A program made the translations under genes and the position numbers. A stretch of DNA of 64,000 nucleotides. Origin: an uncultured Planctomycetales bacterium (GTDB lineage Bacteria > Omnitrophota > Gorgyraeia > Zapsychrales > Fredricksoniimonadaceae). The stretch covers positions 128,770-192,769 of the forward strand of contig CAZFNI010000002.1 in assembly GCA_964520655.1 (NCBI GenBank), read 5' to 3'. The notes under the pieces were generated by a model, which was not told where the DNA came from, made no database searches, and was given only the letters and a program-made list of their open reading frames with translations. The number at the start of each line of letters is the position of its first letter. The stretch's first letter is position 1. Of this stretch, positions 1 through 64,000 are shown one piece after another.

Positions 1-1076
1 GTCCCAATTTCCGCTTTTAAAGACGATAAAAACGCTGACCGAGGATCTCTTGATCCATCAGCTAAAAATGAAAAATGTTCCATTGGCCCGTCTTTTTCTT
101 TCATAACATGCAAAGAATATTGAAAAGCAATTCGTTGATACGGCCTCGTTCCATCATAAAGTGGTATGGCCGGATTAAAGGTTTCAAAATCAAGATAATA
201 TAAAGGATATTTTAAAGTCCGAAGAAACGATTTTATTTCCTCATGATCAGCATGGACGCTGTTCTGCTTGATCGTGTGTCTTTGAATTTGCTGTTTATCC
301 GTCAGTTTATAATCCGCTGGTATTTCTTCTATGGTTTTAATTCCTTGCTGTAATAATTCAAACTTTTTCTCCTTCCCTAGCCAATACAGATTAAAAATAT
401 TTCTCTGGGGCAAAAAAGACCAGCATTGATCTTTTAACGGACACTCATATGGCTCTAAACACTGCATCCCGATTGACACATCCGGGCAGTTCTTTTGCGC
501 AATGGTGCGAAACATCTCCTCAATTCTTGCGGGAATCTGATTAGAAATAGCATTAACTTGATCTGAAATATCCTCGATAAGAAATAATTCGTTTAAATCC
601 AACTCCCCATCCCTCACATATTCATTATTAAGATGTATCAAATGACATTTTCGAATTTTTTGTCCGGCTTTCTCACAACAATATTTTTGGAACGCCACAT
701 CCAGAATATGCTCATCTTTAACACTCGTTGTGCTTTTAACTTCAACGATGTCCCAGAAATAATGATTGACCGGGTTTAAGATGTCAATTCGTGAATACAG
801 CTCATTAGCTAGAATACTGGCTTCAAATAATGGCTTTCTCTGCAAAAGCAAATTCTCTGTCTCAGAAATACTTTCCTTAAAATTGTTGTATGGAATATTT
901 ATCCCTTGCGAGAACATTTTTTTTGCCAATTCGCCAACCTCGTGGCCTTGGTCAAAAACAAATTTCGTTTCGGGATCAGTCGGTGGGATTTTTGATTTAT
1001 CGTTGAATGATATCCAGAGGTATTTATGACATTGTAGTCCGGTGAGATATTTGGATTTGGTGAGTAAAGTGCCCAT
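1..1076 (-). CDS. DUF2779-family protein with N-terminal PD-(D/E)xK (Cas4/RecB-like) nuclease-like region and Cys cluster; 3' end cut by window edge
   Basis: Not in the ORF track because it runs off position 1; found by manual minus-strand translation. Start is an ATG whose complement lies at 1074-1076. Translation: MGTLLTKSKYLTGLQCHKYLW...DIVEVKS...CPDVSIGMQCLEPYECPLKDQC...YPLYYLDFETFNPAIPLYDGTRPYQRIAFQYSLH. The YYLDFET and P(Y/F)QxxFQYSLH motifs are the hallmark of DUF2779. It begins 17 bp after the gajB-like stop, on the same strand. Confidence 0.6.
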   Translation of the reverse strand, partial: MGTLLTKSKYLTGLQCHKYLWISFNDKSKIPPTDPETKFVFDQGHEVGELAKKMFSQGINIPYNNFKESISETENLLLQRKPLFEASILANELYSRIDILNPVNHYFWDIVEVKSTTSVKDEHILDVAFQKYCCEKAGQKIRKCHLIHLNNEYVRDGELDLNELFLIEDISDQVNAISNQIPARIEEMFRTIAQKNCPDVSIGMQCLEPYECPLKDQCWSFLPQRNIFNLYWLGKEKKFELLQQGIKTIEEIPADYKLTDKQQIQRHTIKQNSVHADHEEIKSFLRTLKYPLYYLDFETFNPAIPLYDGTRPYQRIAFQYSLHVMKEKDGPMEHFSFLADGSRDPRSAFLSSLKAEIG

Positions 1077-1092
1077 GTTAAACAATTCATTA

Positions 1093-2208
1093 TCAATTTT
1101 GGACTATAAGTCTATTATCCACATATTCTATAATTCCATCGATATTTTCATCATCCGCGTAATTATAAACAATCCCCACACTGTATTTCGCTCTTGTGAC
1201 TGCAACATAAAACTTGCTCCGACTCGTTGGCGCTAATTCTGACCCATTATTCTTAATCCAATTCATAATAGGCTTTGTTGGATAAATCAAAACACGCTCA
1301 AAAGTGGATCCCTTGGAATTTCCATAATTAATAATGGCACATTGTTTTTTAGTACGTGTTTCTTTGATGCTGTCGCGCAACTGAACACAGCAAGAATACT
1401 CGGCGAAATAACTATCAATATCGTCCTCACGGACAAAAAAGACCCCATCGTGATTTGTAGAAATGTTCTGACCAGAATTTGTTGGCGCATGATCAGGAAA
1501 TATTTTGTTAGCAAAATCACATATTTTCTGATTGCTCCTGTAATTTATTGTCAAAGAGTCACGGTCGATCTCGAGATTCTTTTGAATCTTGCTATCATCA
1601 AAGAAATAAACAATTTGAGACTTCTTAAATTGCTTATTTTTTGAAGAATTGTTTGTTGAGTAAGTTCCCTGCCTCGGGTCTCCAACCAACACAATTCTGG
1701 ATGAAGAAGCAAAAAGTAATTTCAAAAGCTCCAAATCATACCCGGCTAAATCTTGGACTTCGTCTATAAAAATATATGGATAGATTCTCGTCAATCTATT
1801 AATGACGTCGCCATTATTTTGTTTATCGCATTTTAAAACGAACTTTGAAAGCTTGTCTGAATATATTCTATAATTATGATCAAAATAATATTTTTCTACT
1901 TCTGATTCCCTTGTAAATTTCTTTGACTGTCCACTTACGAGCGATAACCCATTTACTCGTCCTTCGAATATGCCACCTTGATATGGCCTAACGCCATGTT
2001 CTAATAGGAAAGAAAACCACGTCTGGATAGTGACATTCGCGGGTACACTACCGCTTTCAAAAATAAACTTCCCTCTGATCTCTTCCTCGTTCGCTTCGGT
2101 AAAAGTAGTAACAAGAACATTCTTATCCTTAACCTTCAAGGCCTCTTTTACCAAATAAGTTGTTTTGCCCGAACCTGCGGCGGCAATCACCAATTTATTC
2201 TTGCACAT
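1093..2208 (-). CDS. gajB: Gabija GajB-like UvrD/PcrA-type SF1 helicase (compact, 371 aa)
   Basis: Walker A AAAGSGKTT at the N-terminus, DExx box IFIDEVQDL, motif VI VAVTRAKYSV; overlaps the upstream OLD-family gene by 14 nt. Confidence 0.55.
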   Translation of the reverse strand: MCKNKLVIAAAGSGKTTYLVKEALKVKDKNVLVTTFTEANEEEIRGKFIFESGSVPANVTIQTWFSFLLEHGVRPYQGGIFEGRVNGLSLVSGQSKKFTRESEVEKYYFDHNYRIYSDKLSKFVLKCDKQNNGDVINRLTRIYPYIFIDEVQDLAGYDLELLKLLFASSSRIVLVGDPRQGTYSTNNSSKNKQFKKSQIVYFFDDSKIQKNLEIDRDSLTINYRSNQKICDFANKIFPDHAPTNSGQNISTNHDGVFFVREDDIDSYFAEYSCCVQLRDSIKETRTKKQCAIINYGNSKGSTFERVLIYPTKPIMNWIKNNGSELAPTSRSKFYVAVTRAKYSVGIVYNYADDENIDGIIEYVDNRLIVQN

Positions 2209-3850
2209 ACTCCCACTCTATTGCGTCTAAAATATACTGGGGTAATTTCACATCTTCGTTCGTATCAAATATTCTTAAAGCACAATCCGTTTTATTAGTC
2301 ACCATGTAATTGCTTATCGCGGACTGATCAGGATATTTTGTTTCATCAATATTTAAGGCACCTCTCAGGACAGCCAATTGTTCTTTATTAGCCTCGACTA
2401 TTTGAGGCTCTAAAGTCTTAAGGTCATTTCTTTGATCTGTACAAATTTTTATTGTTGGAGAATTTACATATTGCTGATATTTCTGTGTAACGTTTTTGTC
2501 AAAAGCCCCGTCATTGTCCGTCACAACTACTACGGGCTTTCTTATCTTTTCAGCAATTTCTAAGAATCTCAAAAATGATGTTCCCACAGAGATAACGTCC
2601 ACTTCATCTTCAATGGGTAAATTTCTTTTACTTTTTAAATATGCTTTTTGAACAATTAATTCATCTGAAGGCCCTTCAACAAGGATCGCTTTCCTGCATA
2701 AAATTAACCTCAACGTATCGTATCCGGCGAGTTTCTCGAAATACTGCTTCGTTTTCTCATCTAAATCCGTAATCCGAACTTCATTTCGTTTTAATGTCAC
2801 TCTGTCAAAATTAAGCAAAATTAAGCTCCCTAGCCCAAGTTTATTTGCCACAAAACTGCTATGCGTGGAAACCATAATTTGCTTTCCTTCATGTCCATCT
2901 TTGAGATGTTTAATCAATTTATTCAGTTTTGAATGAGATAGATGATTTTCTGGTTCCTCAAGCAACAAAATATTGGCTTCTTGTGATTTTTTGTGACTGA
3001 GGGCAAGCCTTGTCTTAACCAAGCACTGCTCCCCTCTACCCGCGTAATTAAAGGGAATTTCATCTAAATAGGTTGTTAAGCTTGTTTCCCAAGCTGTTTT
3101 TGTCGACACATCGACCGACAATTCTACTTTTTTATCAGATATCTGTTTTTGTTCTAACTCTTTATTTATTTCTTTTACAGCGGCGTCATCTGCGAAAGAA
3201 TCTTTTAGCCTTCTATGTGCCTGGGATATTTTTACTTTATGTTCGTCGGAAAGAAGATCACGAATAATGCGAGAAATATAAACATCTGATCCATTCTGAT
3301 AGCGACTATTGGAGGAATCAATTAGTGCGGATTTGAATGGTATCGTTCTTGGAGTCAACCTATCGTCACGGGCAAAAGAAGACCATGAAAAATCATAATA
3401 TTCTATAGGAAGCGAACTTATTTTGTCTCCGCCATCTACTAAGATTTTATATTCATTCTGATATTTTTCGTTGAAAAACATCTTGAATCGAACCCCACAT
3501 TCTTTTTCCTTTATGCTATTTCCGTTTCCTTCAAAAAGCGCCTTAATTGAATCATCTTCAATTTCAAAAAATAATTCGATCTGAATGTGCGGAGGTTGCA
3601 AGCGATTGCTAGTCGCTAAACTATCTAAATAATTTCTTATAACTTTATTGTTGAACAAAGATTGTGTTAGTTCGGTACCCACATATTTGCCATAAATCCA
3701 GCCGGAAAGAGCCAAATGGATCGCTTCCAAAATAGTAGATTTACCCGCTTCATTATCGCCAACTAAAATATTAAGATGCTTGTTAAGCTCTAGACAGAAT
3801 TTGCCTTCAAAGCATTTAAAATTTTCGATAATAATTTTCTTTATGTGCAT
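2195..3850 (-). CDS. gajA: Gabija GajA-like OLD-family ATPase with C-terminal Toprim nuclease domain
   Basis: N-terminal ABC/AAA ATPase typical of OLD family (IIIENFKCF...LVGDNEAGKST); C-terminal Toprim motifs ILVEGPSDE and VVVTDNDG; a class-2 OLD gene immediately followed by a UvrD-like helicase is the Gabija architecture. Confidence 0.6.
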   Translation of the reverse strand: MHIKKIIIENFKCFEGKFCLELNKHLNILVGDNEAGKSTILEAIHLALSGWIYGKYVGTELTQSLFNNKVIRNYLDSLATSNRLQPPHIQIELFFEIEDDSIKALFEGNGNSIKEKECGVRFKMFFNEKYQNEYKILVDGGDKISSLPIEYYDFSWSSFARDDRLTPRTIPFKSALIDSSNSRYQNGSDVYISRIIRDLLSDEHKVKISQAHRRLKDSFADDAAVKEINKELEQKQISDKKVELSVDVSTKTAWETSLTTYLDEIPFNYAGRGEQCLVKTRLALSHKKSQEANILLLEEPENHLSHSKLNKLIKHLKDGHEGKQIMVSTHSSFVANKLGLGSLILLNFDRVTLKRNEVRITDLDEKTKQYFEKLAGYDTLRLILCRKAILVEGPSDELIVQKAYLKSKRNLPIEDEVDVISVGTSFLRFLEIAEKIRKPVVVVTDNDGAFDKNVTQKYQQYVNSPTIKICTDQRNDLKTLEPQIVEANKEQLAVLRGALNIDETKYPDQSAISNYMVTNKTDCALRIFDTNEDVKLPQYILDAIEWEYVQE

Positions 3851-3985
3851 ATTTTATCCTGCAAGCTCGCCGCGGAAGGCTTTGGCTAAATAGCCAATCG
3901 GCCTTATAGTTTTTATACTGCCACTAGTTAACAGAACGTGATCAATTTGTTAGAATAGGGCTCGTAACCGAAAGGAGCCTTATTC

Positions 3986-4261
3986 ATGAAATACCGACAA
4001 TGGACCAGCAAACAAAAATCACAGATCGTACTTGAGGGCCTCTCCGGACAGATCGACATCACCAAACTATGCCAGAAATACCAAGTCTCGCAAGCGCAGT
4101 ATTACAAATGGCGCGACGCTTTCCTGGTCAACTGCCACCAGTCCTTTGAAGTCAAAAAACAGTCACAAAAAGAACAATATCTGGAAGGCAAAGTTCAAAA
4201 ACTGACCAAGATTATCGGAGATCTGACCATTGAGTTAAAAAAAAGCGAATACGAGCTATGA
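3986..4261 (+). CDS. IS3-family transposase OrfA (HTH)
   Basis: 91 aa; MKYRQWTSKQKSQIV...YYKWRDAF is typical of IS3/IS911 OrfA; its TGA overlaps the ATG of orfB (ATGA). Confidence 0.85.
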   Translation: MKYRQWTSKQKSQIVLEGLSGQIDITKLCQKYQVSQAQYYKWRDAFLVNCHQSFEVKKQSQKEQYLEGKVQKLTKIIGDLTIELKKSEYEL

Positions 4262-5046
4262 AACGAACCCGCGCCCAATCAACCATACAAAGAGACCTGG
4301 AACTGCTGGCCGTCATCAATCCGATCAAAACCGACCATCCCCTCTGGGGGTATCGTCGTGTCTGGGCGTATTTAAAATACCGCCAGAATTATTCCGTCGC
4401 CATTAATCGCGTGTATCGTATTATGAAAGAGCATCAAATGATCGTCACCAAACTTCAACGGTTACGCGCTCGACGCGGCCCCATGCGCTCAAAGCCACGA
4501 TCACATCAGCCCAACCACTTTTGGGGTATCGACATGACCAAGATAAAAATCTATCCCTGGGGCTGGCTGTATCTGTGTATCGTTCTCGATTGGTGCACCA
4601 AAGAAATCGTTGGTTATTCGTTAAGCATTCAGTCCAAAACCGATGACTGGTTATCAGCCGTTGAAATGGCCGTCAATAACCGATTCCCTAACGGCATCAA
4701 ATCCGATTTAAAAAAACAGTTGTTCTTGATCTCAGATAACGGCTGTCAGCCGACATCCCAGCGGTTCATGATGAACTGTTCGCTTTTGGGCATCAAACAA
4801 ATCTTTACAACTTGGTCTAATCCCAAAGGCAATTCCGACACCGAACGCGTCATGCGAACACTCAAAGAGGACCTGGTCTGGACCTATGACTGGGATAATC
4901 CCTTCGCCTTCAGCGAAGCCTTGAGAAACTGGATCGTCGCTTACAATACCGACTATCCCCATCAGTCCTTAAATAACATGACGCCGACGCAGTATTACGA
5001 ACAATTTAACAAAGAACCCGTTCTAACAAATTTTTCCCTTGCTTAA
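4258..5046 (+). CDS. IS3-family transposase OrfB (DDE integrase core)
   Basis: 262 aa; rve-type integrase catalytic core (WGIDMTKI..., LISDNGCQPTS, ...E). Confidence 0.85.
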   Translation: MKRTRAQSTIQRDLELLAVINPIKTDHPLWGYRRVWAYLKYRQNYSVAINRVYRIMKEHQMIVTKLQRLRARRGPMRSKPRSHQPNHFWGIDMTKIKIYPWGWLYLCIVLDWCTKEIVGYSLSIQSKTDDWLSAVEMAVNNRFPNGIKSDLKKQLFLISDNGCQPTSQRFMMNCSLLGIKQIFTTWSNPKGNSDTERVMRTLKEDLVWTYDWDNPFAFSEALRNWIVAYNTDYPHQSLNNMTPTQYYEQFNKEPVLTNFSLA

Positions 5047-5063
5047 GTAGTGGCATTACATTT

Positions 5064-6542
5064 TTACTTCCTCAATTTCTCAATAATCCCCTTAAAACTT
5101 TCCAACCCTGCTTCGATATTCTCAATAATCTCAACCGCAAGTACATCTGGATCGGGGAGATTGTCGAGATCAGTTAAGCTTTTATCCTTAAGCCAGAAAA
5201 TATCGAGGCTGGTCTTATCCCGGGCGACGATCTGGTCATAATTAAACTTACGCCAACGGCCTTCGGGATTTTTCTCCGACCATGTTTCCTTACGCTTGTG
5301 GCGGTTGGCTGGGTTATAACACTCACTGAACTCTTTAAGATCTTCAAACTTCAATGTATTCTTCTTAAGTGTGAAATGTATATTCGTCCGGAAGTCGTAA
5401 ATCCACACTTCTTTGGTTTGCGCGTTCTTGCTTGCTGGCCGATTATCAAAAAAAATGACATTTGCTTTCACTCCCGGCTTATAAAAAATCCCCGTCGGTA
5501 AGCGTAGAATGGTATGCAGGTCAGTTGTTTCTAAAAGCTTCTTACGCACGGTCTCACCCGCACCTCCCTCAAAAAGAACGTTATCGGGCACAACAACCCC
5601 AGCCTTACCATCAACTTTAAGCATGGTGTGGATATGCTGGACAAAATTGAGTTGCTTATTTGAAGTTGTCGCCCAAAAATCCTGACGATTATAGACAAGA
5701 TCTTCAGATTCTTCTTCACCTTCCTCATTAGTAAAGGTCATACTGCTTTTTTTACCAAATGGCGGATTCGTTAAAACATAGTCAAATCGCAGACCATTGT
5801 CCGCAATTAAGGCATCTGATCGCTCAACCGGTGGTAAATTGTCAAGATCGCCTATGTTATGCAAAAATAAATTCATCAAACACAAACGTGCTGTACTCTG
5901 TACAATCTCCCATCCTTTAAAAGTCTTAAATTTTAAGAATTGAAGTTCTTCTTTATTAAGTTGATAGTTATTTTTATTGGTAATGAAGTCGTAGACCGCA
6001 AGAAAAAAACCACCCGTTCCACATGCTGGATCAGCAATCATCTTTTCAGGTTCGGGGCGCATACATTCAACAATGGCTCGAATCAATGCACGAGGAGTAA
6101 AATACTGCCCTGCACCGCTTTTTGTATCCTCAGCATTTTTCTCAAGCAAACCTTCATAAATATCACCTTTAATATCTGCCCCTATCTTGACCCACATTTC
6201 TTGATCAATCATCTGGACAATACGGTAAAGCTTTGCTGGGTCGGTAATTTTATTTTGTGACTTAAAGAAAATCTTGCCGAGCATTCCGCTTTTCTGACCA
6301 AATTCACGTAAAAGCGTGACATAGTGCGTCTCAAGTTCTGCCCCACGCTTGCTGACCAATGTTTCCCAGCGATATTCCTTAGGAATATCCATTTTGCGAT
6401 TATAAGGCGGCTTTGAATATTCATCAGCCATCTTAAGAAACAACAAATATGTCAATTGCTCCAAATAATCGCCATATCCCACGCCATCATCTTTAAGCAC
6501 ATTACAAAACGACCAAACTTTTGATACCAATGCCTCAGTCAT
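5064..6542 (-). CDS. hsdM: Type I restriction-modification N6-adenine DNA methyltransferase subunit
   Basis: HsdM N-terminal domain (VWSFCNVLKDDGVGYGDYLEQLTYLLFLKMADE) and NPPFG catalytic motif; overlaps hsdS by 8 nt. Confidence 0.9.
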   Translation of the reverse strand: MTEALVSKVWSFCNVLKDDGVGYGDYLEQLTYLLFLKMADEYSKPPYNRKMDIPKEYRWETLVSKRGAELETHYVTLLREFGQKSGMLGKIFFKSQNKITDPAKLYRIVQMIDQEMWVKIGADIKGDIYEGLLEKNAEDTKSGAGQYFTPRALIRAIVECMRPEPEKMIADPACGTGGFFLAVYDFITNKNNYQLNKEELQFLKFKTFKGWEIVQSTARLCLMNLFLHNIGDLDNLPPVERSDALIADNGLRFDYVLTNPPFGKKSSMTFTNEEGEEESEDLVYNRQDFWATTSNKQLNFVQHIHTMLKVDGKAGVVVPDNVLFEGGAGETVRKKLLETTDLHTILRLPTGIFYKPGVKANVIFFDNRPASKNAQTKEVWIYDFRTNIHFTLKKNTLKFEDLKEFSECYNPANRHKRKETWSEKNPEGRWRKFNYDQIVARDKTSLDIFWLKDKSLTDLDNLPDPDVLAVEIIENIEAGLESFKGIIEKLRK

Positions 6543-7893
6543 GCTTCTTTTTTCCTTTCGACTTAACCTCTAAAGCTTCTTTTTCAGCTTTTATCCTTTG
6601 GAGCAAGGCCTTGGCTGAATTATCACCGGATGTTAAATTTTTGTGTTCTTTACGCCATTGCTCCGTTAAGTTGCCTTCAAATGCCTTCTTTAAAACACTC
6701 TGTCGAAGGACTTCGGCTTTTTGTATACTTTCATTAATGGTTAATTCAAGAGAATCGCAAAACGAAAAACGAGATTCTACATCCTCAACTATTTTTAACT
6801 GATCTTCCAAAGAACAAAAAGGAATTAGCAGATCTTTAATCTCTTCAGAATTAATATTATGAACTCCACTTGTCGATTTCGCTTTGCCTTCAATCTGATT
6901 CCTTAATTGTGGCGAAGATAGAATATACTGTAAATAATAGCTATTCAGATTTGATTTTAGCCTAAGCCGTATTAGATAACCTGCATACAGAGCATGAGTA
7001 TCTTTCTTGGTTACAATAGCTGTTTTACCTACGAGAGAAACACTGCCGTTAGAACGAATCATCAGCAAATCGCCTTCTATAAGTGAATATTTATTCACTT
7101 CATCATTAGTAAAATAAGCATACTTTAAATCAGACAGGTCAATATATTGACTCCCAATATTCGGTATTCTTAAAACAGCTTTCCCGATAGAATCTTTTCT
7201 ACATTTACGTGCCGTCCCATATTTAGGTTGTTCAATAAAATTTCCAAATTTTACAAAATCCTTCCCTATTGCTATTTGGTTTAACACCGAATAACGATAA
7301 ACTTTCAACTGCTCTTTAGCTTTTTTAAAATTTTCGATGGCGTTGTCGAGATCGGAAAAAAATTCTTCGATTACAGAAATTATGCGTTCTTGCTCGGCTG
7401 TAGGGGCAATTAATATTGGAATCACATTTACTTTTGATAAAGGGATTGAGGGCAAGGTGGTAGCATGAGCAATGTGATTGAAGTCAACTGTCTTAAGCCA
7501 ATAATATATCCAGTCACTTAAAATACCATCGTAGGGCATGGCAATTGCGATATGACTGACAACATACATATCCGTCTTTAATACTGCTCTTTGATTTAAT
7601 AGGCTTGATGCACCACTTTTAGTAAATAGAACCGTCCCCTTTGGAAAAAGTTTCATTCTTTCAATAGCACTATGATTAATGCGATCAGCTGTATCCATAA
7701 TATATTTACTTATCCCTAATCGCCCCATATCTTGGACACGGACAAAAGGATATGTGCCGTTATCGAAAAATTGATTTCCTTGAGGAGCAGGATTACCTGC
7801 ACCCAATTTTGTAATATTTCCAAGAGGAGCTTGTGCCCAATTTTCAGGAAGCATACTTCGATCATCTAATAAAACTGTTGAATTCTTTTTCAA
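6535..7893 (-). CDS. hsdS: Type I restriction-modification specificity subunit with two target-recognition domains
   Basis: 452 aa with two TRD-like halves separated by a coiled-coil conserved region; sits between hsdR and hsdM with 4-8 nt overlaps. Confidence 0.85.
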   Translation of the reverse strand: MKKNSTVLLDDRSMLPENWAQAPLGNITKLGAGNPAPQGNQFFDNGTYPFVRVQDMGRLGISKYIMDTADRINHSAIERMKLFPKGTVLFTKSGASSLLNQRAVLKTDMYVVSHIAIAMPYDGILSDWIYYWLKTVDFNHIAHATTLPSIPLSKVNVIPILIAPTAEQERIISVIEEFFSDLDNAIENFKKAKEQLKVYRYSVLNQIAIGKDFVKFGNFIEQPKYGTARKCRKDSIGKAVLRIPNIGSQYIDLSDLKYAYFTNDEVNKYSLIEGDLLMIRSNGSVSLVGKTAIVTKKDTHALYAGYLIRLRLKSNLNSYYLQYILSSPQLRNQIEGKAKSTSGVHNINSEEIKDLLIPFCSLEDQLKIVEDVESRFSFCDSLELTINESIQKAEVLRQSVLKKAFEGNLTEQWRKEHKNLTSGDNSAKALLQRIKAEKEALEVKSKGKKKHD

Positions 7894-10634
7894 GCTACCA
7901 GCACCTCGTTTAATTCTTCAATTAACTTGTCTGCCTCATCACCAAAAAGCTCATGGAGTTTTCCAAGTCCACCACGGTCGCCAAATGGCGACAACTCAAA
8001 GTCGTCTTTCTCAATATGAAATGACGTGGCAATGTGATCACGAATCATATAAAGCCATTCCATCTGCTCTTTTGTGAAATGCTTATGCCCTGATTGCGCG
8101 TGGACAACCCAATCACGAAAATTCCGACGTGCTATGGCATCGTAATCAGATAGTTTTTTATCTATGTTGACAATACGGCGAATAAGCCCCACTAAAGCCG
8201 TCAACTCACTCTTGGGGTTTTCGCTCACGTTCTCCAAATGCGCATACGCATCCCAAACCCGAAGCGGTGCTAAATTTGGTTTCTTCTCGCGCAATGTTTC
8301 AAAGACTTCCTTGATCATCTTGTAGGTTATTTCTCGCCTACGAAACGGCTGACTGTAAAAAATAACCAGCGCTTGAATCTCATCTTTATGTTGCTCAAGA
8401 AAACTTTTAAAATCCTGAATCAAACTTTGCGCTTGGTCTTTGGCCTGCTGATCCCACCCTGCGAAGGTAACACGGTCAATATTGACAGTATCAATGATCT
8501 GCTCAAAAGAGCGACGAACGGTTTCAATATATTCGTTGAGAGGTCCGTTAAAAATACTGCTAGCTTGTTTTGATAACTCTTCTTTAGCGCGTTTAAGTTT
8601 TTCATCTTGTGAAATATCAATAGTAGAGAAAAGTTGTCCTGCCTTTTCCTCAATACGATCCGGGTTATGTGCATCAAGTAGACCATTCACAACAGCACCT
8701 AAAGGCATTCCACCGGACAATTCTTTTATTTTCTGACGTTCTTTATCTTTAATCTGACGATCCATGCGCGTTAAACGATTTGCCAACGATAGAAAAGTAT
8801 CTTCATCCCGGGCGCCCATCATAACGGCATTAAGCAAATCTTTAAGTGGAACGGCGCTCTTACGTTCAAGAGGACGACTGTCGGTTTTAAGTGACTTTGT
8901 AACTCCAACAGCATCAACAACGACAAAATGATCTTTTTCATATTTTGCAGAGGGTGTAACTCTCCTAAGATCATCTAATCCAAGAGTTCTTGTTCCGCGG
9001 CCTTTCATTTGTTCAAAATAATTAGCAGAGCGCACGTCGCGCATAAAAAGTAAGCATTCTAAAGGCTTCACGTCTGTGCCGGTTGCGATCATATCTACAG
9101 TGACAGCGATGCGTGGATTGTATGAGTTTCTAAACTGAGCAAGCAAGGTATCGCCATCTTCTTCAGCTTTATAGGTAATCTTTTTACAGAAATCATTTCC
9201 TTCGGCAAACTCTTCCCGCACAATCTCGATAATATCGTCGGCGTGGCTGTCGGTCTTTGCAAAAATTAAAGTCTTAGGAACTTCTTTACGGCCGGGGAAT
9301 AACTCAGGCAACTTATTTTTAAATGTTTTAATAACATTACGAATTTGGCTTGGATTGACTACACTACGATCCAAATCTTTTCCAGAGTATTTGATTTCTT
9401 CATCCGTCTGTTCCCAGCGTTTTTTGCGAGTCAACCGTTCTCTCACATCCACAAATTCTTTGGCCTGAATGGTTCCTCCCTGCTGTGTTCGTTCTGTATC
9501 AATGATATAAACGTTGAATCCCACATTAACCCCGTCGGCGACAGCGCGTTCGTGTGGATATTCACTGACAACATTCTCTTTGAAGAAACCAAAGGTACGT
9601 TTATCAGGAGTTGCTGTCAATCCGATTAAGAAAGCATCAAAATAATCCAACACCTGTTGCCACAGGTTATAAATTGAGCGGTGACATTCATCGATGACAA
9701 TAAAATCAAAAAACTCAAGCGGAACCTTTTCGTTGTAAATTACAGGCATCGGTGCTTTTGGCTGCCATACTTCATTGGGATTAACCTCTTCAGCAGATTC
9801 GTCAAGCTCATCCCCTTTTAAAATCGAATAAAGACGCTGAATAGTACTAATACACACTTGACTGTCTTTTGAAACATAGCTCGACTTCAACCTCTGGACA
9901 TTATAGAGTTCAGTGAATTTACGATTGTCGTCGTTTGGTGTATATGCCATGAATTCCTGCTCAGCTTGTTTGCCGAGGTTTCTTGTATCAACGAGAAAAA
10001 GCACTCGTTTGGCCTTTGCAAATTTAAGCAGACGGTAAATGGAAGTAATGGCGGTAAAAGTCTTTCCACTTCCCGTTGCCATCTGAATAAGTGCTCGGGG
10101 GTAATTGTCTCTAAAAGATTTCTCAAGATTCCTGATGGCTTTAATCTGGCAGTCACGCAGACCTTTTTCATCAAGAACAGGTATATCTTGAAACCTTGCC
10201 CGTAATGTTTTTGGAGTCGCAAGCCATTCTTTAAATGTTTCTGGTTTGTGAAAAGAAAATACTTGGCGCGCTCGAGGTTTTGGATCGCTGAAATCGGTGA
10301 ATCGAGTTATTTCACCAGTGCTTTCATAAACATAACTAAGCGGAGCGTTATTGACATATTTAAGCTGTGCCAAAGCATATGCTTCAGCTTGTGCCTCGTG
10401 GACAGTTAGACGATGGCCCTCTTCCTCTCGCTTAGCTTCAATAACACCGACTGGTTTGCGGTCAACAAAAAGGACATAATCAACAGGGCCAATGTCGGTT
10501 GGATACTCCCGAACAGCAATGCCTAGTCCAGCATTAAAGTTCAATGCTTTTCTGTCTTGTACTTTCCATCCAGACTGAATAAGCAAGTCATCAATTTTAT
10601 CGCGGGCTATTTGTTCAGGGTTTTGATTTACCAT
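7890..10634 (-). CDS. hsdR: Type I restriction enzyme R (endonuclease/helicase) subunit
   Basis: HsdR N-terminal nuclease domain (...DLLIQSGWKV...DYVLF...), SF2 helicase Walker A MATGSGKTFT and DECHRS box, long helical C-terminus. Confidence 0.85.
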   Translation of the reverse strand: MVNQNPEQIARDKIDDLLIQSGWKVQDRKALNFNAGLGIAVREYPTDIGPVDYVLFVDRKPVGVIEAKREEEGHRLTVHEAQAEAYALAQLKYVNNAPLSYVYESTGEITRFTDFSDPKPRARQVFSFHKPETFKEWLATPKTLRARFQDIPVLDEKGLRDCQIKAIRNLEKSFRDNYPRALIQMATGSGKTFTAITSIYRLLKFAKAKRVLFLVDTRNLGKQAEQEFMAYTPNDDNRKFTELYNVQRLKSSYVSKDSQVCISTIQRLYSILKGDELDESAEEVNPNEVWQPKAPMPVIYNEKVPLEFFDFIVIDECHRSIYNLWQQVLDYFDAFLIGLTATPDKRTFGFFKENVVSEYPHERAVADGVNVGFNVYIIDTERTQQGGTIQAKEFVDVRERLTRKKRWEQTDEEIKYSGKDLDRSVVNPSQIRNVIKTFKNKLPELFPGRKEVPKTLIFAKTDSHADDIIEIVREEFAEGNDFCKKITYKAEEDGDTLLAQFRNSYNPRIAVTVDMIATGTDVKPLECLLFMRDVRSANYFEQMKGRGTRTLGLDDLRRVTPSAKYEKDHFVVVDAVGVTKSLKTDSRPLERKSAVPLKDLLNAVMMGARDEDTFLSLANRLTRMDRQIKDKERQKIKELSGGMPLGAVVNGLLDAHNPDRIEEKAGQLFSTIDISQDEKLKRAKEELSKQASSIFNGPLNEYIETVRRSFEQIIDTVNIDRVTFAGWDQQAKDQAQSLIQDFKSFLEQHKDEIQALVIFYSQPFRRREITYKMIKEVFETLREKKPNLAPLRVWDAYAHLENVSENPKSELTALVGLIRRIVNIDKKLSDYDAIARRNFRDWVVHAQSGHKHFTKEQMEWLYMIRDHIATSFHIEKDDFELSPFGDRGGLGKLHELFGDEADKLIEELNEVLVA

Positions 10635-10636
10635 AT

Positions 10637-11353
10637 TTATTCCATTTTTCCTTCATCAGCAAAACTGAAAAAATTATCACCGCCGATAATAATATGATCC
10701 TGCACTTTTATTTCCATTAGCTTCCCAGCATCACAGAGTTCTTTGGTAAATTTCTTATCTTGGGCGCTAGGCGCAGTTTCTCCGCTGGGATGGTTATGAA
10801 CACAAACGATTGATTTGGCGAATTTCTGTAAAGCGGTGTGAATTATTTCGCGGATAATTGGAAAGGCATGATCGACCGTTCCAACAGCGGCATCGGAAAT
10901 ATCTATGATTCGATTATTGTTATCAAGATAGACAACCTTAAAGACTTCGGTCTTAAGGTCGCGCATGTGGGGCAAAACGATGTCAACAATGTCTTTGGCG
11001 GAAGCGATTTTCTGCTTGCCCGGCGACACAACATCCTGCTGATAGCGCCGCCCGATCTCAAGCGCGGCCTGAATGTGGGCAATCTTAGCACCACCTAAAC
11101 CTTTGAATTCCTTCCAATCGCGGGTGTCGGTATGGGCCATGCTCCTGAAGGAGCCGAATTTACTCAGGATTTTGCGGGAAAGCTCCACGGCGCTGGTTCC
11201 GGCCGTGCCGGTGCGCAACAAAATAGCCAAGAGTTCTGAATTGCTTAAAGCACCCGCGCCTTTCTTGAGCAATTTCTCTCTTGGCCTGTCATCCAGCGGC
11301 CATGATTTGATGCCTGATAATTTTAAATTTTTCGTCACGTTTTCTGAACCCAA
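10637..11353 (-). CDS. radC: RadC-like JAB/MPN domain protein (UPF0758)
   Basis: LSNSELLAILLRTGT... helix-hairpin-helix region and JAMM motif HNHPSG; 3 nt after the hsdR stop. Confidence 0.8.
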   Translation of the reverse strand: MGSENVTKNLKLSGIKSWPLDDRPREKLLKKGAGALSNSELLAILLRTGTAGTSAVELSRKILSKFGSFRSMAHTDTRDWKEFKGLGGAKIAHIQAALEIGRRYQQDVVSPGKQKIASAKDIVDIVLPHMRDLKTEVFKVVYLDNNNRIIDISDAAVGTVDHAFPIIREIIHTALQKFAKSIVCVHNHPSGETAPSAQDKKFTKELCDAGKLMEIKVQDHIIIGGDNFFSFADEGKME

Positions 11354-11470
11354 TTCTTCCTAAAAAAGCGTCTGTTTTAATTCTGTGATAGCTACCCACC
11401 CCTCACTCGTATTAAAAATCTTATAACCTACATAACTCCAAATATTTATACTGAAATAACATCATCATTT

Positions 11471-11502
11471 TTGTCACAAAAAGCATATACTTTTTGTGAC
11501 AA
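11471..11502. promoter_or_regulatory. Perfect palindrome TTGTCACAAAAAG-CATATA-CTTTTTGTGACAA (13-bp arms); candidate operator/terminator at the distal boundary of the AbiE cassette
   Basis: Seen directly. Lies 14 bp past the phosphoesterase stop and ~120 bp upstream of the radC start. A near-identical palindrome sits at 13699-13728 on the other side of the cassette. Confidence 0.4.
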
Positions 11503-11515
11503 GATTTGGCACCAT

Positions 11516-12052
11516 CTAGTTAACCTTACCCTGCTTTTCTTCCTTCAGAAAATCAGAAATAGCAGAGGTGATCTGTTTAAAAGCGATCGGATAAAAATCC
11601 CAAACATCAACAGACAGATTGACAATCAAAGATTTTTTATCCAGCCGTTTCACCTTGTAATGCTGATGCACATGGCCGCAGAAATTCCAAGGCACCGATA
11701 GATCAGCATCTTCCGGCTTATGAATCATACAAATATCTTTAGCGCCATAATGGATATACATCTTTGTTATGATCGCATTGAGACTGTTGTTACGGTCATG
11801 ATTACCTTTAATGAATATGAACTTGCCGTTTAGCCTCTTTTCAAAGTTCAGGGCTCTCTGCTCTCCGCCTTCTTTTCCGCCTTTAAAAATAAAATCACCC
11901 AGAAAAAACACAGTATCCTCAGACTTAACCCGCTCATTGTGTTTGCGGATAATCGTTTCATTCATTTCCTCAACCGTTGCGAAAGGCCTGCCGCAATAGC
12001 GAATTATATTGAAATGTGAAAAATGATAATCGGATGCCCACCAACAATTCAT
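11516..12052 (-). CDS. Small calcineurin-like metallophosphoesterase
   Basis: 178 aa with phosphoesterase motifs SDYHFSH, LGDFIFKGG and GNHD; 3 nt after the AbiEii stop, same strand. Confidence 0.65.
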   Translation of the reverse strand: MNCWWASDYHFSHFNIIRYCGRPFATVEEMNETIIRKHNERVKSEDTVFFLGDFIFKGGKEGGEQRALNFEKRLNGKFIFIKGNHDRNNSLNAIITKMYIHYGAKDICMIHKPEDADLSVPWNFCGHVHQHYKVKRLDKKSLIVNLSVDVWDFYPIAFKQITSAISDFLKEEKQGKVN

Positions 12053-12054
12053 GA

Positions 12055-13128
12055 TCAGATCCTGTTAATTTTTTCTTCAATGATCCTCAGTTCTTCTATA
12101 ATGCGCTCAAATGATGGCGGCTCCTCAAAAAACATTTGTTGCATCTGACGGTAATCATTCTTTAATTGGCTCATTTGATCATCGCGAGGCAATAACCGCA
12201 AACCTCCCGGCTTTGCAGTGTCATAATGCGCCCAGTTCGCTTTAAAAAATAAAGTTTTATGATCCGCAACAGACTTAAGCAATGAAATATTTTCCAAAGC
12301 GCGTTTATAAATAGGTGAATCCGCCAGCGCGTATATGTCGTAATAATGCCGCGACATCCGTAGTGGTACATTCTTCTCAGGCGGATAATGATAAATCATA
12401 TGCAAGATCGTTGCTTTCTCCCAGAAAGTCCGCTCTGCGGCTAAAACACGTACAGAAGCCCCTTCAATGGCCGTCTCACCTGAAACATTGGTGACATACG
12501 GAGAAATGGTCGCGGTTTCAACTGGCCAATGATCGGATCGTGCGCCGAATTCAATTTTGACCGATGATCGCACATAGCTTTCCGCATTACTCGTCATGGC
12601 ATGAGGGAAAATAAACAAAACTGTTTGTCCGTCCTCATCTTCTGAATCCACTTCAATCTTCCACTCCTCTTTGGCACCCAGAACCGCCGTAACCGCTTGC
12701 CTTAAAGCAGGAAGAATTGTTTGATCAATGCTCTTCTTACAAACCAGTTGTAATTTTTCAAGCCGTTTCTGATTCTCTTTATTGCTTTCTTCTTTATCCG
12801 GCTCAATCGCTTCGGACTTCAATAAAAAAGGCCTCTCTATTGAAATGTCAATGTCCTCTGAAAAACGTTTAATCACGTTATAGCATTTTGAAAGGGATGT
12901 CCCTCCTTTAAATGTCAAATGCTCGCCTATTTTTGGTAATGAAAAAAGGATTTTGAGTATCCAGCACACCCAGAAATCCTTTTCGACTAATTGCGGCATG
13001 ATATTTAAATTAGCCGCAGTCACTTCAAAATAAGCGCGTTTATCTTTGTGCGGTAATAATGCGAATTTATTCATAAACTTCTCATTCTTGTAATTGCCGA
13101 AATATCGTTCCAATCCATGCGGGGGCAT
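12055..13128 (-). CDS. abiEii: AbiEii/AbiGii-family nucleotidyltransferase toxin (DUF1814)
   Basis: FKGGTSLSKCY...RFSEDIDISI nucleotidyltransferase motif typical of AbiEii; overlaps the upstream AbiEi-like gene. Confidence 0.75.
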   Translation of the reverse strand: MPPHGLERYFGNYKNEKFMNKFALLPHKDKRAYFEVTAANLNIMPQLVEKDFWVCWILKILFSLPKIGEHLTFKGGTSLSKCYNVIKRFSEDIDISIERPFLLKSEAIEPDKEESNKENQKRLEKLQLVCKKSIDQTILPALRQAVTAVLGAKEEWKIEVDSEDEDGQTVLFIFPHAMTSNAESYVRSSVKIEFGARSDHWPVETATISPYVTNVSGETAIEGASVRVLAAERTFWEKATILHMIYHYPPEKNVPLRMSRHYYDIYALADSPIYKRALENISLLKSVADHKTLFFKANWAHYDTAKPGGLRLLPRDDQMSQLKNDYRQMQQMFFEEPPSFERIIEELRIIEEKINRI

Positions 13129-13681
13129 AACGAAGGTCAGCGATCAGCTCGCGCTTATCATCCTTGGTTAATCTCTTTCTAAGTATTTCAATTGTTTTAT
13201 CACTCACGTGATCTTTGCCTAAATACCGCAAGGCTTGAATAACTAAACCGCTAACATGCCCCGCGGTAGCCATATTCTTGGGTGTGGTTCTTTTTAAAAC
13301 AATTTGCTGATTTTTGATCTGCACCTTACGATTAGCGCCGTCTGTCAAAAAAATAATTCTTGCCGGTACCTGCTCGGTCAAGCCCAGCAGATTAGCGGCA
13401 TATGCTCCGGAAGGCTGAATTTTCAGATTATCCCTTCCTGCCAATGCTTGAGCAAGACGGTCATAATTCGCAGGCAGATCTCCCAAAACAGGATGTTTTT
13501 CTGGGTAGTCATACAAACCGCGAGCAAGTCGGCGAATTGTTCCAGAATCTGCCAAACGTTCCAAAGCTTTGGCCACGGCGGAGCGGTTTCCGAGGTCAAG
13601 AAAGTGAGTTGAGGTGAACACCCAACCCCTTCTTCTTCCATAAATTTTACTAACTACTCTATTATAAATGCTTTGCGTCAT
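13082..13681 (-). CDS. abiEi: AbiEi-like antitoxin / transcriptional regulator (type IV TA)
   Basis: 199 aa; N-terminal winged-HTH-like region (GWVFTSTHFLDLGNRSAVAKALERLADSGTIRRLARGLY) and the characteristic pairing with AbiEii. Confidence 0.7.
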   Translation of the reverse strand: MTQSIYNRVVSKIYGRRRGWVFTSTHFLDLGNRSAVAKALERLADSGTIRRLARGLYDYPEKHPVLGDLPANYDRLAQALAGRDNLKIQPSGAYAANLLGLTEQVPARIIFLTDGANRKVQIKNQQIVLKRTTPKNMATAGHVSGLVIQALRYLGKDHVSDKTIEILRKRLTKDDKRELIADLRYAPAWIGTIFRQLQE

Positions 13682-13698
13682 TTATATCACCTCTTATT

Positions 13699-13728
13699 TG
13701 TCGCAAAAAGTATATAGTTTTTGCGACA
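13699..13728. promoter_or_regulatory. Palindrome TGTCGCAAAAA-N8-TTTTTGCGACA, 18-47 bp upstream of the abiEi start; candidate AbiEi autoregulatory operator
   Basis: Seen directly; consensus shared with 11471-11502: TGTC(A/G)CAAAAA...TTTTTG(T/C)GACA. Confidence 0.45.
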
Positions 13729-14117
13729 TACTGTCAAGCCATTTTTAGGAGAGGAATCGACGAAAATAACATTCTTTAATGTTCATTAAATAGTGAACAT
13801 TGGCACAAGCTGAACATTCGCAAGGGGCATTTCAATGGCGCAAAAAGTGGATAGTTTCTGTGGACACATTTATGTCAATTCATGTCACTCAAAAACAGCC
13901 TTTTTGACCACCGCAGGAGCATGTAGAATGCCTCTAAATACGCCTATTCTCCGTCCAGAAACGATTGTTTTTACCATTCTGAATAAGATTGCCACGGATG
14001 CCGATTTGAGTGACATTGACATCAATTTTTTGGGCCATAATCACTGACAACCTGCGCCTCGCCCGACCCGCATCCCCACACCCCCCCTGGAAGGACCCGT
14101 AAACAAAAAACCTATTT

Positions 14118-15248
14118 CTATTTATTGTTCCCTACCGGCCATAAAATATCATAATGAACACTGCGTCCCTTGCCGGACAATTGGCGCAATAACTTTTTCT
14201 CAAGCATGTCCGAAATCTCACGAAACGCGGTCGCCCTGCTAGTGCTTGCCAAGCTCACATATTTGCGGGTTGTTAATCCTCCGACAAATTCACCTTGCCC
14301 TTCATCCAACATACGGTTAAGGACTTTCTTTTGACGCTCATTAATCTCGGTCTGCGCATGTTGTGCCCAAAAATCCGCCTTGAGCAATACTTTACCAATA
14401 ATTTTATCAGACCTTTGAATAGTACGTTGATAGCACCCTAAGAACCAAAGAAGCCAGTTCGTCAAATCCAGATTGTCAGCCTTGGAACATTTTTCAAGAA
14501 TTTTATAATAACTGTCCCTTTCTTCCATGATCTGCGATGAGAAACTATAATATCGCACCTTAAGCTTTTCGTCCTGCGCCAAGGCCATATCTGTTAGACT
14601 CCGTGCAATGCGCCCATTACCATCTTCGAAAGGATGGATTGTCAAAAAATAAAAATGCGCTATCCCTGCACGCAAAAGTCCATCTGTGGTTGTGAAGCTC
14701 GCCTTCCACCATTGAAAGAATTTCCGCATTTCGGCTTCAACGGCTTCTCCCGGAGGCGCTTCAAAATGAACCCGTTCACGCCCCATAGGCCCAGACACAA
14801 CACGCATCGGCTCTTGGCCTCTCCATTGACCTACGCGAATCTTATGAAGTCCCGAGTAGCCTGTTGGAAAAAGCGCCCCATGCCAACCTTGTAATCGATC
14901 CCTATTAAGGGTCTTAGCGTAATTTTGAGTGGCATCCAGAATAATCTCAACGATGCCATCGACAGATCTGGATGATCGTCCTAGCCCAACTGTGGGAAGA
15001 CCCAAATGTCTTGCGACAGATGATCGCACCATTTGAAGATTAAGTAGTTCCCCCTCGATTTCCGATGTCTTAATGACTTCCTCAATTAAAATATCAGCTT
15101 GTGCCTCTTCTTCAAGCTTAAACCCCAATCGCTTAACGCGACCCAATAGATCACCCTGAGCAAGCCTCGCCTGTCCCAAAATCGACAAAAGGGTATTGCT
15201 GTCCCATGTGAATTCCGGCCAAGAATGATGTTGCCATATGTATTTCAT
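14118..15248 (-). CDS. Fic/DOC family protein (putative AMPylator)
   Basis: Canonical Fic motif HPFEDGNGRIARSL inside FYFLTIHPFEDGNGR. Confidence 0.85.
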   Translation of the reverse strand: MKYIWQHHSWPEFTWDSNTLLSILGQARLAQGDLLGRVKRLGFKLEEEAQADILIEEVIKTSEIEGELLNLQMVRSSVARHLGLPTVGLGRSSRSVDGIVEIILDATQNYAKTLNRDRLQGWHGALFPTGYSGLHKIRVGQWRGQEPMRVVSGPMGRERVHFEAPPGEAVEAEMRKFFQWWKASFTTTDGLLRAGIAHFYFLTIHPFEDGNGRIARSLTDMALAQDEKLKVRYYSFSSQIMEERDSYYKILEKCSKADNLDLTNWLLWFLGCYQRTIQRSDKIIGKVLLKADFWAQHAQTEINERQKKVLNRMLDEGQGEFVGGLTTRKYVSLASTSRATAFREISDMLEKKLLRQLSGKGRSVHYDILWPVGNNK

Positions 15249-15432
15249 TAATACCTCCTGAAGCGATTAAGCCTCATAATCGCTTCACTATATGAGGCAA
15301 TTATACTATTTAATCGCATCAATAACAAATTATTTTTTTATTTTAAAGGTGAGATAAAGAAGGGTTAATCAATACCAACAACAGCCTCAATAAGCTCCTG
15401 CATGGTGCGTCTATATTGTGGCCAATGGCCAC

Positions 15433-15625
15433 CCATATGTCTCCAAAAAGACCTTCAAAATTTACCTCCTAGAAAAGACATATAGATAGTGCCGTTTCCA
15501 CAGTTTCTAATATAAATTGACGTCCAGCCATATGTTTCTAAAAACACTTTCACAAACTTCTCCTAGTATAAATAGTGCCAGGTTCTATTTAATCGTGCGC
15601 TGTCCCCTATTTTTCAACCACCAGT
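15433..15625. repeat. Two tandem ~95-bp degenerate repeat units in AT-rich intergenic DNA; third partial copy at 16713-16762
   Basis: CCATATGTCTCCAAAAAGACCTTCAAAATTTACCTCCTAG...ATAGTGCCGTTTCC (15433-15527) versus CCATATGTTTCTAAAAACACTTTCACAAACTTCTCCTAG...ATAGTGCCAGGTTC (15528-~15625). Confidence 0.5.
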
Positions 15626-15769
15626 AAAGTATTTCCAACAATCTTTAACTAAAGCAATTATTCCCCATCCACATATCCCCCATATAAAATACTTCAAATA
15701 ATTACAGGTTTCTGCTATTTCAGCTAAATGCCTCTCAATTTGTTGAAGTGTATATTGTTTATCATCCAT
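15614..15769 (-). CDS. 51-aa peptide with a C-terminal transmembrane helix
   Basis: GGAGG is 6 nt upstream of the ATG (complement at 15767-15769). MDDKQYTLQQIERHLAEIAETCNYLKYFIWGICGWGIIALVKDCWKYFTGG; begins 14 nt after the stop of the 284-aa gene. Confidence 0.35.
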   Translation of the reverse strand: MDDKQYTLQQIERHLAEIAETCNYLKYFIWGICGWGIIALVKDCWKYFTGG

Positions 15770-15783
15770 ATAAACCTCCATTC

Positions 15784-16638
15784 TCATTGACTCTCTAGAT
15801 ACCCCTTCAATTTCCACTGTTCCAAAATATAGACTTTAAATCCCTCCACTGGTTTACTTCCACATATTCGAGCCAATTCCTCTCCTGTTTTTGTAAGCAA
15901 CACATTTCCAATATTCATTTCATTCTCTTTATCTTTAGACATTTTACACTCAACAATTTGTCCATAATATGCCACCTTAAAACTCTTAGGTAGCTTGGTT
16001 CTTAAAAAACCTGCTATTGCATTAAATTGAATCAATCCAATACTGTCCAAATGCGTCAAAGTATTAAAATTAATCCCATTCTTAATATAAATTTCATTAT
16101 GTTCATCATAAACAAGAGGAACTATATTCCCTATATGCCATCCAAAACCACAAAGTTTTGTAAATAAAATTGCATCACCCTTATCTAGGTCAGATAGAAA
16201 ATTAACAGTTCGTTTAGAGAAACTACCTGGCGAATTAGCTTCTCCTGCAAGGATACGAGACCATAACGATTGCATTTCTATATCAGATATAATTCTGCAT
16301 TTATCAAAAAAATTAGTTAGCCAATCTACTTCAATTTTATCCGGGCTAGAATCTTCCTTTAGCTGTGGCAAGGATTGTTCTACAATTTGTTCCATGATTA
16401 ATTGTTTTTTTGCCTCTTCTTCAATAAATCGCCTTACAGCTCTCTGTTGAAGCTCTGCAACTTGAATTATTCCTTGAGTTTTTATTAAATTTGCTTCAAC
16501 TTCTGCTTTAGCTATTCTTTTAATCTGGTACGGCCTAAACAATCCTCCAACTGCTTCAGAAACCTTCTCAATCAAAGTATTTGCAGGCTTAGAATAGTCG
16601 CCCAAATTTATAAGTGCTTTTGAAGTTTCGTCGCTCAT
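15784..16638 (-). CDS. Uncharacterised 284-aa soluble protein, resembles DUF2806-type defence-island proteins
   Basis: Complete ORF in an AT-rich block; segments LIEKVSEAVGGLFRPYQIKRIAKAEVEA and SLWSRILAGEANSPGSFSKRTVNFL resemble what I recall of DUF2806. No catalytic motif recognised. Confidence 0.45.
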   Translation of the reverse strand: MSDETSKALINLGDYSKPANTLIEKVSEAVGGLFRPYQIKRIAKAEVEANLIKTQGIIQVAELQQRAVRRFIEEEAKKQLIMEQIVEQSLPQLKEDSSPDKIEVDWLTNFFDKCRIISDIEMQSLWSRILAGEANSPGSFSKRTVNFLSDLDKGDAILFTKLCGFGWHIGNIVPLVYDEHNEIYIKNGINFNTLTHLDSIGLIQFNAIAGFLRTKLPKSFKVAYYGQIVECKMSKDKENEMNIGNVLLTKTGEELARICGSKPVEGFKVYILEQWKLKGYLESQ

Positions 16639-16712
16639 AACCTTCTCAAATTATTTATTGATAGCAAATTCTTCTTAGAAATTCTACCAAAGTCAGCAGC
16701 CAATGCTTCCAT

Positions 16713-16762
16713 CGGCCAACCGTAGGTTTCTAAAAATACTTTCAGAATTTAGTCCTCACAGT
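16713..16762. repeat. Third copy of the intergenic repeat (GGCCAACCGTAGGTTTCTAAAAATACTTTCAGAATTTAGTCCTCACAG)
   Basis: Aligns with the 15433/15528 units; sits upstream (minus strand) of the 284-aa gene. Confidence 0.45.
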
Positions 16763-17424
16763 ACATTTGTTTTGCAATTATTAAAATTCCTAAATGCTAA
16801 ATCATTTACCGAGATCCAAACACCATAAAACAAACACATTAAATTAAGAAGAAATATAACAGACAAATAAAAAGTTATTTTAATAGCAAGCAATAAATAA
16901 ATTTTAATAAACAAATAAATCCCCAACATCACAAACAAAGACAGAACTGCAAGAACAACAAAGACTGCAAACGGCACAAACATAAGCCATATCAATTTTT
17001 TTCGAAATTCAATTCTTGATTTTAGATAATCGTAATAGTCCTTCAAAGCATTCTTATATAAAGACAAATTCTTTCGATCCCTTTCCTTAAAAGATTCAAT
17101 GTTATCAAACACATCTTTCTCTAACCAGCTATTAGGCTCTCTATCCACTTTAAGTACTTGCATTAAATATGCTTTTTCTTTGGGATCAACTAAAGGATGT
17201 TCAATACGATATATAATCCAATTTCTAAATCGGTTATAGGAATCAGTTAAATCTGTTGAAATAGCCTGCATGCGAAATAAACCAAAAACACCTGACACAG
17301 TCGCAAACGTAGCTGAAAGCATAAGTAATCCAGAATAATACCCATTAAAAATGCTTATCAATTCCTTTGCTTCTAAAATTCTTAAATAATTATAAACACT
17401 GCAATAACATATAAATGAACACAT
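16756..17424 (-). CDS. Uncharacterised membrane protein (N-terminal TM, central soluble segment, two C-terminal TM helices)
   Basis: Hydrophobic stretches LLMLSATFATVSGVFGLF and LIWLMFVPFAVFVVLAVLSLFVMLGIYLFIKIYLLLAI; AT-rich codon usage unlike the flanking genes. Confidence 0.45.
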   Translation of the reverse strand: MCSFICYCSVYNYLRILEAKELISIFNGYYSGLLMLSATFATVSGVFGLFRMQAISTDLTDSYNRFRNWIIYRIEHPLVDPKEKAYLMQVLKVDREPNSWLEKDVFDNIESFKERDRKNLSLYKNALKDYYDYLKSRIEFRKKLIWLMFVPFAVFVVLAVLSLFVMLGIYLFIKIYLLLAIKITFYLSVIFLLNLMCLFYGVWISVNDLAFRNFNNCKTNVL

Positions 17425-17458
17425 ATAGTGAAAACCTTATTAAATTAAAGACAGCTCC

Positions 17459-17860
17459 CTATTTCTTAAATAACGATGAATACTTAGCCCAATACCCGCT
17501 CATGGAGAATACCTGCAATAAAACCATCGAAAGCGGGAGAACTAAATTGTTCACGCCGGGCGTCAAACAACCATGGAATAATAGAATATGCAAGGTAACC
17601 GGTGCAATAACAACCAGTGCCAGCGGCGCTGCTAGGCCGGTTAAGAGCATCAGTCCGCATATGACTTCCGTCATCTTTAATAAAGGGAAGAAATATCCCG
17701 TTGCCATGATCCCCTTCATAAAATCCATCGCCGCTTGCGGCATGGCCTGATCCTGCGGCATCGGCATAAGCCCAAAAGCAATGGCCAGCCCCATGCCTCC
17801 AAAAACAGCATAGATCAATCCTAAAATAATTCGTGCGGCTAATTGAACTTTAGTTATCAT
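17459..17860 (-). CDS. DoxX-family membrane protein
   Basis: 133 aa, four TM segments with DoxX-like pattern (RIILGLIYAVFGGMGLAIAFGL). Confidence 0.75.
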   Translation of the reverse strand: MITKVQLAARIILGLIYAVFGGMGLAIAFGLMPMPQDQAMPQAAMDFMKGIMATGYFFPLLKMTEVICGLMLLTGLAAPLALVVIAPVTLHILLFHGCLTPGVNNLVLPLSMVLLQVFSMSGYWAKYSSLFKK

Positions 17861-17910
17861 GTCGATCTCCTTCTCTTAATAATTAGGGACAGCCCCCTAT
17901 TTCATAAAAA

Positions 17911-18543
17911 TTAAGCAGCTTTCACACCTGGTCCAACCGGCGGATATTTCAAGAATTCTTTAGTTTTCTCTAAACGGTCAGATAGGCTTACTAAAGCTGG
18001 ATATTTAGTTTGTACAACAATATGTGAAAGCATTGAACTGGTAAATTGCCAGGCAACAGCTGTGGTGATGGATGCCTGGTTTAAATCCCCCTTAAAGATA
18101 TCGGGATGATTATTAAGCTCTTGCTCTAAATTCTCATAGGCGGCCAATAATTGTTCCGTGATCCTTACAACCAACGGCTCATACTGCTTTTCTTTAGGAC
18201 GCAAATTCCGTTCATAGACTAATTGAACGCTTTTTTCGCAGGCCGCTAAGGCAAGACCGGTAACTCTTAATTCACGCTGCAAATCGACACTATTTTTTGA
18301 CCATAAACTTTTTTGACCAATACAAAGATGTTCAGCCAATTCAAGGATCAAATTCGAATCCATCAGCACTTCTCCGTTATCGCACACAAACGATGGTGCT
18401 TTCACCACGGGATTGATCTTCTTAAACTGTTCATAAGTACTAAAAACAGAAATGGCCTTATGTTCAAAAGGGATCCCCAAACATTCCAAAGAAACAGCTA
18501 CCCGGCGAACATAAGGCGAATCTAACATCCCGATCAACTGCAT
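17911..18543 (-). CDS. Glutathione S-transferase
   Basis: Thioredoxin-like GST N-terminal domain (MQLIGMLDSPYVRRVAVSL...INPVVKAPS) plus helical C-terminal domain. Confidence 0.8.
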   Translation of the reverse strand: MQLIGMLDSPYVRRVAVSLECLGIPFEHKAISVFSTYEQFKKINPVVKAPSFVCDNGEVLMDSNLILELAEHLCIGQKSLWSKNSVDLQRELRVTGLALAACEKSVQLVYERNLRPKEKQYEPLVVRITEQLLAAYENLEQELNNHPDIFKGDLNQASITTAVAWQFTSSMLSHIVVQTKYPALVSLSDRLEKTKEFLKYPPVGPGVKAA

Positions 18544-18583
18544 ATTTTAATCTCCGTGAATATTTAAGGACAACAGCCTTTAA

Positions 18584-19075
18584 CTATTTCTTTTTCTTAA
18601 CCACTTTTTTCTTCACGGCGGCTTTCTTTGTCGCCGCAGCTTTTTTCTTTCCCTTAACCGCAACGGATTTAGTATCCTTAGCCTCAACCGGCGCTTGAAC
18701 CGGGGCTGCCGGGATCACGGCTTGATTAACTTTAGGAGCATTGCCTGACTTACGCAACGCAAAACATTCCGCGCAATACACCGGTCGGCCAGGCGTGGGT
18801 TTGAACGGAAGTTCACTGTCTTTTCCGCACTGAAAACAAACGATCGCATACTTAGGACGCGTATTCTGCGGCTGTGTCGGCCGCGAGGGCGCAGCAGGTA
18901 TTGTTTGGGCTGGACGCGCCGCCGCTGCTTTTTGCATGGCCAACGTCTGGGCTAGATCCGTTAACGATTTATTCATAAAATCGTCAAATTTATTGTTAAG
19001 GACAGCCAACTGCTCCTGGATCTGGACAAGAACTTTCTCAATATCGACATGTTGCGTTGATCTTTTCTTCATCAT
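18584..19075 (-). CDS. Hypothetical protein with CxxC...CxxC zinc-ribbon and poly-lysine C-terminal tail
   Basis: CFQCGKDSELPFKPTPGRPVYCAEC followed by KGKKKAAATKKAAVKKKVVKKKK. Confidence 0.5.
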   Translation of the reverse strand: MMKKRSTQHVDIEKVLVQIQEQLAVLNNKFDDFMNKSLTDLAQTLAMQKAAAARPAQTIPAAPSRPTQPQNTRPKYAIVCFQCGKDSELPFKPTPGRPVYCAECFALRKSGNAPKVNQAVIPAAPVQAPVEAKDTKSVAVKGKKKAAATKKAAVKKKVVKKKK

Positions 19076-19217
19076 AATCCTCCGCCGGGAAAACTACTTA
19101 TAAAACACACTGACAATTTCGTCTAATATACCCTCATTCGCCGGTATTATCAAATATTCTTTCTAAGCCCTCAGTCAGGTTTCCATCCATCATAGTGTTA
19201 TATGTATTATAGAGTTG

Positions 19218-19259
19218 ACTAAAAGAAATAGGGCCCCTATCGCTGGATAGAGGCCCTAT
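19218..19259 (-). terminator. Candidate intrinsic terminator downstream of the PEP-CTERM gene
   Basis: On the minus strand, hairpin TAGGGCCTCTAT-CCAGCG-ATAGGGGCCCTA followed by TTTCTTTT, ~25 nt after the stop. Confidence 0.4.
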
Positions 19260-19279
19260 GAATGTTGTTCTTTGAATAA

Positions 19280-20029
19280 TTAAGCCAAATGCTTTCTTTT
19301 AAGCAACATTCCGAACAATCCGCCACCTAGCAACACTAGAGATGCAGGTTCTGGGACTGGAGAAGCTGTTGTTTCAAAAGGAGTCACCTTAACTGACCAA
19401 TTATCAATACCGCTTGATGTCCCACCATCAACAACCCCAGGAAGACTCATGCCGGTAGTAGCCAGATAACCAAATGTGATCGGATCGCCGGATGCCGAGA
19501 AATCAAGCGTATTGGGACCGCCTGCAGTATTAATAAAATCAGCAGCCGTTAATCCAGAAAAAGAAAATGGGTCCCACGTTGTTCCCGCAAGGCCATCACC
19601 TGGTCCTTGAGCCAATCCAACAAACGAAAGACCAGGTCCTGAATGATAGACAGAGCCGGACTGCTCCAAAGCCAATCGGTAACCAACAACACTGGTTCCA
19701 CTCGTTCCGCCTAAGAATTTCAGATCAAACGAAAAGTCTATGGCAGAAATACCACCTGAAACACCCGGATCATAAACAGCCGTTGTGTTCTTATCCACCA
19801 CGATAATGCTTTGGAACGAATTCAGGCCTGAAACATTCATTTGACGAAATTCATTCGGGTTACCGCCAGCGGGTGTTTGAAAAGAAGAAAAACTGCCGCT
19901 GAGGAACTTCTGCCCGATCCAATGAGAATCGCTAAAAACCCCATCAGAAAACACCACTGATGCCCAAGAATTGCTGGTCAAGGCAATAAATACAAAAACC
20001 GTTAAAACAAACAATTTCATTTGCTGCAT
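19280..20029 (-). CDS. PEP-CTERM sorting-domain secreted protein
   Basis: Signal peptide; C-terminal VPEPASLVLLGGGLFGMLLKRKHLA (PEP motif, TM helix, basic tail). Confidence 0.8.
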   Translation of the reverse strand: MQQMKLFVLTVFVFIALTSNSWASVVFSDGVFSDSHWIGQKFLSGSFSSFQTPAGGNPNEFRQMNVSGLNSFQSIIVVDKNTTAVYDPGVSGGISAIDFSFDLKFLGGTSGTSVVGYRLALEQSGSVYHSGPGLSFVGLAQGPGDGLAGTTWDPFSFSGLTAADFINTAGGPNTLDFSASGDPITFGYLATTGMSLPGVVDGGTSSGIDNWSVKVTPFETTASPVPEPASLVLLGGGLFGMLLKRKHLA

Positions 20030-20194
20030 ACATCCTCCTTAACAATTGAAACAAAATTAACAGAATTTTGGCTTAAATTACCCTACAAAATAAATATTGT
20101 CAATAAATAATCACCGAGGAAGCCTTTCCCACTAGAAACTATGCCTTAGCACAACTCTTAACAAATCCGCCACAATTTTCTGCAGTGATCCTTC

Positions 20195-20938
20195 TTATTC
20201 CTCCCGTCCAGACACCTTCCTTAAGATCTCCACGAGATTCGCTGGAACATTATACCCTAATGACCGCGCCTTTTTTACATCATCCCAGGCGTGATCATAA
20301 TCCTTCACCTGGATGTAATATTGAGCCCTATACACATAACCGACCGCGTATTGATCGTCCATACGGATCACCGCATTAAGATCCGCCAAAGCTTTCTCAT
20401 AATCGGTCTTGACGATATACATAAAACCGCGGTTGATATAGGCGTCTTTTCTATCATTCTTAAGCTCAATGGCCTTGGTATAATCCGCGATCGCCTTATC
20501 ATATTCTTTTTGCGTTGAATAAATAGAAGCGCGGTCGTAATACGCATCGTCATTTTCCGGATCCAAACTGATCGATCGATCAAGATCCGCCAGGGCCGGA
20601 ACTAGATCATTTCTGGTCAAATACAACGCACCCCTGCCCAAATAGCCCAAGGCATAATTAGGATTAAGGCTTAAACTTTGATTATAAGCTGCCTCTGCTC
20701 TGGCTTGATCGCCTTTAAGAAAATAGGCTTTCCCCAACGCATAAAACGCTGTTTCTGATCGGGGATTTAATGCCGCGGCTTTGTTATAATTCTCTATGGC
20801 TTGATCCAGTAAATTCATCTTCAAATACGACGTACCGGCTCGTATCAGCTCTTGTTCAGTGAGGTCAGCGAAACATGGAGCGATCACTGTACTGGATAGA
20901 AAAAAAGCCAAAACAAACTGCTTCAATATTGAATTCAT
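20195..20938 (-). CDS. TPR-repeat protein with signal peptide
   Basis: Multiple 34-aa TPR units (AxxYxxLGxxYxxxGxxxxA patterns). Confidence 0.8.
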   Translation of the reverse strand: MNSILKQFVLAFFLSSTVIAPCFADLTEQELIRAGTSYLKMNLLDQAIENYNKAAALNPRSETAFYALGKAYFLKGDQARAEAAYNQSLSLNPNYALGYLGRGALYLTRNDLVPALADLDRSISLDPENDDAYYDRASIYSTQKEYDKAIADYTKAIELKNDRKDAYINRGFMYIVKTDYEKALADLNAVIRMDDQYAVGYVYRAQYYIQVKDYDHAWDDVKKARSLGYNVPANLVEILRKVSGREE

Positions 20939-20953
20939 TTCAATATCCCCTAA

Positions 20954-21589
20954 CTATTCCGGCAAAGAAGGTAATTCATTCACATCTTTTAACGCCTGCG
21001 GTCTTTGATATTTGGCGTAAGGCTTGAAATCATCCGCCGACAAAGTCCCGATCCACTGGGCAATGACCGATGGTTCTGAAGCGATATTGCCGCCTTGCCC
21101 TTTGGAAAGTTTGCCGTCTTTCACGGCTTGTTCTACTGTTTTATCCTTGATTTCATACACTGCCAACTCATCATTTTCTAGTTTCCAAGCTGTGACCAAA
21201 TACCCACTATCTTCATCTTTAGCATAATGGTCTTTAAGGCTGACTAAATGCCGACCCTCAATGGTTGTGGCTGGGCTCATGAAAGTGTCGTAACAAATGG
21301 CCAGATCCTGGCTGCATGCGTTAAATGCATCCTCCGGATCGACAAATTTGCTCTTTGCCCCAACAATGGTCAGATCATTGGTTTTAAGCGCCAAGAAAAT
21401 ATTAAGAAAATGATGTTTCTCCCCAACATCAGATGAACCTTTATCCTCTTTGAGCGCCCATTTACCCAGGATCCCTTTATACGATGGCTCATCATTAGTA
21501 AACGACAGTGGCTGGGTGGTTGTCAAACAGCCGCTTAAGAGCAATACCAGCGCCGGCACAATGAACATTCTCATAACAATACCTCTCAC
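20954..21589 (-). CDS. Hypothetical lipoprotein
   Basis: Lipobox LLLSGC after the signal peptide. Confidence 0.55.
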   Translation of the reverse strand: MRGIVMRMFIVPALVLLLSGCLTTTQPLSFTNDEPSYKGILGKWALKEDKGSSDVGEKHHFLNIFLALKTNDLTIVGAKSKFVDPEDAFNACSQDLAICYDTFMSPATTIEGRHLVSLKDHYAKDEDSGYLVTAWKLENDELAVYEIKDKTVEQAVKDGKLSKGQGGNIASEPSVIAQWIGTLSADDFKPYAKYQRPQALKDVNELPSLPE

Positions 21590-21607
21590 ATTAACATGGC
21601 TTATTGT

Positions 21608-21907
21608 TTATTCTGCCTCAGCTTCCGCCGCATCATGTTCGTCTTCATTTTTCATCTTTTCGGAAGCAGCTTTTGCTTTATCTTCCATTCTTTTATGAAC
21701 ATGCTTCTTATGCTTTTTAGCCTTTTCTTTCAATGCTTCTTTTTTGGCCTCGACATTCTCTCCTCTTTTAAAACGCGCATTGGCATTCGCATGCTCGATG
21801 GCCGCTTTACTTAGATGAGGTCCCTTTGTTACTCCTTCTTTCTTGGCAAAAGACAATGACGGCAACAACAGCATAACACCCATTACAAACACGATGATCT
21901 TTGTCAT
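21608..21907 (-). CDS. Small secreted lysine-rich protein
   Basis: Signal peptide then KE/KH-rich low-complexity sequence. Confidence 0.4.
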   Translation of the reverse strand: MTKIIVFVMGVMLLLPSLSFAKKEGVTKGPHLSKAAIEHANANARFKRGENVEAKKEALKEKAKKHKKHVHKRMEDKAKAASEKMKNEDEHDAAEAEAE

Positions 21908-21933
21908 AACAACTCCTTTTCGTTAAATATGTC

Positions 21934-22338
21934 CTATTTAAAATTTGTTAATATTAATGTTATCAGCTGAAGGTTTAAGAAATAGTAAACGCCGTTTAAA
22001 GCAAAAAGTTTCCACGGACGCCCTTCCCAGGTGACGGATCCCAACAACAGCGGCACATAAAAACCAAGCCATACAAAGAACGCCACGCCGTAATTGCAGG
22101 GGGATTTAACCGCGTGGATCAAATAGGCCAAGACAGTAACGGATAAAAATGTACCAAATATCGTTAACAGCAGCGCCGAAGCTTCAGGTTTTTTATCTTT
22201 GCAATCTTCGAACTTTTTCCCCACTAGCCCTGCCCATGTTTTTCCGAACAATGGACCGTACCAGATAAACCCGAATATAAAACTAGCCGCAACCGAGACA
22301 CCTAATGATAAAAAACTAAAATGCGTAAGCGGGCACAT
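21934..22338 (-). CDS. DUF1761-family membrane protein
   Basis: FIFGFIWYGPLFGKTW motif; start chosen at MCPL (complement at 22336-22338), just after the upstream gene stop. Confidence 0.65.
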   Translation of the reverse strand: MCPLTHFSFLSLGVSVAASFIFGFIWYGPLFGKTWAGLVGKKFEDCKDKKPEASALLLTIFGTFLSVTVLAYLIHAVKSPCNYGVAFFVWLGFYVPLLLGSVTWEGRPWKLFALNGVYYFLNLQLITLILTNFK

Positions 22339-22351
22339 AAGCTCTCCTTTG

Positions 22352-22813
22352 TTAATTGTTCTCTTCTTTGGATCTGTTGATCTTAAAATACTCTTCAGTG
22401 ACTGTCTGTGTTTTTTCAAAACGGTGATGGATACGATAACATAAAAAATAAAACAATGGTTTCACCGGATTGGTGAATTGATCAAAGAAAACATGCACGG
22501 TCAATCCCACCGCCGCACCCAAAAACAGCGGCCCCAGCTGATAGACCGTAATGATCAGCCACAACAACAATAGGTATTCATATCCATGAAAAAACAAGAA
22601 CAGCTTGGGATATTTGTTGTAACAGCAGAAATCCCAAAGATCCTTGTAACGGAACGGGAACTTTTTCTTAATGATCCAATATTCCAAATGATGATCCAGG
22701 TCGATCAACACCCCGCTTAAGAAACAGACCGCCGTCGCCGGCCAAGAGTGAACAACGCCCTGGAAACCTAGCGCAACCCCTGCTGACACCGCAACATGAT
22801 AACTGGCTTTCAC
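22352..22813 (-). CDS. Membrane-bound metal-dependent hydrolase (DUF457/YdjM-like)
   Basis: HVAVSAGVAL...IDLDHHLEY pattern. Confidence 0.55.
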   Translation of the reverse strand: MKASYHVAVSAGVALGFQGVVHSWPATAVCFLSGVLIDLDHHLEYWIIKKKFPFRYKDLWDFCCYNKYPKLFLFFHGYEYLLLLWLIITVYQLGPLFLGAAVGLTVHVFFDQFTNPVKPLFYFLCYRIHHRFEKTQTVTEEYFKINRSKEENN

Positions 22814-23076
22814 TTGATCAATATTTCCTTTTCCTTGCGGGACAATTTCTTGATCTTGATCTCTGCCTTTAACGCCCCGCTTAAAGTCCGAAACTTTTTC
22901 AAATAGACCAACTCTACTGGTCCTTTGCCGCGCAGATACTTAGCACCCTTGCCGTTATTGTGGTCAGCAAGCCTTTTTTCAATATCATTGGTATAACCCG
23001 TGTATAGCGTGCCCAAACGGCATTTGACCATATATACACAATACAGCGGCGTAAGGCTATTTTTTCCAACGGCCAT
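22810..23076 (-). CDS. GIY-YIG nuclease-superfamily small protein (UPF0213-like)
   Basis: YCVYMVKCRLGTLYTGYTNDIEKRLADHN; start taken at the internal MAVGK rather than the longer ORF. Confidence 0.65.
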   Translation of the reverse strand: MAVGKNSLTPLYCVYMVKCRLGTLYTGYTNDIEKRLADHNNGKGAKYLRGKGPVELVYLKKFRTLSGALKAEIKIKKLSRKEKEILIK

Positions 23077-23554
23077 TGATCTCATCCTCAACCCAGCGCA
23101 TCCCCACATCATCCGAGGCAACAATATTCTTTTTAGCGTCGACCACCATATAATACGGAAAAGCACTAATATGAAATTCTTTACGGAATCCCTCCTTGGG
23201 ATCTAAAAAGACCGGGGCACCGATTTGTTTGGCCATGTTCTGCAGCGCACTTAACTTATCATTACCGACTATCACCATTAATCCCGGCCTGTCTTTCTCT
23301 GCCCAGATCTTGCGGTAATTGTGGATAAAAGAAATGCGCTCCTTGCAGTGCGGACACCAGGGGGCCAGATAAATATACACACAATACTCCCTGCCGTCGC
23401 AAGGCTTCAAAGACGGTATCAACCCTTCTTCCTGTGACTCTGAATATGAAGTGAGGTGGTCTATCGCGCTATCAGGGAACTTGGCTGGATGACAGCCTTT
23501 CCAAAAGAACAAAATAACCAGCCCCACAACCATGTACGACAAGATCTCCCTCAT
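23057..23554 (-). CDS. Membrane-anchored thioredoxin-like (TlpA-like) thiol-disulfide oxidoreductase
   Basis: N-terminal TM helix and WCPHC active site. Confidence 0.7.
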   Translation of the reverse strand: MREILSYMVVGLVILFFWKGCHPAKFPDSAIDHLTSYSESQEEGLIPSLKPCDGREYCVYIYLAPWCPHCKERISFIHNYRKIWAEKDRPGLMVIVGNDKLSALQNMAKQIGAPVFLDPKEGFRKEFHISAFPYYMVVDAKKNIVASDDVGMRWVEDEINGRWKK

Positions 23555-24048
23555 GTCTTACCCTTCTTTGTCTGCGTTTTTTTTAATTTCGGCCAGTGCT
23601 CTTCACCCAATATATACCCAACGCAGCGGTCGGTATTGCAGCGGCAGAGGTGATCCTGAAAACTTTCAAAATCATACCCATAATTGTAAAAGATCTCATC
23701 GCCCTTTTTAATATTCTTCCGGGCAATGATCCAGATCTTGCCGCGGATGATCTCAGGCTCCGCGTTAGGATCGCAGGAATGGTTGATAAAACGTGCTTTG
23801 TTATAAGACACATTCCCGTCTATGTCGTAGCGTTTATTAAGTTCAAAAATATAGACCGCCCCCAGGGTTTCATTTTTCTTGTGTAAATTCACGTGATGAT
23901 GCCCCCGTCTCTCCGCCTCAGCCTTGGTGATACGCTCCCCGACATATTCGATGATGCGCTCTCCCTTGGGGATATCTTTTTTCGCAAAAACTCCCCGTCC
24001 ATGTATCCTGGAATTCCTAACCGTGATAAAATCTTCAATTTTTTTCAT
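23551..24048 (-). CDS. SET-domain protein (lysine methyltransferase-like)
   Basis: GRGVFAK..., RFINHSCDPN, FYNYG and post-SET CRCNTDRC motifs; start at MKKIEDF. Confidence 0.75.
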   Translation of the reverse strand: MKKIEDFITVRNSRIHGRGVFAKKDIPKGERIIEYVGERITKAEAERRGHHHVNLHKKNETLGAVYIFELNKRYDIDGNVSYNKARFINHSCDPNAEPEIIRGKIWIIARKNIKKGDEIFYNYGYDFESFQDHLCRCNTDRCVGYILGEEHWPKLKKTQTKKGKT

Positions 24049-25273
24049 TGTTCTTATCCATCCATCGTTTACCGTTAACCACGCGAGCCACCAGCATCCC
24101 GCACACATTATCACCGACAACATTCACCATGGTCGCCGGCGGATCAACCAAAGTTCCCAGCATGGTGATGATGGGCATGGCTTCCATGGGAAATCCGAAC
24201 ATGGTGATGATAAGGATCTCGCCAAGCATCCCACCTGACGGGATGCCGCTGATGACCGTCCCGCATAAGAGCGCAACACCGATAACAGAAGCAAAAGTGG
24301 CCGCTCCTTCAAATGGCATTTGATAGATCCCAAACAAGATCGCGATCTTCATGACCGCGGCCAGACAGGAACCGTCGCTGTGAACTGATGCCCCGATATT
24401 GACCACCATCTCGCGGACATCATTGGGAAGACCAATACGTTTAGCGGCCTCCAGATTGACCGGTAAGGTCGCCAGACCGCTGCCTGTTCCCCACGCGGTT
24501 AATGCCGGAGGTAAAATATTTGTCCAAAATATCCTGACCCCCTTTATGCCTCCGGCCAACCAGGTATACAACGTAAACGCCACCGCGCAATAGGCTAAAG
24601 CTAACGGATAATACAAAGAAACCGCCCTGAGATATGTGCCGAACAGCTGCGGGCCGAAAGTCCCGACCAGATAGGCAAAATAGGCCCCTAACCCGATCGG
24701 GGCATAGAGCATCACATAACCGATCACTTTCGTCATCACTTCATTACCGGAACTTAAAAAACTGGCAATGGCTTTGCCCCTAATACCGATCGTCGACGTT
24801 GCCAAACCGACCACAAAGGAAAAAATGATCAAGGCCAGCATATTGTTCTTAGAGAACAATTCCTTGAAATCAGGAACTGTTAACGTACGCACAAGCTGTT
24901 GCCCCAGGTCGACATGTTCAGGTTTTATCATCTGCGGCATGTTCACATGCACCCCTAATGCCGGAGGATAGTACAATACGCCAGCCAGCATGACCAACGA
25001 AGAAATGATGCCCGTGACAATAAAAACAATGACCATTACACCTGTGATGCTCCCCAGCCTGCGCATATCTTTCATATTCGCGACCGTCGATGCGATGGAG
25101 AAAAAGACCAGCGGCACAACCACAGTGAATAATAAATTCAAGAAAACATCGCCAAACGGCTTTAGCACGACAGCATTTTCTTTGGCCGCAAAACCCAATA
25201 CAGAACCGGTTATTATGGCCAGGATCAAGACCAGTGAATACCCGTATCCCTTCAGGAAGGAGCTCTTTTTCAT
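24035..25273 (-). CDS. Dicarboxylate/amino acid:cation symporter (DAACS/SDF family)
   Basis: Multi-pass transporter with SDF-family conserved segments; start at MKKSS, preceded by GGAGGA. Confidence 0.8.
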   Translation of the reverse strand: MKKSSFLKGYGYSLVLILAIITGSVLGFAAKENAVVLKPFGDVFLNLLFTVVVPLVFFSIASTVANMKDMRRLGSITGVMVIVFIVTGIISSLVMLAGVLYYPPALGVHVNMPQMIKPEHVDLGQQLVRTLTVPDFKELFSKNNMLALIIFSFVVGLATSTIGIRGKAIASFLSSGNEVMTKVIGYVMLYAPIGLGAYFAYLVGTFGPQLFGTYLRAVSLYYPLALAYCAVAFTLYTWLAGGIKGVRIFWTNILPPALTAWGTGSGLATLPVNLEAAKRIGLPNDVREMVVNIGASVHSDGSCLAAVMKIAILFGIYQMPFEGAATFASVIGVALLCGTVISGIPSGGMLGEILIITMFGFPMEAMPIITMLGTLVDPPATMVNVVGDNVCGMLVARVVNGKRWMDKNNEKN

Positions 25274-25560
25274 CAGTCTTTCCTCCTTTGAACACTGATA
25301 CCGCCGCAGATCATATACAAAATAAAGGCATTGAATGGAATGGATAACAGGATCAATTCTCCTATGCCCTGAGGTAATACCAAGATCCAGGGCAAACAAA
25401 ATGGGACGACCATGATCGCACTCTCCCCAGAGTCTCCGGTATTATGCTTGACTGAATAAAGGTGCATCACATAGGCCATGAAACCAAAAAATATAAATAA
25501 ACCAGCAGCCCAAAACCCCAGCACTGATTTTTTTAATCTTATATTACTGCTCATAAACAA
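25273..25560 (-). CDS. Small hypothetical membrane protein
   Basis: 95 aa, two or three hydrophobic helices; operon position only. Confidence 0.35.
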   Translation of the reverse strand: MFMSSNIRLKKSVLGFWAAGLFIFFGFMAYVMHLYSVKHNTGDSGESAIMVVPFCLPWILVLPQGIGELILLSIPFNAFILYMICGGISVQRRKD

Positions 25561-26065
25561 CCTTCAGCATGTAATGCCGCTCCCTGCCCGCCTCAAGCGT
25601 TGTATAATGTGCCAAAACGATCTCACCTTTTGAAGCAAAATCATATGCACCCTCATAATCCTTATTGTAGACTACTTCCTTAACTGATTCTCCCTGCATA
25701 TAGGCCCAATCGGAGATCCCTAAAGGTCTTTCAGAAATACGGGAGAATCCAACAGGAACAGCAATGGGGGGATTTGACGTGCCCGTCATGATCTGCGATG
25801 TCCCTAAACGGACAACAAATTCAACGGCATTATGGGCAATGAACTTGTCTTCGTCGACAATAATGCTTTCTTGGCCCAGGTCATCCGTCAAGACAAGCTT
25901 GATGGATCTAAAGACAGTGTTCGTTTTCAAACGCCAGTTGCTAACCCAAGGAGCTTCACGATCGAAATATAGAACGCCATGCGCGTCTTTCTCAAAATAT
26001 TCGCCAGCGTTCACAAAAGGACAAACCGCGGCCAGCCATATGCACAACGGCAAAATGAGCCTCAT
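25544..26065 (-). CDS. Secreted hypothetical protein
   Basis: Signal peptide MRLILPLCIWLAAVCPFVNA. Confidence 0.5.
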   Translation of the reverse strand: MRLILPLCIWLAAVCPFVNAGEYFEKDAHGVLYFDREAPWVSNWRLKTNTVFRSIKLVLTDDLGQESIIVDEDKFIAHNAVEFVVRLGTSQIMTGTSNPPIAVPVGFSRISERPLGISDWAYMQGESVKEVVYNKDYEGAYDFASKGEIVLAHYTTLEAGRERHYMLKVVYEQ

Positions 26066-26637
26066 TTCTCCATCCTCCGTTCGATCCTTTTGTCAGGGAC
26101 AAGCCACATGAGCGCCACCAAAATATAAAACACATTTGAGAACAGGACATAATAAAAACTTGACGCGATCCCAAGTAGATAAAAAACGATGGAAACCTTT
26201 CCTTTGAGGTCATTGCCTACAGCCTTGGCCAGCAATGAATCTTTACCTTCCGCCCTGATCAAGACCCGGGTTAAAATGAAATAGGCGCACGCCGCAAGGA
26301 ACAGCACAACACCGTATACGGTCACGGGCAAAGGAGCAAAGTTATTCTCTCCCATCCAGCCCGTTGTGAACGGGAACAGCGATAACCAAAACAGCAAATG
26401 TAAATTCGCCCACAACACCGCACCGTTGACATGCCGCACGGCGTGGAATAAATGGTGATGGTTATTCCAATAGATCCCCAGATAAATAAAGCTTAAAACA
26501 TAGCAAAAAAAGACCGGAAGCATGGGCGCCAAAGCATGGATATCCTTTCCATGCGGGACTTTCATCTCCAATACCATGATGGTGATAATGATCGCGATCA
26601 CACCGTCACTAAAGGCTTCCAGCCTAGATTTTGTCAA
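26062..26637 (-). CDS. TMEM175/DUF1211-family putative potassium channel
   Basis: RLEAFSDGVIAIIITIMVLE signature at the N-terminus. Confidence 0.7.
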   Translation of the reverse strand: MTKSRLEAFSDGVIAIIITIMVLEMKVPHGKDIHALAPMLPVFFCYVLSFIYLGIYWNNHHHLFHAVRHVNGAVLWANLHLLFWLSLFPFTTGWMGENNFAPLPVTVYGVVLFLAACAYFILTRVLIRAEGKDSLLAKAVGNDLKGKVSIVFYLLGIASSFYYVLFSNVFYILVALMWLVPDKRIERRMEK

Positions 26638-27022
26638 AAGAAGCCTCCTGTTTATCGTCGAACGCGAATTTTTTAAGATCTTCTAACCGGATGAATTTCA
26701 GCGCTGCCGCATGGGTTGAAGATAACACAACATAAGGGGCGCAGCCGTTCTCAAAAGCTTCCTGCCAGCGCAGCGCGCATAAACACCACTGGTCACCGGC
26801 GATAAGGCCTGGGAAATCATACTCCGGCACCGGAGTTGAAAGGTCATTGCCGGCCATCCTAGAAAACTTTAAAAAATCATCTGTGACCCGGATACATACC
26901 GTATGCTGCCCGACATCCTCCTTGCCTGTGTTGCAAGAGCCATCACGGTAAAACCCCGTCATAGGAAATTTGCAGCATGGCGTTAATTTCCCGCCTAAGA
27001 CATTGATCGGTTCATCCATCAC
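26624..27022 (-). CDS. DUF2237-family small cysteine-containing protein
   Basis: PMTGFYRDGSCNTG...HTVC...GNDL...FPGLIAGDQWCLCALRW pattern. Confidence 0.55.
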   Translation of the reverse strand: MMDEPINVLGGKLTPCCKFPMTGFYRDGSCNTGKEDVGQHTVCIRVTDDFLKFSRMAGNDLSTPVPEYDFPGLIAGDQWCLCALRWQEAFENGCAPYVVLSSTHAAALKFIRLEDLKKFAFDDKQEASFDKI

Positions 27023-28833
27023 GTGTTCCCCCTTGTCTGAAATGCTTTTTCCACTACGGCTGGATCCCAGCCATGCTTGACCAGATCCGCCTTTAGCTGT
27101 TCCTGCTCCTCGCGAGATTTATTCGAGGCCAACTCCAGCAAAATATTGTAATTAAAAAGCTGCTGAGCGTTGAACTTCTGTTCCCACTGGCGCTCCTCCG
27201 TGGAATGATCAAGAAGTCTGGCGATCAACGCGATCAACAATGGTAGAAGCAAAACAATGACCGAGGAAACACAATCAATGCTCATCCGCGGCACAAGAAG
27301 GTAAGGCATCGTCGATAAGAACGCATCCATCAAGTAATGCGCAGTGATCACGGCCACCAGCCCAAAACGCAAATACGCAAAACCCAGAATGATCCCCAGA
27401 CAGGTCACCTCTAAGCCCCTAAACCACATGGGATAGATCTGATAGCCCGTATGACCAACACCCCACATGAGCGCGGTTAGAACAACCGCCCACGCCCCTA
27501 AACGGTAACGCCGCAGCAAATTGATACCGAACAGGCGGAACATGGTCTCTTCGGAAAAGGAAGCCTGGAACGCGATCATCATCGCGGTAACAGCGGGGAA
27601 CGCCGAAGATGAAGCTTTGGACAGCCAGGATAATTCTTCCCAAACTCCGCAATAATGATACCCGATGTCATAAATGAACGATTGCACTCCAAGGATAAAC
27701 GCGCAAAGCGCGTAGCCGATCACGATCGATCGCGCTGTTGATGCAGAAAAGAATGACGACAGGATAGGGCTTAGAAAACCCCTGTTTTTCTTATCAACAT
27801 CTACTTCAAAACGCAATGACTCCCCCGCCAGCCCAGGAACTATGAACGCTAAGGCAATAAACAAGGGATTCAATAAATTCTCAACGATACGCCGCACGAC
27901 ATATCCGCCAAAGGCCTGTGTCGTTGAATATTCAAAGAGTAAATACTGGAATGAATTGAAAACTTCAATAAATAACAAAATATACAGAACGATCCCAAGC
28001 CTCACATAGAACGAACGGACGATCCTTGGCACGAAATGATGTTTATTATTGACCACCAGCATGATGGCCATGGTGAGCAAGCATAAATAGACAATTCGAA
28101 AGACAAGCGTTAAATTCCTGCCCGTCTGTTTCAAATTGTCAACATAGCGTTCAAACCCGTCAGGGATATCAAAATTGGCTTTGGTAAAAGATAAAATATC
28201 CTTACCGGAAACCGTGACGCTGGTGATCAATTTCGCGCTCCCGCCACCCAGGGCAGGATCCCAGGGGATATTCACCTTCGTTGATTCCCAACTGAACCTG
28301 TAGTCCGTCCTGTTCAATTGCTTCACCGTATTATCACTGTGCAGTAGATGATCTTGAGAGGAAAAACCAAACTGGTGTTTCAAAAAATCTAACGCTAAAA
28401 GCCTGGCGCTATCCTTTTCAACGAACGGCCGGCTTTCGCTTTCATCGATCACATGGCTGTAACCGATCACCTTACCAGTGCGGGAACTGACAAAAACCTG
28501 GAATTCTTCTTTTTGCTGTTCTTTAAAGAACCTGACTAACCATCCAAATAGATCATAGTCGATCTCTTTGATCAGCTTCTGGCTCGGCAATATCCCGATG
28601 GTGCGCTGCAGATACCTATCTGTTCCATCGTCTGATTCGAAAATAACAGCGGTTTGATAGCCCTTGGTGTCAACACCAAGAGACATAAGAAAACCACTGG
28701 CTGCTTCAAGAGCCTTGTCCTGTTTGACTGAAAGATCAATGTATTGATAACGCGGCAAGGCAAACTGCACCCACCACACAACACCCAGGAAAGCGAAGAC
28801 CAGTAAGATAGCAGGCGTTAAAAATCTTTTCAA
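27019..28833 (-). CDS. CPBP-family (CAAX/Abi) intramembrane metalloprotease with large N-terminal domain
   Basis: EETMFR, GHTGYQ and HYLMD motifs in the C-terminal TM region. Confidence 0.7.
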   Translation of the reverse strand: MKRFLTPAILLVFAFLGVVWWVQFALPRYQYIDLSVKQDKALEAASGFLMSLGVDTKGYQTAVIFESDDGTDRYLQRTIGILPSQKLIKEIDYDLFGWLVRFFKEQQKEEFQVFVSSRTGKVIGYSHVIDESESRPFVEKDSARLLALDFLKHQFGFSSQDHLLHSDNTVKQLNRTDYRFSWESTKVNIPWDPALGGGSAKLITSVTVSGKDILSFTKANFDIPDGFERYVDNLKQTGRNLTLVFRIVYLCLLTMAIMLVVNNKHHFVPRIVRSFYVRLGIVLYILLFIEVFNSFQYLLFEYSTTQAFGGYVVRRIVENLLNPLFIALAFIVPGLAGESLRFEVDVDKKNRGFLSPILSSFFSASTARSIVIGYALCAFILGVQSFIYDIGYHYCGVWEELSWLSKASSSAFPAVTAMMIAFQASFSEETMFRLFGINLLRRYRLGAWAVVLTALMWGVGHTGYQIYPMWFRGLEVTCLGIILGFAYLRFGLVAVITAHYLMDAFLSTMPYLLVPRMSIDCVSSVIVLLLPLLIALIARLLDHSTEERQWEQKFNAQQLFNYNILLELASNKSREEQEQLKADLVKHGWDPAVVEKAFQTRGNT

Positions 28834-30110
28834 ACCACCTCTCCGATCATTGTTTGCCCGGCACAGGACACAAAACGAACTCTCCTAAACCGGTTAAAAA
28901 GGTCATCGGTTGACTTGATCGTCACCCGCACATAATTATCCGTCAACCCTACCCAGCCTCCCTTAACCGCGGACTCAAACAACACATCCATTTCCAGCCC
29001 AACCTGAGACTCGTAATAGGCACGACGCTTGCGTTCAGACAATGCACGAAGCACCTGACTGCGTTTGGTGATGACCGCTGCCGGTAAAGCCTCTTTCAAA
29101 CGGCTCTTGGCCATCTGTCTTGCTGAATAGCTGAATACATGACAGTAATGGATAGGCGAATCCTTAAGCAAGGTCAGCGTATTCTCAAAATGAGCATCGC
29201 TTTCGCCGGGAAAGCCTACGATCACATCGGTCCCGATGCAGATATTATCCACATTATTGAACGCCCGGTCAGCAAATTCCAAGAATTCTTGAGCCGTGTA
29301 ATGGCGGGACATCTCGCTTAAAATCTGGTCATCACCGCTTTGCAGGGGGATGTGCAGATGCCGGCATAATTTCCCACTCCTCATTCGCTCAATAAGCTTG
29401 TCGGGGATGGTAGTCGGCTCGATCGATGAAATGCGGATGCGTCTTAATCCGTCGATCTTTTCTAACCCTTCAATAACATCCAAAATATCTTTTGATCCAT
29501 AACGGTAGGTGCCGAGATTGATCCCCGTCAATATGATCTCTTGATGTCCAGACTTCACCAGAGTATTAGCCTCAAGGAAAATATCCTCAAAAACACGACT
29601 GCGTGCTCTGCCGCGGGCATAGGGGATCTCGCAAAAAGAACAAAAGAAATCACAGCCGTCCTGAATTTTAAGATTGGCTCTACGGTGCTGACGGTCAATG
29701 GACGCAACAGGAAGGACAAAAGGATCTCGACTGATCGAAGGGGCAGTCACAAGCGGTGCCTGTGGTTCTGGATCCTCAGAAAGCACCCTGACTAGATCCA
29801 TCTTGCGCTCATTGCCGACGATCCAGGACACATTGGGTAAACTGGCCAACTGGTCTTTCTGCACTTGAGCCTGGCAGCCGACAAGCGCGATACGCGCTTT
29901 GGGATTAAGACGATTAACACGGTAAACCATGCGCCGCGTATCGGCATCGCCGCCCTGTGTCACGGTGCAAGTATTAATGACCACAATGTCCGCGGGATCC
30001 TTGAGGTCAACAACATCATATCCTTGCAGTGTGAAAGAATTCTCCAAAGACGCGGTCTCTGATTGATTAAGACGACAGCCGAATGTATGAAAAGACACGC
30101 GTTTGGTCAT
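28830..30110 (-). CDS. mtaB: MiaB-like tRNA methylthiotransferase, MtaB-type (radical SAM)
   Basis: MTTase N-terminal domain, radical-SAM CDFFCSFC and TRAM-like C-terminus. Confidence 0.75.
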   Translation of the reverse strand: MTKRVSFHTFGCRLNQSETASLENSFTLQGYDVVDLKDPADIVVINTCTVTQGGDADTRRMVYRVNRLNPKARIALVGCQAQVQKDQLASLPNVSWIVGNERKMDLVRVLSEDPEPQAPLVTAPSISRDPFVLPVASIDRQHRRANLKIQDGCDFFCSFCEIPYARGRARSRVFEDIFLEANTLVKSGHQEIILTGINLGTYRYGSKDILDVIEGLEKIDGLRRIRISSIEPTTIPDKLIERMRSGKLCRHLHIPLQSGDDQILSEMSRHYTAQEFLEFADRAFNNVDNICIGTDVIVGFPGESDAHFENTLTLLKDSPIHYCHVFSYSARQMAKSRLKEALPAAVITKRSQVLRALSERKRRAYYESQVGLEMDVLFESAVKGGWVGLTDNYVRVTIKSTDDLFNRFRRVRFVSCAGQTMIGEVV

Positions 30111-31075
30111 GAGACCTTAAGTTCCGAAAGATGTTTGATGCGTTTAAGCATATTCGGATGAGTTCCCAGTAATTCCATCATTTTCTCAGTTGGTGACAGG
30201 ATCACGTATTTATTGCGCAGCAAATACAGTTCATCCGCGTCGATCGTCCCGCTGTTGTCCATATCCAGCTGTTTAAGCTCCCGAATCTCCTTTAGCGCCT
30301 TGGAAGGATCATTGATAAAGAACGCTTTCATCCCCTCCTGGGTCCTCATGTCGGGAGAGTCGCCGTATTTCGCTGAACCATATACCAGCTTGAACAATGC
30401 TGTGGCTAAATGCTCTGGCTTATTCCCCAAATCGACCGCCCCCTTGTCGGCATAAAATTCTCTGATCCTTGAACCATACAGGACAAGCAAATTTGTAATA
30501 AAATAGAAAATAAATGCCGCCATCCCAATCACAAAACCGCTGGGGGCATTGCGGCTGTCCCTGCGGTTGCCGTACCAGATAAAATGCCAGGCAATACGAT
30601 ACAGGATCATCGGCACGACGGACAGCATCGTGATCGTCAGCACATCCCTGTTCTTAATATGAGTAAGTTCATGACCGAGAACAGCTTTTAACTCATTGTC
30701 ATTAAGCAAGCGCATGATACCCGCCGACACACAGACCCGTCCGTCATTGACACCGCGGCCGAAGGCGAACGCATTGGGCACATCAGATGGACAAACACAG
30801 ACACGCGGCATGGGGATATTGGCCTTGCGGGCCAGATCCTCGACCATATCCCACAGTTTCGGAAAATCATCCCGTTTAATATAACGCAGCTGCATGGTCC
30901 AGGTGATCAGCGACGGTCCAACCATGTACTGGATGATCATCATCCCAATAGAGAGCGACAAATAAAGATAAAAATTATATACCCCAAGAGTCGTACTGAG
31001 CATCACAATGGTCATGTAAATAAGCGAGAACATGACAGCGATCAGAATATACATTTGAATATGCAGCGGAACCAT
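30107..31075 (-). CDS. htpX: HtpX-family M48 zinc metalloprotease with a C-terminal EF-hand-like loop
   Basis: HELTHIKNRD zinc site and TM helices; C-terminal DMDNSGTIDADEL matches the DxDxSGxIxxxE EF-hand calcium-loop pattern. Confidence 0.8.
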   Translation of the reverse strand: MVPLHIQMYILIAVMFSLIYMTIVMLSTTLGVYNFYLYLSLSIGMMIIQYMVGPSLITWTMQLRYIKRDDFPKLWDMVEDLARKANIPMPRVCVCPSDVPNAFAFGRGVNDGRVCVSAGIMRLLNDNELKAVLGHELTHIKNRDVLTITMLSVVPMILYRIAWHFIWYGNRRDSRNAPSGFVIGMAAFIFYFITNLLVLYGSRIREFYADKGAVDLGNKPEHLATALFKLVYGSAKYGDSPDMRTQEGMKAFFINDPSKALKEIRELKQLDMDNSGTIDADELYLLRNKYVILSPTEKMMELLGTHPNMLKRIKHLSELKVS

Positions 31076-31093
31076 ACGCTCAACACTCCTTGC

Positions 31094-31456
31094 TTAAAAC
31101 TTTGATGTCATTAATAAAAACCAGCCTACAAGAAAGCATACACCGCCAAGCGGGGTAATAGCACCCAGCCACTTGATCGATGTGATGGACAATGCATATA
31201 AACTCCCCGAGAACAGGATAATGCCTGCCAATAAAAAGTACCCCGCCCAGATCACTTGACCATCTTTGGTGATGGTTGAGGCCCAGGCGATCACGAACAA
31301 CCCGAGGGCATGGATCAAATGGTACAACACTCCGGTTTTATACACTTCCAAATAATGTTCGGTTATCTTGCCCCTTAAGGCGTGCGCGCCGAAGGCACCA
31401 AGCATCACACCCAGCAGCATCAATAGCGACGCGATCCTAATCCAGACCATAGACAT
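31094..31456 (-). CDS. DUF423-family membrane protein
   Basis: LGAFGAHAL... pattern. Confidence 0.65.
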   Translation of the reverse strand: MSMVWIRIASLLMLLGVMLGAFGAHALRGKITEHYLEVYKTGVLYHLIHALGLFVIAWASTITKDGQVIWAGYFLLAGIILFSGSLYALSITSIKWLGAITPLGGVCFLVGWFLLMTSKF

Positions 31457-32681
31457 TCTCCTTTAAATAGTCAAGACCCAGGCGGAATGCTTCCCGCGTT
31501 GCCTTGACCCTCACATCGAACCAGATATCACCGCTGGTTCCTGACATACCGAACGCTTTTATCAACAATGCATTGTCCTTCGCGGATAATTGTTCACGCT
31601 GTTCTTCAACGTCGATCTTCTCTCCTAAAAACCCTTCAATATCAAAATTGATCTCACCGCGCTTATACGTCCCATCCTTCTGACGCGCAGTTAACATGAT
31701 CCTGGCTGGTCGTTTAAGCGGCATTGCGCAGCTGCCCTCAATGCCGTTACGGATGACTATCGCTCCTTTAAAACCCGCTCTCTCGGAAATGGCCAGCATT
31801 TTCTCGCCAAATGGCGGGTGATACGCTGAAGATATCATGATGTCCGCTTTTGCAGGGTTAATGAATTTCTCCAAAGTGCTTAAAAAAGGCCTCTTCACCG
31901 TCTGGCGTCTGATCTCTATCCATCGGTCAACCTGCGGCGCGATGTCTTGCTGGGCGTATATCCAGCCATAACGAGGCTTTACACTTCCCAGATCCGCGTT
32001 GCTCGCCGCGCGGGTATGCTCAAGATGGGACAACACATCCCATAAATTCATGACGAGCTTAGGCCCGCCGTTACGCCCCACCATGTGGATGACCCTGTAC
32101 CCCAGGCTCTGTACGTATTCGCCGACAATAGGCGTGACCATATACGCATGGTCGACCCCGTCGAATGGTTCGGCGATCGAAACGATCGGCTCCCCTCGAG
32201 GCACAGCCCCTTGAAAAGAAGGGGTTATTGTCTCCTGGATGGCCTGGGCTAATCCAGCGTATTCCTCCTGGGTCTCATAGCGAACCCTTAGCATGGAGGC
32301 GATAAAACCACGCGCGCCGTCGCCTTGTTCGTTGGAAAATAAGAACTTCCCCAAGTCATACGCTGTTGCTGTATCCAATGTCTTGCCTTGAGCCAATTGG
32401 TGGCAGACCCATTTGACAAATTCCGGCGCATCCGATGAGATATCCTCAACGATCTGATGGGCATCCGCAACCAACATAGACTCAGCTGGATCAACCCCTT
32501 TAGCCAAAAGCCCGGCAAAAAATGCTCCTTTTGAGGCCGCAGGCACCCTGCCTTCATCCAGGTCCGATTTGATCAAAGCCGCCAGCTTAAGGGTAATGCT
32601 CTTACTTCCTTTTTTACCGATCCCGACAGTCTTGATACCCTGGACAATGGCAGCGTCATTGTTGTCTAAAACGATCGCCAT
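31437..32681 (-). CDS. TrpD-fold (glycosyltransferase family 3-like, YbiB/TrpD2-like) protein lacking the GTGGD motif
   Basis: N-terminal helical region resembles the TrpD N-domain; the VGRNGGPKLVMNLWDVLSHL segment parallels TrpD GNRSVSSKSGSADVLEALG. Assignment is tentative. Confidence 0.35.
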   Translation of the reverse strand: MAIVLDNNDAAIVQGIKTVGIGKKGSKSITLKLAALIKSDLDEGRVPAASKGAFFAGLLAKGVDPAESMLVADAHQIVEDISSDAPEFVKWVCHQLAQGKTLDTATAYDLGKFLFSNEQGDGARGFIASMLRVRYETQEEYAGLAQAIQETITPSFQGAVPRGEPIVSIAEPFDGVDHAYMVTPIVGEYVQSLGYRVIHMVGRNGGPKLVMNLWDVLSHLEHTRAASNADLGSVKPRYGWIYAQQDIAPQVDRWIEIRRQTVKRPFLSTLEKFINPAKADIMISSAYHPPFGEKMLAISERAGFKGAIVIRNGIEGSCAMPLKRPARIMLTARQKDGTYKRGEINFDIEGFLGEKIDVEEQREQLSAKDNALLIKAFGMSGTSGDIWFDVRVKATREAFRLGLDYLKENVYGLD

Positions 32682-32790
32682 AAGTGTTTAATTATAAACA
32701 TTTTGGCTGAAAAGGCAACAAAAGCCTAGGGGGGTCTATCGCAGGGAATCCCATTGCATCAAGAGGAATTTATACTATAATGTCCCCCCT

Positions 32791-33762
32791 ATGCAGATCG
32801 GCCAAGTTAATATCGATAAACCCTTATGCCTTGCTCCCATGGAAGACGTTACCGAGCTTCCGTTCCGTATCATTTGCAAACGTTTGGGTGCGGATATCGT
32901 CTATACGGAATTTACTTCTTCTGAAGGGTTGATCAGGGAAATCCCCCGTATCATGGAAAAAGTCCGTATCTGCGATGAAGAACGACCGGTATCCATTCAA
33001 ATATTCGGCGGCCGGCCAGAAGCCATGGGCGGTGCGGCCGAGGTCATTGAAAAACTAAACCCTGATTTTATTGATATTAATTGCGGCTGCTGGGTTAAGA
33101 ACCATGTGGCCCGCAATGAAGGCGCGGGATTGCTGCGCGACCTGCCCTTGTTTGAATCGGTTGTCAAAGCAACTGTCAAGGGCACTAAACTGCCGGTGAC
33201 CGTCAAAACACGTCTGGGCTGGGATGAGAATAGCATTGTCATCACCGATGTCGCCAAAATGGTTGAGAACGTCGGAGCCAAAGCATTGACCCTGCACTGC
33301 CGCACCCGTTCCCAGGCACACAGCGGATTCGCGGACTGGAACTGGCTGGAAAAGATCAAAAAAGTGATCAAGATCCCCTTGATCGGCAATGGCGATGTCA
33401 CAAGTCCTGAGGATGTCAAGGCGATGTTCGAAACCGGCTGCGATGGGGTGATGATAGGACGTGGAGCGATCGCTAACCCCTGGATATTCCGTCAGGCTAA
33501 ACATTACCTTAAAACAGGCACATTAGAGCCAGAACCAACCATTGAAGAAAAAATCAACATGTGTATTGAACATTTGCGTCTTAATGTGCAATATAAAGGC
33601 GAGCGTTATGGTGTTTTGACCTTTAGAAAACATTATGTGGGCTATTTAAAAGGACTGCCCAATATCACACCGGTCAGGACAATGCTCATGACATTCACAG
33701 AATTAAACCAGGTTATTGACTGCCTTAATCAATATTTGGCGAACCACCATGAAAAAGTTTGA
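32791..33762 (+). CDS. dus: tRNA-dihydrouridine synthase
   Basis: LAPMEDVTELPFRIICKRLGADIVYTEF and the INCGCW catalytic Cys region. Confidence 0.85.
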   Translation: MQIGQVNIDKPLCLAPMEDVTELPFRIICKRLGADIVYTEFTSSEGLIREIPRIMEKVRICDEERPVSIQIFGGRPEAMGGAAEVIEKLNPDFIDINCGCWVKNHVARNEGAGLLRDLPLFESVVKATVKGTKLPVTVKTRLGWDENSIVITDVAKMVENVGAKALTLHCRTRSQAHSGFADWNWLEKIKKVIKIPLIGNGDVTSPEDVKAMFETGCDGVMIGRGAIANPWIFRQAKHYLKTGTLEPEPTIEEKINMCIEHLRLNVQYKGERYGVLTFRKHYVGYLKGLPNITPVRTMLMTFTELNQVIDCLNQYLANHHEKV

Positions 33763-35140
33763 TATCATTGTCATCGGTTCCGGCGGCGGTGCGAAGATAA
33801 CGTCCCCTGCCGCAAGCATGGGACTTAAAGTCGCCGTCATTGAAAAAGACAAACTGGGTGGCACTTGTCTTAACCGCGGCTGCATCCCCTCGAAAATGCT
33901 CATTCATCCGGCGGATGTGGCGCAGACGATCAAGTCCGCGCATCGTTTCGATATCATCAACAACCCGCAATTCGACGTCAATTTTGCCAAACTCATCGAA
34001 CGCATTTCCGCGACGGTTGACAGCGATTCCGCCAAGATCGAGAACAGCTATAACAAACACCCCAACATCGACTACTATCACGGAACAGCCAAATTCCTCG
34101 ACAACTATACAGTTGAAGTTAACGGCGAAGAGATCACGGCAGAAAAAATCTTCATCGCTGTTGGGACAAGACCTAGCATCCCTTCGATCCCTGATCTTGC
34201 TGGCACACCGTTTATGACATCCACGGAAGCTTTGCGTAACACCCATTTACCGCGCTCAATGGTCATCATTGGTGCAGGCTACATCGCCTGTGAATTAGGC
34301 CACGCTTATGGGGCGCTTGGCACTCAAACTCATTTTTTAGTGCGATCCTCTTTTTTACGCAACGAGGATGGCGAGATCGCGGCGGAATTCAACCGCACCT
34401 TTAGCAAACACCACCATGTACTCTTGGGCAGCACCCCCACAAAAGTTGAATATGATCATCACACCTTCACGGTTCATTACACACAAAACGGCGTTGAACA
34501 AAAAATAGAAGCTGAAGCATTGCTTGTGGCCACAGGGATCACTCCTAACACGGACACGCTTGATCTGATCAATACTGACATCGAACTAGCGCCGGGGAAT
34601 TTCATTAGGACCAACGATCATCTCGAGACCAATGTTCCCGGGATTTACGCGCTGGGCGACTGTATCGGCCGCTATTTCTTTCGGCATAGTGTAAACTTCG
34701 AAGGAGAATACCTATTCGACCAAGTCTTTAACGGCAAGTCCAGAACGCCGATCGTTTACCCGCCGATACCCCATGCGATCTTTACTGACCCGCAAGTTGC
34801 CGGCGTCGGGAAAACGGAAGAACAGCTGATCCAAGACGGCACCCCTTATGTCGTCGGCTCAAATCCTTATAAAAGCTCGGCGATGGGCATGGCCCTCTTA
34901 TCTGATTCAGGCTTCTGCAAGATCCTTTTCTGCCAGAAAACACGCAAAATATTAGGCGCCCACATCATCGGACCGGAAGCATCCAACATGATCCATATGC
35001 TGATCGCCATGATGAACAAAGACGGCACCCTAGATGATCTTTTACGCATGGTCTACATCCATCCCGCGCTGCCCGAGATCGTCCGCAATGCGGCACGCAA
35101 AGCCAAGACCGCATTTGATAATCATTTGATAAGAGCCTAG
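33749..35140 (+). CDS. FAD-dependent pyridine nucleotide-disulfide oxidoreductase (dihydrolipoamide dehydrogenase-like)
   Basis: GSGGGA FAD motif and GGTCLNRGCIPSK redox-active disulfide; start at MKKFD. Confidence 0.75.
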   Translation: MKKFDIIVIGSGGGAKITSPAASMGLKVAVIEKDKLGGTCLNRGCIPSKMLIHPADVAQTIKSAHRFDIINNPQFDVNFAKLIERISATVDSDSAKIENSYNKHPNIDYYHGTAKFLDNYTVEVNGEEITAEKIFIAVGTRPSIPSIPDLAGTPFMTSTEALRNTHLPRSMVIIGAGYIACELGHAYGALGTQTHFLVRSSFLRNEDGEIAAEFNRTFSKHHHVLLGSTPTKVEYDHHTFTVHYTQNGVEQKIEAEALLVATGITPNTDTLDLINTDIELAPGNFIRTNDHLETNVPGIYALGDCIGRYFFRHSVNFEGEYLFDQVFNGKSRTPIVYPPIPHAIFTDPQVAGVGKTEEQLIQDGTPYVVGSNPYKSSAMGMALLSDSGFCKILFCQKTRKILGAHIIGPEASNMIHMLIAMMNKDGTLDDLLRMVYIHPALPEIVRNAARKAKTAFDNHLIRA

Positions 35141-35144
35141 GGAA

Positions 35145-35579
35145 CCCTCAGGGACACGGGATGCTTCTTTCCAGATGCTCACCCCCCCAGCCCCCACAAC
35201 AGATGCACGTTAGTTGAATGCAATGCTTGAGGTTAATCGTTGAGTATGAATTAATAGGGTTGCATCTGGTGGGGGACGTTCGCATCTTGAAAGAACATCC
35301 CGTATCCCTGAGGGTTGGCTAGCAAATCCTTCCAAAGCTACCAAAGAAGAACAGGGTAATTTCATGAGATGCGAAACGTCCCCCGTCACATGCTTACCTG
35401 ATTAGAACTACAAACAATTTACCTCAACCGTACGCCAAACGAACTAGTGCATGTGTTACGGGGGTTGGGGGGTGTTGAGCGATCGAATGAAGATTACCCT
35501 GGTCTTCTTTCATGGCGAGGATGTTCAGTCATGCCGGTGACAGATACCAATGAATGGAAGCATCCCGTGTCCCTGTGGG
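35145..35579. other. Intergenic element with nested and alternative long complementary segments; candidate structured RNA or switch
   Basis: Arm A 35145-35178 (CCCTCAGGGACACGGGATGCTTCTTTCCAGATGC) is near-perfectly complementary to 35282-35314 and also to 35556-35579. The C-rich 35181-35197 pairs with the G-rich 35459-35476, and GGGGGACGTT 35271-35280 pairs with AACGTCCCCC 35375-35384. It lies between convergent gene ends. Confidence 0.35.
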
Positions 35580-35607
35580 TTACATGCCTCTTATGCAAAT
35601 TAATTTG

Positions 35608-36594
35608 CTACTGATTGATGCGGGCATTGCGGATAACGGCATTCTTGATGACAGCCCCGCTGCGGTAAAGATCTGCGATCTCCTGAGCACTTAAGGCTCG
35701 ATTATAGATGCGAATATCATCGAGATTTCCTGAAAAATACTCATTTGATTGAGCAGAGTTTGACCCTAAATAAACACTGACTGACGTGCTCGGAGAACTG
35801 CTTAATGAAGATAATGCCGGCGACTCTACTTGATTATCCAAATAAATACTGAGTGTTGGTGACGTTACGTCCCCTCCTACAACAACCGCAAAAAAATGCC
35901 AAACATTCAAAGAAGGCGTGAACGTACCAACATGCTGAAACAGTCCACCCGAAGTAGCGGCATAATATTGCAAAACACCGTTATCTATTCTTACTAATTT
36001 AAGTAAATTATGTCCTGAAGTCGCAAAATACTGACCAAAAATAGTTTGTAAAGAAGGAGATGATGATGTCTTGAAGAACCAACCCGATATCGTTAACGGC
36101 ACTTGCAAGGTATTGAAAGTAGTGGAAGCCCCCAAATTCACATATCGATTTGCAGCGCCGTCAAAACCTATACACCCTCCTCTTTTACAGTTAGACAGCC
36201 ATGTAGGAGCATTGACAAATGATCCATTATTATTGTTCCCGCTCCAATCAATCACTGTGGTTCCAGACCCTTCATTGAATTTCCACCACCCCACTAAGCC
36301 ATTCCTTAAGTCCGCATTTGCTGGATCAGAGAACCCTGCAATAAGCAACAACATCAGCACTTTGATGGCCAAGGCATGGATAGTGCTCTTAATAGGATCT
36401 AAAGCCTTATAGATCATTCTATGTTTTTCTAGATGGGACTTACCGTCGAACACCGAACTCTTGATCGTCACTCGAAAATGGCTGCCTTGCTTAGCTCCGG
36501 CGTGTCCGATATGTTTATGGGAATCATCCACGACTTCAAGAAGATCCGGTGAGAAAGCATCGGTTAAGAGGGCTTTAATCTTTGTTTTGCTCAT
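35608..36594 (-). CDS. BolA domain fused in-frame to a LamG-like (concanavalin A-like) jellyroll domain
   Basis: N-terminal ~80 aa is BolA (DDSHKHIGHAG...SHFRVTIKSSVFDGKSHLEKHRMIY...IHALAIK). The remainder has LamG-like features (WHFFAVV..., GNLDDIRIYNRALSAQEIADLY). Confidence 0.55.
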   Translation of the reverse strand: MSKTKIKALLTDAFSPDLLEVVDDSHKHIGHAGAKQGSHFRVTIKSSVFDGKSHLEKHRMIYKALDPIKSTIHALAIKVLMLLLIAGFSDPANADLRNGLVGWWKFNEGSGTTVIDWSGNNNNGSFVNAPTWLSNCKRGGCIGFDGAANRYVNLGASTTFNTLQVPLTISGWFFKTSSSPSLQTIFGQYFATSGHNLLKLVRIDNGVLQYYAATSGGLFQHVGTFTPSLNVWHFFAVVVGGDVTSPTLSIYLDNQVESPALSSLSSSPSTSVSVYLGSNSAQSNEYFSGNLDDIRIYNRALSAQEIADLYRSGAVIKNAVIRNARINQ

Positions 36595-36606
36595 AATTGA
36601 AAATTA

Positions 36607-37914
36607 TTGTACCATAGCGCTATGAACAAGGCACTGTCCATCAATAATTTCTCCGGGAATTTATGTGTTTCCTGCATCCAGGCCAAGCTGCACCAGGTCA
36701 ATGAATGGCTGTTGAATTACGAACAGAAATTCACGCCGCTCTATACGTCGGTAGATGTCCGCGATGCCGGTTTTAAGATCGCGGTTGTGGACACTAATTT
36801 ATTCCCTGCTGGATTCAATAATCTCTGTGAACATGGGCTTGAAGATGCCGTCACATTGATGAAGATCGCCATTAAAAAGCGCGTGCCGGAAGCAAAACAT
36901 ATTTTGATCGCGGCGGAAGAACATACCCGCAATACCTGGTACTTAGAAAACATCCGTATCTTGCAGGACATCATTACTAAAGCCGGTTTTACCGCAACCA
37001 TTGCCACCTTTTTTAATGAACAGCCGACGTTTTGCGAACAGGCGGCGCATGCCATGGAATTCCAGACGGCAACGGGTCAAAGCGTCAAGCTGCATTGTTT
37101 CAAACGCATCCTTGATCAGATCAAGAAGAATGAAATATCGATCGATCTGATCGTCATGAATAATGACTTAACCGCAGGGATCCCTGAAGACTTAAAGAAA
37201 ACGAATATCCCAGCCTTCCCTTCCATGCACGCAGGCTGGCACGCACGCCACAAATCTGAACATTTCAAACATGCTAATCAATTGATCAGTGAATTCGCTT
37301 CGATCGTTGGTATTGATCCCTGGCAATTCTCTTGCTTATACGCGCTGGAAGAAAATGTAGACACAAGCAATATTGACGACCTCAAACGTCTATATCATAC
37401 AGGGCAAAAACTGTTCAATGACATCGCCGCAAAATACAAAGAACACAACATCAGCGAGAAACCATTTATTTTTATCAAATCTGATTCCGGCACCTACGGC
37501 ATCGGTGTCATCCCTATTGAAGATCCACAGCAGATCCTGGATCTCAACAGTCGCAAGCGAAAAGACCTGATGCGCGGTAAAGGCGGCGATGTGGTCGATC
37601 GTTTCCTGCTGCAGGAAGGCGTTCCCACCATCCATTCAATAGCAGATCTGCCTTCAGAAGCCTGTTTATACCACATTGATAATGATTGTATTGGTGGATT
37701 CTATCGCACCCATAGTTCAAAGAACTCTCGAGAAAGCCTCAATTCACCTGGCGGGATGGCTTTCCAAAAAATGTGTCCGCATTTGGACAAATACGGACAA
37801 GACTGCGGGATCGAACATAATCTGAACATCTTTGACATTTACCGCATTTTGGGCCGCATTGCAGGCATCGCTGCTGCCAAAGAAATCGTTGAATTAGGAG
37901 GAACAGTACGATGA
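36607..37914 (+). CDS. gshA: Putative glutamate--cysteine ligase (bacterial GshA-like family)
   Basis: No motif recognised with certainty. Assignment rests on ATGA-overlap coupling to gshB and on size and character matching the short GshA family. The start is only 12 bp from the divergent BolA-LamG start. Confidence 0.4.
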   Translation: MYHSAMNKALSINNFSGNLCVSCIQAKLHQVNEWLLNYEQKFTPLYTSVDVRDAGFKIAVVDTNLFPAGFNNLCEHGLEDAVTLMKIAIKKRVPEAKHILIAAEEHTRNTWYLENIRILQDIITKAGFTATIATFFNEQPTFCEQAAHAMEFQTATGQSVKLHCFKRILDQIKKNEISIDLIVMNNDLTAGIPEDLKKTNIPAFPSMHAGWHARHKSEHFKHANQLISEFASIVGIDPWQFSCLYALEENVDTSNIDDLKRLYHTGQKLFNDIAAKYKEHNISEKPFIFIKSDSGTYGIGVIPIEDPQQILDLNSRKRKDLMRGKGGDVVDRFLLQEGVPTIHSIADLPSEACLYHIDNDCIGGFYRTHSSKNSRESLNSPGGMAFQKMCPHLDKYGQDCGIEHNLNIFDIYRILGRIAGIAAAKEIVELGGTVR

Positions 37915-38846
37915 AATTCCTGTTTTTGATGGATCCCCTGGAAACAGTAGTTTTCGAAAAAGATACTACCTTTATGCTCATGTGCGGAGCACACGAAAGA
38001 GGCCATGAAGTCTATTATCTTCCTAAAGACGGCATCAGCTTGATCGAAGGTAAACTATTCTTTAATGTGACCCAGGTCATCCCGCAAAGGATCGCTCACG
38101 AACCATTCCAGGAAGGCCGTTCATTTCTGCTTAACCAAAAAGATGTAGATGCTTTGTTCATCCGCCCAGACCCGCCGTTTGATGAACAATATTTGCTCAA
38201 CACCTGGCTTTTGGACCATTTACCCAAACGCGTTGCGGTGATCAATAACCCTAACGGCATCCGCACGGTCAATGAAAAGATCTGGTCGTCGCAATTCACG
38301 AACCTTGTGCCGCCGACGATCATCTCCTCGTCCAAAGAAGACTTGAGCGCTTTTATCCAAAAACACCGTAATATCATTGCAAAGCCGACCAACGCGTTTG
38401 GCGGGCAATCCGTTTTTCATGTGGAATACGGCCACACCAATACCAACGTGATCATTGAAACGTTAAGCAAAGGCTACAACCAGCCTATCATCCTGCAAAA
38501 ATATGTCCCTGAATCAAAAAAGGGTGACAAACGCATCCTTTTACTTTATGGGGAGATCTTAGGTGCTGTTTTAAGAGTGCACGGCAAAGGCGAGCATCGC
38601 AATAATTTTTATGCTGGCGGTTCAGCCGAAAGAACCACTATCACTGCCCGAGATAAAAAGATCGTGACCGCACTCAAACCGTATTTAAGAACATTGGGAC
38701 TGCATTTTGTCGGGATCGATATTTTGGGGGATTATCTCATTGAAGTCAATGTGACGTCTCCCACCTGTCTTCAGGAAATGAACAGGCTCTATGATGTCAA
38801 CCTGGAACAAAAAGTCATTGCTTTTGCCGAAAAATTGGTAAAATAG
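37911..38846 (+). CDS. gshB: Glutathione synthetase (ATP-grasp)
   Basis: N-terminal MKFLFLMDPLETVVFEKDTTFMLM... resembles the prokaryotic GshB N-domain; ATP-grasp C-terminus. Confidence 0.8.
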   Translation: MKFLFLMDPLETVVFEKDTTFMLMCGAHERGHEVYYLPKDGISLIEGKLFFNVTQVIPQRIAHEPFQEGRSFLLNQKDVDALFIRPDPPFDEQYLLNTWLLDHLPKRVAVINNPNGIRTVNEKIWSSQFTNLVPPTIISSSKEDLSAFIQKHRNIIAKPTNAFGGQSVFHVEYGHTNTNVIIETLSKGYNQPIILQKYVPESKKGDKRILLLYGEILGAVLRVHGKGEHRNNFYAGGSAERTTITARDKKIVTALKPYLRTLGLHFVGIDILGDYLIEVNVTSPTCLQEMNRLYDVNLEQKVIAFAEKLVK

Positions 38847-38853
38847 TCCGCTT

Positions 38854-39090
38854 ATGGAACTGACATTATACCATTTTGAATCTTGTCCCTACTGCCGGCG
38901 TGTCCGGGATTTCATGACATCGAACAATATCACGATCCCTATGAAGGACACCCAAAAAGATACTAGGAACCGCGAGGAGTTGCTCAAGATCGGCGGAAAA
39001 TCACAGGTTCCCTGCCTGGTCATTAACGGCAAGGCTCTTTACGAATCTTTAGACATCATCGACTGGTTAAAGAATAATTACAAAAAATGA
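38854..39090 (+). CDS. grx: Glutaredoxin
   Basis: CPYC active site, 78 aa. Confidence 0.8.
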   Translation: MELTLYHFESCPYCRRVRDFMTSNNITIPMKDTQKDTRNREELLKIGGKSQVPCLVINGKALYESLDIIDWLKNNYKK

Positions 39091-39344
39091 CCCTGACAGA
39101 GATCCAACAAAAAATTCAAACAGCCATACCAGATGCCGAGGTTCACGTCCTTGATCCGATGCAGGACGGTCAGCACCTTCAAGCATTGGTCATCTCCCCT
39201 GTATTTGCCGGTTTGCCGGTTTTCAAACAACAACAAATGGTCATGGCCGCGGTCAAGGACATCTTCACCGTTGTCCATGCCCTTGGCCTGAAAACATTCA
39301 CGCCTGAAAAATGGCAGGAGGTTAAACACAATTATGTTAACTGA
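39087..39344 (+). CDS. BolA/IbaG-family protein
   Basis: 85 aa, ...VHVLDPMQDGQHLQALVISPVF...VHALGLKT. Confidence 0.7.
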   Translation: MTLTEIQQKIQTAIPDAEVHVLDPMQDGQHLQALVISPVFAGLPVFKQQQMVMAAVKDIFTVVHALGLKTFTPEKWQEVKHNYVN

Positions 39345-39645
39345 TCAAATGCGCGCGGATATTGAAAAGACGGTCAAAACCAACAAAGTCGTGATCTATA
39401 TGAAGGGCACCCAAAACCAGCCCATGTGCGGCTTTTCCGGACGCGCAGTGCAGATCCTGCAGTCGTATGGAGCCCCTATCAAAGACTTCAACATCCTCGC
39501 GGATGAAAATCTCCGTCAGGGCATCAAAGAATTCACCAATTGGCCGACCCTTCCCCAGATCTTTATCAACGGAGAATTCATCGGCGGCTGCGATATCATC
39601 AGCGAAATGCACGAGAACGGCGAGTTAAAAAGCCTTTTTAGCTAA
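39334..39645 (+). CDS. grxD: Monothiol glutaredoxin (Grx4 family)
   Basis: CGFS active-site motif. Confidence 0.85.
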   Translation: MLTDQMRADIEKTVKTNKVVIYMKGTQNQPMCGFSGRAVQILQSYGAPIKDFNILADENLRQGIKEFTNWPTLPQIFINGEFIGGCDIISEMHENGELKSLFS

Positions 39646-39656
39646 TTCAAATAACG

Positions 39657-40901
39657 CTAGATCTCTTGCCAGTTGCTTGTGATAGCATTTTCGAAAGGAT
39701 TGGAAAGGGTAGCTAACGCTTGGTCATAATGCACTTCCCCATTATTCGATAAATTAACGGTTTTTCCAACTACTGCCCCATAGAACGCGTCATTATTGGA
39801 CAAGGTGATGTTTGTTTGCGGCGCATAGATCCCAGCATAGGTCGTCCCATTATTCGAGATCACCACTCCATTAGAACCAGTATACGTACTGTAAATGTTG
39901 AATTTTGACGGCAAATGAGATGCCGAATTAAAAAGCACATTGTTATCCGCTGATAAGACCCCATCTACATAAAGAGTTAAGTTCGCGCCACTGGCAATAT
40001 TAATATTGACATTGTTCTGAGTAGTCAGCGCCGTCGCACCCGTTAAATACAGACGGACATTACCATTTATGTTCAATATGGCATTATTATGGAGATCTAG
40101 TTTAGTATATTTGTAATCACCGCTATTTAATGTTCCTGTCGCATTATTGCCTAATGAATACGTACCTCCGCTGCTTAAACTAGTTAACGAAGATGGAACC
40201 ACCACCGCTGGCAAGGCCACGCTATTCGTATGCGTTGTCGTTCCCGACACCGTCGACCCATTGTCCATGATAACTGTGCCGCCGACTCCCGTTGAAAGAT
40301 TCCCCTGTACAGTGGCGTTATTATTGATATTAATAATCCCCGCTGATGTTCCGTTCGTGCCCACATTACCATTGGAAAGGATGTTGGCTCCGCCATAATT
40401 CCCCACAGATGAGTCAAAAGAATCAACAAGAGCATTATTTGATAACGTAACTTGACCTTGAGCAAAAATACCATGGTCGAAGATTTGCGGACGGCCTATG
40501 GTGGCTTGGATCCTCCGTTGAATCTTTGAAGCAGATGAACGGCTGGGCACATAGCCTGTTGTTTGGGCGGTTGTATTGGTGCTATCGAGCGTCGCATCGT
40601 AGTCACCATAAGTAGCCAGTGTGGCGGAAACTTTTTTATTTCCAGTCCCACAGGACGTACAGCTGGAACACGCAACGCCTGAGGTTTCATTGACCATTCC
40701 CGCACAATTATTAGTGTTGTATTCATATAATACTTTATTCAACCCCGCTTCCGCAACCCACATGGCAGAAGTGCTGTTAGCAGAACGCATAGAAACTTTT
40801 CGCTCATTGGCGCCGCGCATCAGGATCGCCGCCCCCAACGCCGTCAGCACCAAAATGACCAAAAACGCGATGATAATGGATCCTTGGGTATTGTTATTCA
40901 T
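39657..40901 (-). CDS. PilX-like type IV pilus minor component with long Ser/Thr/Asn/Gly-rich beta-helix-like extension
   Basis: N-terminal TM segment IIIAFLVILVLTALGAAIL (PilX_N-like); a 350-aa extension with NxT/S repeats. Confidence 0.55.
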   Translation of the reverse strand: MNNNTQGSIIIAFLVILVLTALGAAILMRGANERKVSMRSANSTSAMWVAEAGLNKVLYEYNTNNCAGMVNETSGVACSSCTSCGTGNKKVSATLATYGDYDATLDSTNTTAQTTGYVPSRSSASKIQRRIQATIGRPQIFDHGIFAQGQVTLSNNALVDSFDSSVGNYGGANILSNGNVGTNGTSAGIININNNATVQGNLSTGVGGTVIMDNGSTVSGTTTHTNSVALPAVVVPSSLTSLSSGGTYSLGNNATGTLNSGDYKYTKLDLHNNAILNINGNVRLYLTGATALTTQNNVNINIASGANLTLYVDGVLSADNNVLFNSASHLPSKFNIYSTYTGSNGVVISNNGTTYAGIYAPQTNITLSNNDAFYGAVVGKTVNLSNNGEVHYDQALATLSNPFENAITSNWQEI

Positions 40902-41361
40902 TACGCAGCCTCGTTCTTTCCGTCAGTAGAAATGACACCGTCCTGTTATAACTTGTTTTATCTGCCCGTATTTGCACCTGCAGCAAGGAACCATTAAGCG
41001 TGAACTTTAAATAGCCAATATTACTGGCGATCTTCTTCATTGTTCCCGCCGGATACTCTCTGATCAAGTTCGTCCCGCTTAAATAATACTGGATATTCGT
41101 CGCTGTTGGGATCGTGACCGCCAGTTTGTCATTGGTTGTCCCGCCGTAGTTGGCCGTGATCACCTGTGATGAGGCCTGACGAAGCTCCCGGCACATCCGA
41201 TCCGCCGCCGCCCTGGACTGCTGCTGCATATCAAGCAAAGTCATGTTCTTTGTGAAGATCGAGTTGCCAACTTGAAAAACGCCGTAGACCCCTAAACATA
41301 TCATCGTCAATAGGCTTAAACTGACCATTAACTCCACTAATGTATAAGCGTTTTTTTTCAT
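40894..41361 (-). CDS. PilW-like minor pilin (prepilin N-terminal methylation domain)
   Basis: KNAYTLVELMVSLSLL prepilin-type leader and hydrophobic helix. Confidence 0.6.
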   Translation of the reverse strand: MKKNAYTLVELMVSLSLLTMICLGVYGVFQVGNSIFTKNMTLLDMQQQSRAAADRMCRELRQASSQVITANYGGTTNDKLAVTIPTATNIQYYLSGTNLIREYPAGTMKKIASNIGYLKFTLNGSLLQVQIRADKTSYNRTVSFLLTERTRLRNE

Positions 41362-41771
41362 CCCGATATCATTGTCTGCAGCGACTTTGACTGACTCCTT
41401 CCTGAAGAATCATTCCAGCTGACTGTCACCGTGACCGTGACCGGATTATTACCACTGGATGAACTGCTGATACTTTCATTCTTTAAAGCACTAAGACCAT
41501 TGGATGTCACGGACGCTGTATTCCAAGTCCAGGTGCCTGCCCCGATATCGGAAGACAGATTAGAAAACGCCACATTTTTTATGCCCTCCATGACAAATTC
41601 CGCGTGCGATACGGCAACAGTCAAATTACGGCATTCTTCCTCAAGACGGCCATTATTCAAAAACAAGACCAGCATCACAGACAATGCATAGCCTAAAATT
41701 GCCGCTGTCAACAACAGCTCTGCCAAAGAAAATCCGCACTTGCTTTTCCTTAATTTCCTGTAAAAAATCAT
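41358..41771 (-). CDS. PilV-like minor pilin (prepilin N-terminal methylation domain)
   Basis: KCGFSLAELLLTAAILGY leader with G|FSLAE cleavage motif. Confidence 0.6.
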   Translation of the reverse strand: MIFYRKLRKSKCGFSLAELLLTAAILGYALSVMLVLFLNNGRLEEECRNLTVAVSHAEFVMEGIKNVAFSNLSSDIGAGTWTWNTASVTSNGLSALKNESISSSSSGNNPVTVTVTVSWNDSSGRSQSKSLQTMISG

Positions 41772-41939
41772 CTAACTCCTTTCATACATACCCCTTATAA
41801 AATATAACCTATCTAGTGAAAAATACAATGCGAGAAAACGCTATTTTAAAGACTTTGTTGAATATAAAATATCTGGTCTGATTCATATATTTATGATAAA
41901 ATTTGCCCTTTCAATGGACTGACAACTTAAGGACTTTTT

Positions 41940-43664
41940 ATGTCTACAAAACCAAAAAAGCAGATCAACGGCGCGCAGGCCTTAGTGGCGTGCCTTGAGA
42001 ATTTCGGCGTGGAATACATCTGGGGACTTTCCGGCGGAGCCGCCATCCCCATCTTTGACGCTTTGGTCGGATCAAAGATCAAATTGATCTTGACCCGCCA
42101 CGAACAAGGAGCAACCCATATCGCGGACGGTTATGCGCGGGTCAGCGGCAAGCCGGGTGTTGTGCTGGTGACCTCTGGTCCAGGCGCGACCAACACAGTG
42201 ACCGGGATCATGACCGCGATGATGGATTCAGTGCCCATGATCGTTTTGACAGGCCAGACCATCAGCTCCATGCTTGGCAAAGACGCTTTTCAGGAATCAG
42301 ACATTGTGGGCATCTCCATGCCTGTGGTCAAGCACAGCTACTTGGTCAAGAATACCAACGATATCCCGCGGATCATCAAAGAAGCCTGGGAAATTTGCCA
42401 AACCGGCAGACCTGGTCCTGTGCTCATTGACCTGCCCAAGGACATCACCTCCGGTGTTTTTACCGCTGAAACCCTTGATCCTCAAACGGATATCCCCGGC
42501 TACACCACACCGGGCAAAGCCAATAAATCTGATATCGCCAAAATGGCGAAATTATTCAAAGGCTCCAAAAAACCGCTATTGCTCGTTGGGCATGGGGCTG
42601 TGATCGCCAAAGCCGGCGACGCTGTCAAAAAACTGGCGGAAAAACTGCGCGCTCCCGTGACCAATACGCTTTTAGGAAAAGGCGAATTCCCTGAAACACA
42701 TCATTTATCTTTAGGCATGCTCGGCATGCATGGAACAGCCTATGCCAATAAAGCGCTGGTCAACTGCGACCTGATATTATCCATCGGTTCCCGCTGGGAT
42801 GACCGCATCAACGGTAATAATAACGAATTTTGCGTGAACGCGAAAAAGCTCCATATAGACATTGACTTTGCCGAGATCAATAAGATCGTCAAACCCGATG
42901 CCTGGGTCGTAGGCAATGCTAAAGAAGTGTTAGAAGAGTTGGTGAAGCTCGTTGAACCGCTAGACACGGCTGATTGGCTCAAAGAGCTGGAATTCTATAA
43001 AAAAGAATACCCTCTCAAATATTCTAATGCCAAAGGTTTGACCGCTCAGCAGGTGATTGATACCTGCTATAAAGAAAGCCGCGGCCAAGCGATCGTGACG
43101 ACAGATGTCGGCCAGCATCAAATGTGGGCCGCGCAATTTTATTTATCTGATAAAGGAAATCACTGGATATCATCTGGCGGTGCCGGAACCATGGGCTACG
43201 GATTCCCCGCGGCTCTTGGTGCTCAATTCGCTGATCCAAAAGCGCTGGTGGTGGCGATCGTTGGAGACGGTGGCTTTCAGATGACACTGTTTGAATTGTC
43301 GACCATGTTCATCCATAAACTTCCTGTTAAAATACTCATCATCGATAATAAATATCTGGGGATGGTGCGCCAATGGCAGGAGCTTTTCTTTGACAACCGC
43401 CTCTCAGGGGTCGATTTGGAAGGAAACCCGGATTTCGTGAAGCTGGCAGAAGCCTACGGCATCAAAGGCTTCCACATCAACAATCCAGAGCATTGCGCTG
43501 CTGTCATGCGCGAGGCATTGAATTACCCAGGCCCCTGCCTTATCCATGCGGAGGTCATCAAAGAAGACAACGTCTTTCCAATGGTTCCGGCAGGTAAATC
43601 CGCGCACCATATGATCATTGAAAAACCGACGCAAAAAATGGAAAAACCGACAGGCTCAACTTAA
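41940..43664 (+). CDS. ilvB: Acetolactate synthase large subunit (ThDP-dependent)
   Basis: ThDP-enzyme N, central and C domains with GDGGFQM ThDP-binding motif. Confidence 0.9.
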   Translation: MSTKPKKQINGAQALVACLENFGVEYIWGLSGGAAIPIFDALVGSKIKLILTRHEQGATHIADGYARVSGKPGVVLVTSGPGATNTVTGIMTAMMDSVPMIVLTGQTISSMLGKDAFQESDIVGISMPVVKHSYLVKNTNDIPRIIKEAWEICQTGRPGPVLIDLPKDITSGVFTAETLDPQTDIPGYTTPGKANKSDIAKMAKLFKGSKKPLLLVGHGAVIAKAGDAVKKLAEKLRAPVTNTLLGKGEFPETHHLSLGMLGMHGTAYANKALVNCDLILSIGSRWDDRINGNNNEFCVNAKKLHIDIDFAEINKIVKPDAWVVGNAKEVLEELVKLVEPLDTADWLKELEFYKKEYPLKYSNAKGLTAQQVIDTCYKESRGQAIVTTDVGQHQMWAAQFYLSDKGNHWISSGGAGTMGYGFPAALGAQFADPKALVVAIVGDGGFQMTLFELSTMFIHKLPVKILIIDNKYLGMVRQWQELFFDNRLSGVDLEGNPDFVKLAEAYGIKGFHINNPEHCAAVMREALNYPGPCLIHAEVIKEDNVFPMVPAGKSAHHMIIEKPTQKMEKPTGST

Positions 43665-43675
43665 AGAAGGTTCCT

Positions 43676-44176
43676 ATGACAATACCCACTGTCCCTACAC
43701 ATACGATCAGCGTTCTTGTTGCTAATAAACCAGGCGTCCTGGTACGCATCGCACTTGTTTTCGCCCGTCGTGGCTATAACATTGACTCCCTGGTCGTGTC
43801 TCCGACGATCAACCCGAAATTCTCTCGCATGACCATCACAGCCAAAGGCGACCTGGAAACGCTCGACCAGATCATTAAAAATGTTGGCAAGCTCATTGAT
43901 GTTATCCATTGCGGGGAGCATGACGCGACGCATTCGATCGAAAAAGAATTAGCATTGCTTAAAGTAAAGGCGACGCCCAGCGTCAAGACTTTCATCAGCA
44001 AATACACCCGTAAATTCCGCATCAAGGTCGACGACACCTCTGAAGGGTTTTATGTCATTGAACAAACAGGGACAACTTCAGAACTCAATGAATTTGAATC
44101 GGTGATGAAGAAATACACGGTCGAGATGGTGCGCACCGGCAAGGTACTGATCACTAAAGGCAAAGAAAAGACCTAA
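43676..44176 (+). CDS. ilvN: Acetolactate synthase small (regulatory, ACT domain) subunit
   Basis: HTISVLVANKPGVLVRIALVFARRGYNIDSLVV ACT domain. Confidence 0.85.
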   Translation: MTIPTVPTHTISVLVANKPGVLVRIALVFARRGYNIDSLVVSPTINPKFSRMTITAKGDLETLDQIIKNVGKLIDVIHCGEHDATHSIEKELALLKVKATPSVKTFISKYTRKFRIKVDDTSEGFYVIEQTGTTSELNEFESVMKKYTVEMVRTGKVLITKGKEKT

Positions 44177-44179
44177 GTC

Positions 44180-44590
44180 TTATTCATTGAGATGGCAGGC
44201 GGTGATCGGCGGCAGATCTTTGGGCGGCAAGATCACTTCATAAATATCGATATGGTCTTCCGTGACCTCGATCGATGATATCAAACAACGCTCTCTATCA
44301 ACGCTTGGATGGTCGATCCCTAAATATTGAGCGATCCCGGACTTTAATGCGTCCAACTCCAGATATAGAATAAATGACTGCTCACCTTCCGCCGCGTTCA
44401 ACGCGGATCGAACCATGGAAAAATCCAGATCAAGGACCCACTCAAGCGTTTTTCCTTTACAGAATCCCTTCAATCCTGTATCAGCCTCGATAGTGCTGGA
44501 ACAAGAGATCTTGGAAAAATCAAAACTTAATAATGTTTCATCAGGATTTAAACGGATATTTAGCCCGGATGAGCTGTCTTGACATGGCAT
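44180..44590 (-). CDS. Hypothetical protein, last gene of the giant-protein operon
   Basis: 136 aa, no recognised motif; 12 bp after the upstream gene. Confidence 0.4.
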   Translation of the reverse strand: MPCQDSSSGLNIRLNPDETLLSFDFSKISCSSTIEADTGLKGFCKGKTLEWVLDLDFSMVRSALNAAEGEQSFILYLELDALKSGIAQYLGIDHPSVDRERCLISSIEVTEDHIDIYEVILPPKDLPPITACHLNE

Positions 44591-44601
44591 ATGAGGAAAA
44601 C

Positions 44602-45549
44602 CTACTTATGCATCCGTTCTCTGAGCGCTTGCTTCATATCTTCTGCCCGTTCTTTAGCTGCCTGGGCCCTTTCTTTCGCATCATTCATCTTATCTTTAAC
44701 TACCCTTAATTTATCTGTATTGTCCTCGATCTTATCGTGCACCTCATCCATCCGATCCCGCATCTGTTCCATCAATTGTGAAACGCGCTCCTTAGAAGAT
44801 TTCATCTGATCCAGGTTCTGCTGACGCATCTCCGCCAGATCCTGCTGCCGTTCTTTGATCCTTGATAACACTTCCTTTTCATTATCCAAGATTTCCTGGA
44901 TCTTGATCTCCAATATGCCTGTCTTATCAGTCTTCATCGCCGCGATAGCCGCAGACTGTTCCAGTAGAACATTATGAATATTCTCGACAGAATCCCGAGC
45001 CCTGTTGTTATATTCACGGGATTTTTCTATGATGGCCTTCTGCATTTCAACAAGCTGGGATACTTGGATCTTCAGCGAAGTTAAACGATTTGCCAGATCT
45101 TCTTTGGGCCGCAGCAGATCAGCAATATCAATGTCTTTGACTTGCCTGTCAATGCCTGCGATGCCTTCCCGTAATTGGTCATTGAACTTAATGATCGCGG
45201 TCTCGTTACCAGCTAACTCTAAAGCCCTGCCGTTGAATTCATTGATCGCTTCTTTGAGTTTAAACAGGTCAAAATCCTGATATTCTTCCCTGTTGGCCTG
45301 CTCATATAATTTGGCCACACTGGTACTTTGTTTGATCAGGTCATCTCTTTGCTCGGTCATGCTCCCGCCTAGAATATCCTGTTGTTCTTTAAACTTTTTA
45401 ATACTATCTTTGATCTCGTTGATCGCGACCGAAGCCGTCAGAGATTGTCCCTTGGAATTCTTAACTATAGGCCGGAAAAAGATCATGTAAGTGACCATGA
45501 TCGCGCCTATGATGGCGATCACAGGGGCTAAATACAGTAAACGTATCAT
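44602..45549 (-). CDS. Membrane-anchored coiled-coil protein
   Basis: N-terminal TM helix then ~280 aa of heptad-rich charged sequence. Confidence 0.5.
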
Positions 45550-47507
45550 GTCAACTGTCCTTGTAAGCCTTTAAGATCAGAGATCGGCAGTCCGCACACA
45601 CCCTTCCTGCAAACGCTGACCTTAAAAGGTTGGTCCGTTGGTTTGATCTTAAGCACTAAGTTTGGTACATAGCATTTATACACCATTTTCCTGATCTGCA
45701 CAAGTTGTTGTGCGCTAACACCACCCGTTACTTGAACATCTACCGGGCCATCGCGCTGCATACTCATCGCTAAAAGAAAATACGTATACCCGTGAGGCGC
45801 TTTAACCAGGACAGGATAGAATCGCGTTTCTAATAAGCTTAATTTATCTCTGTATTCCTTTTTACCCGTTATAAAGAGCAATTTAGCAAAAACCATGGCT
45901 GCCATGGAATTTCCCGACGGCATGGCACCATCATAGATCTCGATCGGCCTGACGATCAACCCGGAATCTTCCTGTGTCATATAATATCCGCCGCGGCCGT
46001 CACTAAAACGGCGACAGCATTCCTCTACAAGATCCTCTGCTGTCTTAAGATACTTCTCCTGAGACGTTGCTTCATATAACATGATCAACCCATAAGAGAA
46101 ATAAACGTAATCATCCAGCATTCCGTTAATTCCTGATGCGTGAAGCAAAACGCCGTCCTTTAAATAATTCTGCAGAATATATTCCGCGCAATGTTGTGCC
46201 TGTTGAATGTATGCATCTTCTCCTAATGCTAGACCTCCCACACACAACGCCGCGATCATCAACCCGTTCCAGTCAGTCAGGATCTTGTCATCCAGATGCA
46301 GAGGCATGCGTTCTCGTCGGTATTCCAACAGCTTGCGGCGGGCAATATCCATCCGTTCCCCATCTGCAACAACGATATCTTTCGCAGAATACAGGATATT
46401 CACCGAAATAAACTCGCCATGCGGGTCATGGGCAACATTCCCATCAGGACTTACGCCATGATACATTTTAAACAGTTTGGCTTCGCTTTCGCCCAGGACC
46501 GCGGTGATCTCATGGTCAGCAAATACATAATATGCCCCCTCTTGCCCCTTACTGTCAGCATCATAGGCGCAATAAAATCCACCCTCAGGGTCTTTCATTT
46601 CAGCCAATACATAATCCATTGTGCGCCTGGCGATCTCTATCAATGCGCGATCTTGCGTCTTCTGGTAGCACTGGACATACGCAATGACAAGCAATGCCTG
46701 GTCATATAACATCTTCTCAAAATGCGGCACTTGCCATTCCTGGTCCGTTGCATAACGGTGAAAACCAGATGCCAGGTGGTCATGGATGCCCCGCTTCGCC
46801 ATCGTTGTCAATGTATGTTCAACCATGGGGAGTGTCGGACTTTCCTTGGAATCCATTGATAGCAGGAATGATAATGTGTGCCCCATGGGAAATTTAGGAG
46901 CATTGGAGAATCCGCCATGAACCGTATCATACTGTGCAGCTAACTTTTGAACGGCATCATCTAAGATAGAATAGTCGGTAGGTCCAGCATCAGTTTCTGC
47001 CGTCATCGACTGGCGCAGTATTGAAATAAGCTCATCTGAAGAAGAGAGTATACCCTCATGATCAGAGGTCCAGGCATTATGGATCGATAAAAGGACATCT
47101 TTAAATCCCGGAGAACCCCACTTGGCAGCAGGCGGGAAATATGTGCCCCCATAAAATGGTTTACCGTCAGGTTTAAGAAAAACAGACAGCGGCCACCCGC
47201 CTTGCCCTGCGATGGCCATGACCGCATTCATATAAATGTGATCGATGTCAGGACGTTCCTCACGGTCAACCTTGATGGCAACAAAATATTGATTGAGGAT
47301 ATCCGCGGTTGCCTGATCCTCAAAACTTTCATGTGCCATAACATGACACCAATGGCAGGTTGAATATCCGATAGAAAGGAAAATGGGCTTATGTTCTTTG
47401 GCGGCTTTCTGGAATGCCGCGTTCCCCCATGGGAACCAATGGACTGGATTTGTGGCGTGCTGTCTTAAATACGGACTGCGTTCAGCGGCTAAATGGTTAG
47501 TCACCAT
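45546..47507 (-). CDS. DUF255 thioredoxin-domain protein (YyaL/SPATA20-like; thioredoxin plus six-hairpin glycosidase-like domain)
   Basis: [39 protein letters not shown] signature. Confidence 0.8.
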
Positions 47508-50500
47508 TATGGAGAGTCAAACACTTCCAGGGTCTTTTTTATAGCTTCATCCCGGTCTACAGGGGGCAATTCATTTGTTTTATCAGATCTTTTATCAACG
47601 GTTACCGGGGACTGGGAAACAGGAGCCTGGATCTCCATTGAACTTACGGGAACAGTGACGGGAACCGGCTTCTCCATATTCGTCTTGGCCTGTTCCATGA
47701 ATTTTCGGGTTTGTTTAAAATCAGGCAAAATATCTTCCAGGTCTTTCAATTTATTATACGCGGCCTCATAATTCTCTTTCTTATACAACCCCATCGCTTC
47801 TTCATAGATCGCAGAGGCGCTTTCATTAAGCCGCTGCTCGATGGCTTTACGTTCATCTTCCAATTGCTTCTGATGTTCTTTGGCCTTTTTCGCTAGTTCT
47901 TCTTTTTTCTTATTCTCGATGATCTCTTGTTCTTTTTGTTTTTTCAATTCGATCTTACGCTGCTGCTCTTCCATCTTGGCTTTGGCAAGTTGATTCTTTC
48001 GATCCGCTTCCTGCTGCTTTCTTGCTTCTGCTTCCTGCTTTAGCTGATCCTTACGTTTCTCGATAAGTTCTCTCGCATGCTGATCTTCAAAATGCTTCTT
48101 TCTTTTATTAGAAAACTCTACCTGTTCCTGACGAGCTTTGTCATTATTCTGGACAGATTCTGCTTCATCCATCGAGATCGGTTTTACTGGTTTTGACTCT
48201 TCTACCTTGACCGGCTGTTCTTGCGCAGCAGGGGTAAGAGGTACACGCCGGAACATAAGTTCTTCATCTTCTTTTTCACGTTTGCGTTGTTCCCTTGCGC
48301 GTTCTTCATCTAATCGACGGTTCTCGCGTTCCTTAAGCCTTAAAGCTTCCATACGAATTTTTTCGCGCTGGCCGGATTCTTCGGCATACCTGCGCTGCCG
48401 CTCAAATTGAGCGTTCAATTCGACCTGACGGGCACGCTCCTTTTGTGCCAATGCGTTCGCCATCTTTTGTTTTCGGATCTGCTCGGCAATAAACAGGCTC
48501 CGTTCACGTTCATGGGCAGCACTGGCCCTGGCTGTCACTTTTTCATAATATCGTTCGATCTTGATCGAATACGCCTTCGCGGCTTTATACCCGTGATTAC
48601 TCAGATCATCAAAGATGACCTTTGCCGCCGTATATTTCTTAGCCTTATATAAAGCGATCGCGTGATCAAAGACTTCATCTTTGGAACGTTCTATTTCCAC
48701 CTGCTCATAATCCTGCCTTTCGCGCTTGGCTTTTTCGGCAGCAAGACGTTCAGCACGCTTTAACTTTTCTTGCTGTGCTTCCTCAAGAAGCATGGCCTTT
48801 GCCTGAGCCTGACGCTCCTTGCGATCCTTAAGCAAAACCTCCCGTGGTGTCAGTTTTTTGTTTATCGTCTTACTGACAACAGGCGCCTTTGGCTCGATCG
48901 GTTTTTGCTCAACATCAGTTTTTTCTTTAAGTTTTTGTTCAGGTCTTTCTTTTGGTTTAGCTTTTTCCTGGGATTCTTTGTTATCTTCCTGAACGATCGT
49001 ACGTTTAAGCGCTTCTAGTGTTTCCAATAAACTCTCTAATTCGGAGAACTTTGCCTTGGCCAGATTAAAATCTTTAGCCTTGGAAGCCGCCAAGATCTCA
49101 TCGTTAAGATTGACGGCCTTATCTGCCAATGTTTGAATCTCCGATTCCTGGGCCTGTCGCAGTTGTCTCCTGCGTTCTTCTTCCGCTCGGCGTCTTTCCT
49201 CTTCAGCCGCTTTCACCAGGATAGCCTCATGCTGGCGTTTTGCTTCCAGCGCCTGCAAACGGTCCTCTTCTTTGATCGTTCTTTCCAGGACGGCCTGACG
49301 CTCGGCCTGTTTGGCATCTTCTTTAATATGCGCCAAATACCAGCGGGTCATTTTGTAATTTGGAGAATCTGTTTCGATCTGGAGGAAAGAAGTGTAGGCT
49401 TCTTCAAATTTCTGATTGCGTAAATGAATGATCGCTTCATCGTATTGATATTTGATCTGGGCCATACGCTGTTCGTGAGCGATCTTTTCCTGACGTTTGC
49501 GCTCACGTTCTTCATCTTCACGCAGCTGGCGCAGGATAGATTCTTTTTGCTGTTTAATGCGGTTAAGCATCTCATCGACCTTGGCCATTTTCTTTTTGAC
49601 CGGGGCCATGCGTTTATCTTCTGCCAACATGCTGATCTTCTGCAAGACCTGGGCAGAACGCTGGGCCAACGATTCAATGATCTTAGCCTCGTCGATCTCC
49701 TGCTCTTTTGTCAATACGGTTTTGGATGGTTCTTGGACAATTGGAGGGATTTCACTCTTTTTTTCTTCATTCTTTTTTACTTCAGGCTTTTGTTCCGGCT
49801 GTTTGGCCTGTTCAACCCTGACCGCCTCTTTTTTAACGCGCTGCGCTTCCCGATTTAGGATCTCTTCTTCTTTGGCCTTGCGCCTGGCTTCAGCTTCCTT
49901 GGCCAGCATATCCTGTTTTTGTTTACGGGCCTCCTCCTGTGCTTGCCGCTTCTTTTCCATCTCAGCTATCTGGGCCTGCTTTTGAATATCCTTTTCTTTA
50001 ATAAGAGCGATCTTGGCAATATACGCTTTTGTGGAGCGATAGCCCGGTAATGTTTTATCCACATCATTGAATTTTTCCAAAGACTCATCGTAAGTCTTTT
50101 TATCAAACAAGTTGACCGCGGCTTGGTATACAAAAGCGACCTGTTCCTCCAGCTGCTTGATACGCTGCTTTTCTTTCTCCTGGGCTTCCTTCTGTTCAAG
50201 GGCTTCTTTTTTACGTTTGGCTACTTCTTCTTCCCATTGCTGAAGGGCAAGTTCCTTGGCCTTGATCTGATCAACACGGGCTTGTTCTGCCGCCATATCT
50301 TTGTCTGCACGCGCGATGTAATTACGGGAAGCTTTATAATCCGGAACAACCCATTCCACCTCTTCAAACTTCTTTTTCGCTTCCATATACTTCTTGTTCT
50401 TGTATAAACTCACGGCTTCATTATAAACAGTGTCCGCCTGGGCATTGATCTGGTTCTTCCTGTCTTTTTCTTTCTGCTCGATCTCCTTATGCCAGGCTTC

Positions 50501-51283
50501 CTTTTCACGCTGACGGGCACGCTGGGCTTCCTCCTGCTGGCGGGCTTCTTCCTTTTGGTCCGCCTTGGAAAGAGCAACTTCCGTCTGAATGATGTTCTGG
50601 TCAATGATCCTCAAATAACTATTTGTTCCCTTATAGTTATCCGACAATTCCTGAACATGAGAGAACATCTCTTTGGCTTCTTTATATTTTTTCTCTTTAT
50701 AATAGGCAACAGCCTGTTCGTAGGCGCCTGCAGCATCGGAAAGCTTAACCTGCTTTTCCTGAATCTGCAGACGAACCTGCTGCTTCTCCTGTCTCTTGAT
50801 CGCGATTTCCTGGGCTTTTAATTTTTCCGCGCTTTGGTTGATGTATTTCGTCATTTCAGGATGTTCAGTGATATTGATGGCCTTTTCAAAATATTCGCGG
50901 GCCTGATCAAACTTCCCTTCATCCTGCAGCTCCATCCCTTTTTCGTAATATTCCCTGGCCCGCTCCTCACGTTTTTGATTGCGTTTGACAACCGACTGCT
51001 CTTTGATCTTATCGTTGACGCGTTTTATATTTTCGCGGGATTTGATGATGAGTTTTTTCAGATCGTAGACGTAACTGGAAGCCGCCTCAGATGTATCCTG
51101 GTCAGAGGCAGCAGCCTCCATGTCGCCGTCTTTGGCTGGCTTGGAGTGGTCTTCATTGACAACAGCAGCAGCGGAATCAACCGAAGGCTCATTATCAAGC
51201 CCAGTAGCGGGCTGACCGGCGAACGCCGGAGAAGCTATTAATAATAGGAAATAAAGAATAACATATGACATAATTTTTATCAT
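47507..51283 (-). CDS. 1258-aa secreted, highly charged coiled-coil protein with seven dispersed TPR-like helical-hairpin modules
   Basis: Start is an ATG whose complement lies at 51281-51283, overlapping the giant gene's TGA (ATGA). Signal peptide [22 protein letters not shown]. Seven repeats of Y.EA..L...KKY.EAK..F..V....P.YK......Y separated by KE/RE-rich linkers. Confidence 0.7.
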
Positions 51284-54200
51284 TCTAACACACCCTTTTG
51301 AGCATCGGCTACTATTTTCTCCCATAATTTTCTCGCCTTGACATATTCGCCCGTCACATAATAATCCTGCGCGGTCTTGTTGTATTCCTGCAATTTCTCC
51401 TCAAATGCGATCTTGCCTCGGATAAATTCGGAGGCCTCATCGAACATCATCTGGCCAGCGATGATGATATCTTTGTAGATCTGCTGGGACTCTTCAAACT
51501 TACTGGCTTTCTGAGCTGCTGAAGCAAGCACGAACATATGGTTTAAGTCGACAACCACCTTGCTGTCAGGTTTTTGCAATTCCCTCGATACCATGGCCCA
51601 TGCCCATTCAGCGACCTTATTATCCAGCCACTTTTCTTTAGCCCGCTGTTTCTCTTCCGGAGAACGATCGTAAAGTTTGCCGCTCATCCGCAAGAACGGC
51701 CCCTGAGAAGTATAATTCAGATTGGTCAGATCGTCGTTAAACTGGGTAAAGTTCCAACCCAACCCCAATTGCGCGTAATCGTTGATGTTACGGGTCGCCT
51801 CCATCAATAAGCCCTGCTTGCTGTCTTTCGCTTCGACCTGGGTCAGATTACGTAATTCGGTACTCAATGTCCAATCCCGATCAACCTTGTAATTGATGCG
51901 GTGGATCATGAGCCATGTGTGCGTGCGGTTGAATTCAAATCCAGTGACTTTCTCGTCGTTGATCCTGAACGCGAACTTTTCCGCCAACTGCCAGGCATCA
52001 TTGACATCATACACCCCCTCAACGCCGAACACCTGGGTACGGCTCTGGGCGACATCAGTCACTGCACCAGCAGATTGTCCGACAGGGCCGGCATTTTCTT
52101 TATAGGCATATTGACCGATCATATTCAAACGATCGAAATTAACAGGCCTGTAGGATGCTCCCAAGATAACCTGCTTATGCCGCTCTTCGATCGCGCTGGT
52201 GGTGACATTCTCCGTCTTGGAATATTCGAGCTTTGCCGAAACGGACATGTTGTCCGTGATTTTACCCTCTAACGCATTATAAAAAACATACTGTCGTTTA
52301 TTTTCATTGCCTTCATCGAAACGGAATTCCACTTTCGCTGAATCTTTCAAACGTTCCATGGCAAGCTCAGGATCTTTCCATACATACCCCGCTCCAAGGG
52401 CGATGGCCGTCCTGTCTGTCTTTGACCCGTCAAGGTTCTGTACTTTACCTTTTTCCAAACTACCCAAAAGAGCAAGCTTGTCATTGACATCTCCGGTCAA
52501 ACCAAAAATATTGGATTGTGATACAGCCCCGCTTTGGTCGCCGACAGCGCGCGTCAAGGATGCCTCAACCTTCCTGCCGTCCTGCTCTTTGGCCAAGGCG
52601 TATTTACTGTTAGACGTTGTTCCTGTCGGTGTGATACCAAATGAACGTTCGCTGACAGCCTGAAGGCGGTCATTGATCTTCGCCTGCTGAGAGACGGCGA
52701 TCGTTGTTGTTTTTCCACCCTGGGCATTGTCATCAACCTTGACGCTGGATGCCGTGGTCAGGTTATCATTAACCCGTTTGTTGGCCTCTACAGAAATAGA
52801 ATTGCTTGCGGTCGTTGACGTATTGGTCAGTCCTTGAAGTCCGATCGTACTGGTGGTGCCCTGGTTCATGCTGACCGCTGTTTTGATCGTTGTGTCTTTA
52901 TCGATCACGCCTGTAGTCGCCGCTACCGTCGCTGTCGTCACCGTCTGACCATTAGCCGCCGCGGATTTTCCAACCAGCGCATCAACAACTGTCTGCTCAT
53001 TGATCCGGGCACTTGTTCCGACCGTTCCGGAAGTTGTTTTTGTACCCGTTGAAGAGTCCGTCGAGGAAACGGATGCCGTGGCAGAGACCTTATCATTGAT
53101 ATCCTGCTTGGCGCCAAAGGTCGTCGTCTTGGCACTCTCTCCTGTAGCCAGCTGCGTCAGCGTATAGGCCGTTGATAACGCCAGCTTATCCGTGACATTC
53201 TGGGAAACGCCAAACGTTGTCGCTGTACCCGCTTTGCTAAACGCCTCCTGAGCAGAGATCTTCAAACGGTCCGTCACTCGTCCTTGAGCGCCGATCGTCG
53301 TGATATTATTATTCGCATTGCTGATATCAAACTGCTGGCCGGCGGTTAATGTGACCCTGCCGTTAAGCGCATATTCCGCCTTCCCTGCCAGCGACTTTGT
53401 GACCTGATTTGTCGTGGTGACCAGATCCCCGATCTTATTCTTGACCTCCTGGATCTGATATGCCCCGGTCAATTTCAGACGTTCGGACTCATGCACGACC
53501 TGGACAAGAGTGGTGCTTGTTTCGCTGGCACCGACCTGGGCCACGGTTTGTAAATTGGCATTATTGATGAGTTTCTGTATATCCGTGCGGGCTGTGACGC
53601 GTGTCAACGGAGTTAGATCAAAGGTCAACGCTAAACCGGCTAATTGTTTACCTTGCTGCGACGACGATTGCACTGAGGTGAACGAATCTTCGATCCACTT
53701 GTAATACGATGCAACACCCAATCGGTTAAAGAGTCTGGCATCTCCTTTGATGCCATACGCAACACCATTGGCCGCATCACCAGACTGCAGCTGCGTGAAT
53801 GAAATACCCCCATCAGTGGACACATAGGAACTGACACCTAAGGATTGCGTTTGGGCATACTCAGCTTTCACGGTCGCATCCGGTCCTAAATGCGCGGTCA
53901 CGTCCGTACCCTTCATTTCAAAATTCTTATTGGTCTGCGTTTCTTTTACATATGTCCCGCCAATGACCACATTGTCGCCCACGGCTTGCGCGACACGCGC
54001 ACCTTCAGAAGATTCCGTTAACTTGTCCTGCACATAATATTCATAATCCGCGACCACGTAGATCGGATTGCCGTCGATCAGATCGGTTGAAACGATCGAT
54101 TCTGATTTCGCGATCATGGAAACCGGCTGCCAGAACAGGATACGCCCCTGTCCCTCGTCTAATTCATAGTCCGCCCCGTTCTTCATCTCTTTGGAAGACA

Positions 54201-57200
54201 ATACCAGACCGGTCACTTTGTCGCGTACTTCAATGCGGATCTTATCCGTTGACTGTACGACGTCCTTGTTCTTTAAGAAATATAAACTGCCGCCCGTCCC
54301 CAAAAATTCATTGTGGGATGGTCGTTGCTGGATCTCAGCATGGAACAAAACAACTTTCGTGCGGGCATCGCCGTAGGGGTTATTAGCCACGCTTTGGTAA
54401 TCTAATTTACCTCCGTAGAATGAGCGGGTGAAATTGGCAAATTCCGTATTGTTAAAATCGACCGCGTAATTGCCCCACACCGCCTGTGATTTATCCCACT
54501 GCACCATCAAATACAACGGCCCCTGAGTATCGGTCGCGTCATAATTGATCGAAGACTTATCGCCGTAGATCGGATAATAAGTGGCCGGGTCGAGTTTCCT
54601 ATAAAGCTCCTTTTGCTGGCGATCCGTATCAAAAGAAGATGTCACCAAATATTTGCCCATGATCTTGCCTTTGAGATAATAGGATGCTTTGCCTTGATGC
54701 CAGAATTTATTCTGGAAATGATCGCTGGACTGGATGGGTTCGACATTGCCGCGGTTGAAATTATAACCAACTTTGGCATCGCCCAAGCCAACGAACATGA
54801 AATAGTCATCCCCGACCTTGATCGGTCGCGTATAGCGCTCAAGGCCGACCGTTGGCGGTAATGATAACGGCACAGGCGTCAAAGACGGCGTTATTGCGGG
54901 CGGAGAGATCTGATCCAGAGGATTTGGCGGCACAATTTCTCCTTTGTCCTGAGGACCAATGACCTCCAGATTATAATCGCCGTTGGGCAGAATGATCTCG
55001 ATATTATCCGTTTTGTCCGCCGCCGTGATGCCAGCATCCAGCATTTCTTTGGGGGTCAGTCCATAATATTGTTCCAGGGGAATATCCGCAAAAACAGCAC
55101 CGCCCTTTAAGACCCGCACCGATTTGATATCCTGCCCCTGACGGTTAATGTGGATCGTCTCACCAGCGATCGTGATACCTTGCTTCTCAAGCGCATTGAC
55201 CGCTGATTGCGTATCCACCCATTTGCGGTAATTATCCGCCTGCTGTTTGCCCCAATCAGATCTTGTTTCCTTGTCTTTTTCTTTCTTGTATTCCTCTTCG
55301 GTCTCGATAACGCGTATTTCCAAGGGTTTCTCCATGGTCAGGTCACGCTCTCCCTTTTCATTCTTCACGCTGAGGACATACGCATAATGATGATCAAAAC
55401 GGATCATGCGCTCATCGTCGCCGCGGCCATTCCAGATGATCGGGTCATGGATGTTAAAACGCGTCCCGGTAAAGTGTTTGACTAATTTTTTGGTATCACG
55501 GTCGATGATGTCGAGCTGCCAGGAATCAAGGAAGGCCGCGTAATTGGTGAATATTCGAAATTGGGCCGGTTTAAAAAGGCTGGTATTATTGTAAATGACT
55601 AACGTCTCCTTGCCCTCCTCAGGACTGAACATCGCAACATTAAGTCTTGGAGCAGGCTTATTCTTATCCTGATTGAGCGCGATCTTTTCATTAAAGAAGA
55701 CTGCGTCCTTGCCCACGACCTGCTTATTGTCCATATTCACGCCAAAATTGACCTTGGAGATGGAGCCGTTGGTCACATCTACAACAACGGCCTTGTCCGT
55801 CGTTAAATAGGACCCGGGCGGCAACGTGCGTTCATCTATGCGCAGCATATGTCTTCCAGGCAAAACGCCCGGCCAGCTGTATTTCCCTTCCCTGTCCGCG
55901 GTGATGACCGTCCCGTCGTCCGTCACGATCTGGACATTGGGGATAGGCCTCTCGACAATGGTCGTCCCTTCCGTCGGATCATATTCCGGTGCATCTTGTT
56001 GGCCGTTCTCATTTAGATCATAAAACACTTTGCCGATCACTGTCCCCATGTCAAACAGCGGATCCATAACGACCTTGACCGATTTGGTCGTCGTATTAGA
56101 AATGACCAGGCCGTTGGAATATTTGGCCTGCGCCACGTTCTCATACGTCCCGCTGGCCACACCGGCACCGACAACCAACTGATATTTCAGTGTTTTAGTG
56201 ATGCCCGGACCGATCGATCCAATGGTAAAGGTCAGCGGTCGATTGCCTGAGGGGTCCGCGATCCCGATACCGTCTAACAATACGCGGTTGCTCAAATATT
56301 TAAATCCGGGTGGGATCTTATCCACGAGCACGATATTATTGATCGTTTCCGAGCTGGAAAGGTTCTGGATCGTCACCGCGTACGTCACGACATCCCCGAT
56401 GCGCACCTCTGTTTTATTAGCAGACTTCTCAATGCGTAACAGGAATCGATTAATATCCACCGGATGGTCGATCTGCAGGATCACGTTATTGACCGTAAAA
56501 GTCTCTCCCTTGGAACCCGTCGTTACCACTTTCCCAACAGGGAAGGTCGTCAGAACGGACGGATAAGTGAAATCGGGATTGGAAAGCTGGATATAATAGT
56601 TCCCGTTAGCCGCCAGGAAACTATATAAACCGTCCGTCCCCGTGACAAATGGATTTGTATCATTGCAATCCAGGTCCCTTAAGACCGTGATATTTCCGCT
56701 GCCGTCGCAGGAGCTAACCTCAGCCAAATGATTATCCGAGGCACGGTAAATAGCGACTGAGGCATCTTTGACCACATTGCCTGTCGTGGAATCAAAAACA
56801 TATCCGAAAGGATCGGTCAATGATAAACTGATCAAGTCGCTGGAGACCCCATCAACAACAACAGAGACATAATTTGTTCCTTTAAGCAAACTCGTGGTCA
56901 CCGCAAAAGAATAATTTCCTGTCCCGTCAGTAGTAGAGGATCCGATAGACGACAAGAGCAAGCTGCCTGCACTATCATTAGCTTTGACCACAACAGCCTG
57001 CCCCGGTTTGCCAACCCCTGTAATGACCGGTTTATCGCCCTTGATGCGTTCATTATTGACCGGCGATGTGATCTGTGGCACTTGCGACGTGGTCGGCGCA
57101 AGGACGACCGTCAGGTCATTTTGAGGACCAGGGACTTCAACGAAGGAACTGCTTAGAACATAAGGTGTCAAATAATTATCATCGGCAACGGTGCTGATCC

Positions 57201-60200
57201 TCAATTTTACTCCCGACGCAACGCTTGTGCCGGCATCGGTGTCGTCATCGTGCCCTAACACCACACGGTAATTTCCATAAGCATTCGCCCTGGTCGTGGC
57301 AACGATCACCTCAGTTCCCGCTTCATTAAGCCCTTTAATGCGGACATTGGTGTTCGGCGGCCCTGTCCCGATAATGACAGGCAGCTGCCCGACTGTACGA
57401 TTGTCCGCCGGGGCCGATAGCTGTAAAGACACAAACAGCCAGTTCGTATTGTTATTCAAAGAATCCGTACATTCCAGACAGGTCACAATACTGGTCAAAG
57501 CATTGGAGTCTTTAACATCCACCAAACTCGCCGTTTGGTCGCCATTAGGAAAGGTAATATTCCAGGATGATCCTGAAGAGCTGGAGCGCAGCTGTATTAA
57601 AGAACCGACCGCGCCGGTAAAATTAAAAATATTATTAACGGTCTGATTCGATCCAGCCGTAAAGGTGATCACTTTTGCCGGGGTTGTGGAATACCAATCA
57701 TAGAATGTCGTATTCCCGGTGATCAGCGCGGCTGATGCGGTATCCATGGTGACACGACCGCTGGAAGTCGTGAACGTCCCTCCGCTATGCGTCCAGTCGC
57801 CGGCGACTGTGAAGCTCTTCGCGGTCGTCGGAGCGGTTAACACGCCTGAGGAGATCACAACCGCCCCATTGGCATCGATATTCCCGTTGGTTGCCGTCAG
57901 CGTGCCGCCATTTATCGTCAATGTACCGCCCGTGGTCAATGTATTGGCATTAGTAGAAATATCCAAGGAACTGCTCGTCACACTTAAGTCATGGGCCAGC
58001 GTCAACGCACCGTTGGTAATGAACAGGTCTTTAGTGCCGTGCGTATCATTGATCACTACATTGTAATAATCCGTGGCTCCAAGATCAGGGATCGTAAAAG
58101 TATCCACAACTCCATCGCCGTTGCCAGTGAACAAAAATGTACCGTGTGCCACATCCATGGTGCCGAAACTGATCGTCTCACTACCAAACAAGGACACCGT
58201 CCCGTTATTGGTCAAGGCTCCAGTTACGGTCATATTCTTGCCGTTTAAGGTTAAAGTCGAGGAAGCATTTGTGGTCAATACTGCCAAGGTCACATTGGTG
58301 GATAATGACGGAAGATTCGCAACATTGGTGACCACCGCCGCATCTGTGCTGTTTGGAACGATCCCCAAGTCCCAGTTTGTCGGAACATCCCAGTCGGTGG
58401 ATGTTGTCCCTGTCCATGTCAGTGTGGCACCGCCGAAAGTCCAATTGGTGTTGTTGCCGGAATCAACTGAGCTGCTGCGTGCCACCAGCGTTACGCCGCC
58501 GGACGCGTTATTATCCTTAACATCCATGAAATTGATCGACTGCGTCCCTCCCGCCGTCAACGAAATATTAGCCTGACTTCCCGAAGATGTACTGCGCAAG
58601 GACAACAGCTGGCCGGATGCGCCGGATAAAGTCAAATCATTGCTGACCGTCTGCGTCGTCCCTGCTGTTAAGGTGAGCGTATCGGCAGCCGCCATCACTT
58701 TGCGTAAACGATAGAAGGTGGTCGAGCCCGCCATGGTTTGACCAGTCCCGTCAAAAGTCACCTTGCCGCTGGCATTATTAAAAGTCCCTCCCGAATGCGT
58801 CCAATTCCCGGCAACGGTAAAGGCTGTATTGGTTGTGGCCGCGGGCGCGTTGAACGTTCCGCTTGAGATCACAACCGCCCCGTTGGCATCAATGATCGAA
58901 TTCGTGGCCGTCAAAGTCCCGCCATTTACCGTGAGCGTACCTCCTGTTGTCAGCGTGTTGCTGTTCGTTGACGTATTCAAAGACGAGCTGGTCACACTCA
59001 GATTATTAGCCAATGTCAGATCGGCATTAGTAATAAACACATCCTTGGTCCCGTGTGTGTCATTGATCGTCAGATTATAGTAATCCGTCGCACCGAAATC
59101 CTTGATCGTGACCGTATCAACAGTCCCATCACCATTACCAACATAAACAAAGGTTCCGTGCGCTGTGTCCATTGTCCCAAAAGACATGGTTTCTGACCCG
59201 AACAGCGTGATCGTGCCGTTATTAGTCAATGCCCCGCTCACACTCAAATTCTTGCCGTTTAATGTCAGATTGGATGAAGCATTGGTCGTCAGCGTCCCGA
59301 TCGTGACGTTTGTCGCCAACACCGGTTGATTGGCAACATTGGCGATCACCACATTATCGATCGATGTTGGAACGATCCCGATATCCCAGTTACCAGAGGT
59401 ATCCCAATCCGTTGAGACTGTCCCTGTCCAGGTCATGGTCGCTGCGCCGAAGATCCAGTTGGTGTTATTCCCCGTATCGACCCCTCCGGCGACAGCCACG
59501 AGCGTCAGACCGGAAGCCGTATTGTCCTGAACATCCACATAACTGATAGCCTGGGTTCCCCCCGCCTGTAAATTCAGATTCGCCGCTGATCCGCCGACAG
59601 AACTGCGGATGCTCAGCACATTGCCTGCAACCCCATTTAACACCAAATTATTGCTGATCGTCTGTGTTGTGCCCGCGGTCAATGTCAAGGTGCTGGCTGC
59701 TGCCACCACTTTGCGCAGCTGGTAAAACGTCGTCGAACCCGCCATGGATTGAGAGGATCCATCAAGCGTCACTTTACCGTTATTTGCCGTGAAAGTCCCT
59801 CCTGAATGGGTCCAATTGCCGGCCACCGTAAACGCGGTATTGGTCGTTGAAGCAGGCGCTGTCAGCGTCCCGCTTGAGATCGTAACCGCTCCATTGACAT
59901 CGATCGTTGAATTTGTGGCAGTCCACGTACCGCCATTGACCGTCAAAGCCCCACCCACCACAACGGCATTGCTGTTGGTCGACGTATTCAAGACCGCCGC
60001 CGTGACGCTTAAATTGTTGACTAGCGTTAATGCGCCATTAGTGATAAATGTATCGGGTGAGCCATTGGTGTCATTGATCGTCAGATTATAATAATCCGTC
60101 GCGCCGAAATCCTTGATCGTAATGGTCGTGCCGGTATTGGTCCCCACATACGTGAATGTCCCGGGATTGACAATGTCCTGTGTGAGATTCAAGGTCTCCG

Positions 60201-61272
60201 TACCCTTTAACTTCACATTACCGCTGTTGGTAAAGGTGTTCGTCACGGTGATGTTCTTGCCGTTTAGATCAACAACCGACCCCGCTTGCAGCGTTAAATT
60301 CGCGATGGTGACATTGGTCGCCAAAATTGGAGCATACACAACTGATCCGCCCACTGGCTGAATGGTTACAGAATCGCCGGGAGCAGGCACAACCCCGCCG
60401 CTCCAGTTAAAGGGATCGTCCCAATCGGTTGACACAGTTCCGTCCCAGGTAAATGTGCCGTTGCCAAACGACCAATTGGTATTGTTGCCAGCGTCGGTTG
60501 ATGTTAACCCTGCAACCAAGGTCATGCCGGTGGCATTATTGTTATGCACGCTTAGATATTTCATGTCCTGAGCGCCGCCGGTCTGCAACTTTAATTTCGC
60601 CTGCGGATTAGCGCCTGATTTTTCCAAACTCAACAATTGCCCAATGGCTCCCTTTAATGTCAATAAATGCGTCACCGTCTGTTCTTCCGTGCCATTGGCG
60701 GAGAATGTGAGCGTATCGGCGGCGGCCGTGACCTTGGTCAAATTATAGAATGTTGTCGTCCCAGTGATGGTCTGGTTGGTCCCGTCAAAGGTGACTGTAT
60801 TGGTGCCGGGTGTATATGTTGCCGAATTCAACCAGTCTTTGCCGATGGTCATATTCAATCCATTGGCCTGGAATGTCCCAGCCGTGTTAGAAAAATTATT
60901 ATTGATATCCGCAACAGCAGGGGTCAATGACAGCGTACTTGCTCCATCATGAGTCAAGTTATAAAACGCATTAGCAAGCCCGCCTGTGTTTAAGATCTGT
61001 GTGCCAGAGGTGCCGTTAAAGGTGACTGTCCCTGTGCCTGAAGTGAAGACACCCGAACTAATCCAGTTTCCAGACACCGTGATCGACCCGGTTGTTGTGA
61101 TCAGCGTACCGCTGTTATTAACATCACCTGGAACGATCAGGGCACAGGCTGCCACATCGAGGGTACAATTAGCGGGGATCGTAATACCGGCGGCGAAGAG
61201 CTGCGAAGAGAAGATACACGCAAAAAAAAGAACGTATATATATACTCTGAAATTTTTTAGAAAAATTGACAT
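51280..61272 (-). CDS. 3330-aa secreted giant surface protein with ~335-aa tandem repeats, DUF11-like domain and beta-rich C-terminal region
   Basis: Single uninterrupted ORF with a signal peptide. Residues ~100-1300 are four repeats marked by TFY(N/Q/R)L(T/R)KV...TDWD...DFGATDYYNLTINDT. A DUF11-like segment follows (DKIPPGFKYLSNRVLLDG...TFTIGSIGPGITKTLKYQLVV). About 1000 aa of alternating-polarity beta-strand-like sequence precede a TPR-like tail. Confidence 0.8.
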   Translation of the reverse strand: MSIFLKNFRVYIYVLFFACIFSSQLFAAGITIPANCTLDVAACALIVPGDVNNSGTLITTTGSITVSGNWISSGVFTSGTGTVTFNGTSGTQILNTGGLANAFYNLTHDGASTLSLTPAVADINNNFSNTAGTFQANGLNMTIGKDWLNSATYTPGTNTVTFDGTNQTITGTTTFYNLTKVTAAADTLTFSANGTEEQTVTHLLTLKGAIGQLLSLEKSGANPQAKLKLQTGGAQDMKYLSVHNNNATGMTLVAGLTSTDAGNNTNWSFGNGTFTWDGTVSTDWDDPFNWSGGVVPAPGDSVTIQPVGGSVVYAPILATNVTIANLTLQAGSVVDLNGKNITVTNTFTNSGNVKLKGTETLNLTQDIVNPGTFTYVGTNTGTTITIKDFGATDYYNLTINDTNGSPDTFITNGALTLVNNLSVTAAVLNTSTNSNAVVVGGALTVNGGTWTATNSTIDVNGAVTISSGTLTAPASTTNTAFTVAGNWTHSGGTFTANNGKVTLDGSSQSMAGSTTFYQLRKVVAAASTLTLTAGTTQTISNNLVLNGVAGNVLSIRSSVGGSAANLNLQAGGTQAISYVDVQDNTASGLTLVAVAGGVDTGNNTNWIFGAATMTWTGTVSTDWDTSGNWDIGIVPTSIDNVVIANVANQPVLATNVTIGTLTTNASSNLTLNGKNLSVSGALTNNGTITLFGSETMSFGTMDTAHGTFVYVGNGDGTVDTVTIKDFGATDYYNLTINDTHGTKDVFITNADLTLANNLSVTSSSLNTSTNSNTLTTGGTLTVNGGTLTATNSIIDANGAVVISSGTFNAPAATTNTAFTVAGNWTHSGGTFNNASGKVTFDGTGQTMAGSTTFYRLRKVMAAADTLTLTAGTTQTVSNDLTLSGASGQLLSLRSTSSGSQANISLTAGGTQSINFMDVKDNNASGGVTLVARSSSVDSGNNTNWTFGGATLTWTGTTSTDWDVPTNWDLGIVPNSTDAAVVTNVANLPSLSTNVTLAVLTTNASSTLTLNGKNMTVTGALTNNGTVSLFGSETISFGTMDVAHGTFLFTGNGDGVVDTFTIPDLGATDYYNVVINDTHGTKDLFITNGALTLAHDLSVTSSSLDISTNANTLTTGGTLTINGGTLTATNGNIDANGAVVISSGVLTAPTTAKSFTVAGDWTHSGGTFTTSSGRVTMDTASAALITGNTTFYDWYSTTPAKVITFTAGSNQTVNNIFNFTGAVGSLIQLRSSSSGSSWNITFPNGDQTASLVDVKDSNALTSIVTCLECTDSLNNNTNWLFVSLQLSAPADNRTVGQLPVIIGTGPPNTNVRIKGLNEAGTEVIVATTRANAYGNYRVVLGHDDDTDAGTSVASGVKLRISTVADDNYLTPYVLSSSFVEVPGPQNDLTVVLAPTTSQVPQITSPVNNERIKGDKPVITGVGKPGQAVVVKANDSAGSLLLSSIGSSTTDGTGNYSFAVTTSLLKGTNYVSVVVDGVSSDLISLSLTDPFGYVFDSTTGNVVKDASVAIYRASDNHLAEVSSCDGSGNITVLRDLDCNDTNPFVTGTDGLYSFLAANGNYYIQLSNPDFTYPSVLTTFPVGKVVTTGSKGETFTVNNVILQIDHPVDINRFLLRIEKSANKTEVRIGDVVTYAVTIQNLSSSETINNIVLVDKIPPGFKYLSNRVLLDGIGIADPSGNRPLTFTIGSIGPGITKTLKYQLVVGAGVASGTYENVAQAKYSNGLVISNTTTKSVKVVMDPLFDMGTVIGKVFYDLNENGQQDAPEYDPTEGTTIVERPIPNVQIVTDDGTVITADREGKYSWPGVLPGRHMLRIDERTLPPGSYLTTDKAVVVDVTNGSISKVNFGVNMDNKQVVGKDAVFFNEKIALNQDKNKPAPRLNVAMFSPEEGKETLVIYNNTSLFKPAQFRIFTNYAAFLDSWQLDIIDRDTKKLVKHFTGTRFNIHDPIIWNGRGDDERMIRFDHHYAYVLSVKNEKGERDLTMEKPLEIRVIETEEEYKKEKDKETRSDWGKQQADNYRKWVDTQSAVNALEKQGITIAGETIHINRQGQDIKSVRVLKGGAVFADIPLEQYYGLTPKEMLDAGITAADKTDNIEIILPNGDYNLEVIGPQDKGEIVPPNPLDQISPPAITPSLTPVPLSLPPTVGLERYTRPIKVGDDYFMFVGLGDAKVGYNFNRGNVEPIQSSDHFQNKFWHQGKASYYLKGKIMGKYLVTSSFDTDRQQKELYRKLDPATYYPIYGDKSSINYDATDTQGPLYLMVQWDKSQAVWGNYAVDFNNTEFANFTRSFYGGKLDYQSVANNPYGDARTKVVLFHAEIQQRPSHNEFLGTGGSLYFLKNKDVVQSTDKIRIEVRDKVTGLVLSSKEMKNGADYELDEGQGRILFWQPVSMIAKSESIVSTDLIDGNPIYVVADYEYYVQDKLTESSEGARVAQAVGDNVVIGGTYVKETQTNKNFEMKGTDVTAHLGPDATVKAEYAQTQSLGVSSYVSTDGGISFTQLQSGDAANGVAYGIKGDARLFNRLGVASYYKWIEDSFTSVQSSSQQGKQLAGLALTFDLTPLTRVTARTDIQKLINNANLQTVAQVGASETSTTLVQVVHESERLKLTGAYQIQEVKNKIGDLVTTTNQVTKSLAGKAEYALNGRVTLTAGQQFDISNANNNITTIGAQGRVTDRLKISAQEAFSKAGTATTFGVSQNVTDKLALSTAYTLTQLATGESAKTTTFGAKQDINDKVSATASVSSTDSSTGTKTTSGTVGTSARINEQTVVDALVGKSAAANGQTVTTATVAATTGVIDKDTTIKTAVSMNQGTTSTIGLQGLTNTSTTASNSISVEANKRVNDNLTTASSVKVDDNAQGGKTTTIAVSQQAKINDRLQAVSERSFGITPTGTTSNSKYALAKEQDGRKVEASLTRAVGDQSGAVSQSNIFGLTGDVNDKLALLGSLEKGKVQNLDGSKTDRTAIALGAGYVWKDPELAMERLKDSAKVEFRFDEGNENKRQYVFYNALEGKITDNMSVSAKLEYSKTENVTTSAIEERHKQVILGASYRPVNFDRLNMIGQYAYKENAGPVGQSAGAVTDVAQSRTQVFGVEGVYDVNDAWQLAEKFAFRINDEKVTGFEFNRTHTWLMIHRINYKVDRDWTLSTELRNLTQVEAKDSKQGLLMEATRNINDYAQLGLGWNFTQFNDDLTNLNYTSQGPFLRMSGKLYDRSPEEKQRAKEKWLDNKVAEWAWAMVSRELQKPDSKVVVDLNHMFVLASAAQKASKFEESQQIYKDIIIAGQMMFDEASEFIRGKIAFEEKLQEYNKTAQDYYVTGEYVKARKLWEKIVADAQKGVLE
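57370..60970. repeat. About four tandem copies of a ~1.0-kb divergent DNA repeat inside the giant gene
   Basis: Spurious plus-strand ORFs at 57719, 58763 and 59789 have near-identical translations spaced 1008-1044 bp apart, mirroring the ~335-aa protein repeats. Confidence 0.7.
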
Positions 61273-61380
61273 TATCTAGATAATAAGATCTGGGTAAATA
61301 AAATAATTTAGAAATTCGCGCGCCCAAATACTATTTTATTTCATAAAGGAGAGGAAACAACGAAAGAATCAGATATTTTA

Positions 61381-63036
61381 TCAATTTGCTCTCAGGATGA
61401 TCGGCAGATTATTCGATAAAGATCCCTTCATGTTCTTCGTTCTAAGAAAATACTGCAGATTATATTGTGCTGTCGTATCAAACGGGTCAGCCTGTACGGA
61501 ACGCCTGAAATACTCTTCCGCCTTGCGTATATCATTGAGCTTCAAACAAACAACTGCCAATGTATTAAGGGCGTTACGCGCTTTAGGTTCAATGGCCACC
61601 GCTTTCGTTAAATACTCTTTGGCCTTTTCCAGATTCCCCTGAAAAAGGGCGATCGACCCCAGATTAGAATACATGATATAATCCGGGTATTGTCCCGTTA
61701 ATGCCATCTGATACTGCTCTGAAGCTAGATCAAGTTTTCCATGTGCAAAATAATACCGGGCCATATACATATGGATCGGTTTAAAGAACGGACTTTGCTT
61801 GAGCCAATATTGACTGTACGTCAATTCATTGTTCCATAGAGCATTGTACTGCCAGGTAATCAAGATAAAGCCTGACAATAACACCGCAGCGATCCCCAAC
61901 GTTATTTTCGAGAATATGCCCTTCGATAAAACAACGATCCCGTCAGCAAGGATCATAAAAAACCCAATGGACGTGAAGGTAAACCAGTGAACTTCGATGA
62001 ACATGTACTGGCCGTGAAACAGCGCGCCAGCTCCTAACAACATCATCCCTAACACTGTCCACGACAAGCCAAGCAGCATCCACGCCCTGTCTCTTAAATA
62101 CTTCCAGGCGATCCAAATAGCCCCCGTCCACGCTGATACCCCCATGATGCACCAAACATCAACACTGTCGCGGACCACGGGTTTAAAGACCGAGATCACA
62201 ATGCCGTCGGGAATAAAAAAACGCGAGATGTACCAGCCCTGCAGGGCAAACCACGACGCCAGATATTCCCACACGCTCATGTGATAACCGCTAAACTTGC
62301 CGAAAATATTCACGCTTAAGCTGGCCCATTTCAACCGCAGCAAAAAATAGATGATCGCCGTGATCCATAGTGTCTTTTGCTCAAACCATATCTGATGAAC
62401 GGGTTTGCGCTGAACTACAAACGACAACAACGCCAGCGCCAAAGGAAAGACAAACGCATTCTCATGGCAAAACAGCGCCAAAAGCAACAAAACGGAAGCC
62501 GCGGCGTGTTCCTTAAACGTTATTTTCTTAAAGCACAAAATCCACGCGCAGCTAAACAAAATCAATAATTGGACCGCAAAAATCCCAGCGGTCTTAAAAT
62601 TCACAATGATACCATTTAGTGGATGAACCAGCACAAAGACTGAAACAAGTACCGCAAATACAACATTTCCGGACAACTTAAAAAGAAAACGGCTGATCAA
62701 AAAGCTCGCCGCGATAAAGATCAAAAGATTGATCACATGCATCAAAAACACATTCCCGCCGGTGATAATGCAAAAAACCTTGGGGATAAGAAGAGCCAGC
62801 GGCCGGTAATAAACCTCCGTCGATGAACCTTCCAGATTCAGCATCTTTGCCTTATCCGGAACGACATTGATCCACAAATTCTTTGGGTCGCGGGAAGCCG
62901 CGTCAAAGAACACGTGGTCATCAATCATCATGGGATGGTTTAATCCATTGATAAACGCCAACAAACCCAAGACGAGAAAAAAAATCAACAGGTTATTGCG
63001 ATTCGATAAGAAGAGGGTAATTTGCTGCAGATTCAT
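61381..63036 (-). CDS. Polytopic membrane protein (GT-C/PMT-like?) with C-terminal TPR repeats
   Basis: More than 10 TM helices; an IDDHVFF acidic motif in the first loop; three or four C-terminal TPR units (...YSNLGSIALFQGNLEKAKEYLTKAVAIEP...). Confidence 0.45.
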   Translation of the reverse strand: MNLQQITLFLSNRNNLLIFFLVLGLLAFINGLNHPMMIDDHVFFDAASRDPKNLWINVVPDKAKMLNLEGSSTEVYYRPLALLIPKVFCIITGGNVFLMHVINLLIFIAASFLISRFLFKLSGNVVFAVLVSVFVLVHPLNGIIVNFKTAGIFAVQLLILFSCAWILCFKKITFKEHAAASVLLLLALFCHENAFVFPLALALLSFVVQRKPVHQIWFEQKTLWITAIIYFLLRLKWASLSVNIFGKFSGYHMSVWEYLASWFALQGWYISRFFIPDGIVISVFKPVVRDSVDVWCIMGVSAWTGAIWIAWKYLRDRAWMLLGLSWTVLGMMLLGAGALFHGQYMFIEVHWFTFTSIGFFMILADGIVVLSKGIFSKITLGIAAVLLSGFILITWQYNALWNNELTYSQYWLKQSPFFKPIHMYMARYYFAHGKLDLASEQYQMALTGQYPDYIMYSNLGSIALFQGNLEKAKEYLTKAVAIEPKARNALNTLAVVCLKLNDIRKAEEYFRRSVQADPFDTTAQYNLQYFLRTKNMKGSLSNNLPIILRAN

Positions 63037-63832
63037 GAATGACCTCGACCATGCTGTTATGGTTCTGAATATTGAATGCCGCCTTTTTTCTCACACCCTC
63101 TTTAGTCTGGTAAATAACTGACGGAACATCCGCAATCACATCCTCGCCGCTAATATACCATTCCCCTTTTGAAACCTTGTGGATCAGATCAACAGCGTGA
63201 CGCTGCTTATCATAATCGTTAGGGTCGATCCCTGCAACCACTACCTGCCTTTTTAGACGCACCGCACCGTTCTCATCTGCCTCAAAAACAAAACGTCGGT
63301 TGAATTGTTCGCTTAACACTTTCCATGAATAGATTGAACCTTGCGGACAATTGGGCTTGCGGGCATAGATCCATTCTTTGGTCACAACCCCTCCCTTGCC
63401 ATCTTTTGTCTGCACATAAATAAACATATCTTCTTCACGGTCATACACATAAACCGGAACGACCCAACCCTTATAGAGAAACTGTTTAAACGATCTACCT
63501 TCATTATCCAGGGTCAACCGTATACGCGCTGACATATCAAGATCCTTAAGATCTTTATCTCCCCTGGATATACTGATCCGTTTATCGATCGTTGAAGTGT
63601 GGAGATAGAACTGTGTTTTAACATTGAAATGATCTTTTGCACCAGAGGAAAAGGTCACAGCTACATCGTTAATATCTACAGACGCCTCATCTTTAAGCAT
63701 CAGCCCATTATTCCGTTGTGCAATGATCTTAAGAACCAGCTCAAGATCGTGAGGCTGAAGCGGAATATTATCCGCATATGTCGTCGATGTATAAATCAGG
63801 AGGAATATAAAAATGATCGATCGCATGAACAA
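62993..63832 (-). CDS. Secreted hypothetical protein
   Basis: Signal peptide MFMRSIIFIFLLIYTSTTYA; no recognised motif. Confidence 0.45.
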   Translation of the reverse strand: MFMRSIIFIFLLIYTSTTYADNIPLQPHDLELVLKIIAQRNNGLMLKDEASVDINDVAVTFSSGAKDHFNVKTQFYLHTSTIDKRISISRGDKDLKDLDMSARIRLTLDNEGRSFKQFLYKGWVVPVYVYDREEDMFIYVQTKDGKGGVVTKEWIYARKPNCPQGSIYSWKVLSEQFNRRFVFEADENGAVRLKRQVVVAGIDPNDYDKQRHAVDLIHKVSKGEWYISGEDVIADVPSVIYQTKEGVRKKAAFNIQNHNSMVEVIHESAANYPLLIESQ

Positions 63833-63837
63833 GAAAT

Positions 63838-64000
63838 ATTAGAAACCCATGTCGTAATATAAACCATTATTGGAAACTGCAGTTGAGGGGTCCGTAATCT
63901 TGACGACAAAACCATCCTGAGTACTAAGCACTGAGCCATATGTACTGACTTGGAAACCACTTTGACTTGCTGCGTTTCCCCCAACAAAAAGCTTGCTGTT
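63838..64000 (-). CDS. C-terminal fragment of a putative outer-membrane beta-barrel protein (5' end outside window)
   Basis: Manual translation of the minus strand ends ...STAVSNNGLYYDMGF* with a terminal aromatic residue, typical of an OMP last beta-strand; not in the ORF track because it is edge-truncated. Confidence 0.35.

Follow-up and report, generated by a model that had tools for sequence, protein, structure and literature searches.

Does the AT-rich block at positions 15250-17450 encode one defence system of several genes, or are its genes neighbours that arrived separately? The preliminary description had regarded it as a candidate novel system. We addressed the question by analysing protein families, the neighbourhoods of homologous genes and repeats within the window, which is the whole 64-kb stretch of DNA analysed here.

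Layout and base composition of the block

Three minus-strand ORFs of 222, 284 and 51/57 aa are present in the block as claimed (Table 1). The preliminary description placed the 222-aa gene last; in coding-strand order it comes first, 5' of the other two. The sharp drop in base composition against the flanks is real: with a GC content of 0.325, the block ranks lowest among all 2.2-kb segments of the 64 kb, which average 0.450 (sd 0.041), and individual genes follow the same pattern (0.29 for the 222-aa gene and 0.34 for the DUF2806 gene versus 0.455 for Fic and 0.458 for DoxX). Horizontal acquisition, as had been suggested, is supported in the sense that the AT-rich block looks foreign and lies within a defence island, with AbiE, a SoFic-like Fic protein, a type I R-M system and a Gabija-like pair as neighbours. 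Pfam and PADLOC also agree with its reported position between Fic and DoxX/GST. The Fic gene opens the next, larger island and lies outside the block.

Table 1. Features in and next to the AT-rich block (positions in the window)
Feature	Position	Strand	Remarks
222-aa helical membrane protein	16756..17424 (17424->16756)	-	tiny uncharacterised family
Putative scar A	16713..16756	-	predicted displaced 5' end of miaB-like gene, core 16742->16716, KVFLETYGW, fused to cassette arm
Chimeric leader ORF, 36 codons	16635..16745	-	LKVFLETYGW-PMEALAADFGRISKKNLLSINNLRRL-stop
284-aa DUF2806 gene	15784..16638 (16638->15784)	-	Pfam PF10987, E 5.2e-39
57-aa ORF	15614..15787	-	51 aa from internal ATG at 15769 (15769->15614)
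Putative scar B	15521..15564	-	Shine-Dalgarno site, GTG start, KVFLETYGW; 32-codon ORF 15553->15455
Putative scar C	15426..15469	-	Shine-Dalgarno site, TTG start, KVFLETYGW, arm PLATI-stop; 15-codon ORF 15458->15411
SoFic-like Fic gene (DUF4172+Fic)	14118..15248	-	Pfam; PADLOC SoFic 1.8e-43

The 284-aa protein as a candidate for abortive infection

The preliminary description noted a resemblance of the 284-aa protein to DUF2806, and this proved correct. Residues 65-269 match Pfam PF10987 over profile positions 1-218 of 221 with 134.8 bits against a cut-off of 24.5 (E-value in Table 1). The same match is found in all 25 aligned relatives, and every residue that is invariant in the family according to this 25-sequence alignment is present in the 284-aa protein. 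Its homologues number 3560, the best of them 55-67% identical, and are spread over many bacterial and archaeal phyla. Pfam Abi_alpha (PF14337) is matched by 9 of 25 close homologues (best E 1.8e-9), and homologue P0002 carries both DUF2806 and Abi_alpha annotations, while the 284-aa protein itself gave no match to the Abi_alpha HMM at E <= 1. PADLOC-DB 2.0 (2023) contains no model matching the protein. The structure model is of moderate quality (pLDDT 66.6) and no solved fold matching it was found; a mechanism cannot be read from the model.

Belisama, a published system, has DUF2806 as its domain and consists of a single-gene cassette from the sedentary chromosomal integron of V. cholerae (Darracq et al., bioRxiv 10.1101/2024.07.02.601686). 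DUF2806 is also remotely related to Abi-alpha. Belisama protects at low MOI, leads to unrecoverable lysis of the culture at high MOI and is toxic upon overexpression (bioRxiv 10.1101/2024.07.02.601686). Of the earlier proposal, a candidate defence role is supported, the family having experimental anti-phage (abortive-infection) activity, and novelty has to be given up. We infer that the 284-aa protein is a stand-alone candidate of the Belisama/Abi-alpha type; its assignment to the Belisama kind would rest on the shared Pfam family, the integron-cassette context and conservation within the clade. By homology, the protein may stay idle until the cell is infected by certain phages and may then cause premature lysis or death. 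No phage progeny would then be released, as is typical of abortive infection.

One might also imagine that DUF2806 proteins serve the maintenance or exclusion of mobile elements and that the gene merely hitch-hikes in a defence island. It would fit that homologues belong to the backbone of conjugative IncX4 plasmids and that a temperate phage carries one too, as would the lack of both a known mechanism and a PADLOC model. We nevertheless consider a role outside defence quite improbable, because direct experimental anti-phage phenotypes exist for Belisama and for the related Abi-alpha and because the gene has defence and toxin-antitoxin genes beside it, here as in other loci.

Gene neighbourhoods of DUF2806 homologues

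The neighbourhood survey comprised 80 genome loci from many phyla, none of them from V. cholerae, with homologues 53-63% identical to the 284-aa protein; inclusion of metagenomic homologues gave a wider set of >80 loci (53-67% identity). Neither in the 80 genome loci nor around the closest metagenomic homologues does the DUF2806 gene have a conserved neighbour, which is the picture of a single-gene system. Relatives of the 222-aa, 51-aa or leader ORFs occur near DUF2806 homologues in 0 of the 80 genome loci, and for the 222-aa and 51-aa ORFs the same holds throughout the wider set. A recurring small membrane ORF downstream of DUF2806 is likewise absent from these loci and from the closest metagenomic homologues, the neighbours of which differ from each other (Cupin, MNT/HEPN, HipBA).

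In nine gammaproteobacterial loci the end of the DUF2806 gene falls inside an attC-like site, and the integron-cassette homologues in Gammaproteobacteria share 56-60% identity with the 284-aa protein. Further homologues reside on IncX4 plasmids, on Legionella plasmids and in one temperate phage. Inspection revealed no attC-like site flanking the DUF2806 gene in the window. The distribution shows that this highly conserved gene spreads by itself among phyla of Bacteria and Archaea. Its vehicles are integron cassettes, plasmids and phages, and here a mini-cassette of another type. As a side remark, flanking by attC tells where Belisama was found, not what Belisama is.

Repeats of a miaB-like 5' end in the window

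Three direct repeats, which would split the block into separate cassettes, were overlooked in the preliminary description. These copies of repeat family D1 (scars A, B and C in Table 1) all encode KVFLETYGW, which is the N-terminus of a miaB-like enzyme and corresponds to the beginning of the intact miaB in L084; the next codon in the enzyme specifies a conserved Cys. The degenerate codon pattern of the repeat has 3 matches in the window against 0.01 expected. Pairwise, the copies differ at 4, 7 and 5 positions, and as all of these are third-position, synonymous changes, the copies have diverged as coding sequence. The intact miaB orthologue lies outside the 64-kb window, so that the end of the array cannot be followed.

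Scar A, which is nearly identical to the true miaB start in locus L084, marks the putative left (attL-like) boundary of a cassette containing the DUF2806 gene. The chimeric leader ORF that spans this junction ends in a TGA stop that overlaps the DUF2806 start codon (ATGA). Translation of the leader is doubtful because CTG and ATT are its only possible starts in the window. A homologue of its arm is found in scar L102b (WVMDALSADFGKISKG) of the related locus L102, where it precedes different cargo and likewise ends in an ATGA overlap. On the right (attR-like) side, the DUF2806 cassette is predicted to end in scar B, to which 95 nt left over from another cassette are fused, and scar C is the predicted attL-like left end of the Fic island.

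Similar scars and varied cargo in related genomes

Extra copies of the miaB 5' end are present on the same strand upstream of intact miaB in L095, L096, L098, L102 and L133. The cargo enclosed by such copies varies in type (toxin-antitoxin, Fic, unknown) and comprises DUF4160+DUF2442, Fic-AbiE and unknown genes. A common junction, TAYGGNTG/G (the slash indicating the break), is seen in L095, L096, L102, L133, L176 and L179-L184, and the L098 scar has TGA at the junction codon. The combination of scar C arm, about 180 nt and Fic gene is found behind four host versions of the miaB 5' end, in the window, L133, L176 and L179-L184, and arm and Fic are fused at the same nucleotide to all four. The Fic copies behind this arm in other genomes are 93-97% identical. 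Inserted DNA is thus bounded by a direct repeat of the 5' end of the target gene with the break at a fixed position, as is known for islands of the dusA type.

It is conceivable that the KVFLETYGW repeats are functional small peptides, either regulatory leaders or peptide precursors, instead of scars. Each copy has a Shine-Dalgarno-like site, two have a GTG or TTG start, the small ORFs end in stops that share bases with the start codon behind them (TTGA, ATGA), and the peptide is perfectly conserved with only synonymous changes in the DNA. The identity of the peptide with the miaB-like N-terminus, exactly up to the conserved Cys codon of the enzyme, speaks against this idea, and so does the finding that the copies in related genomes are invariably located 5' of an intact miaB, share its strand and are broken at the same nucleotide, with varied arms. 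Moreover, copy A is devoid of a canonical start codon. We therefore rate a peptide function as very improbable and continue to treat the repeats as scars.

Possible partners of the DUF2806 gene

The 222-aa protein has one close homologue only. In its locus, which has no DUF2806 gene, the gene for this homologue adjoins intact miaB and a gene for a 238-aa protein, and in P0131 the 238-aa partner is fused to a domain of the 222-aa family. This 238-aa membrane partner is absent from the block, and the 222-aa protein probably survives from a two-gene membrane module that has lost its other half here. The supposed link between the 222-aa and DUF2806 genes has to be dropped, with a recombination scar between the two and another natural partner elsewhere: the 222-aa gene sits in the same hotspot without being related to the DUF2806 unit or belonging to it.

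This bears on the original proposal of a novel three-gene system in which a soluble sensor (284 aa) cooperates with two membrane effectors (222 and 51 aa). Common strand, tight spacing, shared low GC content, the defence-island setting and the failure to predict a terminator between any of the three ORFs made the proposal attractive. The trio, however, co-occurs nowhere else among the examined loci, and the distribution data contradict it as one system. Scar A separates its first gene from the second, and the homologue of that first gene has the 238-aa protein as its partner, to the point of fusion in P0131. A three-gene system can hardly be upheld, and we assign it next to no probability.

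The small ORF has a closer connection to the DUF2806 gene. As described before, it starts 14 nt past the stop codon of the 284-aa gene with a GGAGG before its ATG (5 nt upstream). An alternative ATG at 15787 overlaps the TGA stop of the 284-aa gene (ATGA) and yields 57 aa; gene callers settled on 57 aa on metagenome contig L001 and on 67 aa on L003. The 57-aa ORF is predicted to be translationally coupled to the DUF2806 gene. The transmembrane helix ascribed to the peptide is confirmed in so far as a hydrophobic segment exists, but the stretch is only about 15-17 residues long (YFIWGICGWGIIALV). Among 5.8 billion proteins, the small ORF matched sequences from its own species only, and hence is a species-restricted orphan and not a conserved component.

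Might the two genes still form a functional unit, with the 57-aa membrane peptide acting as holin-like effector, anchor or antidote to a toxic Abi protein? Both lie in the one cassette reaching from scar A to scar B, the ATGA overlap and the second start with its GGAGG point at coupling, and a membrane partner would fit the toxicity of overexpressed Belisama as well as the lysis brought about by Belisama and Abi-alpha. On the other hand, the peptide is without homologues beyond the species even in a search of that size, none of the 80 genome loci nor the closest homologues feature a comparable downstream ORF, Belisama is reported as a single gene, and a hydrophobic segment of about 15 residues is short. 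A two-gene unit appears unlikely to us, and we favour a DUF2806 gene acting alone.

A model for the assembly of the block

In our opinion, a defence-island hotspot has likely received several independent insertions, and the block would be the resulting mosaic, with a Belisama-like DUF2806 gene and a 222-aa gene unrelated to it. As the same scars bracket varied cargo upstream of intact miaB in related genomes, the DUF2806 gene and the small ORF together are one cassette, of about 1.2 kb and integrase-less. From the repeats and their arms we infer the following array, and with it site-specific recombination and an order of insertions: 222-aa gene, scar A, DUF2806 gene plus 57-aa ORF, scar B, 95-nt remnant, scar C, Fic island (Fic-AbiE-...-type I R-M-Gabija-like).

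The scars would represent the displaced first ~10 codons of the miaB-like methylthiotransferase gene and would be equivalent to attL/attR sites. Insertion would be site-specific, into the 5' end of the miaB-like gene. The incoming element would bring along a Shine-Dalgarno site, a start codon and first codons of its own and so rebuild the target gene, the former 5' end being displaced upstream each time; repeated insertions would then lead to a stacked array. For the DUF2806 cassette, the predicted attP junction reads ...GAAACATATGGCTG/GCCGATGGAAGC..., and the general form of the scar in the clade would be GARACNTAYGGNTGG. Where the island ends, to the left of the window, the model predicts an intact miaB-like gene whose start would read SD-start-K(V/I)F(L/I)ETYGCQMNEYD, perhaps near a tyrosine or serine recombinase. 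An integrase or other recombinase was found neither among the annotated ORFs of positions 1-21.6 kb of the window nor within 10 kb on either side of miaB in L102 and L133.

Tentatively, one may go further and think of a hitherto undescribed, integron-like capture system, in which a trans-acting recombinase stacks tiny integrase-less cassettes (0.1-6 kb) at the start of the miaB-like gene. The DUF2806 gene with the 57-aa ORF would be one such cassette, and the 57-aa product a lineage-specific membrane partner that times lysis. Each cassette would carry an attP-like leader made up of Shine-Dalgarno site, start codon, about 10 miaB codons and a conserved arm; this leader would rebuild miaB upon insertion and would sometimes be translationally coupled to the cargo. 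Such an array could stockpile defence and toxin-antitoxin genes. We regard this extended scheme as possible at best and hold to the simpler mosaic of independent insertions.

Implications

As far as the 284-aa protein is concerned, the finding adds one more, taxonomically distant, copy of DUF2806/Belisama/Abi-alpha, and little changes. The cassette array is the more novel part. In several uncultured lineages, the hotspot at the 5' end of the miaB-like gene gathers small integrase-less units with clean attL-like junctions and thereby offers a well-defined spot in which to search for new defence genes; candidates are the pair of 222-aa and 238-aa membrane proteins and several cargo genes without known family. 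Which recombinase moves these units is a tractable question.

Comparison with known systems

RexAB and Sucellos, which are Abi pairs of a sensor and a membrane effector, resemble the block superficially, in that a soluble protein is encoded beside small membrane proteins. Similarity in sequence or structure is absent, and the genes of the block do not co-occur; the analogy, which came from the preliminary description, finds no support.

Belisama has since become a DefenseFinder type (PMC12724379). All systems reported together with it are single-gene systems except Sucellos and Toutatis, and its homologues were defined by blastp with E < 1e-5 and at least 50% coverage (bioRxiv 10.1101/2024.07.02.601686). 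The 284-aa protein shares with Belisama the DUF2806 domain across the protein and a similarly small size, a comparison made via the shared domain, and in both cases a small mobile cassette in a region rich in defence genes carries the gene by itself. The differences are that miaB 5' scars instead of attC sites and an integron bound the cassette, that a coupled orphan ORF of 57 aa follows the gene and that the host belongs to a different lineage. Abi-alpha (EF2833 from prophage 6 of Enterococcus faecalis V583) has similarity to PF10987 and makes cells lyse prematurely (Lossouarn et al. 2019, PMC6356687). This single protein of about 270 aa mediates abortive infection, is a remote relative of DUF2806 and resembles Belisama in its premature lysis. 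The 284-aa protein itself gives no match to the Abi_alpha HMM, and Abi-alpha is prophage-borne in Firmicutes.

With regard to the mode of insertion, dusA-specific islands, which enter a tRNA-modification gene at its 5' end, come closest. They exchange the 5' end of dusA, of which a remnant stays behind, and the MiaB-like rimO in Polaromonas has been cited as another target of this kind (Farrugia et al. 2015, PMC4482086). There as here, insertion occurs within the first codons, the element brings a new 5' end, and what is left of the old one lies as a direct repeat at the island's far end. Unlike dusA islands, the arrays described here have a miaB-like target, no integrase beside it in the loci examined, and units down to 0.1-1.7 kb, several of which are stacked per array.

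Integron arrays differ in their attC hairpins (RYYYAAC...GTTRRRY), which are not found at the cassette ends here, and in intI, of which we found none in positions 1-21.6 kb of the window; in our case the repeat belongs to a housekeeping gene and is its coding 5' end. Both types of array are alike in consisting of small, mostly promoterless cassettes in the same orientation, with abundant defence and toxin-antitoxin cargo and with conserved short end sequences around variable contents. The short leader ORF coupled to the start of the cargo resembles ORF-11 in attI1.

The DUF2806 gene and its small companion ORF

The three ORFs that the preliminary description placed in the AT-rich block between the DoxX/GST and Fic genes are real; they lie on the minus strand and encode proteins of 222, 284 and 51/57 residues. 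The sharp drop in base composition claimed there is real, the GC content of the block (0.325) being the minimum among the 2.2-kb windows of the 64 kb (mean 0.450, sd 0.041). The gene order has to be corrected. Because the minus-strand coordinates run from 17424 down to 15614, the 222-aa gene comes first and not last on the coding strand, followed by the 284-aa and the 51/57-aa ORFs. The 51-aa start is located as described, 14 nt past the 284-aa stop with GGAGG 5 nt upstream. The alternative ATG, the gene caller's choice on one metagenome contig, overlaps the 284-aa TGA stop as ATGA and yields 57 residues.

Features of the block and its surroundings, listed along the minus strand (window positions)
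Feature	Position	Strand	Remarks
UPF0004/radical-SAM methylthiotransferase	28839-30101	minus	sole one in window
PEP-CTERM-like protein	19280-20029	minus	beyond GST
Lysine-rich protein	18584-19075	minus	beyond GST; treble-clef zinc finger (zf_Tbcl_2)
AAATAGGG motif	17888-17902	minus	directly past GST stop
DoxX
AAATAGGG motif	17450-17464	minus	across DoxX stop
222-aa ORF	17424->16756	minus
Scar A with leader ORF	16713-16756	minus
284-aa ORF (DUF2806)	16638->15784	minus
Small ORF	stop at 15614	minus	51 aa from ATG 15769, or 57 aa from ATG 15787
AAATAGGG motif	15598-15612	minus	past small-ORF stop
Scar B	15521-15564	minus
95-nt remnant
Scar C	15426-15469	minus
Fic-island left end	15249-15469		palindrome at 15259-15321
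SoFic-like Fic	14118-15248	minus
AbiEi/AbiEii	12055-13681	minus
Metallophosphatase	11516-12052	minus
RadC	10637-11353	minus
Type I R-M hsdM/hsdS/hsdR	5064-10634	minus
IS3 transposase	3986-5046	plus
AAA_15/OLD-TOPRIM ATPase	2195-3850	minus	Gabija-like pair, Pfam only
UvrD-like helicase	1093-2208	minus	Gabija-like pair, Pfam only
DUF2779	3-1076	minus	runs off window

The resemblance of the 284-aa protein to DUF2806, proposed in the preliminary description, is substantiated by a Pfam match (PF10987) covering essentially the entire profile (E 5.2e-39). The protein thereby joins a large family with unusually strong conservation: the best 120 of 3560 homologues are 56-67% identical, and mean column identity is 52% in a 25-sequence alignment in which the window protein retains all invariant residues. 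A survey of genomes, with a single representative for each species, yielded 268 stretches coding for relatives; the 80 best of these (53-63% identical) stem from many bacterial phyla and archaea, a signature of rampant horizontal transfer. Plasmids and phages harbour the family too: homologues were seen on conjugative IncX4 plasmids (38% identical) and Legionella plasmids (42% identical), as well as in a temperate phage of Sinorhizobium.

Despite its name, DUF2806 now has a function assigned to it. Darracq et al. tested cassettes from the V. cholerae chromosomal integron and named one DUF2806 protein Belisama, a single-gene system since all of their systems except Sucellos and Toutatis are stated to consist of a single gene. 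Belisama protects at low MOI, shows 'strong and unrecoverable culture lysis' at high MOI, is toxic upon overexpression, is homologous to Abi-alpha and has homologues in 70 genera of Pseudomonadota (bioRxiv 10.1101/2024.07.02.601686). Abi-alpha (EF2833) from an Enterococcus prophage is a single-protein abortive-infection system causing premature lysis, whose similarity to PF10987 had already been remarked by its authors (PMC6356687). DefenseFinder now lists Belisama among its types, and a Desulfovibrio prophage is reported to carry it (PMC12724379). Pfam Abi_alpha is matched by nine out of 25 close homologues of the 284-aa protein (best E 1.8e-9). No match to this profile was found for the 284-aa protein, whose structure model (pLDDT 66.6) matched no solved fold. 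The 399-aa DUF2806 homologue P0002, annotated as both DUF2806 and Abi_alpha, carries an internal duplication of ~110 residues in which the helical core is repeated.

We infer kinship of the window protein to V. cholerae Belisama itself, and integron-cassette homologues provide one supporting link. In nine gammaproteobacterial loci (L016, L026, L037, L040, L049, L051, L059, L060 and L062) from Neptuniibacter, Alteromonas, Shewanella, Zobellella, Cellvibrio, Marinomonas and other genera, the stop codon of the DUF2806 homologue lies inside an attC-like site (CCTAACAAG...GGCGTTA) and forms part of the R'' box. These nine copies are therefore tightly packed integron cassettes. Homology to Belisama and Abi-alpha assigns a likely stand-alone abortive role to the 284-aa protein, which most likely is an effector-sensor causing premature lysis or death upon infection.

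The proposed three-gene system must be rejected, as its members do not co-occur at 80 DUF2806 loci and the small ORF is an orphan. Tblastn searches of these loci with the 222-aa, 51-aa and leader peptides gave no matches, and a positional scan past the DUF2806 stop revealed no recurrent small hydrophobic ORF. The closest homologues (66-67% identity) occur in three contexts, with a Cupin gene plus an MNT/HEPN pair downstream, with a convergent PEP-CTERM gene downstream, or with HipBA upstream. Among 5.8 billion proteins, the small ORF has no matches outside its own species. Its tight coupling to the DUF2806 gene, with which it shares one cassette, would suit a lineage-specific accessory to the DUF2806 protein; the absence of homologues outside the species and the single-gene nature of Belisama speak against this, and we consider such a role unlikely. 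What stands of the suggested novel defence system is a likely defence gene of a known kind that is not part of a trio.

The 222-aa membrane protein

Only P0122 (62% identical) is closely related to the 222-aa protein, and HMMER retrieved just 15 proteins with E <= 0.001 from 1.84 billion representatives, the query included. The motifs FYS..AQS.AALF, FREW, EP.SWL.KDV, AL.DY and INNP.TN are common to this real yet tiny membrane-protein family. In comparison locus L084 (7142-8530), a 218-aa member adjoins a gene of a 238-aa family, and both families are fused in protein P0131; no known domains were found in either. The pair forms an uncharacterised two-component membrane module of the same hotspot and may be a defence or membrane system that is as yet unexplored. 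Just the first half of this module is retained in the window, its 222-aa gene being a hotspot resident that has lost its partner.

Displaced miaB-like 5' ends and the adjoining island

Three direct repeats (scars A, B and C) divide the block. Each reads SD - (CTG/GTG/TTG) - AAR GTN TTT TTR GAR ACN TAY GGN TGG on the coding strand, encoding KVFLETYGW, a codon pattern with three matches against 0.01 expected by chance. The copies diverged while coding, because all pairwise differences (4, 7 and 5) are synonymous third-position changes. Downstream of the membrane-protein pair in L084 lies a UPF0004-radical SAM-TRAM (MiaB-like) gene, which starts with TTG AAT AAA GTA TTT TTA GAA ACC TAC GGC TGC CAA ATG AAC. 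This reveals the repeats as displaced 5' ends of a gene of this type, with the break right at the codon for the conserved Cys (TGY -> TGG). An intact orthologue is absent from the 64-kb window; the sole methylthiotransferase encoded there is 29% identical to the L084 protein and is a paralogue, not the target of the scars. The leader of scar A has no ATG, GTG or TTG start in the window, and the DUF2806 gene probably uses its own GAGAAGG site. Scar C (15423-15449) and the DoxX gene (17779-17805, codons ~17-25) share a 27-nt stretch at 85% identity (TTTTTGGAG.CATA/GGGG.TGGCCATTG), probably by chance. The motif AAATAGGG(G/A)(G/A)C(A/T)G(T/C) occurs only three times (0.13 expected) and may represent a further boundary or terminator signal; its sites showed no significant RNA structure.

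We compared 80 metagenomic loci with genes for relatives of the MiaB-like protein from L084; the closest ones carry additional same-strand miaB 5' copies upstream of the intact gene (one each in L095, L096 and L098, two in L102, three in L133). The cargo between the copies differs: L095 carries a DUF4160+DUF2442 pair, L098 a 203-aa unknown, L102 unknowns of 136, 161 and 335 residues plus Fic, and L133 Fic...metallophosphatase...AbiEii as well as a DUF4379 zinc-finger protein. One element arm, GCC(A/G)TTGGCCACA(A/G)TATAGACGCA, followed by ~180 nt and Fic, meets four distinct host versions of the miaB 5' end (KVFLETYG in the window, KVFVETYG in L133, KIYLSTYG in L176, TIFIETYG in L179-L184), with the junction at an identical nucleotide throughout; the Fic proteins encoded after this arm share 93-97% identity. 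In L181, two scars bracket the Fic gene as a 1.67-kb unit. The arm of scar A (W PMEALAADFGRISKK) is homologous to a scar arm of L102 (W VMDALSADFGKISKG) that precedes different cargo; at both loci, the stop codon of the chimeric leader ORF overlaps the start of the cargo gene as ATGA.

Window positions 3-15248 form one long defence island encoded on the minus strand except for the IS3 element. Its left end is conserved in four genomes (L133 784-990, L176 ~6990-7205, L179-L184 and the window, ~85% identical to L133) and holds a conserved palindrome; a near-consensus promoter (TTGTTA-17-TATAAT) lies just upstream of Fic, and together they probably constitute an autoregulated promoter/operator. 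On the other side, both genes beyond GST look like core genes; the product of the distal one ends in what by eye resembles a PEP-CTERM sorting signal (VPEP..., a hydrophobic stretch, basic residues).

Comparison with known integrative islands

The scars speak for site-specific insertion and against local duplication, because the arm junctions are fixed to the nucleotide, L181 contains a two-scar unit and the scar A arm is shared with L102. No integrase was found among the annotated ORFs of window positions 1-21.6 kb or within 10 kb on either side of miaB in L102 and L133. It is conceivable, albeit doubtful, that the scars are traces of an integron-like capture system that lacks a resident integrase. 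The same behaviour has been described for dusA-specific islands, and a MiaB-like gene is also mentioned as a target of such islands (PMC4482086). Unlike these, the arrangements seen here come without a detected integrase, and their units are sometimes very small and stacked.

What the first reader, a model, noticed from the sequence alone, without database searches (positions are those of the whole stretch)
35141..35607. 467-bp intergenic region between convergent genes packed with long nested and alternative complementary segments
A 34-nt arm (35145-35178) can pair almost perfectly with either 35282-35314 or 35556-35579, giving mutually exclusive alternatives. Enclosed C-rich/G-rich pairs (35181-35197 with 35459-35476; 35271-35280 with 35375-35384) nest consistently inside the long-range option. 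No ORF of 60 aa or more, no RBS-led frame and no adjacent recombinase were seen. Candidates are a large structured ncRNA, a riboswitch- or attenuator-like 3' element, or an invertible/recombinogenic DNA segment with 34-bp inverted repeats flanking ~100 bp. It did not match what I remember of tmRNA, RNase P, SRP or 6S signatures.
Basis: seen in the sequence. Interest (0 to 1): 0.65.

Follow-up and report, generated by a model that had tools for sequence, protein, structure and literature searches.

The report
Orphan composite palindrome between convergent genes
The 467-bp gap between two converging genes of an uncultivated Omnitrophota bacterium holds two diverged, oppositely oriented copies of a ~180-bp hairpin-forming DNA repeat plus a spare arm, most likely a lineage-specific palindromic repeat (MITE/REP-like) insertion and not a new functional RNA.

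Summary
Window 35128-35594 folds far better than shuffled sequence: RNA -214 kcal/mol, z -13.3 on the + strand, and -210 kcal/mol, z -11.4 on the - strand.

The region is a mosaic. Hairpin unit E1 is 35137-35322. Hairpin unit E2 is 35343-35510 and is a roughly 60%-identical inverted copy of E1, loops included. A third, solo arm (A'') lies at 35557-35594. The long-range "alternative" pairings follow from this inverted duplication.

Both strands fold equally well and show no G-U bias. Rfam gives nothing at E<=10 on either strand. There is no gene downstream that the region could regulate.

The orthologous gap is 30 bp in a relative with 86% amino-acid identity. A relative at 83% has other genes there. 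A relative at 95% carries an E2-type arm 17 nt after the same stop codon, in a different arrangement.

I found no other copy in the 64-kb window, in 14 related loci, or in the genome, metagenome, viral, plasmid, phage or protein collections.

Best reading: a lineage-specific, DNA-level palindromic repeat cluster, MITE/REP-BIME-like or generated by local inverted duplication. Any effect on RNA 3' ends would be secondary. Mobility and function are unproven. Interest is modest.

The parts
33749..35140 (+). Upstream flanking gene: pyridine-nucleotide disulphide oxidoreductase (dihydrolipoyl dehydrogenase / mycothione-reductase-like). Its last three codons plus the stop (ATA AGA GCC TAG) lie inside the outer palindrome.
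   Evidence: Pfam Pyr_redox_2 and Pyr_redox_dim. Homologues are 463 aa and named dihydrolipoyl dehydrogenase in Ca. Omnitrophica. TAAGAG at 35130-35135 pairs with CTCTTA at 35589-35594 in the MFE.
35137..35322 (+). Hairpin repeat unit E1 (186 bp). It comprises left arm A (35140-35178), a C-rich asymmetric segment CACCCCCCCAGCCCCCAC (35180-35197), an inner stem, a loop of about 50 nt (35211-35260), the G-rich partner (35261-35281) and right arm A' (35282-35322).
   Evidence: Folded alone: -96.1 kcal/mol (z -9.8) on + and -95.0 kcal/mol (z -9.2) on -. Inverted repeats I1, I4, I7. Self-alignment of E1 with its reverse complement.
35323..35342 (.). 20-nt spacer between E1 and E2. It lies close to the symmetry centre of the large palindrome.
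   Evidence: It lies in the poorly paired apical region of the whole-region MFE, alongside the E1 A' arm and the start of E2.
35343..35510 (-). Hairpin repeat unit E2 (168 bp), a diverged inverted copy of E1. The outer arms are AAAGAAGAACAGGGTAAT and ATTACCCTGGTCTTCTTT. The G-rich segment GGGGGTTGGGGGGTG is on the + strand, so the C-rich segment is on the - strand. The loop is 35394-35446.
   Evidence: I5 and I13. Folded alone: -65.7 kcal/mol (z -5.6) on + and -63.7 kcal/mol (z -3.4) on -. E1 aligned to rc(E2) gives 105/175 identical positions including the loops, and 10 stem pairs changed on both sides but kept. Covariance model R1 scores the two cores at 131 and 133 bits.
35511..35556 (.). 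46-nt tail between E2 and the solo arm. It forms only small local hairpins and has no significant structure of its own.
   Evidence: Fold of 35505-35610: z -0.1 on + and -0.5 on -.
35557..35594 (-). Solo third arm A'' (GAAGCATCCCGTGTCCCTGTGGGTT) plus an outer extension ending CTCTTAT. It is the inverted partner of arm A and of the last codons of the upstream gene.
   Evidence: I2, 96% complementary. Pattern search finds 2 matches against 0 expected. Alignment of E1 with rc(right half) starts at TAAGAG. The Logan contig L001 is 100% identical to the window and ends exactly at 35594.
35595..35608 (.). Perfect 14-nt AT-rich palindrome GCAAATTAATTTGC abutting the stop codon of the BolA-LamG gene.
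   Evidence: I12. It appears as a separate small hairpin in the folds on both strands.
35608..36594 (-). Downstream flanking gene: BolA-LamG fusion protein (328 aa).
   Evidence: Pfam BolA and Laminin_G_3. In L003 BolA occurs alone. In L004 BolA and LamG are separate genes.

Best explanation
The region is non-coding DNA made of repeated palindromic units. It is not a dedicated RNA gene.

A hairpin-forming unit of about 170-185 bp has long terminal inverted arms, an asymmetric C-rich bulge, an inner stem and a loop of about 50 nt. This unit is present twice in opposite orientation (E1 at 35137-35322, E2 at 35343-35510). A third, solo arm (A'') lies at 35557-35594. Because the copies are inverted relative to each other, every segment of E1 also finds a long-range partner in E2 or A''. 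That produces the 'nested' and 'alternative' pairings and a roughly 460-nt super-hairpin.

The cluster was inserted or expanded between the two convergent genes only in this narrow Omnitrophota lineage. It behaves like the extragenic palindromic repeats of other bacteria (MITE/Correia-like units arranged as a BIME-like mosaic).

Inferred steps:
- Origin by insertion of a small palindromic mobile element, followed by local inverted duplication (template switching). The outermost palindrome includes the last codons of the host gene, which points to the local duplication step.
- The arms of each hairpin stay complementary through intra-palindrome correction or selection.
- Each gene's read-through transcript would carry one unit in the same orientation, C-rich arm first. 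The units could therefore act secondarily as 3' hairpins that stabilise or insulate transcripts, and as RNase III substrates. This functional part is inference only.
For: 1. Structure is extreme and equal on both strands (z -13.3 and -11.4 as RNA, -10.2 as DNA). G-U counts show no strand bias (E1 4 vs 8; E2 7 vs 7). That pattern indicates a DNA palindrome.

2. E1 and rc(E2) align over their whole length, including loops and the asymmetric C-rich segment. This indicates duplication of a unit and not convergent stems. Each unit is still an independent strong hairpin at about 60% identity, with 10 doubly changed but maintained pairs.

3. Three copies of the A arm exist in + - - orientation.

4. 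The region is lineage-specific.
- The orthologous gap is 30 bp and unstructured in L003 (86% aa identity).
- L004 (83% aa) carries other genes there.
- Other convergent pairs in the window have gaps of 3-148 bp.

5. The 95%-aa relative (L002) has an E2-type arm (39/42 nt, 93%) 17 nt after the same stop codon. Flanking coding DNA is only 87.6% identical. The arm is in E1's orientation and the arrangement differs. This fits a mobile or rapidly rearranging repeat.

6. All three short-read contig ends that face the element stop at or inside it (L001 at 35594; L002 and L011 at 56-59 nt past the stops). Long inverted repeats typically break assemblies this way.

7. There is no Rfam family, tRNA, terminator-like or promoter-like site, and no ORF of 60 aa or more.

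8. TAAGAG (35130-35135, in the gene's last codons) pairs with CTCTTA (35589-35594). This supports in-situ inverted duplication of the outer layer.
Against: - No dispersed copies were found, so mobility is unproven. There is none elsewhere in the 64-kb window and none in 14 related loci.
- Exact-pattern scans of the public collections were also negative. GTDB species representatives gave nothing in 2 scans. JGI metagenomes gave only 2 chance hits in coding DNA. IMG/VR gave nothing.
- blastn against plasmids and phages found nothing.
- A six-frame pseudo-protein search of 5.8 billion proteins found nothing.
- The source genome itself is not in those collections, so the copy-number test is inconclusive and not negative.
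- A target-site duplication cannot be established. The CTAG at both ends of E1 is self-complementary.
- The only transposase in the window (IS3 family) has unrelated terminal repeats.
- The high identity of the arm shared with L002 could instead reflect functional constraint.
Confidence: 0.55

Rival explanations
1. One-off local inverted duplications, with no mobile element involved. Replication template switching at a pre-existing hairpin (quasipalindrome or fold-back events) generated and then extended the palindrome in situ. It persists as neutral, recombinogenic DNA.
For: - The outer palindrome includes host coding sequence (TAAGAG / CTCTTA).
- No copy exists anywhere else in the accessible data.
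- The units are adjacent and inverted, as template switching would produce.
Against: - E1 and E2 are only about 60% identical, yet each keeps its own hairpin. That requires a long history or a strong correction process.
- The relative L002 carries an E2-type arm at 93% identity in a different arrangement, while neighbouring coding DNA is 87.6% identical. This is easier to explain by a mobile or exchanged unit.
Confidence: 0.2
2. A functional structured RNA. Either each convergent gene carries a roughly 180-nt hairpin element in its 3' UTR (terminator, stabiliser, or source of a 3'-derived sRNA with C-rich seed), or the whole region encodes one large ncRNA.
For: - Each unit sits in the same orientation (C-rich arm first) relative to the gene that would read into it. 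The L002 relative keeps that orientation after the oxidoreductase gene.
- Stems are maintained by 10 double changes between the two units.
- The shared arm is more conserved (93%) than the adjacent coding DNA (87.6%).
Against: - No Rfam match even at E<=10.
- Both strands fold equally, with no G-U bias.
- The loops are also homologous between units, so the similarity reflects duplication and not structural constraint alone.
- No U-tract or terminator-like site.
- The region is absent from relatives at 86% and 83% aa identity, whose gaps are short and unstructured. That clade has an ordinary short hairpin-plus-T-run terminator-like site elsewhere.
- The same-orientation symmetry is automatic for any inverted duplication placed between convergent genes.
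Confidence: 0.15
3. An invertible (phase-variable) DNA segment. Recombination between the 25-36-bp inverted arms (A/A', A/A'', or the E2 arms) flips the enclosed DNA.
For: - Long, nearly perfect inverted arms are present.
- The unit in L002 is in the opposite orientation to the window's E2, although its arm is nearly identical.
- Contig L001, from the same strain, ends exactly at the outer edge of the palindrome. Population heterogeneity at the element is one possible cause.
Against: - No invertase or tyrosine/serine recombinase lies next to it. The only recombinase-like gene in the 64 kb is an IS3 transposase 30 kb away.
- No promoter-like site lies inside the region.
- The segment sits at two gene 3' ends, where flipping a promoter or coding cassette would have no obvious target.
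- Short Logan contigs break often anyway.
Confidence: 0.07
4. An assembly or amplification artefact (fold-back chimera).
For: Palindromic junctions are a known artefact of MDA and of some long-read assemblies (general knowledge).
Against: - The copies are diverged (about 60% identity for the units, 92-96% for the arms) and not perfect duplicates of neighbouring sequence.
- An independent short-read contig reproduces the right flank up to 35594.
- A different sample carries a related arm at the same locus.
Confidence: 0.02

Closest known systems
BIME / REP clusters (bacterial interspersed mosaic elements; REPINs) of Enterobacteria and Pseudomonas
   Same: Both are extragenic and typically lie at the 3' ends of genes, including convergent pairs. 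Both are a mosaic of palindromic units in alternating orientation separated by short linkers. Both form hairpins on either strand and are non-coding. (The description of the family comes from my general knowledge.)
   Different: REP units are 20-40 nt and occur in hundreds of copies with a cognate RAYT transposase. Here the units are 170-185 bp. Only one cluster is known and no RAYT was seen in the window. The 25-36-nt A arm is present three times but has only a 4-bp internal palindrome (CCCTCAGGG).
MITEs such as Neisseria Correia elements, ERIC/IRU, RUP, and cyanobacterial Nezha
   Same: Both are 100-400-bp non-coding elements with long terminal inverted repeats that fold into one long hairpin. 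Both insert in intergenic DNA, are often co-transcribed with neighbours, and are absent from the orthologous site in relatives.
   Different: A MITE is defined by many dispersed copies and target-site duplications. Neither could be shown here. There is no IHF-like site inside the element. The terminal repeats are unrelated to the IS3 element in the window.
Quasipalindrome / template-switch inverted duplications
   Same: The adjacent copies are inverted. The outer arm includes flanking host sequence. Arm complementarity is maintained without strand bias.
   Different: Those events usually involve tens of base pairs and a single step. Here there are two full units of about 180 bp that have diverged to about 60% identity, plus a third arm.
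Invertons (fimS-type invertible promoters)
   Same: Inverted repeats of 25-36 bp flank 100-390 bp of non-coding DNA.
   Different: No adjacent recombinase, no promoter-like site, and a location at 3' ends instead of upstream of a regulated gene.

Membership tests
Any Rfam 15 RNA family (tmRNA, RNase P, 6S, riboswitches, large ncRNAs such as OLE/GOLLD/ROOL/HEARO, ribozymes) | Covariance-model match at or near the gathering score | tested here: not met
   0 matches in the whole window at gathering thresholds. 0 matches at E<=10 in 34900-35850 on both strands.
MITE | Terminal inverted repeats bounding a short non-coding element | tested here: met
   E1 arms are 33/36 complementary and E2 arms 17/18. 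The longest ORF is 59 aa.
MITE | Multiple dispersed copies in the genome | tested here: inconclusive
   No other copy in the 64-kb window or in 14 related loci. None in the public collections. The source genome is not in those collections, so its other roughly 1-2 Mb (my estimate of genome size) could not be searched.
MITE | Target-site duplication flanking the element | tested here: inconclusive
   CTAG flanks both ends of E1 (35137-35140 and 35319-35322). It is self-complementary, so it may simply be part of the inverted repeat. No direct repeat flanks E2.
MITE | Terminal repeats shared with an autonomous IS / transposase | tested here: not met
   The IS3-family element at about 3916-5058 has unrelated ends (TACTGCCACTAGTTAA...). 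No other transposase is in the window.
REP / BIME / REPIN | Short (20-40 nt) imperfect palindromic unit, in inverted pairs, at high copy number with a RAYT gene | tested here: not met
   The units are 168-186 bp. Clustering in alternating orientation is present. Copy number and a RAYT gene were not found in the accessible sequence.
Inverton / phase-variable switch | Site-specific recombinase nearby, promoter or coding cassette inside, and both orientations present in the population | tested here: not met
   No recombinase within about 30 kb. 0 promoter-like sites. Orientation polymorphism is not testable without reads.
Intrinsic (Rho-independent) terminator | Short GC-rich hairpin followed by a U tract | tested here: not met
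   0 terminator-like sites in 34900-35900. A related genome shows a canonical one elsewhere, in the L004 ABC2-DUF3800 gap.
Riboswitch / attenuator | Located in the 5' leader of the regulated gene | tested here: not met
   The region lies between the stop codons of two convergent genes.
Retron msr-msd or DGR template/variable repeat | Adjacent reverse transcriptase; for a DGR, a second near-copy inside a target gene | tested here: not met
   None of the ORFs scanned has a reverse-transcriptase domain. The ORFs of at least 90 aa at 25.5-31.1 kb and 41.9-44.2 kb, and the 3330-aa ORF, were not scanned. No second copy of any part of the region exists in the window.

The most novel reading that the evidence does not exclude
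The hairpin unit could be the founding example of an undescribed family of large (~180-nt) hairpin repeats in Omnitrophota. Such repeats would be kept under selection as paired, same-orientation 3'-UTR modules of convergent genes, acting as bidirectional insulators/terminators or as precursors of C-rich 3'-derived sRNAs. The two mutually exclusive folds (local hairpins versus the 460-nt super-hairpin) would then be functionally relevant.
Probability: 0.12. Interest if true: 0.5.

Novelty: new member of a known kind. Interest (0 to 1): 0.27.

Why it matters
Repeat elements and non-coding DNA of the uncultivated phylum Omnitrophota appear essentially undescribed; my two literature searches found nothing relevant. 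This locus shows that these compact genomes, with gaps of mostly under 150 bp, can still harbour large palindromic insertions.

Such palindromes have practical consequences. They break short-read assemblies: three contig ends stop at or inside this one. They are hotspots for rearrangement. They can alter the 3' ends of neighbouring mRNAs. Here the neighbours belong to a glutathione/BolA redox cluster next to a rapidly evolving LamG fusion gene.

If the unit proves to be multi-copy, it would be a useful marker for strain typing and for studying mobile DNA in this phylum. If it is single-copy, it is a clear natural example of stepwise palindrome growth that has engulfed the end of a gene.

Tried and rejected
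**Searches that found nothing**
- Known RNA families: Rfam at gathering thresholds and at E<=10 gave nothing. ARAGORN found no tRNA or tmRNA.
- Small protein: the longest ORFs are 59, 55 and 51 aa. A six-frame pseudo-protein of the region had no relative among 5.8 billion proteins at E<=10.
- Copies elsewhere in local sequence:
  - blastn-short of the region against the window found nothing.
  - Covariance model R1, built from the two cores, found only its two training sequences in the window and 10 of the loci; blastn covered all 14.
- Copies elsewhere in public collections:
  - The A-arm pattern in genome contigs gave 0 hits. The E2-arm pattern in genome contigs also gave 0.
  - The metagenome scan returned two hits (L009, L010). 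Both are the start of an unrelated AT-rich coding sequence (...ATGAAATTACCCTGGTCTTCTTC on the coding strand) and are chance matches.
  - The viral collection gave 0 hits in two scans. blastn in distant mode against plasmids and phages gave none.
- Exact look-ups of the window's GshA and of the 463-aa oxidoreductase found nothing on record. The source genome could therefore not be retrieved.
- Literature: two searches for Omnitrophota/Omnitrophica with inverted repeats or MITEs returned nothing relevant.

**Hypotheses tested and rejected**
- MITE derived from the IS3 element in the window: the terminal repeats are unrelated.
- IHF site, as in Correia elements: none inside the element. The one match, at 35119-35131, is in coding DNA and at the chance level.
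- Terminator or promoter: none. Across 20 kb, terminator-like and promoter-like counts equal the shuffle expectation.
- Conserved hairpin after LamG or oxidoreductase genes in relatives: the gaps in L003 and L004 are unstructured (z -0.6 to -1.1). LamG homologues in L013 and L014 have no related element.
- Homology of the L011 tail to the window tail: no significant alignment.
- Tandem repeats: only an 11-nt duplication inside the coding 3' end.

Full report
**1. Observation**

The 467-bp gap at 35141-35607 lies between two convergent genes.
- Upstream, a pyridine-nucleotide disulphide oxidoreductase ends at 35140 on the + strand.
- Downstream, a BolA-LamG fusion gene ends at 35608 on the - strand.

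- 35143-35178 pairs with 35282-35316 (33/36).
- 35143-35167 pairs with 35557-35581 (24/25).
- 35183-35208 pairs with 35447-35472, and 35262-35280 pairs with 35375-35393.
- One further pair was not noted: 35343-35360 with 35493-35510 (17/18).

Folding energies are far beyond chance.

| Molecule and strand | MFE (kcal/mol) | z-score |
|---|---|---|
| RNA, + | -214 (shuffles -139.5 +/- 5.6) | -13.3 |
| RNA, - | -210 | -11.4 |
| DNA parameters, + | -108.8 | -10.2 |

It is the most negative 300-nt folding window in the 64 kb.

**2. Anatomy**

Pairwise alignment and alignment folding show that the region is a mosaic of one repeated hairpin unit and not a single designed fold.

- **E1 (35137-35322).** It has long outer arms A and A', an asymmetric C-rich segment (CACCCCCCCAGCCCCCAC) on the 5' arm only, an inner stem (CCCCCACAACAGATGCA / TGCATCTGGTGGGGG) and a loop of about 50 nt.
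- **E2 (35343-35510).** This is the same unit in reverse orientation. rc(E2) aligns with E1 over its full length: 105/175 aligned positions are identical, including the loop and the asymmetric C-rich segment. Its outer arms have diverged (AAAGAAGAACAGGGTAAT / ATTACCCTGGTCTTCTTT).
- **A'' (35557-35581).** This is a third copy of the A arm, alone, after a 46-nt unstructured tail.

Each unit is a strong hairpin on its own: E1 gives -96 kcal/mol (z about -9.5) and E2 gives -65 kcal/mol (z -3.4 to -5.6). Ten stem pairs differ on both sides between E1 and E2 yet remain paired.

Because E2 and A'' are inverted relative to E1, every E1 segment also has a distant partner. This fully explains the 'nested' and 'mutually exclusive' pairings. 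The super-hairpin (-214 kcal/mol) is about 28 kcal/mol more stable than the sum of the local hairpins (about -185 kcal/mol).

The palindrome runs slightly beyond the gap. TAAGAG in the last codons of the oxidoreductase gene (35130-35135) pairs with CTCTTA (35589-35594).

**3. DNA or RNA?**

The evidence favours a DNA-level palindrome.
- The two strands fold equally well.
- G-U pairs show no strand bias (E1: 4 on + and 8 on -; E2: 7 and 7).
- The loops, not only the stems, are homologous between units.
- Rfam gives no match at gathering thresholds across the whole window, and none at E<=10 on either strand of the region.
- There are no tRNA or tmRNA genes, no promoter-like or terminator-like sites and no ORF of 60 aa or more.
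- The region sits at two gene 3' ends, so a riboswitch or attenuator has nothing to control.

**4. Organism and comparative evidence**

Homologues of the oxidoreductase are named dihydrolipoyl dehydrogenase of Candidatus Omnitrophica/Omnitrophota. The lineage is poorly sampled.

| Locus | Relation to the window | What lies at this junction |
|---|---|---|
| L003 | 86% aa identity | Same gene order (Dus, oxidoreductase, BolA, GshA, GshB); only 30 unstructured bp between oxidoreductase and BolA |
| L004 | 83% aa identity | An ABC transporter, a DUF3800 gene and a separate LamG gene |
| L002 | 95% aa identity (Logan SRR12404957); coding DNA 87.6% identical | Same C-terminus (IRA-stop, with different codons); 17 nt later an E2-type arm, GTGAAAGAAGAACAGGGTAATCTTCATTCGAAGCTCAACACC, where the contig ends |
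| L011 | Same sample as L002; GshA plus a BolA-LamG gene only 53% identical in protein | Contig stops 59 nt past the stop; that tail is unrelated to the window's |
| L001 | 100% identical to the window | Contig ends exactly at 35594, the outer edge of the palindrome |

The junction is therefore variable among relatives. Other convergent pairs in the window have gaps of only 3-148 bp.

The L002 arm matches the reverse complement of the window's E2 right arm at 39/42 positions. Its C-rich arm comes first, which is E1's orientation. A related unit is thus present at the same locus in a close relative, but with a different arm type and arrangement. The shared arm is more similar than the surrounding coding DNA.

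All three contig ends that face the element break at or inside it. Long inverted repeats commonly cause this, although these contigs are short anyway.

**5. Search for other copies**

| Search | Result |
|---|---|
| blastn-short of the region against the window | no other copy |
| Covariance model R1 (from the two cores) against the window and 10 loci | only the two training copies |
| blastn against all 14 fetched loci | only the L002 arm described in section 4 |
| Exact-pattern scans, GTDB species representatives (2 patterns) | 0 |
| Exact-pattern scan, JGI metagenomes | 2 chance hits in an unrelated coding sequence |
| Exact-pattern scans, IMG/VR | 0 |
| blastn against plasmids and phages | 0 |
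| Six-frame pseudo-protein against 5.8 billion proteins | none at E<=10 |

The source genome is not in these collections, so its copy number remains unknown. The only transposase in the window is an IS3-family gene pair at 3986-5046, and its terminal repeats are unrelated.

**6. Interpretation**

The best-supported reading (confidence about 0.55) is a lineage-specific, non-coding cluster of palindromic repeat units. It works like the extragenic palindromic repeats of other bacteria: MITE/Correia-like hairpin units arranged as a BIME-like alternating mosaic.

Shown:
- The unit structure.
- The inverted duplication.
- The lack of strand specificity.
- Absence from relatives at 83-86% aa identity.
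- Presence in rearranged form in a 95% relative.

Inferred:
- Origin by insertion of a small palindromic element, followed by local inverted duplication.
- Maintenance of arm complementarity by intra-palindrome correction or by selection.
- Secondary effects on the transcripts of both genes. Each would read into one unit in the same orientation and form a long 3' hairpin.

Rivals:
- Purely local template-switch duplication with no mobile element (0.20). It is favoured by the host codons inside the outer arm and by the lack of other copies.
- A functional 3'-UTR or ncRNA element (0.15). It is favoured by the conserved orientation and the high identity of the arm. It is disfavoured by the strand symmetry, by absence from relatives and by the lack of any match to a known RNA family.
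- An invertible switch (0.07). There is no recombinase, no promoter and no target gene.
- An artefact (0.02). It is excluded by divergence between the copies and by the independent contigs.

**7. Comparison with known systems and novelty**

The region meets the structural features of a MITE: terminal inverted repeats, small size, no coding capacity, and an empty orthologous site in relatives. The two diagnostic features, dispersed copies and target-site duplications, are inconclusive. It fails the size and copy-number definition of REP/BIME while sharing their mosaic logic and genomic position. It fails every test for Rfam families, intrinsic terminators, riboswitches, invertons, retrons and DGRs.

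I file it as a new, so far orphan, sequence member of the known kind 'bacterial extragenic hairpin-forming repeat'. It is not a new class of element. Interest is modest (0.27): the structure is striking, but nothing points to a new mechanism. The most novel reading not excluded is an Omnitrophota-specific family of selected 3'-UTR hairpin modules. I give it a probability of about 0.12.

Noticed in passing
window 1093-15248: The left part of the window looks like a defence island. It holds a Gabija-like pair (AAA_15/OLD-TOPRIM ATPase at 2195-3850 plus a UvrD-like helicase at 1093-2208) and a type I restriction-modification system (HsdM 5064-6542, HsdS 6535-7893, HsdR 7890-10634). It also holds RadC, an AbiEii toxin with a DUF6088 partner (12055-13681), and a Fic/DOC protein (14118-15248).
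   Followed up: partly
window 3916-5058: An IS3-family insertion sequence sits exactly between the Gabija-like gene and hsdM. orfA (HTH_Tnp_1) is at 3986-4261 and orfB (rve) at 4258-5046. Its imperfect terminal inverted repeats are at 3916-3955 and 5021-5058. These ends are unrelated to the arms of the palindromic element.
   Followed up: yes
window 35608-36594; L003 5352-5615; L004 13896-14967; L011 1350-2324; L013 4372-5874: BolA is fused to a LamG (Laminin_G_3) domain here and in the 95%-aa relative, where the fusion protein is only 53% identical. In another relative BolA and LamG are separate adjacent genes, and in a third LamG is absent. The second-best LamG homologue (49% identity) sits in a phage-like contig next to an SU10-type adaptor gene. 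This suggests a rapidly evolving LamG module, possibly of phage origin, next to a conserved glutathione/BolA/glutaredoxin cluster.
   Followed up: partly
window 35128-35140 vs L002 1588-1600: The oxidoreductase ends with Ile-Arg-Ala-stop in both genomes, but every one of the last three positions uses a different codon (AGA GCC TAG vs CGC GCT TAA). The window's version is the one that is complementary to the far arm of the palindrome (CTCTTAT at 35588-35594). Either the palindrome copied the gene end, or the gene end was converted towards the palindrome.
   Followed up: partly
window 47507-61272: There are two very large ORFs on the - strand: 1272 aa (weak TPR matches only) and 3330 aa (not scanned). 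Giant genes have been reported for Omnitrophota (recalled, not checked).
   Followed up: no
window 13682-14117, 15249-15783, 22420-23056, 38847-39333: Four other gaps of more than 400 bp lie between ORFs of at least 90 aa. By synteny with L003, the last probably holds the small glutaredoxin and BolA genes. The others were not examined, and none stands out in the folding scan.
   Followed up: no
window 35112-35132: An exact 11-nt tandem duplication (CATTTGATAAT x1.9) lies inside the 3' end of the oxidoreductase gene. The 95% relative L002 has the same tandem repeat, with substitutions starting only after it, so it is coding sequence and not part of the element.
   Followed up: yes
L004 12950-12990: A canonical hairpin-plus-T-run terminator-like site (AAATGCGGGCG...CGCTCGCATTTTTAT) lies between the ABC2 and DUF3800 genes of a related Omnitrophota genome. 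This suggests that the clade may use ordinary short intrinsic terminators.
   Followed up: partly

Follow-up and report, generated by a model that had tools for sequence, protein, structure and literature searches.

The translocator barrel of type Va autotransporters (PF03797) is built from 12 strands and comprises ~250-300 aa, and in E. coli the AsmA-like protein TamB assists autotransporter assembly. In other bacteria, too, AsmA-like proteins help large outer-membrane proteins to assemble. Type Vb systems rely on an Omp85-type transporter of 16 strands with POTRA domains, and the TPS domain resides in the exoprotein. The SprA barrel has 36 strands. Among surface fibres, CLIPPER (DUF11) has been described as a CnaA-like stalk domain found in cell-surface fibrillar adhesins, and the residues of the intramolecular Lys-Asn isopeptide bond, with its catalytic Asp, are missing from many DUF11 domains (PMC12617251). 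In Omnitrophota, giant ORFs (>20 kb) encode multi-enzyme or alpha-helical transmembrane proteins of 5,000-85,000 aa (PMC10066038; bioRxiv 10.1101/2023.11.21.568195; 10.64898/2026.06.07.730766).

The locus presented here belongs to an Omnitrophota genome, lies in a window of 64 kb (the whole stretch of DNA that was analysed) and contains five ORFs on the minus strand, to which all coordinates below refer: a giant of 3330 aa (51280..61272), p2 (47507..51283), a DUF255 protein of 653 aa (45546..47507), p4 of 315 aa (44602..45549), and p5 of 136 aa (44180..44590). The longest ORF of p2 spans 47507..51325 and encodes 1272 aa; the stop codon of the giant and the start codon of p2 overlap as ATGA, and p2 therefore begins at M15 of this ORF, which gives the 1258 aa of the original prediction. 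Overlaps of 1 nt (TAATG) and ATGA connect p2 to the DUF255 gene and the DUF255 gene to p4, respectively, a gap of 11 nt lies between p4 and p5, and the end of p5 is convergent with ilvN, whose end is at 44176. The ORFs and overlaps are thus present as first stated, and a chance origin of a 10-kb ORF with four tightly coupled junctions is impossible. Neither Pfam and NCBIfam nor published papers yielded a description of the giant-p2 module, which agrees with the earlier view that the system is not a recognised one. We propose, with a probability of about one in two, that the giant is an outer-membrane-anchored fibrillar surface protein and that p2 acts as a multivalent scaffold or tether docked on the periplasmic tail of this protein.

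In the translation of the giant, a positive n-region is followed by a hydrophobic core and then by a cleavage site of A-x-A-like type, a pattern that suggests a Sec-type signal peptide (61192..61272, aa 1-27, MSIFLKNFRVYIYVLFFACIFSSQLFA|AG). It is followed by a T/S/G/N-rich repeat region (57427..61191, aa 28-1282; T+S+G+N = 49.6%). The repeats had been counted as four of ~335 aa; self-comparison and a unit HMM confirm them and adjust the tally to three full units of ~337 aa (aa 174-514, 515-851, and 852-1188; 45-75% identical) plus two partial ones, one at each end. All beta strands are short in the AF2 model of aa 174-851 (pLDDT 85.5), and Foldseek found nothing significant for it in the PDB (best E=0.04). 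Its top-ranked weak matches were mostly right-handed beta-helices, including all of the first 18, and these neighbours, none of them significant, comprise PL6 lyases, Ag43, Hbp, Hap, EtpA, EspP, and tailspikes. We predict from this model that the repeats form a beta-solenoid.

Pfam scans of individual segments place an Ig-like stalk with Big_6-like, CarboxypepD_reg-like, DUF11/CLIPPER, and SdrD_B-like domains downstream of the repeats (55603..57426, aa 1283-1890). The DUF11-like domain noticed originally exceeds the gathering score of PF01345 (~aa 1612-1718, 48.6 bits vs a cutoff of 24.6, E=1.2e-12 with the segment scanned alone), and Big_6 is over its curated cutoff (E=8e-07); SdrD_B (1e-04) and CarboxypepD_reg (1e-03) are both under theirs. 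Alignment consensus and homolog sequences further define a conserved ‘FRIFTNY..FI..W’ beta-sandwich-type domain with a linker (54817..55602, aa 1891-2152), which gave no match in the Pfam segment scan and is common to all family members, short barrel proteins of ~1200 aa included. Judging from these domain types, the N-terminal part of the giant would be exposed at the cell surface. A point against such exposure is that the N-terminal half of one relative, from Myxococcales, includes an OmpA-like (periplasmic) domain.

The following ~1050 aa (51670..54816, aa 2153-3201, ending in GPFLRMSGKLY) are predicted to fold into an outer-membrane beta-barrel of very large size. AF2 modelled this region with ~45-58 strands (pLDDT 75.6, pTM 0.67) and with low confidence in the central 240 residues, which hold the middle hairpin repeats. 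Nearly all Foldseek matches in the PDB were large outer-membrane barrels with low TM-scores, i.e. FimD (the top match, 0.2-0.33), SprA, LptD, TonB-dependent receptors, SlpA/SDBC (0.18-0.21 for SlpA, no better than other big barrels), and MtrB; Pfam scans of barrel segments produced weak matches to OMP_b-brl (E=0.027) and DUF2490. A C-terminal aromatic residue is the classical beta-signal of outer-membrane proteins, and homologs lacking the tail stop exactly at the last barrel strand of the giant with such a residue (...LVGKY, ...LIGKF, ...IATW). In the giant, the signal-like strand GPFLRMSGKLY is internal and the tail follows. The model, the Foldseek matches, and the terminal aromatics all favour the earlier suggestion that the beta-rich C-terminal part may be an outer-membrane barrel and, together with the stalk domains and the solenoid model, the picture of a surface fibre protein whose C-terminal part forms a barrel.

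The giant/barrel family is widespread and unannotated. A search with the C-terminal 1406 aa of the giant returned 617 homologs, mostly from Omnitrophota, and at least 569 species genomes or loci of the genome collection carry the family. In Gammaproteobacteria and Campylobacterota, separate genes that lie side by side and often overlap encode fibre and barrel, and elsewhere the two are fused. In the split relatives, the partner is an upstream, beta-rich, adhesin-like protein. Most family members have neither tail nor p2, yet retain adhesin-type N-terminal domains, and the ~130-aa extension beyond the last barrel strand is confined to one Omnitrophota clade.

This helical tail (51283..51669, aa 3202-3330) contains two TPR-like hairpins, which AF2 models as four helices (pLDDT ~90), and is conserved across 22 relatives; by standard outer-membrane barrel topology, it would be located in the periplasm. 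Its proposed resemblance to the p2 module stands insofar as the p2 hairpin profile matches two segments of the tail (hhalign P=3e-5 and 8.5e-5). These matches are at the level of generic TPRs, and a profile from the seven p2 modules of this window only did not match the tail. TPR_2 scored E=0.068 on the tail, under the Pfam threshold. A long tail of analogous kind is encoded in a Planctomycetia locus (L065), where the next gene specifies a helical hairpin protein.

Sequence, module profile, and family alignments describe p2 as a Sec-exported, KE-rich helical protein with zero Cys (28.9% K+E, 56% K/E/R/Q/A), the signal peptide being read from the sequence. TPR proteins are composed of tandem 34-residue helix-turn-helix repeats. 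The TPR-like modules of p2, each of ~50 aa, are isolated hairpins with 25-260 charged (E/K/R/Q/A-rich) residues between them and form no tandem array. All seven modules predicted for this KE-rich protein proved real in profile comparison (aa 109-158, 184-231, 283-330, 382-431, 610-659, 868-915, and 1155-1203); module 1 exceeds the Pfam TPR_2 cutoff of 27 with 32.7 bits, and none of the other six attains the Pfam TPR thresholds. The p2 family comprises 433 cluster representatives with 6-19 hairpins per protein across the lineage, and both ends of the protein are conserved, namely the N-terminal region and a C-terminal peptide of 15 residues. One p2 paralog (L115) adjoins mreD- and PBP2-like cell-wall genes.

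Tail and p2 are distributed together. Among the genome loci, 23 have both, with p2 directly downstream of the tail-bearing giant, two have a tail without p2, none has p2 without a tail, and 42 have neither. Since the combination is largely restricted to one clade, the Fisher P value of this table exaggerates the independence of the loci. In the reciprocal search, 28 of the 29 metagenome loci had p2 directly 3’ of a giant with a tail. The two tailed loci lacking p2 differ: the second hairpin is degenerate in one (L004), and in the other the tail is longer and contains additional hairpins (L025). In the barrel tree, two loci without tail and p2 (L021 and L035) are nested among lineages with both. 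Across the loci compared, tail and p2 are acquired and lost as a pair, and their nearly perfect co-occurrence speaks for a functional tie between the giant and the next gene, as the original prediction had it.

The remaining genes are less tightly associated. The DUF255 protein combines a Thioredox_DsbH domain (PF03190, 4e-76; 254.8 bits vs a gathering cutoff of 27), in which the CHWC motif of a CxxC thioredoxin-like domain is visible, with an (alpha/alpha)6-type part showing weak GH88 and GlcNAc-2-epimerase-like matches. Chlamydial DsbH is periplasmic; the protein encoded here has no signal peptide, which is usually also true of its relatives when N-termini are compared, and it falls far short of the NCBIfam DsbH equivalog (18.8 vs 190 needed). 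In 9/23 genome loci, and in the majority of close relatives from metagenomes, the gene follows p2; it is missing in some (e.g. L097) and is a frequent yet dispensable neighbour. p4 has a hydrophobic N-terminal membrane anchor followed by ~290 aa of coiled-coil-type sequence. Proteins of the same architecture (294-343 aa) occupy its position in L006, L007, L008, L013, L090, L091, L094, and L097, and share no significant sequence similarity with p4 (best E=0.26); the conservation of p4 is confined to position and architecture. p5 shows remote IscU/NifU_N-like similarity in weak Pfam and PDB matches (E=0.02 for PDB IscU). With 17.5 bits it misses the PF01592 cutoff of 22, and the alignment shows no conservation at the third Cys position of the cluster ligands. 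Homologs of p5 are limited to the closest relatives, and p5 probably does not belong to the envelope module.

These observations could be taken to mean that there is no system at all, with the giant acting as an adhesin on its own and the genes behind it being functionally unrelated members of the same transcript. The DUF255 protein and p5 do look cytoplasmic, lack signal peptides, and are patchily conserved, p5 is inverted in L090, and p4 is without sequence conservation; however, the co-occurrence of tail and p2 in >50 loci and in the reciprocal search, as well as the degeneration of the tail in a locus without p2, render this explanation very improbable. The same data sustain the originally proposed five-gene system only in part, and not as a dedicated unit. 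Conserved synteny holds for the giant-p2 pair; the DUF255 gene is frequent, p4 recurs in position and architecture, p5 is limited to the closest relatives, and the AsmA-like gene of relatives is missing here. The outcome named beforehand as speaking against the unit, genes of unrelated families without conserved synteny, was found in part.

In the fibre-and-scaffold reading that we favour, the barrel would anchor the fibre and may export it as well, in a type V-like fashion. By packing hairpin against hairpin, p2 would bind to the tail and make a long multivalent scaffold or tether beneath the outer membrane, and its C-terminal peptide might engage a further partner, for which p4 or the AsmA-like protein of relatives are candidates; the DUF255 protein and p5 would not be obligate parts and would travel in the operon as loosely linked passengers. 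An AsmA-like gene is a near-constant cluster member downstream of p2 in relatives, and occupies, in L007, L008, and L091, the slot between p4 and p5 that measures 11 nt here. A tblastn search for an AsmA-like/DUF748 gene gave no match anywhere in the window. The absence of this gene, which is part of the proposed machinery, counts against our explanation.

It could also be p2 that is exported. The huge barrel would then serve as translocon in a two-partner-like secretion system and p2 as its cargo, which docks on the tail before being released to build a helical, charged layer or fibre on the surface. Strict adjacency and translational coupling of the two genes, the Sec signal and lack of cysteines in p2, and the pairing of split barrels with a neighbouring large secreted-type protein all fit this scheme, and the predicted barrel far exceeds SprA, FimD, and LptD, so that a wide pore is possible in principle. 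Nevertheless, the neighbour in the split relatives is beta-rich and adhesin-like, not helical, and p2 never accompanies tail-less barrels. Pfam and NCBIfam scans of the giant and p2 revealed no POTRA, ShlB, TPS, usher, or chaperone domains, and the multivalent repeats and C-terminal peptide of p2 would seem better suited to a scaffold than to cargo. We therefore consider export of p2 unlikely.

A purely architectural role is another alternative to the fibre-and-scaffold reading. Barrel and p2, possibly with p4, might form an outer-membrane tether or spacer similar to SlpA/OmpM, the coiled coil being provided in trans, and the N-terminal domains would build a cell-coat or S-layer-like array instead of an adhesin. 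SlpA/SDBC barrels among the Foldseek matches, the very long, charged, helical p2, the membrane-anchored coiled coil of p4, the position of the L115 paralog, and AsmA-like envelope-biogenesis genes in the cluster of relatives are in line with this idea. We judge it quite unlikely, as the giant, p2, and p4 contain no SLH, OmpA, LysM, or other peptidoglycan-binding domain, SlpA resembles the barrel no more than any big barrel does, and adhesin-type domains persist in the majority of family members, which have no tail or p2.

Taken further, the fibre-and-scaffold reading allows for a broader proposal that we advance tentatively and with considerable doubt: the barrel family might be a new class of outer-membrane anchoring or export device, single-chain and bigger than any solved barrel, which displays fused or separate fibrillar adhesins and, in Omnitrophota, is wired through a periplasmic tail to a charged p2 scaffold on the 100-nm scale. 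If this were true, the giant barrel and p2 would make up a skeleton beneath the outer membrane, or a trans-envelope tether, of a so far unknown kind.

Known systems share individual features with this locus. Similar to type Va autotransporters (Ag43, Hap, Hbp), the giant has the predicted order of Sec signal, solenoid-type passenger, and C-terminal outer-membrane barrel, the weak neighbours of its repeat model include type Va passengers, and the cluster of relatives includes genes for AsmA-like proteins, to which TamB belongs. Unlike type Va proteins, with their ~280-aa, 12-stranded barrels, the giant has a predicted barrel of ~1050 aa and ~45-58 strands, an Ig-like stalk between passenger and barrel, and, past the last strand, a presumably periplasmic helical tail with a dedicated helical partner gene; PF03797 matched neither the whole giant nor its segments. 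The separate, adjacent, and often overlapping adhesin-like and barrel genes of proteobacterial relatives recall type Vb and chaperone-usher systems, and the FimD usher is the top match of the barrel, at a TM-score of only 0.2-0.33, but the predicted barrel of the giant is much larger.

As in CLIPPER fibrillar adhesins, the giant is long, carries a signal peptide, and has CLIPPER between Big_6 and SdrD_B-type stalk domains; in contrast to these adhesins, there is one CLIPPER copy and no tandem stalk, and a giant predicted barrel of an unannotated family takes the place of the OmpA-like anchor domain of the described Gram-negative example (PMC12617251). The >20 kb ORFs of Omnitrophota come from the same phylum and also specify very long envelope-associated proteins, proposed to function in cell-cell contact, and DUF11, the barrel family of the giant, and the p2 partner are absent from the respective reports (PMC10066038; 10.1101/2023.11.21.568195; 10.64898/2026.06.07.730766). 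Finally, SlpA of Deinococcus/Thermus and OmpM resemble the locus in uniting a very large barrel with a long helical or coiled-coil element, which here would also lie on the periplasmic side. While the coiled coil and SLH domain of SlpA are N-terminal parts of the same chain, the helical p2 is a separate protein, and the C-terminal tail of the giant would provide the link.

Calling of open reading frames recovered all five minus-strand genes of the original prediction (44180-61272) as described. The stop codon of the 3330-aa giant overlaps the start of p2, its 3' neighbour, in an ATGA, and the ATG within this overlap is taken as the real p2 start, which makes p2 a protein of 1258 aa (47507..51283) rather than the 1272 aa of the longest reading frame, which begins within the giant. 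The p2 and DUF255 genes share a single base (TAATG), DUF255 and p4 overlap in a further ATGA, and 11 nt separate p4 from p5, which ends 3 nt from the convergent ilvN; the transcription unit therefore stops there. Upstream of the giant, a 108-nt AT-rich spacer is preceded by two same-strand genes encoding a 551-aa membrane protein with C-terminal TPRs (g551) and a 279-aa protein (g279). Extension of the unit to these genes was rejected, given that phmmer recovered no homologs of either in any related locus. Rfam returned no RNA family in the window, and a promoter and terminator scan was uninformative.

The N-terminal part of the giant has the features of a surface fibre. Where four repeats of ~335 aa had been predicted, self-comparison and a unit HMM revealed ~337-aa units, three of them full and two partial. 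An AlphaFold2 (AF2) model of two units (aa 174-851; pLDDT 85.5) consists exclusively of short strands and found no significant PDB match with Foldseek; the weak top matches are mostly right-handed beta-helices, the first 18 without exception, among them passengers of autotransporters and two-partner systems (Ag43, Hbp, Hap, EspP and EtpA). Pfam and NCBIfam searches with the whole giant gave noise only (PAAR, bMG10), and its domains emerged from segment-wise scanning: DUF11, or CLIPPER (E=1.2e-12), Big_6 and, below threshold, an SdrD_B-like domain. The resulting stalk of CLIPPER, Big_6, SdrD_B and CarboxypepD_reg-like domains is typical of cell-surface fibrillar adhesins, and CLIPPER was the sole match of the giant in a sequence search of the PDB. 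The name CLIPPER was coined for 'Extracellular Region' proteins (PMC12617251). The repeats (57427-61191) show an enrichment of N-x-S/T sequons, with 52 observed against 36±5 in shuffles, a count to which the repeat copies contribute non-independently. Genes for STT3- and PMT_2-type glycosyltransferases lie near some related loci (L005, L003; L-numbers denote loci of relatives carrying giant or p2 homologs).

Behind the stalk lie a beta-rich region of ~1050 aa and a helical tail of 129 aa. Neither Pfam nor NCBIfam has a model for this conserved ~1050-aa region. In an AF2 model of aa 2140-3330, built from an 81-sequence alignment (pLDDT 75.6, pTM 0.67), it is predicted to form about 45-58 beta strands with short turns between them, and four helices follow; the middle 240 barrel residues, S/T/G-rich hairpin repeats whose copy number varies among homologs, are modelled with low confidence. 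Foldseek searches of the PDB with the barrel model returned almost only large outer membrane (OM) barrels (FimD, SprA, LptD, TonB-dependent receptors, MtrB and SlpA) at low TM-scores of 0.1-0.3, so that the predicted fold class, a large OM barrel, is clear, without a specific solved relative. In homologs without the tail, the chain stops exactly where the last strand does and its final residue is aromatic (…LVGKY, …LIGKF, …IATW), which corresponds to the classical signal at the C-terminus of proteins assembled by BAM.

A homology search with the last 1406 aa of the giant gave 617 homologs, mostly annotated as Candidatus Omnitrophota, and the Omnitrophota members share 40-64% identity and are 1200-2400+ aa long. 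Remoter relatives, ~1200 aa in length, come from Gammaproteobacteria, Myxococcota, Desulfobacterota, Campylobacterota and Planctomycetota. Scanning one genome per species for a pattern yielded at least 569 loci. The barrel family spans hundreds of species in at least five phyla and is named by no domain database. In Gammaproteobacteria and Campylobacterota, a 1600-3400-aa repeat protein is encoded before the ~1200-aa barrel protein, and the stop codon of the first gene often overlaps the start codon of the second; in Cocleimonas this repeat protein carries Big_9, CshA, SdrD_B and CLIPPER domains. Such split pairs recur in L048, L052, L055, L059, L061, L080, L082, L083 and L085, and L066, L071 and L077 encode both parts as one fused protein; fibre and barrel are therefore one functional pair, split or fused. 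The split pairs in cultivable Gammaproteobacteria (Leucothrix, Cocleimonas) open the barrel family to experiment. A second, tail-less Omnitrophota paralog of ~1550 aa (about 31% identity) occurs in L087/L088 and L039-L058; in L087/L088 its gene follows that for a 530-aa protein, with dapA/dapB nearby and uvrA downstream, and in many other loci a ~930-990-aa ORF begins 300-550 nt downstream of it. Directly upstream of the giant homolog in several Omnitrophota loci lies a gene for a Y1-type (REP-associated) tyrosine transposase (L002, 812-1441; L005, 5592-6269; also L013, L014, L015, L022 and L027), which is not present in the window.

The helical tail is closely coupled to p2. Among 67 informative genome loci, 23 have both tail and p2, two have the tail without p2, 42 have neither, and none has p2 without the tail (Fisher P=6e-16, without correction for phylogeny). 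In the 23 loci, the chain extends ~130-150 aa past the last barrel strand, and a p2 homolog of 1000-2200 aa is encoded immediately next to it. As for the two loci with a tail alone, the second tail hairpin is degenerate in L004, and L025 has a ~330-aa tail with extra hairpins. A reciprocal search of metagenome contigs with a p2 N-terminal profile found 34 loci, 29 of them with upstream DNA, and p2 directly follows a tail-bearing giant in 28 of these; in the sole exception, L115, the p2 homolog (5015-6572) has mreD-like and PBP2-like genes of cell-wall elongation immediately before it. An analogous arrangement exists in L065, from a Planctomycetia MAG, where a barrel protein with a ~300-aa multi-hairpin tail overlaps by 4 nt the gene for a 1454-aa helical protein with signal peptide and hairpins. 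A neighbour-joining tree of the barrels has one main tail-plus-p2 clade; in its sister clade, L021 and L035, with neither tail nor p2, are nested among tail-plus-p2 loci, a hint that tail and p2 were jointly gained or lost more than once.

The predicted KE-rich composition and hairpins of p2 were borne out: it has seven hairpin modules of ~50 aa and 28.9% K+E. It contains zero cysteines and starts with a signal peptide (…SPAFA|GQ). Its homologs contain 6-19 modules and a strongly conserved N-terminal region, by which an exhaustive search, used in place of a word-indexed one that saturated on low-complexity words (10 proteins), delineated 433 cluster representatives. The proposed resemblance of the giant's tail to the p2 module holds in so far as two tail segments align to it in profile-profile comparison (P=3e-5 and 8.5e-5), but this likeness, although real, is generic TPR-like; an HMM of the window's seven p2 hairpins did not detect the tail (E=0.07). 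Given that the C-terminus of an OM barrel faces the periplasm and that p2 is exported by Sec, binding of p2 to the tail in the periplasm would be the simplest reading. The hairpins, spaced by E/K/R-rich helical segments, could join several barrels, or p2 could alternatively reach across to an inner-membrane partner. Among complete p2 homologs, about 85% share the C-terminal peptide R-x-[DE]-x-[IV]-S-x-A-L-D-x-F-[DE]; this peptide (47510-47554) comes after a variable P/S-rich linker and looks like a candidate short docking motif for some partner.

The original prediction of a dedicated five-gene unit fared less well than the gene order itself: the observation is confirmed, its interpretation partly supported. 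The giant/p2 pairing is conserved, but DUF255 and p5 are patchy and p4 lacks sequence similarity in relatives. The DUF255 gene (PF03190, 4e-76) follows p2 in 9 of the 23 genome loci; most of the close metagenome relatives have it there too, and it is missing in L097. Its product lacks a signal peptide in the window and near relatives and has a signal- or lipobox-like N-terminus in five distant loci (L002, L018, L027, L113, L114), so that lineages may differ in where the protein resides. A link of this DsbH-like protein to disulfide-crosslinked DUF11 proteins, of the kind seen in chlamydial OmcB/DsbH, was considered and rejected, since the mature giant has 6 Cys and p2 none, and the window's DUF255 protein has no signal peptide. 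Proteins of 294-343 aa with an N-terminal anchor and a coiled coil hold the p4 position in near relatives, with no detectable sequence similarity to p4, and p5, a remote IscU-like protein, has homologs only in near relatives (inverted in L090). Nearly all relatives have an AsmA-like gene (Pfam AsmA/DUF748), either directly after p2 or DUF255 or between p4 and p5, where it encodes 440-640 aa (L007, 15564-17444; L008, 19798-21375; L091, 16489-17802). From these distributions, the conserved core is giant and p2, usually with the AsmA-like gene, rather than the five genes. No AsmA-like sequence occurs anywhere in the 64-kb window, the p4/p5 junction (44590-44602) being only 11 nt; L008, L091 and L097 are otherwise syntenic with it to ilvN/ilvB, and L097 also shares gshA/gshB. 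The AsmA-like gene has been deleted or relocated in the window's lineage. PilZ genes are often next in more distant loci, and a PilZ-domain (c-di-GMP receptor) gene of ~380-480 aa ends the cluster after the AsmA-like gene in L002, L005, L012, L015, L018 and L022, a recurrence suggestive of regulation of the adhesin module by c-di-GMP.

Elsewhere in the window, three coupled minus-strand genes (39657-41771) for a DUF7305 protein (414 aa), a protein with a prepilin-type N-methylation motif (155 aa) and a 137-aa protein form a cluster resembling minor pseudopilin genes; it lies 2.4 kb away from the operon, with ilvB/ilvN in between. A 328-aa minus-strand protein (35608-36594) fuses an N-terminal BolA domain to Laminin_G_3 (concanavalin-like), an unusual combination. 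The low-GC end holds a Gabija-like (GajA/GajB) defence pair (1093-3850, minus strand), in which a gene for an OLD-family ATPase/TOPRIM protein (551 aa) overlaps that for a UvrD-like helicase (371 aa). A mobile/defence island of 36-42% GC (4258-16638) carries an rve transposase, type I R-M hsdM/hsdS/hsdR, RadC, AbiEii toxin, Fic/DUF4172 and DUF2806.

Omnitrophota bacteria, uncultured and often ultra-small, are thought to attach to other cells or to prey on them. The giant/p2 locus defines a conserved, testable two-protein module of barrel tail and hairpin-repeat scaffold. Should the predicted size prove right, the barrel would lie outside the range known for single-chain OM barrels and would provide a new way of adhesin display. 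Our literature search on fibrillar-adhesin anchors found nothing matching this module. We also considered whether the giant belongs to the published Omnitrophota 'giant ORF' class, and rejected this, since those papers cover different, much longer proteins and mention neither DUF11 nor a barrel/p2 module (PMC10066038; 10.1101/2023.11.21.568195; 10.64898/2026.06.07.730766). We give the full mechanism, a barrel-anchored fibre with a periplasmic tail/p2 module, a probability of about one half. The predicted barrel would anchor the fibre and might also export it in a type V-like manner. The 12-strand PF03797 barrel that defines type Va autotransporters is missing from the giant, and so are the POTRA and TPS domains that define type Vb (two-partner secretion) systems. 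The locus would be a variant of self-anchored surface adhesins that combines a giant, uncharacterised barrel with a periplasmic tail/partner module specific to one clade.
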